Shown here piece after piece: positions 1 to 32,000 of a stretch of DNA of 32,000 nt; position 1 is the stretch's first letter, and each line of letters begins with the position of its first letter. The notes below the pieces were generated by a model. That model was not told the origin of the DNA. It was given only the letters and a program-made list of their open reading frames with translations, and ran no database searches. The position numbers and the translations under genes were made by a program. The DNA is from Candidatus Iainarchaeum sp. GTDB taxonomy: Archaea > Iainarchaeota > Iainarchaeia > Iainarchaeales > JACQJH01. Location: NCBI GenBank assembly GCA_016205145.1, contig JACQJH010000002.1, positions 510,001-542,000 of the forward strand, read 5' to 3'.

Positions 1-159
1 TTCGGCGACCGGGCACTTTACGATGCGCTTGAACTCGCTGTTATGCGCGCAGACAAAAAAAGGGTCCACAAGGACGGTCTTGCCGGAAAAGTTGAGTTTG
101 AAAAAAGCGTGGCCCAAAAACTGTACTTTCAGCGCCAAACAAACCACACCATTAATCAT
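1..159 (-). CDS. MBL-fold metal-dependent hydrolase, N-terminal fragment (gene runs off the window start)
   Basis: Reverse-strand translation is MINGVVCLALKVQFLGHAFFKLNFSGKTVLVDPFFVCAHNSEFKRIVKCPVAE. The pattern 'K.QFLGHAFF...G..VLVDPF' is the typical N-terminus of UPF0173/beta-lactamase-fold hydrolases. It is absent from the ORF track because fewer than 60 aa lie in the window. The start may be ATG 159 or TTG 138. Confidence 0.55.
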   Translation of the reverse strand, partial: MINGVVCLALKVQFLGHAFFKLNFSGKTVLVDPFFVCAHNSEFKRIVKCPVAE

Positions 160-201
160 ATTGAACCGAGAGGAATATTAATACCTACTTTTCCTGCAGG
201 C

Positions 202-400
202 AAAAAAAAGCAGATGGTTACTGGGCGAATGCGACGCACCGGAACCCCAAGATTCTGGACACGTCCAAAGCAGATGGGTATTGCATCAGCAATGCCCCAG
301 AATCCTAAGATTCTGGGCACGTCGCAAAATCCAAGATTTTGCGAAGTACCCGTCGTCGCTCCACGCAGCCGAAACTGCGTCCGGACGGAATCACCGGCTT
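202..400. ncRNA. Candidate structured RNA or regulatory leader in a 290-nt divergent intergenic region (strand unresolved)
   Basis: Back-to-back hairpins at 276-297 (GGGTATTGC-ATCA-GCAATGCCC), 296-317 (CCCAGAATC-CTAA-GATTCTGGG), 323-343 (CGCAAAATC-CAA-GATTTTGCG) and 363-380 (ACGCAG-CCGAAA-CTGCGT). There is a ~58-60 nt tandem duplication (208-267 / 268-327). An A8 run at 202-209 reads as T8 on the minus strand. TATA-like boxes lie at 173-184 and 408-422. Confidence 0.35.
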
Positions 401-450
401 GGAAAACTATTTATACAATAAATGCAGTTGAATTATCTGGGTGGATTGCA

Positions 451-1266
451 GTGGAATGTGCTGTTTTGAGCCGGCGGAAACTCTGCCTTGCAGTATTGTT
501 GCTTGCCGTCTTTTTCTCCGGGCTTGCGTTTGCCCAGTCCTATGAAATCCAAAAGCACGAAATAGAGATTACGCTCGGCGAAAACGGCGAAACCTCTGTT
601 GCCGAAAGGTATTACCTGGACTTTCCGAACAGCCTCCAGCTCGAGCGGTTCAAGCAGAAAAGCGAGGAACTCGGCGTCGACCTCCAGAAATGGAGGGAAT
701 TCGACCCGAACATCAGGGTTTTCATCGGCGGCGAGGAGGATGTGAGAAGCGGGGTGCTCAGCTTTGACGGCGCGAAAAAGTTTTTGCAGCTGAGCTACGG
801 CCTTGAAACCCCGGTCGTTTCAAAGACAAGCGAAACCGGCAGGATAACGACGTTCGAACTCAAAAAAAGCGCGCTCAAGGACTTCCGGACAGGGGACACG
901 ACTGTCATTCCGGCAGGAACAAGCATAAAAATCAATTTCCCGAAGAATTCGGAAATAATCCAGCCGGTCCAGCCTGCCGCAAAAACAAGCGGCGATTCAA
1001 TCCAATGGACTGGCTATACGCGCTCGAACGCAGTCACGTTGTCATACAGGGTTTTCAAGGAGATTGCGCCGCAGTTCGAGCTGTCCGGCCTGCTCAAAGG
1101 CGCATTCGCAAGCAACGTCTTTCCGCTTGTAGTGCTTTTTGTCATCATCGTGAGCGCGATCGCTTATTCAAGGCGCAGGGCAATCGCGGACCGGATCGAG
1201 GAATACGTTGTAGAGCACTCCGACTTGGAAGAGGAAACCTTCGAACAGGAAGAGGAAAACCAGTAG
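451..1266 (+). CDS. Secreted / membrane-anchored protein of unknown function (signal peptide, C-terminal TM helix, acidic tail)
   Basis: This is ORF 43..1266 trimmed. The part before 451 overlaps the divergent gene and the hairpin region and looks non-protein-like. GTG 451 (or TTG 466) precedes the signal-like segment SRRKLCLAVLLLAVFFSGLAFAQS. An AT-rich box at 408-422 lies ~25 nt upstream of 451. The C-terminus has VFPLVVLFVIIVSAIAY followed by a Glu-rich tail. Confidence 0.6.
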   Translation: MECAVLSRRKLCLAVLLLAVFFSGLAFAQSYEIQKHEIEITLGENGETSVAERYYLDFPNSLQLERFKQKSEELGVDLQKWREFDPNIRVFIGGEEDVRSGVLSFDGAKKFLQLSYGLETPVVSKTSETGRITTFELKKSALKDFRTGDTTVIPAGTSIKINFPKNSEIIQPVQPAAKTSGDSIQWTGYTRSNAVTLSYRVFKEIAPQFELSGLLKGAFASNVFPLVVLFVIIVSAIAYSRRRAIADRIEEYVVEHSDLEEETFEQEEENQ

Positions 1267-1294
1267 GCCCTGCCTTCAAGACCGCTGCTGAAGT

Positions 1295-1492
1295 TCAGCT
1301 TCCGATTTGTTCCAGTGAAAACGACGCGAAAAGCACGTTCGCCAGTATCCAGAAAAAAGCGACCGCGATTCCAAAACCGGTGAAGGCGGAGCTTTTCATG
1401 AAGCCGTGGCCTGCCCAGCCGAAAAGCACGGCGATTGCGTAAAGCAGCATGAGGAAAAAAAGCGACTGCACTGCGTTGCGTAGAAAGTTCAT
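1295..1492 (-). CDS. Small membrane protein (65 aa, two hydrophobic segments)
   Basis: ATG ORF. A GAGGCGG Shine-Dalgarno-like motif sits ~7 nt upstream. It lies 9 nt downstream of the preceding minus-strand gene and is the last gene of a four-gene membrane-protein string. Confidence 0.5.
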   Translation of the reverse strand: MNFLRNAVQSLFFLMLLYAIAVLFGWAGHGFMKSSAFTGFGIAVAFFWILANVLFASFSLEQIGS

Positions 1493-1501
1493 CGGGCCGC
1501 C

Positions 1502-1873
1502 TCAGAAGTTTATCCAGATGTTGTAAACGATTATGAGGAAAATCGCGGAGAATGCCACGACAAGGGGAAGGTAGGGCCTCAGCACGTCCACGTTTTCCGT
1601 GAAAATCGCGGTCGACATCCTTGTCAGGTACATCAGCGACAGGAAGGCGGCGGTGAAATAGACAAAGCCCGTGAAAGTGATGAAGTCGAAGAAGACTATG
1701 AAAAGGAAGCCGTAGAGGATTGCGCCCATTGCGAAGTTTTTGCCGCTGAAAAGATAGTATGAGCCGGCGAGAAAGCCAAAAACCCAAATAATGTTGTTGG
1801 CGAAGAACAGGAAGATGTAGCCCAGGTCGAAAGCGAGAAGGTGCATCACCAAATCGAGGAAAACGAACGCCAT
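1502..1873 (-). CDS. Membrane protein (123 aa), tandem paralog of 2037..2444
   Basis: ORF 1502..2245 trimmed to the internal ATG at 1873. MAFVFLDLVMHLLAFDLGYIFLFFANNIIWVFGFLAGSYYLFSGKNF aligns with VVVFLEILWHLLSFDLGWLFVFMMNNLLWVFAFLALAFFVAGGKNF of the upstream gene. The discarded N-terminal 124 aa are Ser/Pro/Cys-rich and non-protein-like. Confidence 0.6.
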   Translation of the reverse strand: MAFVFLDLVMHLLAFDLGYIFLFFANNIIWVFGFLAGSYYLFSGKNFAMGAILYGFLFIVFFDFITFTGFVYFTAAFLSLMYLTRMSTAIFTENVDVLRPYLPLVVAFSAIFLIIVYNIWINF

Positions 1874-1875
1874 GG

Positions 1876-2040
1876 TCACACCTTTATCAGCAGGCTCTCC
1901 ACAAGCACCAGGAAGAAAACCACGATCAGTCCGGGCAGAGAGAAAAGCGCGTCCGCCACTATCCTGAAGAACAGCGCGTTGATCGCCGCCGCGGCCGCAA
2001 AAATCATTATTGTCCAGATGAGGATGTTGGCGAGGTTCAT
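1876..2040 (-). CDS. 54-aa hydrophobic protein, below the ORF-track length cutoff
   Basis: Hand translation is MNLANILIWTIMIFAAAAAINALFFRIVADALFSLPGLIVVFFLVLVESLLIKV. Its ATG overlaps the upstream stop (ATGA at 2037-2040). Its TGA ends 2 nt before the next gene's ATG (1873). It exactly fills the gap between the two paralogs. Confidence 0.45.
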   Translation of the reverse strand: MNLANILIWTIMIFAAAAAINALFFRIVADALFSLPGLIVVFFLVLVESLLIKV

Positions 2041-2444
2041 ATCCTGATCCACCCCAGGAGCAAGGCGACGTTGAAGAGGATGAAGAAGCCGAAAGCGAAA
2101 ACCTCGTTCCAGAGCACAAGGCTGCCGGACATTTCGGCATTGCTTTCAACGAAGTTGAGGAATGAAATCTTGGCCATGTAGTTGAGGAGCAGGAATCCTC
2201 CGACAAGGAAAACCCAGCCTGAAAGGAAGGCGAAGGAATCCACAAGCGCGATTGAAAGGAAAATCAGCAGGCCTGCATACACGAAATTTTTTCCTCCGGC
2301 AACAAAAAAGGCGAGCGCAAGGAACGCGAAAACCCAGAGAAGGTTGTTCATCATGAAGACGAATAGCCAGCCGAGGTCGAAGGAAAGCAGGTGCCAAAGG
2401 ATTTCCAGAAACACGACAACCGTAAAAAAATAGCCCAAAACCAC
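2037..2444 (-). CDS. Membrane protein (135 aa), tandem paralog of 1502..1873
   Basis: GTG start at 2444. The protein has four or more hydrophobic segments and shares the HLL(S/A)FDLG..F.F..NN..WVF.FLA motif with the downstream paralog. An AT-rich box lies immediately upstream. Confidence 0.6.
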   Translation of the reverse strand: MVLGYFFTVVVFLEILWHLLSFDLGWLFVFMMNNLLWVFAFLALAFFVAGGKNFVYAGLLIFLSIALVDSFAFLSGWVFLVGGFLLLNYMAKISFLNFVESNAEMSGSLVLWNEVFAFGFFILFNVALLLGWIRI

Positions 2445-2561
2445 CTTAAATAGTTAACTAATTAATCAAATATAGTTATTGGCTGACCTGGCCGATTGCC
2501 AGAAACCAGCCAAAAACAAAGGCTTAAATTTAGTTATATTGATATAATTATTTGGTTTTTT

Positions 2562-2783
2562 ATGGCTGAAATCACGGCACAGGTAAAGGAATGGGGGAAG
2601 TCTCTCGGCATAATCATACCGAAAAAGTCCGCGGACAGGGAAAAAATAAGGGCCGGCGACAAGGTAAGGGTATTGCTGCTCAGGCAGGCCAATCCGTTGC
2701 AGGAAACTTTCGGCATCGCCAAATTTTCGAAAAGCACGAAGGAAATACTTGACGAAGTCGATAAAGAGGCCTGGGATGCCTGA
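2562..2783 (+). CDS. vapB: AbrB/SpoVT-fold antitoxin (VapB-like)
   Basis: ORF 2496..2783 trimmed to ATG 2562. MAEITAQVKEWGKSLGIIIPKKSADREKIRAGDKVRVLL matches the swapped-hairpin 'v.kwG.S.g..iPk......l..Gd.v' pattern. It overlaps the PIN gene by 8 nt (ATGCCTGA). Confidence 0.65.
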   Translation: MAEITAQVKEWGKSLGIIIPKKSADREKIRAGDKVRVLLLRQANPLQETFGIAKFSKSTKEILDEVDKEAWDA

Positions 2784-3138
2784 AAACCTTTTCTTTTTCG
2801 ACACCTACGCGTTCTTTGAAATTCTCGCGGGCAATCCGGCTTACAAAAGGTTTGAGTCGGCCGACGCCATAACCACTATTTTCAACCTCGCCGAACTGAA
2901 CTTTGCCCTGAAAAGGGAGGGCAAGGGCTTTGCAGACAAGATAACCAAAAAATACGAAGTCCTGCTTGTGGACGTCACAGCCGAAGACGTCTGCGAAGCA
3001 ATGGACTTGCGCATGAAAAACAGAAAACTGTCCATTCCCGACGCAATCGGCTACACCGTGGCAAAACGGCATGGCGCAAAATTCCTGACCGGGGACATGC
3101 AGTTTGAAAAAATGCCCGACACGGAATTCGTGAAATGA
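2776..3138 (+). CDS. vapC: PIN-domain toxin (VapC-like ribonuclease)
   Basis: ORF 2749..3138 trimmed to ATG 2776. The PIN acidic residues occur in the usual order: FFDTYAF, LAELN, IPDAIGY, LTGD. It is coupled to the upstream AbrB-type gene. Confidence 0.8.
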   Translation: MPENLFFFDTYAFFEILAGNPAYKRFESADAITTIFNLAELNFALKREGKGFADKITKKYEVLLVDVTAEDVCEAMDLRMKNRKLSIPDAIGYTVAKRHGAKFLTGDMQFEKMPDTEFVK

Positions 3139-3139
3139 C

Positions 3140-3562
3140 TCAGGCTTGGGCGCGCTTTTTGCCGAAAACCCGGAGCTTTTTGATTTTGCCCTGGAAGGCA
3201 GGTTCAAACGGCAGTTTGAGCAGTTTCAAAAAGTTCTGCACCAGAAAGTCGTCCGTGACGACAGAAAAAGAAGCGCCTTCCGCCTTCAAATCCATGGCCA
3301 GCGCGACAACGCAAAGGTCTGCTTTGCTGAGCTTGAAATAGTTTTTTTCCTTTGCAATCGCAGCCGCCTTCAGCAGGCTTTCTTTTGAAGGGTCGCGCAC
3401 AAAAAGGCTGCCCTGCCTCATGCCAGTTTCAGCAACGCTTTTGGCGCGGAAATCCTTAAGTTCGTCAAGGCACACGTTCGCCATCACGTACTTTTCATTT
3501 TCGCGCAACTCGAAGTTCAAATCATTGATTATGGCGGAAGAATCGAGAAGGTAAAGCATCAA
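3140..3562 (-). CDS. PIN-domain protein, Nob1-like, without a zinc ribbon
   Basis: MMLYLLDSSAII... and ...VVTDDFLVQN resemble the archaeal Nob1-type PIN domain ('LD.SA.I', 'TDD..vQN'). No CxxC pairs are present. The gene is convergent with vapC, leaving only 1 nt between the stop codons. Confidence 0.6.
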   Translation of the reverse strand: MMLYLLDSSAIINDLNFELRENEKYVMANVCLDELKDFRAKSVAETGMRQGSLFVRDPSKESLLKAAAIAKEKNYFKLSKADLCVVALAMDLKAEGASFSVVTDDFLVQNFLKLLKLPFEPAFQGKIKKLRVFGKKRAQA

Positions 3563-3616
3563 AGAAAGCTTATTAAAAAAAGGCTTTATATTATAGTGTT
3601 TTAACCCGGTGAAAAA

Positions 3617-5089
3617 ATGGAAAGCATCGAAGGCACTGCAAGGGCTTTGAGCGAAATCGAAAGGAAGGCGCTCAAACAGCTTGCCGGCGGAAAGGAAAAA
3701 ACCGAGGAAACCGTTTGCTCGGAAGGCGGCATCAACATCGACTCAGTGCGGAGGGCGTTTGCCTGGCTGCAGCAGAAAGGCCTGATTGGGGTCAGGGAAG
3801 AAAAGGCACGCTCGGCCGAACTCACTCCCGCGGGAAAGGACTGCCTTGAAAAAGGCCTGCCCGAAAAAAGGCTTTTGAACTCGGTCCGGAAAAGCGGCGG
3901 AAAGCTTGCAATGAAGGACGCGCTTGCAAAAAGCGGCCTTGGAAAAGCCGAATTCGGATTCGCGCTCGGATGGAACAAGGCGAAAGCGTTCATCATGGTC
4001 TTGCCCTCGGAGCAGGGCCCGGTGCTCGAACTCACGGAAGTCGCAAAAGAATTCGCGCAAAAAAAATCCGCTGAAGAGCAGGCGCTTGAAGCAATTGAAA
4101 CAGGCAGTATGCCGGAACAGGAAATTCTCGCAGAATTGGTGAAAAGGGGCATCTGCCAGGAGAAGGAAACTACGACGCGCACCGCCAAAATCAGCGATGC
4201 CGGCAGAAAGGCGCTTGAAATAATCGAAGGCAAAAGCGCCGCGGAAAGAACTTACAACATTTTCGACCCTGTGCCGAGAATGCTTGCCGGCAAAAGGCAG
4301 CCTTACATCCAGTTCCTTTCGCAGATCCGCAGGAAACTCGTCGAACTCGGCTTCCGGGAAATGCCCACCCGCTTAGTCGAACTGGAATTCTACAATTTCG
4401 ACGTTTTGTTCCAGCCGCAGAACCATCCCGCGCGCACCTGGACCGACACTTACCAGCTCAAGCGGCCGGTGCAGGGAAAACTGCCGGACAAGAAACTGGT
4501 TGCATTGGTGAAACAGGCGCACGAAAGCGGCGGAAAAACGAAAAGTGCCGGGTGGAAATACGGCTGGAGCGAACAAATCGCGCAAAGGCTCATGCCATGC
4601 GCGCACGGCACTGCCGCATCTGCAAGGCAGGTTGCAGGCGGAGTGGAAGTGCCGGGAAAATACTTTGCATTGGCGCGCTGTTACAGGCCCGATGTTGTCG
4701 ATGCGACGCATTTGAACGAGTTCAACCAGATGGAAGGCTTCATTGTCGACGAGAGCTTCAATTTCAGGCACCTGCTTGGAATGCTGAAACAGTTTGCAAC
4801 CGAAATCGCGGGCGCGGAAGAAGTCAAATTTTATCCCGATTACTATCCTTTCACCGAACCATCGGTTCAGCTTTCCGCAAAGCACCCTACGCTTGGCTGG
4901 ATTGAATTCGGCGGAGCCGGCATTTTCAGGCCGGAATTCACCGAACAGTTGGGAGTGAAAGGAAAATGCCTTGCATGGGGCCTCGGCATCGACAGGCTGG
5001 CAATGTTCAAGCTCGGAATCAAGGACATTCGCCAATTGTTTTCAACGGATTTGGAATGGCTGCGGAACGAAAAGATGGTGAGAGTTTGA
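3617..5089 (+). CDS. pheS: Phenylalanine--tRNA ligase alpha subunit (archaeal type)
   Basis: 490 aa. Class II aaRS motif 2 is YRPDVVDATHLNEFNQMEG and motif 3 is AWGLGIDRLAMF. There is an N-terminal winged-helix-like extension. An AT-rich box (CTTTATATTATAG) lies upstream. Confidence 0.95.
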   Translation: MESIEGTARALSEIERKALKQLAGGKEKTEETVCSEGGINIDSVRRAFAWLQQKGLIGVREEKARSAELTPAGKDCLEKGLPEKRLLNSVRKSGGKLAMKDALAKSGLGKAEFGFALGWNKAKAFIMVLPSEQGPVLELTEVAKEFAQKKSAEEQALEAIETGSMPEQEILAELVKRGICQEKETTTRTAKISDAGRKALEIIEGKSAAERTYNIFDPVPRMLAGKRQPYIQFLSQIRRKLVELGFREMPTRLVELEFYNFDVLFQPQNHPARTWTDTYQLKRPVQGKLPDKKLVALVKQAHESGGKTKSAGWKYGWSEQIAQRLMPCAHGTAASARQVAGGVEVPGKYFALARCYRPDVVDATHLNEFNQMEGFIVDESFNFRHLLGMLKQFATEIAGAEEVKFYPDYYPFTEPSVQLSAKHPTLGWIEFGGAGIFRPEFTEQLGVKGKCLAWGLGIDRLAMFKLGIKDIRQLFSTDLEWLRNEKMVRV

Positions 5090-5526
5090 CGAAGGAACCT
5101 GGCAGGCGAGTCAAACACCTTCCGTCAACGCAACTCAATGCAGAACTTGGCAGGACAGCGCAAACATTGCGAGAATTGAGCGAAGACCCGTTCCAGGGAA
5201 ACGGGACAATTGTTGCAGAAAACCTGAGAGCGTTGGCCGAACTGTGGGCGGAGTATAATGCAAGGAACCATGTTGTCAGGATAAGAAACCCGGAACTTGA
5301 AGCAATGGTTATCAACACGGTCGGCGAAGTTCTGGGAACATATCGCAACACCCGTCAACTGATAGCTTTAGAGAACACTTGGGGAATAAGGTTCGGGACG
5401 CATTCCGACATGGCGAGGGCCACAGAGCAGGCGCAAAACCACGGAGCCGCGCCGCGAAAGTCTTGGAGAGAAAGGCTAAAGCGGGTTGCCGGAAAAATTC
5501 TGCCGCACAGGAACCTGGGGAAGTGA
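5086..5526 (+). CDS. Hypothetical protein wedged between pheS and pheT (146 aa from TTG 5086; 156 aa from the alternative ATG 5056)
   Basis: This is the frame of ORF 4966..5526. TTG 5086 overlaps the pheS stop (TTGA), the same junction type used in the pilin operon. The stop lies 5 nt before the pheT ATG. The sequence looks helical (ENLRALAELWAEYNARNHVVRIRNPELEAMVINTVGEVLGTYRN) with a basic C-terminus. I recognise no family. Confidence 0.45.
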   Translation: MTKEPGRRVKHLPSTQLNAELGRTAQTLRELSEDPFQGNGTIVAENLRALAELWAEYNARNHVVRIRNPELEAMVINTVGEVLGTYRNTRQLIALENTWGIRFGTHSDMARATEQAQNHGAAPRKSWRERLKRVAGKILPHRNLGK

Positions 5527-5531
5527 AAAAA

Positions 5532-7211
5532 ATGCCCACACTTGAAATCTCAAAATCCGATTTGGAAAGCCTTTGCGGAAAAAAGTTTTCGCCTGCCGAG
5601 CTGGAAGAGGCATTGCTTTGCGTGAAAGGCGAACTGGAATTAGTTGAGGGTGACAGGCTGCGCGTTGACGTCAAGGAAACCAACCGCCCGGACTTCTGGA
5701 GCACGGAGGGAATTGCGAGGCAGGTAAAAGGTTTTTTGGGAAAGGAAAAGGGCCTGCCAAAATTTTCCGTCAAAAAGGGAAGGGTTGAAATCTTTGTTGA
5801 CAAAAGCGTTGAAAAAATCCGCCCGAAAATCGCGGGCGCGGTCGTCTGGGACGTGAAGGTAACGCCGAAACTGCTTGAGCAGATGATCCAATTGCAGGAA
5901 AAGGTCACGCTCACTTTCGGCAGGCGCAGGAAAGAGGCTGCGATCGGATTGTACGATTTTGACAGGATGAAGCCGCCAATACATTACAAGGCATTCCATC
6001 CGAGAAAGCTGAAATTCACTCCGCTTGACTTCAAAAACGAATTGGACTTGGACGAGATTCTGGAATTGCACCCCAAAGGCAGGGAATACGCGCACCTTCT
6101 CAAGGACTTTCCTGCTTATCCGATTGTCATCGATTCCGCGAAAAATGTTGCAAGCATGCCGCCGGTAATCAACTCCGATTTCACGGGCAAGGTCACTGAA
6201 AATACAAGAAACCTGTTTGTCGAAGTTACAGGTTCCGACCAGAACGCGGTGAACGTCGCGTTATGCGTGATGGTTTCCGCCTTGGCGGACAGGAAAGGCA
6301 TTGTTGAAAGCGTTTCCGTGAAATACGGGAACAAAAAAATCGTTACACCTGACTTTTCCCCGAAAAAAATTCTGATAGGGCTGGATTACATCAACGATAT
6401 TTCCGGCCTCGAACTTTCGCAGAAGCAGGCAATCGAACTGCTCAAAAAAAGCCGCGTGGACGCGAAACCGAAAGGCAAAAGCATCGAAGTTTCGTATCCT
6501 TCTTTCAGGCAGGACATACTGCATCCGGTCGATGTGGCAGAGGACATAATTGTTGCGTTCGGATACAACAAAATAAATCCGCTGCCGGTGAATGTTCCGA
6601 CGATTGGCGCGGAAATGCAGGAAGCGAAACTGCATGAAATTGCCAGGGAAATTTGCGTCGGATTGTGCCTGCAGGAAGTCCTCACGTTTACCTTGACGTC
6701 AAGGGAAAAGCAGGAGAAACTGATGGGGCTCAAGGGCGAAAGCTTTTCGGAAAAGCTTGCAAAAGAGGCCATGGGCGAAAGCTTTGTCGAAATCCTCAAC
6801 CCGGTTTCCGAAAACTGGGCCGTTTACAGGAAAATGCTTGTGCCGGAACTGCTCGACTTCCTGGCAAAAAACAAGAACGTCGAATACCCGCAGAGGATAT
6901 TTGAAATCGGAAAGGTTGTCAGCGAAAACCCGGAGAACGACAACGGAGTCGAGGAAAGAAATGTTCTGGCGGTTGCGATTGCAGGCCGCAAAACCAATTT
7001 CACTGAAATAAAGTCACTGCTCGAGGCAGTATGCTCAAACCTGGGCGTGAAGTGCCGGCTCGCGGAATCAAAAAGGGGGTTCCTCAGGAAGGGCATGTCC
7101 GCGGAAATAACGGTTGAAGGAAAAAAAGGGTTTTTAGGCGAAGTCTCGGAGGAAACCCTGAAAGCCTTCGGGTTGGAGATGCCGGCAACGGTACTGGAAA
7201 TGGAAATCTAA
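5532..7211 (+). CDS. pheT: Phenylalanine--tRNA ligase beta subunit (archaeal type)
   Basis: ORF 5379..7211 trimmed to ATG 5532 (MPTLEISKSDLESL...). At 559 aa it has the typical archaeal length. It carries B3/4- and B5-like segments (RPDFWSTEGIARQ, PPVINS, SFRQDILHPVDVAEDI). Confidence 0.93.
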   Translation: MPTLEISKSDLESLCGKKFSPAELEEALLCVKGELELVEGDRLRVDVKETNRPDFWSTEGIARQVKGFLGKEKGLPKFSVKKGRVEIFVDKSVEKIRPKIAGAVVWDVKVTPKLLEQMIQLQEKVTLTFGRRRKEAAIGLYDFDRMKPPIHYKAFHPRKLKFTPLDFKNELDLDEILELHPKGREYAHLLKDFPAYPIVIDSAKNVASMPPVINSDFTGKVTENTRNLFVEVTGSDQNAVNVALCVMVSALADRKGIVESVSVKYGNKKIVTPDFSPKKILIGLDYINDISGLELSQKQAIELLKKSRVDAKPKGKSIEVSYPSFRQDILHPVDVAEDIIVAFGYNKINPLPVNVPTIGAEMQEAKLHEIAREICVGLCLQEVLTFTLTSREKQEKLMGLKGESFSEKLAKEAMGESFVEILNPVSENWAVYRKMLVPELLDFLAKNKNVEYPQRIFEIGKVVSENPENDNGVEERNVLAVAIAGRKTNFTEIKSLLEAVCSNLGVKCRLAESKRGFLRKGMSAEITVEGKKGFLGEVSEETLKAFGLEMPATVLEMEI

Positions 7212-8614
7212 AAGAGCTTTGTCTGCTTTCCGGTTTCTTCTTCCGGCGCAGCCTGTTTTTCTTCCGCTTTTTCTGCCGGCTCGGGCACTTGCGTTTTTTG
7301 CAGGAATTTTCCGTCTACTCCCGCAAGGGCAGTCCTTTTTTCCAATAAGGATTTTGCCCTGATTTCCTGCGCCTGCTCCAGAATTGTTTTCACTTTTTTT
7401 GTTTCCGGTTTCGTTTCAAGCATGAAAGCGATTTCGTTTTCGTCCAGGTCGAAAGCCGCGGCGAGCCTTGGCGCAAACTCCTTGTTTTCGAACAGCATTT
7501 TGATGAAGGCGAGGTCGTGCACCATCACTTCTTTCGACGACGAATGCATTTTGCCGCCGATTTTTTTGCACATTCCCGCCTTGAGGGCCTTTTCAGCGCG
7601 GCCCGAGGAAAGCGTTCTCAGCAGCCTTGGGAACTGGTATTTTGCCCAGCCATGGTAGTCGTTGCTCCGCGAAAGCGCAACCCCCGCAGTGGAAAGGTCG
7701 GCGGCGTATTTCATCAGCACGTAATTCTGGCGCCGGAAAATCCTGCCGTTGAAAATGCTTGCCTTCGACAGGCAGTCGAAGCCCGCGGCCAGGTCTTCCT
7801 GCTTGGTGAACTCAACGGGAATGTTTTCCTCGACCCATCTTTCAAGCAGGTCCTGCGGAACCTCGCTTTCAAAGCGCGCACTCTGGCACTCGGCAAAGGT
7901 TTTCGCGCGGAAAATGCGCTGGAGAACGCTGAAAATGTTGTCCTGCCTGTTCCTTGAACCGAGGCCTTTCACGCTTTCCATTGAAACCCCGTCTGCGAGT
8001 GCCTGCAAATCAAGCAGTGCCGAGCGCAAATCACCGGCAGAGTTCTTTGCAAGCTCTTTCAGGGCTTCGTGGTCGAATGGAATGCTTTCCTTTTCGCAGA
8101 TCTCGCCAAGGCGCTTTGCAATTGAAAGGTAATTTATTTTCTTGAACTGCACCAACTCCGCGGCCTGGCGCACAGGCCCGAGCTTCTGGTTCTCGTAAAT
8201 GTCGTTTGCCGTGAGAATGACCGGGTTCTGCGATTCGCGGATGATTGAAAGGATCGCCCCAGCGCCGCCCCTGTCAACTGATTGCAGGCCGTCGATTTCA
8301 TCCAGCAGCACAAGCCGTTTCTGCCCTGAAAGGCTTGAGCCCTGCGAAGCCGCGCCTGCAAGCTTTTCGATTACGTCCTTCGAGCGCAGGTCGCTTGCAT
8401 TCATTTCAAAGACCGACCAGCCGGAAAGTTTCGCGGTCAGCAGTGCAAGGCACGTTTTTCCCGTTCCGGTTGAGCCATACAAAAGCAGTGCCTTGCCTTT
8501 TTTGCCCGCATTCCAGTCGTCAGCCCATCTTCGCACGAATGAAACGGCTTCGGTGTTGCCCACGAATTCCGGAAAGGTTTGCGGTAAAAATTTGTCTGTG
8601 AAAAGCTCAGACAT
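7208..8614 (-). CDS. rfcL: Replication factor C large subunit
   Basis: ORF 7208..8761 trimmed to ATG 8614. It has VRRWADDWNAGKKGKALLLYGSTGTGKT (Walker A), LVLLDEIDG (Walker B) and a Lys/Glu-rich C-terminal tail. Its stop codon overlaps the pheT stop codon (7208-7211). Confidence 0.85.
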   Translation of the reverse strand: MSELFTDKFLPQTFPEFVGNTEAVSFVRRWADDWNAGKKGKALLLYGSTGTGKTCLALLTAKLSGWSVFEMNASDLRSKDVIEKLAGAASQGSSLSGQKRLVLLDEIDGLQSVDRGGAGAILSIIRESQNPVILTANDIYENQKLGPVRQAAELVQFKKINYLSIAKRLGEICEKESIPFDHEALKELAKNSAGDLRSALLDLQALADGVSMESVKGLGSRNRQDNIFSVLQRIFRAKTFAECQSARFESEVPQDLLERWVEENIPVEFTKQEDLAAGFDCLSKASIFNGRIFRRQNYVLMKYAADLSTAGVALSRSNDYHGWAKYQFPRLLRTLSSGRAEKALKAGMCKKIGGKMHSSSKEVMVHDLAFIKMLFENKEFAPRLAAAFDLDENEIAFMLETKPETKKVKTILEQAQEIRAKSLLEKRTALAGVDGKFLQKTQVPEPAEKAEEKQAAPEEETGKQTKLF

Positions 8615-8633
8615 GAAACAATCTTGCCGGCAA

Positions 8634-8650
8634 AAGGGTATTATTTGTTT
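8634..8650. promoter_or_regulatory. Shared AT-rich TATA-like box between divergent rfcL and the GTPase gene
   Basis: GGGTATTATTTGTTTTG lies ~24 nt from the rfcL ATG (8614) and ~26-30 nt from the GTPase ATG (8676). It sits in a 61-nt intergenic region that also contains the 10-nt palindrome TTGCCGGCAA. Confidence 0.4.
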
Positions 8651-8675
8651 TGCAGGCAAAAATTGTGCGATTTGC

Positions 8676-9866
8676 ATGCTGTCAGGCATTGTCGGAAAAC
8701 CGAATTCGGGCAAGAGCACTTTTTTCTGCGCTGCAACAATGGTTGACGCGGAAATCGGCAACAGGCCGTTCGTAACGATAAAGCCGAACCACGGCGTCGG
8801 CTACGTCGTTTCGGAAAATCCCGGAGTCGAAAGCCACAAGGTTCCGCAGCCCGTGAATTACAAATTCGAAAACGGCAAAAGTTATATTCCCGTGAAACTG
8901 CTTGACGTTGCCGGCCTTGTCGAAGGCGCCTGGCAGGGAAAAGGATTGGGCAACCAGTTCCTCAACGACCTGATACAGGCGGATGCCCTCATCCACGTCC
9001 TTGACGCCTCCGGCTCCACCGACGCGGAAGGCAATGCAGTCGGCGCGGGAAACCACGATCCCGCGAAAGACGTGCTGTTCCTTGAGCGCGAAATGGATTA
9101 CTGGATCAAAAGCATCCTGACGAAAAACTGGCAGAAGATTTCCAAGCAGGCGACCGTCACGAAAAAGGCCGCGGAAATCCTCGCATTGCAGCTCACGGGT
9201 TTGGGCATAACCGAGGATGACATAAAAGAGGTGCTGAAAAAGGAAAATTTTTCCGCAGTGCCGGATGAATGGAACGAGGATGAAATTCTTCGGTTCAGTT
9301 CGAAGATTCGCGAAAAAAGCAAGCCCATGCTTATAGCCGCGAACAAGATGGATTTGCCGGCCGCGCGCGAAAACCTTGACAGGCTCAGGCACGATTTTCC
9401 CGGCAAAATTTTCGTGGAATGCTGTGCCGAAGCCGAGCTTGCACTGCGGAAGGCGGACAGGGCCGGCGTGATAAAATATCTGCCGGGCGCAAAAGGCTTT
9501 GAAGTGCTCAAGGACCTGCCCGAAAAGCAGGTGAAGGCGCTTGACTTCATCAAGGCGGCTGTTCTCGAAAAGTTCGGTTCGACCGGCGTGCAGGACTGCC
9601 TGAACAAAGCGGTTTTCGAACTGCTGGACCTGATAGCAGTATATCCCGTGCAGGACCAGAACAAATGGGTTTCAGGCAAGGGAAATTGCCTGCCGGACGC
9701 GTACCTTCTGAAGCGCGGCTCGAAGCCGAAAGACCTTGCGATAAAGATTCACACCGATTTCGGGCCGAAGTACATCGGCGCAATCGACTGCAAAACGGGA
9801 TTGAAGCTGGGAGAGGACGCGGAACTGAAGCACAACGACGTCGTCAAGATACTGCTCAAGAACTAA
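8676..9866 (+). CDS. Obg/YchF-like GTP-binding protein with a C-terminal TGS domain
   Basis: ORF 8199..9866 trimmed to ATG 8676; the upstream part is antisense to rfcL. G1 is GKPNSGKST, G3 is DVAGLV, G4 is NKMD. The 396-aa length matches the archaeal ~397-aa family. The C-terminal segment GEDAELKHNDVVKIL is TGS-like. Confidence 0.85.
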   Translation: MLSGIVGKPNSGKSTFFCAATMVDAEIGNRPFVTIKPNHGVGYVVSENPGVESHKVPQPVNYKFENGKSYIPVKLLDVAGLVEGAWQGKGLGNQFLNDLIQADALIHVLDASGSTDAEGNAVGAGNHDPAKDVLFLEREMDYWIKSILTKNWQKISKQATVTKKAAEILALQLTGLGITEDDIKEVLKKENFSAVPDEWNEDEILRFSSKIREKSKPMLIAANKMDLPAARENLDRLRHDFPGKIFVECCAEAELALRKADRAGVIKYLPGAKGFEVLKDLPEKQVKALDFIKAAVLEKFGSTGVQDCLNKAVFELLDLIAVYPVQDQNKWVSGKGNCLPDAYLLKRGSKPKDLAIKIHTDFGPKYIGAIDCKTGLKLGEDAELKHNDVVKILLKN

Positions 9867-9960
9867 ACAGGAAAAAAAAGAACTAAAAAAAAGCAAAAAA
9901 AAACAGGAAAAGAAAAAAAAAGAAAATAAGAAAGAAACCGGGAAAGAAAAAACCCGGCAA
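9867..9960. repeat. ~95-nt almost pure polypurine (A-rich) tract; on the minus strand it forms multiple oligo-T terminator signals plus a hairpin
   Basis: ACAGGAAAAAAAAGAACTAAAAAAAAGCAAAAAAAAACAGGAAAAGAAAAAAAAAGAAAATAAGAAAGAAACCGGGAAAGAAAAAACCCGG. On the minus strand a CCGGG-N10-CCCGG hairpin is followed by T-runs directly downstream of the 9973 stop codon. Confidence 0.7.
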
Positions 9961-9972
9961 ATGAAAATCTAT

Positions 9973-11604
9973 TCACTGGTTTTCTTTCTTGAACTTCTGC
10001 GCCTTTATTTCAGATTCGATCATTTCCGGCGTCACTGTCTGGTGGGCCAGAAGCTTGTTGCGCACGAACTCGTATGCCTTTACCGTGTCTTCCAGGTCAA
10101 GCTTGCGCTTGAAGCCGAGGCGCGCGATTTCCCTGAAGTACAGGTCGACAATGTCGTGCGCCACTTCGTCAACGCTTTTCTTTGCGATTGTCACTGTTTC
10201 CGGCTGCACTACAACCTTGGAGTCAATGACTTCCTTCAATTGCTGCTTGACTATGTCGAGCTCGTCGAAAATCCTTTTTTCGGTGAGCTTTGCCCTGTCA
10301 TCATCCGATTGTGACAGGAACCTGTCCTCGAACTCGAGCATTTTGCGCCTGAGGTCGTCAACCTGCCTTGGCGAAGAATAGTCAGCCGGCAGAGCCGAAA
10401 CCTTTTCTTCAAGGTCCGAGACTTTCAGCCTGATTTCCTTGACGCTTTCCGCTGAACCTGCTGTTGCAGAGGCTTCGCCGAGCTCGCTTTTCAGCCGGTC
10501 AAGCTTTTCGAAAATCCTCGCTTCGATGCCGTCGACCCTCTCATTGCTTGGCAGGCCAGCAACCTTTTCTTCAAGGCCGGAAACCCTTGCCTTCAGGTCG
10601 TTGACAGTGTCGTGCAAAGCTATTTCCTTGCTTGTCGGCGGAGCCGGCAATGGAATCGCTTCCGCAACTGCTTCCGGCTTTTTAGGCTCGGTTATTTCGG
10701 TTTCGTTAACGGATGGCTTCGCTTCAGCCAGCACGGCAGGCCTTGCTTCGGCAACAACCGCAGGGGTTGGCCTGGCTTTTTCTTCAACCGGCGCTTCAAG
10801 CCTGTCGAGCCTGCTTTCGATTTTGCCGATCCTTATGCCGTGCACTTCCAGAGCAGAGGAAAAGTCGACAAACTTGCCCCGGATCAAAGTCTTTATTTCC
10901 TCGACCGTGCCCTTCGTTTCCTCAGGCGGCCTTGAAACAAGCGCCTTGATTTCTGTCAGGCTCCTGGTGTTGGCTTCGACTACTCTTTCAACCTCGCCGA
11001 ACTTGTCGGAGAAGCCTTTCAAATTATTTTTTGTCTGTGTTTCAAGCTTGTTGAGCGTGGTGGAAACCTTTGAAACCTTCAAAATTTCCTTTTTCAGCTT
11101 TTTCAGGGAACCGGCCTGCCTTTTTTCGCGCTTCAATGCAGCCTTCTTGTTGGCGTCAATCGTTTTTTTGACTGAGCCGACCCTTACAGCGAAAATCTTC
11201 GAGCTGACCGGAAGCGGCTTCCTTCTCTTCACCGGCTTTTTCTGCGCGGGCCTTTTTGCAACCGCCGGCTTTACGACAGCAGGCTTTATTGCCCTTGCTT
11301 TCGCCGGCCTTGCAATCTTTCCTGCAGCCCTGGCGGGCCTTGGTTTTGCAGCAGCCCTTTTAACAGCCCTTTTAACAGAAGCTTTCACGGGCCTTGCAGT
11401 TCTTATGGCGGGTTTTTTCGCGGCCTTTCGCCTTGAAGCTCTTTTCGGCACGGCCTTTGCGACAGGCTGCCTTGCAACACCCTTTGTCTGCTCAAGCTGT
11501 TTCAGCGCCTTTTCCGCCGCCTTCCCGGCTTCAACGGCTTCCTTCACAACCGGCTTGATGTTTTCAATAGCTACCTTTTTTCGGATAAGAGCTCTCTTCG
11601 CCAA
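9973..11604 (-). CDS. Coiled-coil protein with an N-terminal Lys/Arg/Ala/Pro-rich (histone-H1-like) tail
   Basis: This is ORF 9973..11664. The likely start is TTG 11604 (MAKRALIRKK...), preceded by GGGGTGGTG. The first 20 codons of the ORF lie in AT-rich promoter-like sequence. Residues 61-150 are about one-third K/R with no acidic residue. They are followed by heptad-like repeats, including two copies of ...(G/D)LEEKV(A/S)(G/A)LP... Confidence 0.7.
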   Translation of the reverse strand: MAKRALIRKKVAIENIKPVVKEAVEAGKAAEKALKQLEQTKGVARQPVAKAVPKRASRRKAAKKPAIRTARPVKASVKRAVKRAAAKPRPARAAGKIARPAKARAIKPAVVKPAVAKRPAQKKPVKRRKPLPVSSKIFAVRVGSVKKTIDANKKAALKREKRQAGSLKKLKKEILKVSKVSTTLNKLETQTKNNLKGFSDKFGEVERVVEANTRSLTEIKALVSRPPEETKGTVEEIKTLIRGKFVDFSSALEVHGIRIGKIESRLDRLEAPVEEKARPTPAVVAEARPAVLAEAKPSVNETEITEPKKPEAVAEAIPLPAPPTSKEIALHDTVNDLKARVSGLEEKVAGLPSNERVDGIEARIFEKLDRLKSELGEASATAGSAESVKEIRLKVSDLEEKVSALPADYSSPRQVDDLRRKMLEFEDRFLSQSDDDRAKLTEKRIFDELDIVKQQLKEVIDSKVVVQPETVTIAKKSVDEVAHDIVDLYFREIARLGFKRKLDLEDTVKAYEFVRNKLLAHQTVTPEMIESEIKAQKFKKENQ

Positions 11605-11700
11605 AACACCACCCCAACAAAAATTATAACATGAAGTATAGCGCATGTTTATGTTTAAAAACATTTCACCGCGCAGAGTTAATCTGGGGGAGGCGTTTTT

Positions 11701-12081
11701 ATGGTTTTGGACAAGCAGGAACTCGCTTTGGAGATAACAAAAATCTACTATTACAATCTCGCATCAAAGGGCGCCAAGGAAAGCATCAACGCCGAAAACA
11801 TCCTTGACACTTACAATTACGCATTGCTTTTGCTCAACGAAAAGTTGCAGGAAAGAAAGGAAACTGCAAAAGCCGCAACGGAATTGAAACTGCCGGCGGC
11901 GCCGCAGGTTTCCGAAAGCGGTTTTTCGTACACAAACCAGAAGGGCATAACATATTATCTGCACCAGAAGGGCAGGCTGTTTTACTTCTCAAAGGACAGC
12001 AGAAGCTCAATCGTTGTCCCGCAGGGCTACCGCATAAAGGAAAACCCGCGCACCGGCCTGCCGTTCATAACGAAAAAGTGA
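11701..12081 (+). CDS. Hypothetical protein (126 aa)
   Basis: A GGGGGAGG Shine-Dalgarno-like motif lies 9 nt upstream of ATG 11701. The N-terminal ~40 aa resemble the C-terminal domain of the divergent coiled-coil protein. The C-terminal segment ITYYLHQKGRLFYFSKD...VPQGYRIKENPRTGLPFITKK is a motif I recall only vaguely from other archaeal hypothetical proteins. Confidence 0.6.
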   Translation: MVLDKQELALEITKIYYYNLASKGAKESINAENILDTYNYALLLLNEKLQERKETAKAATELKLPAAPQVSESGFSYTNQKGITYYLHQKGRLFYFSKDSRSSIVVPQGYRIKENPRTGLPFITKK

Positions 12082-12084
12082 GGG

Positions 12085-12939
12085 CTATTCGCCAATTGAC
12101 TTTGTCAGGTCGGGCCTCACAAGCCTTCCGAGCACGTTCAGGCGCCTGAGGCTTTCAAGCAGCTGTTCCCGTGAAATGCCCAGGCGCATGACATGCGGCT
12201 CGGAAAACAGGCCGTCAAGTGTTTCAATGCCTTCCGTGCGGCACGCGCGCAAAACTTTCAAATCCTGCATTGCCTTATGCCGCGCCGGGTCGTTTGTTTC
12301 AAGCGAAAACACTGCATGGCTTTTCGGCTCCGGCCGACCGGAAGCAAACGGGCCTTCCCTGACAAGCAAATCGAATTCCCTTTTGTTCCAGGACGCGCCA
12401 TAAGCGCGCGCAATCACAGCCAGTACATTCCGTTCAAATCCAACATTATCCGGATTGGAAATAACTATTTTTGCCCCTTTGCGGTTCAGAAGGCTGCGCA
12501 ACAACGACAATGGCAGGCCACCGCCCCAATACAGCGGAAAAGGCTCGAATGAAACGCTCCAGTCAAACCTGTTTTTGGAAAGTGGAATCCTTGACGCTTC
12601 ACGCGTCCTGAACGAACGGATGCGCGTGCCCTCAGGATTCTGCTCCTGCAAAAGCCTTGCACGCCGCACCATGCCGGCGGAAGCGTCCGTGAAATGGACT
12701 TCCGCCTGTTCCGCCAAAGCCTTTGCCCAATTGCCGGTGTAGCCGGCGAAAAAAAGAATTTTGCTGCCAGGCTCAATGCCGAGATGATGTAAAAGGCGCG
12801 GATCCGCAGGCACTGTTGCCTGGGCCGCTCTCACGCTCGGCACAGACCAAGGATCCGCATCAGCAAAGATTTTCACCTCGTGCGGAACAAGAAAACGCCG
12901 TCGCCTTGCACGCGGTGGTTCCGAAGCCAAACCAATCAC
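12085..12939 (-). CDS. Hypothetical protein, possibly a Rossmann/SAM-methyltransferase-like fold (tentative)
   Basis: The GTG start overlaps the cdc6 stop (GTGA at 12936-12939), so the two genes are probably co-transcribed. KILFFAGYTGNWAKALAEQAEVHFTDAS is weakly reminiscent of methyltransferase motif I followed by an acidic residue. The function is not established. Confidence 0.55.
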   Translation of the reverse strand: MIGLASEPPRARRRRFLVPHEVKIFADADPWSVPSVRAAQATVPADPRLLHHLGIEPGSKILFFAGYTGNWAKALAEQAEVHFTDASAGMVRRARLLQEQNPEGTRIRSFRTREASRIPLSKNRFDWSVSFEPFPLYWGGGLPLSLLRSLLNRKGAKIVISNPDNVGFERNVLAVIARAYGASWNKREFDLLVREGPFASGRPEPKSHAVFSLETNDPARHKAMQDLKVLRACRTEGIETLDGLFSEPHVMRLGISREQLLESLRRLNVLGRLVRPDLTKSIGE

Positions 12940-14111
12940 GCCTTTTTCTGCGCGCCGGCAACATTCGGGGAATTTCCTGCCGCGTGCAGCTTTTTCATTT
13001 CCTCTGAAAGCAATGCTGAAGAAACCGCGAGTGAAATCTTGCGGGACTTGCCATGCATTCCGCTTTCAACGAGCGGCGCGCTGACAAGGTTCAAATGCTC
13101 AAGCTTTGAAACAATGTCGCGAAATCTCCTCAATGAAAGCTTTTGCCCGGACTTCTCCGAAAACGCCTTGAAAAGCTCGCCTGACAGCGCATCGTCATGC
13201 GAACAAAGCAATTGCAAAACCAGGAGTTCGGAATCATTCAGCGAGGGAAGGACTTTTTTGAACGGGTGCTCGTCGACAAGCGCGAACGCCTTTTTCAGGT
13301 GCAGAATGGAAACCTTCTGCGAATTCTCCTTTTCAGCTTCCTTGCCCGCGCGCCACAAACATTCAATCGCAATCCTCGCGTCCCCGCCAAGGCGCGAGGC
13401 ATGGCCGGCCGCGACGTTTATGACTTCATCGTCAAGGCTTCCCGGCAGGAACGCATACTTGCACCTTTCCGCAAGTATGTCCTTCAGCTGCTTCGGTGAA
13501 TAGGGGTTGAAGGCAATGTCCTGCACGTGCAATGAACTTCTCACGCGCTCGTCAAGCCTTGAAACCAGTGCGGGGTCGTTTGAAATCAGTATGAGGCCGA
13601 AGCGCTTGTCGCAAAACTCTATGACGCGCAGGAGGTCATAGAAAACCTTGGCCTCTTCCGGCTCGGCAAGCAGCTGTTCCGCCTCATCCAGCACAACTAT
13701 CGGAGCAAAATCCGCTTTTTTGAGCATTTCAAGGATTTTCGAATACACCTCGTCGGTTGCGATCCCGCGCCTCGGCACAGCCGCCTTCAAAAAGTTTGCG
13801 ATTGCCGACAGGATCGAGTGGCGGGAATTGTACTCAAAGCAGTTCAGGTAAAGGCCTTTCGCCCTGTCCGAAAATTCCTCAAGCTCGTTCAAAACGAATT
13901 TGACGCTCGCGGTCTTTCCCGTTCCGGTTTTCCCGAAAACAAAAACGTGCTGCGGCTTCTTGCCCTCTGAAACCGGTTTCAATGCAAAGACAAGCGCGTC
14001 GATTTCCGCATCCCTGTGCGGCAGGACAGCCGGCACATGCTCAGGGTACAGCACTGCCTCGCTGCGGAAAACCTGAGCTTCCCTGCCCTTTCTCTCGAAA
14101 ACATTCGGCAT
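12936..14111 (-). CDS. cdc6: Orc1/Cdc6 replication initiator
   Basis: 391 aa. LPHRDAEIDAL..., Walker A is FGKTGTGKT, Walker B is VVLDEAE, and there is a C-terminal winged-helix region. A TATA-like GGATAAAAAT (14134-14143; minus-strand reading ATTTTTATCC) lies ~25 nt upstream of the ATG. Confidence 0.93.
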   Translation of the reverse strand: MPNVFERKGREAQVFRSEAVLYPEHVPAVLPHRDAEIDALVFALKPVSEGKKPQHVFVFGKTGTGKTASVKFVLNELEEFSDRAKGLYLNCFEYNSRHSILSAIANFLKAAVPRRGIATDEVYSKILEMLKKADFAPIVVLDEAEQLLAEPEEAKVFYDLLRVIEFCDKRFGLILISNDPALVSRLDERVRSSLHVQDIAFNPYSPKQLKDILAERCKYAFLPGSLDDEVINVAAGHASRLGGDARIAIECLWRAGKEAEKENSQKVSILHLKKAFALVDEHPFKKVLPSLNDSELLVLQLLCSHDDALSGELFKAFSEKSGQKLSLRRFRDIVSKLEHLNLVSAPLVESGMHGKSRKISLAVSSALLSEEMKKLHAAGNSPNVAGAQKKA

Positions 14112-14148
14112 GCAGAAAAGATATTGCTTAAAACGGATAAAAATGCAT

Positions 14149-14381
14149 CGGGCGGCGGTTTCGTCCGCAGCCGGTTCCGTCCGGCTGGTTCGGAACCAAG
14201 GCGTATCACTGTTGTGATACGCCGAGTAAGTAACATTAAAGTTTTCGGGGGCGTGCGAGACGCGGAGCTCCCTGGTCGGGATTAAGGCTTATTGCTGCTA
14301 CAATAAGCCGGGTAAGCGACAGTAAAAAAAATTTGGAGCTGCAGTAAAAGTACCCGCTGCGCGAGAGCCCGTCTGCCCGCA
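14149..14381 (+). ncRNA. Candidate structured RNA 'c1' (~230 nt), family unknown
   Basis: Hairpins at 14168-14187, 14200-14223 (10 bp, TGTT loop), 14247-14272 and 14286-14309. The 5' end (14149-14176) can pair with the 3' end (14352-14380) over ~24 bp with bulges. The G.U pairs only work on the + strand. A TATA-like GCTTAAAA lies at 14124-14131. The first ~75 nt are homologous to element c2. Confidence 0.45.
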
Positions 14382-14426
14382 AAAAAAAAACAAGCTTTTA
14401 ATACAACCTGAAACAAGATTATTGGC

Positions 14427-14606
14427 ATGAGGTTCGGCGAAGGCATTTTTGACAGGGTTTCGGCTGAAAAAATCATGCTCGGCATCGTTCTGCTTATTGC
14501 AATAATCGCCTTGCTCGCAATAATCGCGAATTCCGCGAACACCACGGTTTCAAGCGCCTCGCATTCGGTTTCCGCGATTTCCGGCGGCCTCAACAAGCTT
14601 GCGTGA
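14427..14606 (+). CDS. 59-aa single-pass membrane protein, below the ORF-track length cutoff
   Basis: Hand translation is MRFGEGIFDRVSAEKIMLGIVLLIAIIALLAIIANSANTTVSSASHSVSAISGGLNKLA. A TATA-like CTTTTAATAC (14395-14404) lies ~23 nt upstream of the ATG, consistent with a leaderless mRNA. The stop lies 4 nt before the ATG of the next gene. Confidence 0.45.
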   Translation: MRFGEGIFDRVSAEKIMLGIVLLIAIIALLAIIANSANTTVSSASHSVSAISGGLNKLA

Positions 14607-14610
14607 TTGC

Positions 14611-15438
14611 ATGGCAAAACAGGGACTTTTGTTTGGCACGGCGGGAATGCCCCTCTCCTACAAAGGCAGGAGCGAGGGCGCAATGCCTTTCATCAAAAGC
14701 CTCGGCCTGGATGCAATGGAAATAGAGTTCGTGCGCGGCGTTTACATGAAAGAGGCGCAGGCGGAGGCATTGGGAAAGGCGGCGGAGGAAAACGGCATCA
14801 CTTTGACGGTGCACGCGCCATATTACATCAACCTGAATTCGGAAAAAAAGCAGACTGTCGGCATGAGCAAAAGCTTCGTCTTTGAAAGCGCGCGCATCGG
14901 CGCGATAGCCGGCGCAAAATCCATCTGCTTCCACGCAGGCTATTACGTCAAGGCGACGCCGGAGGAAACGTACGCGAACATAAAAAAGGCGGTCTCGGAA
15001 ATACTTGACAAAATGAAATCGGAGGGCGTGAAAACCGTTCTCGCGCCGGAAGTCAGCGGAAAGAAAAGCCAGTTCGGGTCGCTCGAAGAAGTCATTGCTT
15101 TGGGAAAGGAACTGGATGGCGTGCAGCCTTGCATCGATTTCGCGCACCTGCACGCGCGGACCGGCGGCAAAATGACTTCGCTGCAGGAATTCGAAGCAGT
15201 GCTCAGGCAGTTGCCCAAAAAATGGCTCGATTTCCTGCACGTCCACATGTCAGGCATGAATTTCGGCGAAAAAGGCGAAAAAAACCACCTCGTTTTCGGC
15301 GACCCCGGCAACAGGTTCCACTTCGAGCCGGCAATCCAGGCATTCAAAAAGCTCGGAGTGAAAGGCGTTGTGGTCTGCGAATCGCCGAACGTCGAGGAAG
15401 ACGCATTGAAAATGAAAAACTGTTATTTACAGAAATAA
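14611..15438 (+). CDS. Endonuclease IV-like TIM-barrel protein (AP endonuclease family 2)
   Basis: ORF 14599..15438 trimmed to ATG 14611. It has HAPYYINLNS, CFHAGYY, APEVSG, CIDFAHLHA and HVHMSG...GEKGEKNHL, which are the metal-ligand-like motifs of the Nfo / xylose-isomerase-like fold. 275 aa. Confidence 0.8.
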   Translation: MAKQGLLFGTAGMPLSYKGRSEGAMPFIKSLGLDAMEIEFVRGVYMKEAQAEALGKAAEENGITLTVHAPYYINLNSEKKQTVGMSKSFVFESARIGAIAGAKSICFHAGYYVKATPEETYANIKKAVSEILDKMKSEGVKTVLAPEVSGKKSQFGSLEEVIALGKELDGVQPCIDFAHLHARTGGKMTSLQEFEAVLRQLPKKWLDFLHVHMSGMNFGEKGEKNHLVFGDPGNRFHFEPAIQAFKKLGVKGVVVCESPNVEEDALKMKNCYLQK

Positions 15439-15440
15439 TC

Positions 15441-15625
15441 CAGCCAAGCCGGATTTCGCCACCAGTCCGGCCTATGCGAGCAGGGCAGTGCCTTGCAAAC
15501 CCCTTGCGTGGTATTGCTTGCGCAATACCACTTATGCACAAACAGCATACTCGGCGTATTGCAACAGCAATACGCCTTAGTTCGTACCAGCCGGACGAGA
15601 CGGCTGCGGGCGAAACCGCCGGGAA
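15441..15625 (-). ncRNA. Candidate structured RNA 'c2' (~175-185 nt), homologous to c1 and in inverted orientation
   Basis: On the minus strand CCGG-CGG-TTTCGCC (15622-15609) pairs with GGCGAAA-T-CCGG (15460-15449). Hairpins lie at 15588-15606, 15553-15576 (10 bp, TGTT loop), 15533-15549 (5-bp stem TATGC/GCATA, 7-nt loop) and 15508-15531 (10 bp, GCAA loop). An AT-rich box lies at 15650-15659 and a T-rich stretch (TTATTTCT) at the 3' end. Confidence 0.45.
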
Positions 15626-15636
15626 ATATATATAAA
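15624..15636 (+). promoter_or_regulatory. TATA-like box for the leaderless gene at 15660
   Basis: AAATATATATAAA ends 23 nt before ATG 15660. Confidence 0.5.
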
Positions 15637-15659
15637 CATGGCCGCGAAATAATTATTCT

Positions 15660-15938
15660 ATGCACTATTCGCCAGGCAGCCCGGCTGACCGGTGGTATAA
15701 CCGGCTTGGGGCATGGATAACGAGGAGCATCCAGCGCTTTGTCGGGTTCCTGTTCCTGCTGCTTGCAGCCGGCATAATCATCGGCGTCTTTGTCGCGACA
15801 AACAGGCCCCAGTACATAATCCCTGTTGTTCTCGCGCCAATCCTTATCGCATTGCTGTCCTATTATAGCAGGGGCATCGCAATCCTGATTTTTATACTGT
15901 TCATTCTGGGCTTTTTCGGTTTCTTTGCAGTACTGTGA
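15660..15938 (+). CDS. Membrane protein (92 aa, about 3 TM segments)
   Basis: ATG ORF with hydrophobic segments FVGFLFLLLAAGIIIGVFV, IIPVVLAPILIALL and IAILIFILFILGFFGFFAVL. It lies directly upstream of the ArsR-type gene. Confidence 0.55.
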   Translation: MHYSPGSPADRWYNRLGAWITRSIQRFVGFLFLLLAAGIIIGVFVATNRPQYIIPVVLAPILIALLSYYSRGIAILIFILFILGFFGFFAVL

Positions 15939-15948
15939 GCGGAGCAAA

Positions 15949-16509
15949 ATGGACGTAACATTGTCGCACAGCGATTTCAAGGCGTTGTCCTCGGGCACGC
16001 GCGCGAAAATCCTGAAGCTGCTCGCGGAACGCAATCACACTATGTCCGAGATTTCAAAAAAGCTCGGCCTTGCAGCGCCCACAGTGAAACAGCACCTTGA
16101 CATGCTGTCCGGAGCCGGGCTCATAGAACCGGTCGGGGAAAACAGGAAATGGAAGTATTATGCTCTGTCAAGGAAAGGCAGGGGCATAATCCAGAAAAAC
16201 GACTCTACAAACATCCTCATTGTAATGGCGGCAACGTTCGTTGCATTGGTTGTCATGCTTTTCAATCTTGTCGGCCAGTTCGGCAGAACTGCCGTGCCAT
16301 TGCAGGCAATGCAGAAGACCGCCTCCGAAAGCGGCATTGCCGGAAGCGCCGCCGATGCCCTTCGGACGGAAACTGCCACAGTGCCGCAGACGATTCCTGC
16401 ACCGGCGGGCTTCGACCCAATTGTCCTGAACGCCATAATAGTCATTGCCCTTGTGATTGCCCTGGCATATCTTCTTTCGCGATTGTCGAAAAAAGGCGAA
16501 GGAATTTAA
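15949..16509 (+). CDS. ArsR-family winged-helix regulator with two C-terminal transmembrane segments
   Basis: ORF 15925..16509 trimmed to ATG 15949, with GGAG 4 nt upstream. FKALSSGTRAKILKLLAERNHTMSEISKKLGLAAPTVKQHLDMLSGAGLI is an ArsR/SmtB-type HTH. It is followed by ILIVMAATFVALVVMLFNLVGQF and IVLNAIIVIALVIALAYLL. Confidence 0.8.
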   Translation: MDVTLSHSDFKALSSGTRAKILKLLAERNHTMSEISKKLGLAAPTVKQHLDMLSGAGLIEPVGENRKWKYYALSRKGRGIIQKNDSTNILIVMAATFVALVVMLFNLVGQFGRTAVPLQAMQKTASESGIAGSAADALRTETATVPQTIPAPAGFDPIVLNAIIVIALVIALAYLLSRLSKKGEGI

Positions 16510-16533
16510 GGTTGGCCTTCCGGCAATCCTTTG

Positions 16534-17112
16534 ATGCGCGGAAAAGGCTTTTTCGCTTTTGTTCTGGTAATTTTCTTCCTGCTCGCCGCAACGGAGTCGG
16601 CGGGCAGGCAATCCTCCTCGTTCCGCTCGTTCTCCGAAGCGCATCGCATTGCAATGGAGCTTGAAAGCCAGAACATGCTCCGGTCGAACGTTGAAAACAA
16701 CCTCGATTTTGTCGTGGAAAAAACAATGCGCAGGCAGATTCTCCTCGGAAGCACGGATCCGGCGCAATTGAAGCTTGCGCTGGACGAAAAGGTTTTTTCC
16801 TTTTTCCTGGAAACGCAAAAAAATGCACGGCCGCGAAACCTCGAATTCTCCGGAGCAACGGTTTACGGAAACCGGTATTCTGAAAACGCCGGCGCGGCGG
16901 CGCAGGAAAAACTTTCAATGGAATTCATTGGCCGGAATTCGGTTGCGTTCGTGGAACTGGCCGGCGGGGCATGGATTGCGGAATACCATTTTTCCGGCGG
17001 GCTTTACAGGAACAGCGCAGTGATTGGCCGGATTGTCTCCGAAGACAATGAAACCATGACGGTTTTTTTCCTGCCTGCAGGGTACTCTAAAACAGTTGTG
17101 GTGGTCGGTTGA
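16534..17112 (+). CDS. Pilin-like protein with a class III (type IV pilin-like) signal peptide
   Basis: MRGKG/FFAFVLVIFFLLAA is a short basic N-terminus followed by a hydrophobic helix. It is the first of four translationally coupled genes. Confidence 0.55.
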   Translation: MRGKGFFAFVLVIFFLLAATESAGRQSSSFRSFSEAHRIAMELESQNMLRSNVENNLDFVVEKTMRRQILLGSTDPAQLKLALDEKVFSFFLETQKNARPRNLEFSGATVYGNRYSENAGAAAQEKLSMEFIGRNSVAFVELAGGAWIAEYHFSGGLYRNSAVIGRIVSEDNETMTVFFLPAGYSKTVVVVG

Positions 17113-17450
17113 GCAATGGCCAGGCAAGCGTGGAAGCGATGGCCGCGATTGCGCTGATTCTTTCCGCTGCGGCGTTTTTCCTGTCCGGGCAGGCGCTTTT
17201 GGAGAACGCGGTTTCCGAAGCCGAAAAAAAGCTTGTCGCGAAAGCCGAAGCGCAGTCATGCGCGATTGTGGCGGACGCGGTTTTCAGCAATTCCCTCGGC
17301 TTTTCCGGAAAATACGGATGCGCTCCAACCGCCGGGGGAGTTGAAGGAATGGCTTTCGGAAAAACCGCTTCGGAAAAAACCCTGTCGGAAAAGTCCGCGG
17401 CATCAGGAGATGGGGGCCTTGAAACAATGGCACCGGAACATTATGCCTGA
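17109..17450 (+). CDS. Pilin-like protein with a class III signal peptide
   Basis: The TTG start overlaps the upstream stop (TTGA). (M)SNG/QASVEAMAAIALILSAAAFF has Gly-Gln at the putative cleavage site and Glu at +5. Confidence 0.6.
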   Translation: MSNGQASVEAMAAIALILSAAAFFLSGQALLENAVSEAEKKLVAKAEAQSCAIVADAVFSNSLGFSGKYGCAPTAGGVEGMAFGKTASEKTLSEKSAASGDGGLETMAPEHYA

Positions 17451-17910
17451 ACAAAACCAGGGCGGGGCATTCTTTTCCGCCGACCTGGCGATAGCGTTCG
17501 TGAGCCTTGCGTTCCTGTTTTTCCTGGTTTCCGAAACGCGCATTTCAGGCCTCAACGAAAAAACCGCGGAAAGCGAAAGCGTTTCCATGCAGAAAACCGC
17601 GTTTTTCCTCGCCGACTCCATGGTGAAAAACCGCGATGAAAACAACGCATTGCTTGGAATGGCTGCATTCAATGCCGGGGCGGGGCGCGTTGAAAGCAAT
17701 GCCCTGCCTGAAAGCCTTGAAGGCATGCGGTTTGCGCAGTTGCGCGGAAGCATTTTTGTCGAAAGCGTTTCAATCGCGTATTTTGACGGGAACTCCGTGG
17801 AAATATTCCGTGATGCGCGTGCCGGCGCGAAAAACTGCATTGCGACCGAAAGGCTTGTTCTCAGAGGCATGAAAAAGGCGCTTCTCAGGGCAAGGGTTTG
17901 CGGTGAATGA
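17443..17910 (+). CDS. Pilin-like protein with a class III signal peptide
   Basis: ORF 17233..17910 trimmed to ATG 17443, which gives an 8-nt overlap (ATGCCTGA) with the upstream gene. The N-terminus is MPEQNQGG/AFFSADLAIAFVSLAFLFFL. Confidence 0.55.
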   Translation: MPEQNQGGAFFSADLAIAFVSLAFLFFLVSETRISGLNEKTAESESVSMQKTAFFLADSMVKNRDENNALLGMAAFNAGAGRVESNALPESLEGMRFAQLRGSIFVESVSIAYFDGNSVEIFRDARAGAKNCIATERLVLRGMKKALLRARVCGE

Positions 17911-18283
17911 ATTGGGGAAAGGATTTTACCTGTCAATGGAGGCCGCAGTGAGCCTCCTGCTGTTTTCGGCTGCGGTCCTGGCACTCCAGCCGCCGCCCGC
18001 CAAAAGCCTCTCTGATTTATACGTGCTGCAGAAGGAAAACGACTTGCTGAAAATCTGGGTTAAAGAGGCAAAATTTGAAATTCAGGAAATGGAAAAAGAT
18101 TTCCTGTTTTCCTTTCCCGGCCGCCATGGTTTTGTCTCAATCAACGGGAAAACATTTGAAGCAGGCACGCCTGAGAATGCCCGGGAATGCGGGGATTTTG
18201 CCGTGTCTCAAGCGTTTTTCCTCGACGAAAATCTCAAAAAAACCGTGTTAAGGGTCGGCGTTTGCGCGGACAACGCCGCCTGA
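17903..18283 (+). CDS. Pilin-like protein with a class III signal peptide
   Basis: The GTG start overlaps the upstream stop by 8 nt. The N-terminus is (M)NELGKG/FYLSMEAAVSLLLFSAAVLAL. Confidence 0.55.
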   Translation: MNELGKGFYLSMEAAVSLLLFSAAVLALQPPPAKSLSDLYVLQKENDLLKIWVKEAKFEIQEMEKDFLFSFPGRHGFVSINGKTFEAGTPENARECGDFAVSQAFFLDENLKKTVLRVGVCADNAA

Positions 18284-18667
18284 CTTTTCAAGCGCCACAA
18301 CGGATTTTGGCGGAAGAAAAAAATCAAAGTCTTCCATCCGGCCCGAAAGTTCAGTTGAAAGTGTTTTGGAGAATTCTTCCCCGCTGCCGGACGCCGCGTT
18401 CAGGGAAATTTCGAGCATTCCTGCATTTGAGGATGCGCGCCATTCAGCCGAGTTTTGCGCGGCAATCGTTTTCCTTGACCCGTCCGCCAGGACAGCGAGT
18501 TCCATTGAAGCTGCCGAAAGCCTGTCCGCGAACGACCTTGCCTTGGCGGTTTCAGAAGAAGCCTGGGCAAGCCAGAGCGTTTTGTCCCACGCAAAGGCAA
18601 AAACAGCGAGAAGTGCAAGGCCTGCCGCAAGCAGGAGCAGGAATTCCATGCTCGCCTGCCCCTGCAT
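18248..18667 (-). CDS. Pilin-like protein with a class III signal peptide
   Basis: ORF 18248..18730 trimmed to ATG 18667. MQG/QASMEFLLLLAAGLALLAVFAF has Glu at +5. Its 3' end overlaps the convergent gene by 36 nt. Confidence 0.6.
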   Translation of the reverse strand: MQGQASMEFLLLLAAGLALLAVFAFAWDKTLWLAQASSETAKARSFADRLSAASMELAVLADGSRKTIAAQNSAEWRASSNAGMLEISLNAASGSGEEFSKTLSTELSGRMEDFDFFLPPKSVVALEKSGGVVRANADP

Positions 18668-18731
18668 GCCCTGCCCGCGTTTTGCGGGGAGAATGGCCGT
18701 TGTCTCACACGCAGCCACGCCAAGCACCACT

Positions 18732-18923
18732 TCAGATTTCGTCTATTTTCTTGAAAATTTCGCCGGTCTTCTTGTTTATGACCTTTGCGCCCTCGCTGCC
18801 AGTTTCCTGCAATTGCGAGACGAGCAGCAAAACCATTGCGACCACCGCGGCCAAAACTATTATGAGTTCGACGGAAATCTGGCCGTGCTCTTCGGAAAAA
18901 ATTTGCGAAAGTGCCCGAAACAT
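18732..18923 (-). CDS. Short archaeal pilin (63 aa, classic class III signal peptide); candidate major pilin
   Basis: MFRALSQIFSEEHG/QISVELIIVLAAVVAMVLLLV matches the 'GQIS.E..i...a' pattern of short archaeal pilins. A TATA-like TTTTAAA (18946-18952) lies 23 nt upstream of the ATG, consistent with a leaderless mRNA. Confidence 0.7.
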   Translation of the reverse strand: MFRALSQIFSEEHGQISVELIIVLAAVVAMVLLLVSQLQETGSEGAKVINKKTGEIFKKIDEI

Positions 18924-18978
18924 GACGGAACCGTTTGCGGAAAAGTTTTAAAGGCAACGCAGGAATTCGACGATTGCC

Positions 18979-18996
18979 ATACCGCGCCGGCGGTAT
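18979..18996. promoter_or_regulatory. Inverted repeat between the divergent pilin and site-2-protease promoters (candidate operator)
   Basis: ATACCGC-GCCG-GCGGTAT, with 7-bp arms. It lies between the pilin TATA-like box (18946-18952) and an AT-rich box (GTTATTAATGG, ~19018-19028) upstream of 19044. Confidence 0.3.
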
Positions 18997-19043
18997 TGGA
19001 AAAAAAACGGGAAAAAAGTTATTAATGGTTCGATGCAATATCC

Positions 19044-19685
19044 TTGCCTATGGAAGCCAAATTAAGCGTATTCGACTGGCCGTCGCTGATTGATGACAGG
19101 GAAAAACGGGATTTGCTTATTGCGTGGGTTGCCTTGTCAATCGCGTTCGGATTGAGCTTTGCCCGTAACGGCGGCCTGCTGTTTTCCTTTGCGACAAGCT
19201 TTCTCGCGGTCGGCACCGGCTTCATTTTCCATGAGCTCGGCCACAAGTTTGCCGGCATACATTACGGCGCAAGCGCGGGCTTCAGGAAATGGGATTTCGG
19301 CCTGGGCCTGGCCTTGCTGCTCGGCGCGATGTCTTTCTTCACGGGCTTCGGATTCATTTTCGCGGCTCCCGGCGCGACGTACATCTATTCCGAAAGCATT
19401 TCAAGGAAGCAGAACGGCTTAATCTCGCTTGTCGGCCCGGCAATCAACATTGCCCTGGCGCTAGCGCTTTTCCTGTTGAGCATTTTTTCCGCGATGTTTT
19501 TCCCTTCCGGGCTCATTGCCGGCGTCCTGCTGTTTGCCGCGATAATCAACCTCTACCTTGCGTTTTTCAACATGCTGCCGATTCCGCCGCTTGACGGCAG
19601 CAAGGTCATAGTCTGGAACCCGGTAATCTGGGGCGTTGTTTTCGTGCCGCTGCTTTTCCTGTTCTATTTTTCGGGCATACTTTGA
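19044..19685 (+). CDS. Site-2 protease family (peptidase M50) intramembrane metalloprotease
   Basis: The metal site is FHELGHKF and the second motif is FNMLPIPPLDGSKV. There are multiple TM segments. The start could also be ATG 19050. Confidence 0.85.
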   Translation: MPMEAKLSVFDWPSLIDDREKRDLLIAWVALSIAFGLSFARNGGLLFSFATSFLAVGTGFIFHELGHKFAGIHYGASAGFRKWDFGLGLALLLGAMSFFTGFGFIFAAPGATYIYSESISRKQNGLISLVGPAINIALALALFLLSIFSAMFFPSGLIAGVLLFAAIINLYLAFFNMLPIPPLDGSKVIVWNPVIWGVVFVPLLFLFYFSGIL

Positions 19686-19726
19686 AATCAGAATTAGAAA
19701 TTAATCGTGCAGAATTTATCTGACGT

Positions 19727-19844
19727 AAAAACTATCTGACATAGCTCGGCCTGAAATCAAAACTATGGCAGGGGGCTCCGCCCCCTCGCACGCCCCTGGA
19801 AAAAAAACTATCTCACGTAGCTTGGCCTGAAATCCGAATAGTGG
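19727..19844. repeat. Direct repeat: a degenerate non-coding copy (19727-19768) of the last 37 nt of cdc48, its stop codon and the following AAAAA (19803-19844)
   Basis: Repeat A is AAAAACTATCTGACATAGCTCGGCCTGAAATCAAAACTATGG and repeat B is AAAAACTATCTCACGTAGCTTGGCCTGAAATCCGAATAGTGG. 34 of 42 positions are identical. A GC hairpin, AGGGGGC-TCC-GCCCCCT (19770-19786), lies between them. Confidence 0.7.
19800..19807 (-). terminator. Oligo-T (T8) immediately after the cdc48 stop codon
   Basis: The A8 run on the + strand at 19800-19807 abuts the stop codon (19808-19810). Archaeal termination commonly uses oligo-T tracts. Confidence 0.6.
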
Positions 19845-22201
19845 TCTTCGAAGCTTTCGTAGGCTTCCTCGGTTTCTTCGTTGACGGATGGCCTGACTTT
19901 TTTGAGCGCATCCGCAAAGTCTTCCGGAAGAACCTGCTTTGCCTTCATCTTGTTCTTGTCCAGGGAAATCAGCGCGGCTTCCCTCACCAACCCTTCCAGG
20001 TCGGCGCCGGAAAACCCTCTTGTCTGGCCGGCAATGGCCTCAAGGGAAACTTCCTTTGACAGTGGAACGTTTCTTGTGTGGATTTTCAGGATTGCAAGCC
20101 TGCCTTTCTCGTCCGGAGCATTCACCTTTATGAGCTTGTCAATCCTGCCCGGCCTGAGCAAGCCCTGGTCGATTAAATCCGGCCGGTTCGTCGCGGCGAT
20201 GAAGACGACGTTTTTCAGCGCCTCCACTCCGTCAAGCTCGGTCAAAAGCTGGTTCACCACTCTTTCGGTCACTCCGGAATCCGTTACCGAGCCGCGCCTT
20301 GATGCAATCGAATCGATTTCGTCGAAGAAAACTATGACGGGCGCGGTCTGCCTCGCCTTCCTGAAAATCTGCCTTATGCCCTTCTCGCTTTCCCCCACCC
20401 ATTTGCTTATAAGTTCGGGGCCTTTCACTGAAATGAAGTTGGCCTCGCTTTCCGTTGCGACCGCCTTCGCCAGAAGCGTCTTTCCCGTTCCGGGCGGGCC
20501 GAACAACAATACTCCGGTCGGAGGCCTTATCCCCATTTTCTTGAAAACATCAGGGTATTTGAGCGGCCATTCGATTGCCTGCATCAGTTCTGCTTTGACT
20601 GCGTCAAGCGCCCCGACCTGCGACCATTTCACGTTCGGAATCTCGATTGTTATCTCGCGCAAGGCGGATGGCTGCACGTCCTTCAGTGCGTCCTGGAAAT
20701 CGCGTTTCATTACTTCCATGCTTTCAAGCAATTCAGCGGGAATCGTGTCCTCGTTGAGGTTGATTTTCGGAAGGTAGCGGCGCAATGCCTTCATTGCCGC
20801 TTCCTTTGTCAGGCTTTCAAGGTCAGCGCCGACAAAGCCGTGCGTTATCCCCGCATAATAGTCGAGGTCGAAATCGTTTTCCTTGACAAGCTTTTCCTCG
20901 ACAAGCGTTTTCAGGCACGGAAAATACGTTTCATCGAACGCCTTGTCCCGTTCCCTTGCATTCAGCTCTTTTTCGCGCAATGCCCTCTTCAACTCGTCCT
21001 TTTCAAATTTGGAGTTGGAATTGAAGGCGTCAAGGATTTTTTCCTCGGTTGCGGAAAGCCTGCGCTTGGACTCGTTGCCGTGCGAAAAGAATTTCGCCAG
21101 GGGCATGCCGCGCGTGTGGATCTGCAGAATGTTCTTGCGCGAGTTCCTGTCAGGGACCCCGAACTCTATTTCGCGGTCAAACCGCCCCGGCCTGCGCAGT
21201 GCCTCGTCAATCGAGTTGACCCGGTTTGTGGCGGCAATCACGACAACGTTCCCCCGCGCCTCGAGGCCGTCCATGAGTGAAAGGATTTGCGCCACAACCC
21301 TGCGCTCCACCTCTCCAATGACCTCGTCGCGCTTGGGCGCAATCGCGTCGATTTCGTCGAAAAATATTATCGAAGGCGCGTTTTCCTCGGCTTCCTTGAA
21401 AATGTCCCTGATCCTTTCCTCGGCCTCGCCGACAAACTTGCTCATTATGCTCGGAGAGCTCACTGAAATGAAATGCGCGTTGGTTTCATTTGCCACGGCT
21501 TTTGCGAGCAGTGTCTTTCCGGTTCCGGGCGGGCCGAACAACAGCACTCCTTTTGGCGGAATGATGCCGAGCTTGCGGAAAATCTCAGGATGCTTCATCG
21601 GCAGTTCTATGAGCTCGCGCACCTTGGTTATCTGCTCGTCCAATCCTCCGATGTCCTCGTATGCGACCTGCGGAATCCCCTCCAGCTCGCCTTTCACCGG
21701 CTTGTCTTTCAGCACAAGCTGCGTAAAATCAGTTATTTTGACAATGCCTTTCGGCGCGGTTTCAATGACCTTGTAGACAAAGCCGGAGCCGAAAGCCGAA
21801 ACCCAGACGCTGTCGCCCCTTACAACCGGCCTGCCGAGAAAGCTTTTTTTGAGTATGCGGTCGTAGCCTGACGCGATTATGCGGACTTCCTGAGTCGGGG
21901 CAAGGGTTATTTTCTGCGCCTCCCTTACCTCAGCCTTGCGCACTGAAACCTTTTCGCCCAGGCCTACCCCCGCATTGCGCCTGATGTAGGAGTCCATGCG
22001 GATAACGCCCTTGCCTTCATCCTCGGCGCGCGCCGGCCAGATGACTGCGGCGGTGCGCTTTGAGCCCTCGATTTCAACGATGTCGCCGGAAGTGACGTCA
22101 AGAGACTGCTTTGTCACCCTGTCAAGCATGACAATGTTGCGGCCGACGTGAGTGGGGTCGGCTTCCTCGACTTTCAGGACAATTTCCCTGCTTTCAGGCA
22201 T
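19808..22201 (-). CDS. cdc48: Cdc48/VAT-type AAA+ ATPase (N domain plus D1 and D2)
   Basis: 797 aa. Two Walker A motifs (GPPGTGKT), two Walker B motifs ([17 protein letters not shown]), an N-terminal double-psi-barrel-like region, and second-region-of-homology segments (ATNR...D.AL.RPGRFD). Confidence 0.95.
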
Positions 22202-22252
22202 AAAAGCTCCCGAAAAAGATAGAACATGAAAAGGATTAAAAAACGGAGCCGG

Positions 22253-23086
22253 TCAGTTCACTGTTTTCACTTCGATGCCGCCGTTCGGAAGCATTGACAT
22301 TATCTCGTCAAGGGCAACGCATTTCCTGCCGAACTTTTTTTCGAATTCGGACAGGATTTTTTTAGCGCAGTCGCTTTTCTGCATTGCGCCCTGCCTGAGC
22401 AGTACGGAAAAAGCCGCGTGTTTTTTCACCGCCGCACCAGGCCCGGAAACAACGCGCAGCCCTCCATCGGTCTTTTCCACGCCGATTGAAAGGCCGATGG
22501 GCGTTTTCCTGAACCACTGCCTGTCGCCGTAAACCATGAACGCGCCTTTTCCGATGCTTTCCCCTGATTTCGCGGACTTTGAAACCTGTTCCGGGGAAGC
22601 CGAATAGACGTCGACGCTGGAAAGCTTCTGCTCCCATGCCTTTGAAAAGGATGCCGCGAAAATTGCCGCTTCCTCAAGCGTCTGCCGGGGCGCATTGCCG
22701 CTTTCGCATTTCACTATGCAGTGCGGGGCGCCGAAAACCTCGGCGTGGAAAAAAACGTCGGCCGGAAGCATGTGCTTTTTGATTGCTGTTTCATTGCTTT
22801 TCGCGTCCCTTCCGCCGATGACAAGAAAGTTGTCGCTTGAAAAAAACCAGTGGAAGGCCTCGAACCATTCCTTTTTGCGTTTCCTTGAAGGCACCAGCCT
22901 GCCTGACTCGGCTGAGAGGCCCAGCGTTTTTTTCTCGAGGGCTGCAATCCTGTCCCTTATCGCGCTTTCGGCTTCCGCCAGCCCTTCAAGCTTTTTTTTG
23001 GCGGCCTTGCCCCTGCCGAAATAATCGGATGCGTTCTGCTGCAAAGACTTTGAAAGGCTTAGTTTCAGGCGCATGTTCTCACTCAA
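22253..23086 (-). CDS. NFACT-R (DUF814) domain protein; short version of Rqc2/NEMF/FbpA-like proteins
   Basis: WFEAFHWFFSSDNFLVIGGRDAKSNETAIKKHMLPADVFFHAEVFGAPHCIVK is the NFACT-R core. It is preceded by a Lys-rich helical segment. At only 277 aa there is no NFACT-N region. The start overlaps the upstream regulator gene by 8 nt. Confidence 0.75.
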   Translation of the reverse strand: MSENMRLKLSLSKSLQQNASDYFGRGKAAKKKLEGLAEAESAIRDRIAALEKKTLGLSAESGRLVPSRKRKKEWFEAFHWFFSSDNFLVIGGRDAKSNETAIKKHMLPADVFFHAEVFGAPHCIVKCESGNAPRQTLEEAAIFAASFSKAWEQKLSSVDVYSASPEQVSKSAKSGESIGKGAFMVYGDRQWFRKTPIGLSIGVEKTDGGLRVVSGPGAAVKKHAAFSVLLRQGAMQKSDCAKKILSEFEKKFGRKCVALDEIMSMLPNGGIEVKTVN

Positions 23087-23603
23087 GGCCGCGCTTCAGT
23101 TTGACAAGCTGCACTATCGACTTGGTGCGTGAAACGTTTTTATAATGCGGTTCCGTCGCGTAAATAATCTGCTTGTCCTTTATCAGGTCGTACATTCCGG
23201 GGATCTGCTCGTAATAGCGCTGCATGTTGTGGTGATAGCTTTCAACGTCCTTGTAGATGTGCCTCAGCATCAGGTTCCACGTGCCGGAACCGATTATCGG
23301 GGAGACGCGATAAATGTGCGGGTCCTTCTGCGCCATTGCCTGCAATTTCGCAAAAACGTCCTTCTTGGACAAGTCAGCCTGCACTATTTCCATTGTCTCG
23401 AGATTGTAGCCCATTTTCCTGAAATTGAATTTCGGGCCGAAGCCTTCAAGCATGCCCTGCGCTTTCAAAAAGTCAATCGAAGACACAATCGTTGCCTTGT
23501 GGAAGCCCGTGAGCCGCTTTATTTCACTCAGATTGGGCGCAACTGCATTCTTCGAAAGCAGAGCCTCAAGAATCTTTATCCTGACGTCGTCGTCAAACCG
23601 CAT
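23079..23603 (-). CDS. Winged-helix transcriptional regulator (Lrp/AsnC-like architecture)
   Basis: ORF 23079..23693 trimmed to ATG 23603, with a TATA-like ATATAAAA 23 nt upstream. MRFDDDVRIKILEALLSKNAVAPNLSEIKRLTGFHKATIVSSIDFLKAQGML is an HTH segment. A ~100-aa C-terminal domain follows. Confidence 0.65.
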   Translation of the reverse strand: MRFDDDVRIKILEALLSKNAVAPNLSEIKRLTGFHKATIVSSIDFLKAQGMLEGFGPKFNFRKMGYNLETMEIVQADLSKKDVFAKLQAMAQKDPHIYRVSPIIGSGTWNLMLRHIYKDVESYHHNMQRYYEQIPGMYDLIKDKQIIYATEPHYKNVSRTKSIVQLVKLKRGLE

Positions 23604-23785
23604 CCCGGTAGGCAAAAAAACACCTCTTTTATATCCAATAAGCATAGTAGAACTTATTATTAATGTAATTTTATTGCATGCAAAAACGGACAATACTTAT
23701 TAATGCAGACACCGAGTATTTTATTGTGAATTACTAAGGGGGGATCAAATCCTAAATCAACAGAATTCACAACTGAAACAAAAAA

Positions 23786-23856
23786 GGGACAGGTAGGGAA
23801 CGCTCACCAGGCGGTTTGGAACAAGTGTCCATTTGAAGGCTCCCTACCTCTGTCTC
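23786..23856. other. 71-nt compound hairpin between two oligo-T tracts downstream of topA (terminator structure or small RNA candidate)
   Basis: GGGACAG-G-TAGGGA (23786-23799) pairs with TCCCTA-CCT-CTGTCTC (23841-23856), 13 bp including one G.U on the + strand. Inside are two small stems with 7-nt loops (CGC-TCACCAG-GCG and TGGA-ACAAGTG-TCCA). On the minus strand a T8 run precedes it and a T6 run follows it. Confidence 0.35.
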
Positions 23857-23868
23857 TTAAAATCTTTT

Positions 23869-23876
23869 AAAAAAAA
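23869..23876 (-). terminator. Oligo-T (T8) 10 nt downstream of the topA stop codon
   Basis: A8 run on the + strand at 23869-23876; the topA stop is at 23887-23889. Confidence 0.55.
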
Positions 23877-23886
23877 CAGCCCATTT

Positions 23887-25971
23887 TTAGCTTTTGTCCG
23901 CCGCATTTCCGGGTGCAGCTTTGCTTTTATCTGAATTGTCGTCCTTCTTTTTCCAGTCCTTTTTCGAGACGCACCCCATGTTCAGGCACATCGTGTAGGA
24001 AAAGCGCTGCGACAAAACCTTCACCATGGGCGCATTGCATTCCTTGCAGAACTCGTTCAACGGGGTTATGCTGCCCTTCTGCGGTAAAGGATACGAATTC
24101 GTGCACTTCGGGTAATTGGAGCAGCCCACGAACCTTTTCCCGGTTTTGCCGTGCCTCAAAATGAGGTTGCCGCCGCAACCATCCTTGTTGCAGGCGCTGA
24201 CAATCGAGTCGTCGCGCAAGGCGCTTCTTAAGCCGGCCGCGATGCTGTCGCGGTGCTGGAGCAGTATTCCGAGGTTGGCGAGCAGTGAATCAGTGCTTTG
24301 GTCCACGACCTCCGCTTTCGTCTTCTTTCCCGCCGCAATGAAATCCATTTCGGTTTCAAGGTCGGCAGTGAATTTCGGCCTCACTATTTCCTTGTCGTAT
24401 TTTTCAATCGAGTCGATGACCGCAAATGCTATCTTGTTTGGAACAATCGATGACTTGCCGGAAACGTACTTTCTCTGGAACAGCTTCTGGATTATCGCGG
24501 GCCTTGTCGATTTCGTGCCGAGGTTGTGGCTTTCCATCAGCGAAATGAGCGAGCCCTCCGAATACCGGCCGGGCGGCTCGGTCTGCTTTGAAAGCAGGTC
24601 GAGCTTTTTCAGCAGCACTTCATCTCCTTCGGCGAGCGGCGGCAGTATAACCTCGCTTGCCTTTGAATAAGGATAGAATTCCTTCCAGCCCTTTTTTATG
24701 AAAACCTGGCCCCTTGCGACAAAGGGTTCGTCTTTCATGAGGATTTCCACTGAAAGGTTTTCCGTCTGGGCGTCCTCGGCGAGGGTTGCGAAAAAGTGCC
24801 TGCATACAAGCTCGTAAACCTTCCACTCGTCAGCCGAGATTTTTTCGCGCTGGCACGCCGAAACCGGGTGGATTGGCGGGTGGTCGGTTGTTTCCTTCGG
24901 CCCGCGCGACGGAACAGGCTCTTTTTTTGCCAGAAGCTGTTCTGCCATTGAATGGAATTCGGAAACCTCGCGCAAGGCCTGCAATATCTGCCTCAGGTCG
25001 AGGTTTTTGGGATAGACCGTGTTGTCGGTCCTCGGATACGAAATGAAGCCGTTCGTGTAAAGGCTTTCCGCAAGCGACATTGCCCTGCTTGCGGAAATGC
25101 CGATGCCCGTGGCGGCGCGCAAAAAGCCAGTGGTGTTGAATGGAATCGGCCTGCTAAGCGTCTTTTTCGTCTTTGAAACCTTCGAGACAACGCATTTTTC
25201 CTGCCTTTTCGCCAGAACCTTTTCGGCTTCCTCCCTTTTCAGGAACCTGCCCTTCTTGTGCGAGGCCTCGAACCCCTTTTTGTCCTTTTCAAACAATGCC
25301 AAGAGCTCCCAGTAAGGGGTTGACTCGAATTTCATTCTCGCCTTTTCCCTTTCGACTATTAGCCAGAGGGTGGGGCCCTGCACTCTCCCCATTGACAGGA
25401 ATTCCTTGCCCATCCTGCCCGCCATCAGCGAAAGAAATCTTGTGAGAACGGCGCCGAATACAAGGTCTATTTCCCTGCGCGCATCCGCGGAATCCGCAAA
25501 ATTGTAGTCTACGTTGCCGAGCCTGGAAAAAGCCTCCTTTATGTCCTTGTCGATTATCGCGGAAAAATTGGCGCGCTTTATTTCGGCCTTGCCGTTTTTT
25601 TCCTTCACAAAGCGCAACGCCTCCACTCCGATGCTTTCGCCTTCCCTGTCGGAATCGGTTGCGACAATCACCGTGTCAACCTGCTGGCCGGCCCTGCGCA
25701 GCAAATCGCAGATGCGCTTTTCCGTTTCAACGTAATCAATCGGCGCCTTCGCCAGCTGCTTCAGGTCGGTGCCAAGCCAGCTTGAAAATTTTTTCGGGAA
25801 GTCCACGTCGACAATGTGGCCGCGCAATGGAACGACCACTGCCTTCCTGCCGGAATAATCGAATTCAAAAAGCTGGGCCATTCCTTCAATCTTCGTGGCA
25901 ACCCTGCCGCCGGCAAGGATTTCCGCAATCCTCTTGCCGGCAATGGCCTTTTCGGAAATAATCAGTATCAT
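23887..25971 (-). CDS. topA: Type IA DNA topoisomerase (archaeal topoisomerase I/III-like) with C-terminal zinc ribbons
   Basis: ORF 23887..26049 trimmed to ATG 25971 (MILIISEKAIAGKRIAEIL). The Toprim motif is VATDSDREGESIG. The active-site Tyr region is GFISYPRTDN. Cys-rich C-terminal segments are CNKDGCGGNL...GCSNYPKC and CKECNAPM...CLNMGC. Confidence 0.93.
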   Translation of the reverse strand: MILIISEKAIAGKRIAEILAGGRVATKIEGMAQLFEFDYSGRKAVVVPLRGHIVDVDFPKKFSSWLGTDLKQLAKAPIDYVETEKRICDLLRRAGQQVDTVIVATDSDREGESIGVEALRFVKEKNGKAEIKRANFSAIIDKDIKEAFSRLGNVDYNFADSADARREIDLVFGAVLTRFLSLMAGRMGKEFLSMGRVQGPTLWLIVEREKARMKFESTPYWELLALFEKDKKGFEASHKKGRFLKREEAEKVLAKRQEKCVVSKVSKTKKTLSRPIPFNTTGFLRAATGIGISASRAMSLAESLYTNGFISYPRTDNTVYPKNLDLRQILQALREVSEFHSMAEQLLAKKEPVPSRGPKETTDHPPIHPVSACQREKISADEWKVYELVCRHFFATLAEDAQTENLSVEILMKDEPFVARGQVFIKKGWKEFYPYSKASEVILPPLAEGDEVLLKKLDLLSKQTEPPGRYSEGSLISLMESHNLGTKSTRPAIIQKLFQRKYVSGKSSIVPNKIAFAVIDSIEKYDKEIVRPKFTADLETEMDFIAAGKKTKAEVVDQSTDSLLANLGILLQHRDSIAAGLRSALRDDSIVSACNKDGCGGNLILRHGKTGKRFVGCSNYPKCTNSYPLPQKGSITPLNEFCKECNAPMVKVLSQRFSYTMCLNMGCVSKKDWKKKDDNSDKSKAAPGNAADKS

Positions 25972-26045
25972 CGGAAACAAAGCAAATTCAAGAGCAAAAG
26001 GAATAAAAACCGGAAAGAAAAAACGGCGAACCGCGAAGCCAAAAG

Positions 26046-26792
26046 TCAAAGCCGGGCATTTCCGGAATTAAATTCTATGACCTTATTCCACAGTATAGCA
26101 CCATTTTTGTTACAAAAATCGTTAATGAACTCTCCGGTAAACTTGTTTATAACTTCGCTCTTGCGTTGTCTGAAAGAATCATTGAGTTTTTTAGATCGAT
26201 ATCCTATCGGGTCAACTATCAGAATATAGAAATCCTTGGTTCCGCTTATCCTATTCCAGAAATTCTGACCGCACATTTGGGTTATGAAACCTTTCTTCAC
26301 CAATGTTTTCTGATTTCCATACGATATGCCCAAAATGCACTGAACATCAGATATATTCCTGTTCTGCTTCACTATACGCATTGCGGTTTTGAAATCATTT
26401 TCCAATGCTTTCCATTGGCTGCTATTGCCCCAATTCAATCCAGACTTTACAGATACCAGATGTCTCGTTTTCTTTGTTTGAAATTCAAAATCAATCCCTG
26501 ATGCAGAAGATTTCGTTGCGTTAAGGGTTTTTTCCGCGACAAAAATTGCCAAGTGCTCCAAAAATTCTCCAAAAATCTCTTCCTCTGATGAAGATAACTT
26601 GGCGTCCAGTATAGATGTAACTAGCTCGCTTGCGGTTACAAGATTTTTCGCCCTATATAAGTAAGGATTCTTCCGCTTCAAGAGTTCTTTGAGGCTTGTT
26701 TTTTCCAAACTCTGTAGGCGTGCGGTGTGAAATTCTGCTATGTGTTCTTTCACAAAATCTTCCACTTCGTCCAATTGGATTTTTTTCATCAA
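26046..26792 (-). CDS. Probable type II restriction endonuclease (partner of the adjacent methyltransferase)
   Basis: It lies immediately downstream of, and overlaps, the MTase gene. There is a PD-(D/E)xK-like arrangement (GIDFEF ... HLVSVKSG). KNPYLYRAKN ... LSSSEEEIFGEFLEHLAIF resembles a type II REase family I recall only vaguely (TdeIII/Eco47II-like), so the assignment is unconfirmed. Confidence 0.55.
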   Translation of the reverse strand: MMKKIQLDEVEDFVKEHIAEFHTARLQSLEKTSLKELLKRKNPYLYRAKNLVTASELVTSILDAKLSSSEEEIFGEFLEHLAIFVAEKTLNATKSSASGIDFEFQTKKTRHLVSVKSGLNWGNSSQWKALENDFKTAMRIVKQNRNISDVQCILGISYGNQKTLVKKGFITQMCGQNFWNRISGTKDFYILIVDPIGYRSKKLNDSFRQRKSEVINKFTGEFINDFCNKNGAILWNKVIEFNSGNARL

Positions 26793-27687
26793 ATAACCTC
26801 TTTTCTGCTACCTTTTTATATTCTGACAATATGTCAATCATAAGGTAATTTCTGTTGAGCCTAAGGCATGCTACTCCCGTAGTCCCAGAACCTGCAAAAG
26901 GGTCCAAAACCAAATCATTTTCTTTTGTAAATAGGCGGATAAACCACGTCGGGAGGTCAACCGGAAACACAGCACTATGGTTCTTGTTGCCGCATTCCGT
27001 CGGCATGTGCAGAACATTTGAAGGATAAACTTTGGATTTACCGACCCAGTTTGCTATCTTCTTGCCAAATCCGCTGCCAACCTTTGAGGTGGCGCGTCTC
27101 AAATCACTGGCGCTTAAATTCGCGAGACGCGTTTTGGACCATTCCCCAACAGGCACCATGACCTCTTCCTGATACATTCTGAACTTTTTTGATTTGTTGA
27201 ACTGCAGGCACCGTTCCCAAGCATCCCTAAACCTGTTCGGCCACTTGCCAGGGTGGGTATTCTTCTTGTGCCAAATGAACTCTTCAGTCCATAGCCAACC
27301 CTGAGTCTTTAACTCTTTTATCAAATCCAAGACGTAAGTATGGCGTTCCCCGTTTTCAACCCTTTCTTTGATATTAAGAATAAATGTGCCTGTGGGCTTC
27401 AAAACCCGCAAAAATTCTTTTGATTTAGGCAAAAACCATTCCACATATTCATCCGGTGCGATGCCCCCATACGTGTTTTTCCTGCTGTCGGCATATGGGG
27501 GGGAGGTCACAATGAGATTCACTGAGTTATCGGGAACTTCTTTTAGCATTTGCCCACAGTCGCCAGTGAGATACTGGTTTACGAATGCATTGGGCGCGTT
27601 TTTACCCATATTTTCTATTATGCCGGATTGTCCTATTAAAGCATAGTTATCAGGATAAACCGTTTTTGTTTCAGAACTACCCAACAT
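26653..27687 (-). CDS. DNA methyltransferase, N4-cytosine/N6-adenine type (beta class)
   Basis: The catalytic motif IV is LIVTSPPY, near the N-terminus. The AdoMet motif I is VLDPFAGSGTTGVA, near the C-terminus. The reading frame continues 140 nt into the REase gene. Confidence 0.9.
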   Translation of the reverse strand: MLGSSETKTVYPDNYALIGQSGIIENMGKNAPNAFVNQYLTGDCGQMLKEVPDNSVNLIVTSPPYADSRKNTYGGIAPDEYVEWFLPKSKEFLRVLKPTGTFILNIKERVENGERHTYVLDLIKELKTQGWLWTEEFIWHKKNTHPGKWPNRFRDAWERCLQFNKSKKFRMYQEEVMVPVGEWSKTRLANLSASDLRRATSKVGSGFGKKIANWVGKSKVYPSNVLHMPTECGNKNHSAVFPVDLPTWFIRLFTKENDLVLDPFAGSGTTGVACLRLNRNYLMIDILSEYKKVAEKRLFDEKNPIGRSGRFCERTHSRISHRTPTEFGKNKPQRTLEAEESLLI

Positions 27688-27783
27688 TATCCACCCATAA
27701 AAAATTGCAAAAGTGATTTTTAAATGCTTGCATGGCGGATTTCCGCTCAGATTAAATAAACCGATTGGCGCGGCTACCGCGGA

Positions 27784-28266
27784 CTACAATTTTTTCTGCA
27801 GGCTCTGGCTCGGCAGGATTGCGGTCTTGGAAATTTCCGACATTACGACAAGGGTTTTCACGTCGATTATGCCGTCGACCAGGCCGACCTTGTTTATGAG
27901 CGATTCCGCGCTTTCAAGGTCGGAAACGACTATTTTTGCGAGAAGGTTGTATTCGCCCAGGACCTGGTAAAGCTCGACAATGGAATCCATTGCCAGCAGT
28001 TTTTTTATCACGTCGCGGTTCTTGGAGATTTCGGAGCGCATCTGCACGTAAATCGGGTTTTCGAAGCCCAGCGCCTTGAAGTTGAGGTTGGCCGTTATCG
28101 ATGAGACGATTCCGCGCTTTTTGAGCATTTCAACGCGCTTCTTGATCGCGACGTCCGTCAGCTTCGCCTGGCGGGCAATCGCGGAAAACGACGCCCTGCC
28201 ATCCGAAAGCAGCGCTTCCAAAATGATGCGGTCTATCCTGTCAAGCTCGACGCGCCTCAAAACCAA
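27784..28266 (-). CDS. Lrp/AsnC family transcriptional regulator
   Basis: LDRIDRIILEALLSDGRASFSAIARQAKLTDVAIKKRVEMLKKRGIV is the HTH. A C-terminal RAM/AsnC-type domain follows (YVQMRSE...VELYQVLGEYNLLAKIVV). The start is TTG as given in the ORF track. Confidence 0.85.
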   Translation of the reverse strand: MVLRRVELDRIDRIILEALLSDGRASFSAIARQAKLTDVAIKKRVEMLKKRGIVSSITANLNFKALGFENPIYVQMRSEISKNRDVIKKLLAMDSIVELYQVLGEYNLLAKIVVSDLESAESLINKVGLVDGIIDVKTLVVMSEISKTAILPSQSLQKKL

Positions 28267-28393
28267 CCCCGTTAACTATTCTAACTACAAGTGCTTAAAA
28301 ATTTAGCTTTTCTAAATGCGCCAGCCGGCTTCGGGGGATAGCAAACCAAAAAGCCCGCTGGTGTTTAATCTGTTTGCTGGCAGGATTTATTGT

Positions 28394-30016
28394 ATGCCGG
28401 GCGAAAACGTCGTCATCGACGAAATAATCGAGAAAATCGCAAAGGAATGCGAGGAAGCCAAGGCGACAAAATGGGACATAATCAGGATTGTGAAGGAACT
28501 CGAAAGCGAGAAAGGCGCGGACATGGAAAGCATGCGCCAGAAGGCGCTTGAAATCCTTGAAAGGCTCAATCCGGAAGCGGCGAGGATTTACGCCTCATTC
28601 TACAGGATGTCCGTGCACAACTCCCAGCAGGAAATAAGGCCTTTTGACCGCGGCAACATCGTGAAGTCATTGCTGCGCGAAACAAAGATTTCGAGGAGCG
28701 CGGCCGAAAAAATCGGAAGCGAAGTCGAGGACAGGCTCAAGGACCACAAAATAGCCTATCTTACAACCTCGCTCATCAGGGAAATGGCGAACGCAAAGCT
28801 CCTCGAATACGGCCTTGAAGACGTGCGCAACGAGTACGCGAGGGTCGGGCTGCCGGTGTTCGACTTGGAAAAAAAAATACTCAAAAACGAGACAGGCCTG
28901 GAGGAAGCGTTCGAGGAATTCAGCCTTGTCAGGGCAATCCCAAAAGAGCTCAGCGAACTCCATTTCAATTCCGAAATTTTCATAGACGACCTTGCGGGCT
29001 TCGCGAGCAGGGCGCTCGCATGCTCCGTTTCAGTCGGCAGGCAGAAAACCGCCTTGCACGCGCTCAGGGAATTTTCGATGAAAAGCAGGCAGCTTGACGG
29101 CCTTTTCCTGCACAACGCGTGCTTCGATTCGTTCAACCATTCGTTTTCCGGAAGCCCTGACTGCCAGCAGGCATTCGTTGCGGCTGAAACCTGCCAGTCG
29201 CTGCTGCAGAGAAACGGTTCCAGGGGCTGCATCGGCCTGTCCCTGTTCGCGCCCCCGGAATTGAAGCTCAAGGACGCGGAAAAAAAGGCCGCGGCAGATT
29301 TTGCCGAGGCCTTCGCATCCGAATCCGCGAAAAATCCGCAGGACTGCTTTTCATTGAAGGCATCTGTTGACGACCAGTTCAAGCACAAGCTGTTGAGCGA
29401 TGGCGCGAAAAGGAAAATCACGTTCATCAACTGCACCGAACGCAACAACCTTGCGTTCTGCAACGACCTCTGCTCGGAAAAAAACGCAATTCTCTGCTCG
29501 GTTTCAATCAACCTGCACAGGATTTGCCTCGAAAGCCCGCGCAACGAAACAGTGTTTTTTGAGGGCCTGACGGAAAGCATGGCGGCCGCAAAACAATTAT
29601 GCGAACTCAAGGCGGGGCTGCTCGCAAAAAAGCCGGATTTTGAGAAATTCTCGTTCCAGCCCGACGGAATGGAAAAAATAGTTGCCTTGTCGCCGCCAAC
29701 CGAGGCGGCCGGCATTCTTGCAGAAAATGCGGATGCCCATGAGCGGGTGGCGTTGGCGGAAAAAATCGTGAAACATGCGATGGCGGAGTTCCCGGAAGCG
29801 CAAATAAGGCCCCTGCATTCCCAGGAAGCCAGGAAGAGATTCCAGAAGGCCTGCAGGGAAAAATTCGGGTTCGAGGCGGAAATGGATGACCGGCCACAGC
29901 TTTGCCAGAAAAGCGGGTTCCTGGCGAAAAACTTTGTTGCCGTTGCACAGGCGAGGAGCGTCAATGAATTCGAAGAACTGCTGAAAAAAGGCGTGCCGCT
30001 TATAAGGCTCGTTTAA
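28394..30016 (+). CDS. ATP-cone protein related to anaerobic (class III) ribonucleotide reductase NrdD, without a recognisable glycyl-radical C-terminus
   Basis: This is ORF 28316..30016. ATG 28394 is preferred because a TATA-like CTTAAAAATTT (28293-28303) lies too close to 28316. The ATP-cone-like segment is EIRPFDRGNIVKSLLRETKISRSAAEKIGSEVEDRL...LTTSLIREMANAKLLEYG. NrdD-like segments are SELHFNSEIFIDDL and LCSVSINLHRICLES. Confidence 0.65.
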   Translation: MPGENVVIDEIIEKIAKECEEAKATKWDIIRIVKELESEKGADMESMRQKALEILERLNPEAARIYASFYRMSVHNSQQEIRPFDRGNIVKSLLRETKISRSAAEKIGSEVEDRLKDHKIAYLTTSLIREMANAKLLEYGLEDVRNEYARVGLPVFDLEKKILKNETGLEEAFEEFSLVRAIPKELSELHFNSEIFIDDLAGFASRALACSVSVGRQKTALHALREFSMKSRQLDGLFLHNACFDSFNHSFSGSPDCQQAFVAAETCQSLLQRNGSRGCIGLSLFAPPELKLKDAEKKAAADFAEAFASESAKNPQDCFSLKASVDDQFKHKLLSDGAKRKITFINCTERNNLAFCNDLCSEKNAILCSVSINLHRICLESPRNETVFFEGLTESMAAAKQLCELKAGLLAKKPDFEKFSFQPDGMEKIVALSPPTEAAGILAENADAHERVALAEKIVKHAMAEFPEAQIRPLHSQEARKRFQKACREKFGFEAEMDDRPQLCQKSGFLAKNFVAVAQARSVNEFEELLKKGVPLIRLV

Positions 30017-30023
30017 GCGAAAA

Positions 30024-30773
30024 CTAATGCCTGACGTTGCGCGGCCTCAGCTTCTCGTGGTGCTTTATTATCTCAAACTTCATCATGTAAACGTAGGTTT
30101 TCAGCATTTCCGTGAACGGAACAATGAAAACCAGCACCAAAAACAGCGAAACGAATTTTCCCAACAGCAAAAAGGAGTCGAAGGCGAATTCCAAAACCAA
30201 TGCGGCGGCCATCAGCGCGGTCGGCACAACCAGGGAAACAAGGAACAGCCTCGGGTTCCTGAGCGCGAACTCCGCGCTGCTGTAAACCGAGTTCTCGACT
30301 GATTCCTCGTCCACGACAATCGCCTGCGGCACGAAAAAAACCGCGGATGAAACCAGGAAAACGATTATTGCCGCAACCCAGACCGGAAGGCCCGCGAAAA
30401 CAATCCCGAAGGAGACAAGAGAAAGGAAAACCGTGTAGAGAAGGAAAAACGCGAAAAGCTTTGACGAGAACTTCTGCACCATTTCGGACAGGTAGTATTC
30501 GACGCGCATGGAACTCAATTCCTTGCGCACCGAGAAAACCGTCAGGGAAACGAAAAAGGCGAAGACCGCGGTGAAGATTGCGAGAGCCGCGAACTCAAGT
30601 ATGAGGATTTCAGGCGAATATGCGTTGAAATTGTAGTCGAAAAGCAGGCTTCCGGATGAAATGAAAACATTGGGAAACAGGGAGAAAACGAATGCGAAAA
30701 CGAGGAGGATGGCAAATGCCAGTGCAACCTTGAAGTTCTTTTTGTAAAGCTCGAAAACGTCCGACAAAACCAT
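30024..30773 (-). CDS. Polytopic membrane protein, unknown function (249 aa)
   Basis: ATG ORF with at least six hydrophobic segments. It is convergent with the NrdD-like gene, with 7 nt between the stops. Confidence 0.6.
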   Translation of the reverse strand: MVLSDVFELYKKNFKVALAFAILLVFAFVFSLFPNVFISSGSLLFDYNFNAYSPEILILEFAALAIFTAVFAFFVSLTVFSVRKELSSMRVEYYLSEMVQKFSSKLFAFFLLYTVFLSLVSFGIVFAGLPVWVAAIIVFLVSSAVFFVPQAIVVDEESVENSVYSSAEFALRNPRLFLVSLVVPTALMAAALVLEFAFDSFLLLGKFVSLFLVLVFIVPFTEMLKTYVYMMKFEIIKHHEKLRPRNVRH

Positions 30774-30905
30774 GCGAAAACCGGAACAATAATAGCATCA
30801 AAAGGGAATAAAAAACGTGTTGGATGGCTTTCATGGCATTCCAGCCGGATTAACGCGAAGGCCAGAACGCAGCATGCCTTCAACGAAGGCCTTCTGGCAG
30901 GGAAC

Positions 30906-30913
30906 AAAAAAAA
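30906..30913 (-). terminator. Oligo-T (T8) 18 nt downstream of the stop of gene 30932..31534
   Basis: A8 run on the + strand at 30906-30913. On the minus strand it is followed by a nested hairpin, GCCAGAA...GCCTTC-AAC-GAAGGC...TTCTGGC (30860-30898). Confidence 0.5.
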
Positions 30914-30931
30914 GCCGGATTCCCGCGAGGG

Positions 30932-31534
30932 CTAGAAGAAGCCTTTTTCTTCAAGTTTCGCGATTATTGCAGCCGAAGCCCATGCAAGGATGCCGGACCA
31001 CATGAACAGCGCGAACGGGCTTGACTGGAAGCGTTCGGAAAAGTTTTCAACCATGAACTGCTTGCCCTGGCTTGCAAGCGATTCGCGCAATGCGTTGCAG
31101 TGGTCGTTTGAAAAGCAGAATGCCTGGCCCTGCGCGCCGGAAAGCTCGACAATGTTCTGCACGTACCAGAAAAACGCGATGTAAAATGCAAGAAAGCAAA
31201 GTATGACAAGGGCGATTGGAAAAACGGGGGAGAGGCCCTGCTTTGTCTCGAAGTAATCGTCGTACCAGCCTATGAAATAATATGCGAGGAAAAATCCTGC
31301 CAGCGGAACGAGCCAGAACATGAGGCTCTGGAATTCCATGAGCGGCAGAAGGAAGTTGAGCGGCGGAATGTTCTGCACAACCGCGCGGAGGGAATCGCGC
31401 GCCATGGAAAAGCCCACGAGTATGCCGTAAGAGAAAAGGAAAAGGCAGGCAAAGACTATTTTCCTGCTGGCGGAGCCGCCGCCCTTCTTTTCATTTGATT
31501 CGCCTTTTGACATGCCATCACAAAAAAAAGTCAT
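30932..31534 (-). CDS. Membrane protein, unknown function (200 aa)
   Basis: The ATG overlaps the upstream YbjQ-like stop (ATGA at 31531-31534). There are four or more hydrophobic segments. Confidence 0.6.
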   Translation of the reverse strand: MTFFCDGMSKGESNEKKGGGSASRKIVFACLFLFSYGILVGFSMARDSLRAVVQNIPPLNFLLPLMEFQSLMFWLVPLAGFFLAYYFIGWYDDYFETKQGLSPVFPIALVILCFLAFYIAFFWYVQNIVELSGAQGQAFCFSNDHCNALRESLASQGKQFMVENFSERFQSSPFALFMWSGILAWASAAIIAKLEEKGFF

Positions 31535-31875
31535 TTAGCCTTTTCAAGCTTTACAGCCGTGCCGTAAACAAGGAATTCCACGCCGCCTGGAACAACTACT
31601 GAGGAGACAAAGCGCACGTCAATGATTGCGTCAGCGCCGACAAGCTCAGCGTTCCTCCGCAGCTTTTCAATGGCGTTGTGCCTGACCTCGTCGAAAAGCG
31701 AGGCATATTCCTTTATTTCGCCGCCCCCAAGAAAGCGGAACATCGCCACTATGTCCTTGAAAATTGACCTTGCGCGGATGTCCGAACCCCACACCAATCC
31801 GAGCACTTCGGAAACCCTTTGGCCAGGCAAAGCGCTTGCCGTTATTATCGGCAGGAAATCCTTTTCGTTTTCCAT
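31531..31875 (-). CDS. YbjQ/UPF0145 family protein
   Basis: 114 aa. LPGQRVSEVLGLVWGSDIRARSIFKDIVA...GGEIKEYASLFDEVRHNAIEKLRRNAELVGADAIIDVRF matches the YbjQ_1 pattern. Confidence 0.8.
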   Translation of the reverse strand: MENEKDFLPIITASALPGQRVSEVLGLVWGSDIRARSIFKDIVAMFRFLGGGEIKEYASLFDEVRHNAIEKLRRNAELVGADAIIDVRFVSSVVVPGGVEFLVYGTAVKLEKAK

Positions 31876-31966
31876 TGCACCACCAAGATATTGGTCAGGT
31901 GGAGTTTTTAATTGTTATCCAGAAGAGTTTTAGATTAGCCCTTGGTGCGGCAAAAAGGTTTTTGGC

Positions 31967-32000
31967 ATGACGATTGAACTGCCCTGGATTGAAAAATACA
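31967..32000 (+). CDS. Start of a probable replication factor C subunit (small-subunit-like N-terminus); runs off the window end
   Basis: ATG 31967 gives MTIELPWIEKY. 'PW(V/I)EKYRP' is the characteristic N-terminal motif of archaeal RFC subunits. Only 11 codons are visible. Confidence 0.35.
   Translation, partial: MTIELPWIEKY

Follow-up and report, generated by a model that had tools for sequence, protein, structure and literature searches.

The ERIC/IRU elements of enterobacteria are intergenic, approximately 100-250 nt long and strongly hairpin-forming, and they are conserved in sequence across species while their positions differ, with longer forms produced by extra internal segments. BIME/REP and the pneumococcal BOX elements are modular and extragenic; they combine short hairpins whose flanking bases are conserved, and single units occur alone. 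Prokaryotic MITEs are short, non-coding, and present or absent between close genomes; they include the MITE-like C/D-box sRNA elements of Pyrobaculum calidifontis, which may be transcribed and straddle the border between repeat and sRNA gene (PMC6009581). IS200/IS605-derived PATEs are hairpin-rich and strand-specific, and they are without clear terminal inverted repeats.

These traits are shared by c1 and c2, two elements of a genome of the Iainarchaeota (Diapherotrites, DPANN), which we consider, at a rough probability of 55%, to be members of a lineage-specific, non-coding family of mosaic hairpin repeats. The family nevertheless differs from each described class. It has no sequence relation to ERIC/IRU, its host is archaeal, and it is built of several reusable cassettes rather than of a single long imperfect palindrome. 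Compared to BIME/REP, it lacks the 5' GTAG motif (its flanks are AAGG / GNGTAAG), its units are co-oriented rather than alternating, the host is again archaeal, and we found no RAYT-type gene. Unlike MITEs, its terminal inverted repeats are marginal, and it shows no clear target-site duplication, no known parent IS, and no C/D boxes. In contrast to PATEs, it has no common left-flank tetranucleotide, carries many internal hairpins instead of two subterminal ones, and was accompanied by no TnpA or TnpB that we could find. To our knowledge, DPANN genomes are small and tightly packed and almost nothing is known of their repeats or non-coding RNAs; our literature search turned up no account of elements like these in DPANN.

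Within the window (the whole 32-kb stretch of DNA analyzed), c1 occupies positions 14150-14381 on the + strand and c2 positions 15438-15625 on the - strand. Reading along its own strand, c1 consists of a 5' block termed M1 (14152-14192), with two short hairpins of which hairpin A lies at 14168-14187; hairpin B1 (14200-14223), a 10-bp stem with a TGTT loop and conserved flanks AAGG / GAGTAAG; a G hairpin (GGGGGCGTGCGAGACGCGGAGCTCCC; 14247-14272); hairpin B2 (14286-14309); and a 3' tail (14352-14381) that is weakly complementary to the 5' block and may form a closing helix with it or represent a degenerate terminal inverted repeat. Element c2 consists of the 5' block (15583-15621, with hairpin A at 15588-15606), hairpin B1 (15553-15576), a small hairpin, hairpin B2' (GTGGTATTGC-GCAA-GCAATACCAC; 15508-15531), an H hairpin, and a 3' tail. 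The hairpin B copies score 50.1 bits (B1) and 44.5 bits (B2) in c1, and 51 bits (B1) and 35.6 bits (B2') in c2 with a hairpin B covariance model. The sequences on which the original prediction was built are present in the window where it placed them, and the shared opening block, judged by eye to be about four-fifths identical, proved to be 85.5% identical over 76 columns (c1 14153-14228 against c2 15621-15548; blastn E 4e-17 within the window), the inverted arms being recovered independently by a repeat search. The compensatory stem change (TATCAC/GTGATA versus TATTGC/GCAATA) and the retention of hairpin A in both elements (CAGCCGG/CCGGCTG versus CAGCCG/CGGCTG) were likewise borne out, and the pattern GGCGTATYRC-N4-GYRATACGCC occurs three times, compared to 0.01 occurrences expected from shuffles. 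The further hairpins downstream, which had been described as different in sequence, are instead further copies of one hairpin type common to both elements.

Both elements fold far below their shuffles (z of -4.1 for c1 and -4.8 for c2), and the opposite strands also fold better than shuffles. Across the seven copies of hairpin B, double changes are found at 7 of the 10 base pairs, 97% of the cells are paired, not one of 69 cells holds a G.U pair, and the covariation score was reached by none of 500 shuffles. The helices by which each element was predicted to close on itself fared less well; complementarity between the ends is present, but it is marginal against chance (75 of 2000 shuffles reach the score of c1 and 110 of 2000 that of c2), the closing helices have no counterpart in the homologous element L085e described below, and neither L085e nor the third element of the window shows end-to-end complementarity.

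This third element, W300 (approximately 209-396, - strand), contains a B-type stem that encloses hairpins at 322-344 and 296-317, plus another related hairpin. Additionally, a lone G hairpin stands at 19768-19801 (- strand), directly after the CDC48 stop codon. A further element, L085e, is 280 nt long, lies on contig L085, and is collinear with c1 over the entire length of c1. Its 5' block is 97% identical (38/39) to that of c2 and 90% identical to that of c1 (the c1 and c2 blocks being 85% identical to each other), a 59-nt stretch of it is 91.5% identical to W300, and its G hairpin module, to which that of c1 is homologous as well, is 97% identical (33/34) to the lone hairpin. Units within c1, c2, and L085e all have the same orientation, and c1, c2, W300, and L085e are non-coding, 188-280 nt long, and free of ORFs. 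Contig L085 probably derives from the sister genome discussed below, an assignment based on a common metagenome and a tetranucleotide correlation of 0.95. Besides L085e, the relative also carries a family segment after a tRNA. We considered L085e as a conserved gene downstream of HerA and rejected this; the HerA of L085 has no match above 70% identity, and the loci of its best relatives, which are only 70% identical, are free of the element.

Contigs L018 and L117 of the sister genome align collinearly with the window at a nucleotide identity of 70-82%. The sister lacks c2, having a 44-nt spacer at the matching site, and W300 is absent from the matching site on L117. At the c1 site on L018 there are approximately 24-30 nt, including a significant remnant of c1 (3 of 2000 shuffles reach its score), and the same search at the empty c2 and W300 sites was not significant. 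The remnant indicates that at least c1 is older than the split and hence that the pattern is partly one of loss rather than insertion. Short spacers are found at these sites in the more distant L001 too, and the sister probably bears a family element at another locus, namely that on L085. Between both genomes the modules are 91-97% identical, which exceeds the coding identity of 70-82%. Further afield, 17 Iainarchaeota cdc6 loci showed short spacers with no sequence similarity and no comparable hairpins, the hairpin B covariance model recovered the known copies and nothing in approximately 300 kb of other Iainarchaeota loci, and neither a scan of IMG/VR with four module patterns nor a blastn search of plasmids and phages gave a match. 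A metagenome scan with a 5'-block pattern returned 94 matches, of which only that on L085 extends past the 20-nt pattern; the others are therefore best read as chance. In the sequences searched, the family thus appears to be lineage-specific.

Element c2 is flanked by the 6-nt direct repeat GAAATA (15432-15437 and 15623-15628), the sole candidate target-site duplication of a full element; c1 and W300 have no clear target-site duplication, and the left flanks (...GCATC, ...TATTTC, ...TTTTCC, ...GGTCGCA, and ...TTTTTTTT) hold no common target motif. A 32-nt direct repeat of the 3' end of CDC48 (19727-19758 and 19803-19834) brackets the lone G hairpin, and a 14-nt duplication of the tRNA 3' end brackets the post-tRNA segment of the relative; such gene-end duplications are unlike a fixed short duplication. 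Short-read unitigs assembled from this genome stop at 351, 14201, 15520, 15576, and 19797, all inside or adjoining family hairpins, with the unitig 14201-15520 ending within the repeats, and a 13-kb unitig without elements runs unbroken.

Taken together, the presence of more than two copies with common modules, their non-syntenic presence and absence, the lineage restriction, a module identity above that of coding DNA, the gene-end duplications at cassettes, the covariation of hairpin B without G.U pairs, and the unitig breaks at hairpins lead us to favor a family of mosaic repeats, and c1 and c2 resemble small mobile or repeat DNA more closely than a dedicated RNA-gene pair or an invertible switch. 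Counted against the mosaic-repeat reading are the marginal terminal inverted repeats, the single candidate target-site duplication, the absence of any transposase or recombinase gene from the 32-kb window, the partial loss implied by the c1 remnant, and a copy count of three full elements and one lone cassette in approximately 41 kb of the source genome. The original prediction had held that many copies with target-site duplications would make the element a MITE. The family is short, non-coding, and found in several copies across the window and the relative, and the copies are dispersed and differ in presence between the sisters, which brings it some way towards a MITE; the data do not extend to sharply defined terminal inverted repeats, to target-site duplications, or to a high copy number.

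On the mosaic-repeat reading, the members of the family are assembled from cassettes comprising a 5' block with two short hairpins, one or two 10-bp hairpins with a conserved TGTT loop and conserved flanks AAGG ... GNGTAAG, a G-rich hairpin, and optional extra hairpins. Elements and single cassettes lie in intergenic gaps, either between divergent leaderless promoters or just past stop codons or a tRNA, and they come and go within the time over which sister species diverge. They would presumably spread or be reshuffled as DNA, possibly by a putative trans-acting enzyme recognizing hairpin and flanks on one strand, as in REP or IS200-type elements, or by recombination that brings elements in along with neighboring gene ends. 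What keeps the stems perfect may be selection on single-stranded hairpins, the correction of palindromes through template switching, or a combination of the two.

The alternative that survives best, although we hold it to be a doubtful one, is that c1 and c2 are paralogous, independently transcribed structured small RNAs whose copies arise by duplication and are quickly lost; such multi-hairpin RNAs could, for example, bind or titrate a protein via conserved loops and flanks. Strong stem covariation with conserved loops and flanks argues for this, as does the strandedness of the folding: the sense strand is more stable than the antisense strand by 5-17 kcal/mol in 5 of 5 elements, the MFE structures hold 38 sense G.U pairs versus 16 antisense, and two one-sided C-to-U changes in an L085e hairpin yield sense-strand G.U pairs. 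This bias is at least as compatible with an RNA transcript as with a DNA element and is thus counted against the repeat reading. Covariation and strand bias are not proof of RNA, however, since single-stranded DNA hairpins and palindrome correction would be expected to leave that pattern too. Furthermore, T-runs end W300 and L085e on the sense strand, and the high identity of the modules relative to that of coding DNA could reflect purifying selection. Elements c1 and c2 also match no Rfam family, so an RNA family would be new; Rfam 15 gave no match at gathering thresholds in the 32-kb window, scans by E-value (13900-15900, 100-500, and L085) returned, apart from a true tRNA outside the element, only chance miRNA and snoRNA matches with E above 0.07, and ARAGORN, in agreement with the original prediction, found no tRNA-like fold. 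A K-turn, an H/ACA or C/D box sRNA, and a T-arm-like 5' block were weighed by eye and set aside.

Against small RNAs, the loci are unconserved in the sister, where c1 has decayed to a remnant, single cassettes stand alone after genes, no homologues were found in the other Iainarchaeota loci searched, and the lack of G.U pairs in hairpin B is unusual for so variable an RNA stem. The TATA-like boxes that had been proposed upstream of each element fail as element promoters: the sister, although free of the elements, already has the AT-rich boxes found ahead of c1, c2, and W300, and likewise the T-run of W300, all of which serve neighboring genes, and the conserved boxes are thus assigned to the leaderless promoters of cdc6 and a 92-aa gene. 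Dedicated promoters, considered by eye, were accordingly set aside. What stands of the first reading in the original prediction is an undescribed structured family, with no Rfam match, covarying stems, and strand-biased folding; a private RNA-gene pair tied to cdc6 and EndoIV does not.

It is rather unlikely, yet worth stating, that the family represents a new archaeal mobile structured element, whose strand-specific cassettes would act as RNA or single-stranded DNA and would move or recombine, module by module, between intergenic sites and even sister species, sometimes with copies of gene 3' ends, by means of an enzyme so far linked to none of the known repeat classes. If true, a streamlined DPANN genome would in effect harbor "mobile RNA-gene modules".

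We regard as improbable a role for the elements as cis-acting parts of neighboring transcripts, that is, as 3'-UTR stabilizers, terminator helpers, or promoter insulators domesticated from repeats. The genes concerned are cdc6/orc1 (12936-14111, - strand; Pfam Cdc6_lid, AAA_22, and Cdc6_C), which neighbors c1 and lies outside it, a 59-aa small ORF conserved in the sister genome (14427-14606, + strand), and an EndoIV-like TIM-barrel gene (14611-15438, + strand; Pfam AP_endonuc_2, E 2e-34) whose orthologue is 79% identical. Such a role is suggested by the placement of the lone G hairpin and of the segment after the tRNA, both directly downstream of a gene in sense orientation, and by c2 abutting the EndoIV stop codon while c1 and W300 fill gaps between divergent promoters. 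However, c2 runs antisense to any read-through from EndoIV, and c1 is situated ahead of the promoter of the small ORF and hence outside the small-ORF mRNA. In the sister genome, these genes function with no elements beside them, and termination in archaea requires T-runs only.

The second reading of the original prediction, that c1 and c2 form a DNA inverted repeat that inverts or mobilizes the 1.3-kb segment with the small ORF and EndoIV, is very improbable: the copies are indeed inverted and 1.3 kb apart, but their longest exact common run is 12 nt, the window contains no recombinase or transposase gene, elements are found singly elsewhere, and the enclosed genes keep the same, ancestral place and orientation in the sister, which has no c2 and only the remnant of c1. 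On the mosaic-repeat reading, the position of the two elements around these genes beside cdc6 is incidental. Equally hard to credit is a replication origin for which the repeats would be ORB-like recognition elements. Inverted repeats with dyad symmetry adjoining cdc6/orc1 would suit such an origin, but the repeats are absent beside cdc6 in the sister and in the 17 other Iainarchaeota cdc6 loci, and their modules are also present at sites remote from cdc6. What lies between them is 1.3 kb of coding DNA rather than an AT-rich unwinding element, and their stems covary rather than keep one binding sequence.

Between the sisters, this modular family of hairpins is conserved better than the genes and yet located at different loci, which shows that DPANN genomes, too, carry dynamic non-coding DNA. 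The family offers a concrete target in the search for a mobilizing enzyme or an RNA-protein system that would be new. On the practical side, the elements fragment short-read assemblies and are mistakable for origins, riboswitches, or RNA genes.

The original prediction described two homologous hairpin-rich elements, c1 and c2, and the sequences it quoted were found in the window where it had placed them. The elements (c1 at 14150-14381, + strand; c2 at 15438-15625, - strand) have as gene neighbors cdc6 (- strand), ORFs of 59 aa and 92 aa, a TIM-barrel gene resembling EndoIV and an ArsR-type regulator. The 5' block common to c1 and c2, read on their respective strands, was confirmed at 85.5% identity over 76 alignment columns (E 4e-17 within the window), and the inverted arms were recovered independently by a repeat search of the window. 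Hairpin B, a 10-bp stem with a TGTT loop, is present twice in c1 and twice in c2, and the pattern GGCGTATYRC-N4-GYRATACGCC matched three times in the window vs. 0.01 matches expected from shuffles. Perfect hairpins with stems of at least 9 bp were concentrated in c1, c2 and one more site (296-344), and both elements folded with far better energy than shuffled controls on both strands. The Rfam search proposed along with the prediction matched no family at gathering or permissive thresholds, and no tRNA was found.

The best-supported interpretation is that c1 and c2 belong to a lineage-specific family of hairpin repeats, mosaic in build and strand-specific, and flank the small ORF and EndoIV genes by coincidence. 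A metagenome scan with a 20-nt pattern from the 5' block gave 94 matches, with similarity extending past the pattern itself only in contig L085. Indirect evidence assigns L085 to the close relative (sister genome) of the source genome: it shares its metagenome of origin with a sister-genome contig and its tetranucleotide profile correlates with that genome at 0.95; the HerA of L085 is at most 70% identical to its relatives in the protein collection. The L085 element (~1264 to 985, minus strand) is collinear with c1, running from the 5' block through hairpin B1, a G-rich (G) hairpin and hairpin B2 to G(A/G)GTAAGC, with two additional hairpins nested within B1. These nested hairpins recur at window 284-342 (91.5% over 59 nt) as part of a third window element, W300 (~209-396, minus strand), which occupies the gap where the promoters of a metallo-beta-lactamase-fold gene and of the gene for a secreted 271-aa protein diverge. 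The G hairpin of the L085 element has a solitary copy, 97% identical, at window 19768-19801, immediately 3' of the CDC48 stop codon, and a diverged copy of hairpin A, one of the two short hairpins of the 5' block, lies downstream of a tRNA on L085 with the compensatory change CAACCG/CGGTTG. The recurrence of modules in W300, in the L085 element and as lone copies indicates that the family is modular, with single cassettes able to stand alone. These comparisons drew on ~41 kb from the source genome and ~18 kb from its sister; searches of IMG/VR, of plasmid and phage collections and of 20 further Iainarchaeota loci totaling ~300 kb returned no family members. In its behavior the family is comparable to ERIC, BIME/REP, BOX and MITE-like elements; membership of the classical MITEs is not established, the family's terminal repeats being marginal and its target duplication equivocal, with no known parent transposase. 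The family lacks those signatures of REP and IS200-PATE elements that were open to testing.

Proteins encoded on sister-genome contigs L018 and L117 are 75-79% identical to those of the window, and the contigs align collinearly with its positions 7823-17413 and 1-5087, the nucleotide identity being 70-82%. The site of c2 is there occupied by a 44-nt spacer and that of W300 (on L117) by ~14-24 unrelated nt, absences which fit gain or loss equally well. The c1 site holds ~24-30 nt containing ACACATAAGCCGGAACGCGAC, whose alignment score with ACAATAAGCCGGGTAAGCGAC of c1 was reached by 3 of 2000 shuffles; this remnant implies that c1 is, at least in part, older than the split and was mostly deleted in the sister lineage. 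The more distant relative (L001) likewise has short spacers. Modules shared by the source and sister genomes are 91-97% identical, above the coding identity of the two. At the c2 boundary, the EndoIV C-terminus diverges exactly where c2 starts (window 15420-15438, ...NCYLQK*, vs. L018 6395-6425, ...KYYRAGGPRG*), the window stop codon falling inside a GAAATA repeat.

Signs of turnover surround the cassettes. The lone G hairpin (34 nt) lies between two directly repeated 32-nt copies of the CDC48 3' end (29/32 identical; window 19727-19834), and all three differences between the copies are synonymous and at third-codon positions, suggesting that both were once the end of the gene, as if a foreign allele of that end had come in along with the hairpin. 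A third, shorter copy, ACGTCAGATAA, follows. The final 14 nt of the L085 tRNA have an exact second copy 111 nt downstream, the two bracketing a cassette-bearing segment. This tRNA (within 1283-1518, minus strand; detected by Rfam, missed by ARAGORN) has a 55-nt intron, a 28-nt piece of which (hairpin AAAACTTTT...AAAAGTTTT) has an inverted copy (89%) in the post-tRNA segment that also holds the diverged hairpin A. Logan short-read unitigs of the source genome (three runs, SRR12113383-85) terminate at 351, 14201, 15520, 15576 and 19797, all five within or adjoining family hairpins, and an unbroken 13-kb unitig spanning 27530-32000 and 8.9 kb past the window contains no family module. Such breaks fit repeated or polymorphic sequence at the k-mer level; a drop in coverage at hairpins is an alternative.

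The main rival, already raised in the original prediction, is that the family consists of small structured RNAs, and stem covariation, strand bias and strong cross-genome conservation speak for it. In an alignment of seven copies, 97% of hairpin B cells showed Watson-Crick pairing, 7 of the 10 pairs had two-sided changes and none a one-sided (G.U) change, and neither shuffles nor slid registers attained the covariation score. Conservation is higher in the AAGG and GNGTAAG flanks and in the TGTT loop than in the stem. In all five whole elements the sense strand, as defined by homology, folded 5-17 kcal/mol better than its complement, with 38 vs. 16 G.U pairs in the minimum free energy structures, which argues for one specific strand in single-stranded form, RNA and single-stranded DNA fitting equally. 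Template-switch correction of quasi-palindromes is an established mechanism and could keep the stems perfect. The 5'/3' helices predicted to close c1 and c2 were slightly above chance, though only marginally, and other members have none. Against small RNAs stand the loss of loci in the sister genome, the occurrence of cassettes alone and the absence of promoter signals of the elements' own: the AT-rich, TATA-like boxes first attributed to the elements are conserved in the element-free sister genome, and their spacing suits leaderless transcription of cdc6, the small ORF and the 92-aa and 271-aa genes, whose promoters they may be.

The second original proposal, that c1 and c2 invert or mobilize the 1.3-kb segment between them, is unlikely, despite their inverted arms. 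The longest exact run shared by c1 and c2 is 12 nt, the sister genome has the same gene order and orientation with c2 absent and c1 only a remnant, and the window encodes no recombinase: a Pfam scan of the other ORFs of at least 110 aa returned PheRS, RFC, a GTPase, CDC48, topoisomerase I, NrdD, a PIN-domain protein and a restriction-modification pair, the remainder having no Pfam match, and neither a transposase nor a recombinase was among them. A role of the repeats as a replication origin is also unlikely, because none of the relatives carries them beside cdc6 and the window has them at other sites too.

All relatives of the window cdc6 fall within Iainarchaeota/Diapherotrites (DPANN). Its end overlaps by 4 nt a 284-aa methyltransferase gene (12085-12939) that the sister genome lacks, a 126-aa gene there directly abutting cdc6 (indel ~900 nt). 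The public cdc6 call in L018 (4119-5564, 481 aa) reads antisense across the conserved 59-aa ORF and probably has an over-extended start; the actual intergenic gap is ~108 nt, not 54 nt. Finally, window 26046-27687 codes for an EcoO109I-like type II restriction endonuclease and an N6/N4 DNA methylase at 39-46% GC vs. ~52%, a restriction-modification island that was probably gained by horizontal transfer.
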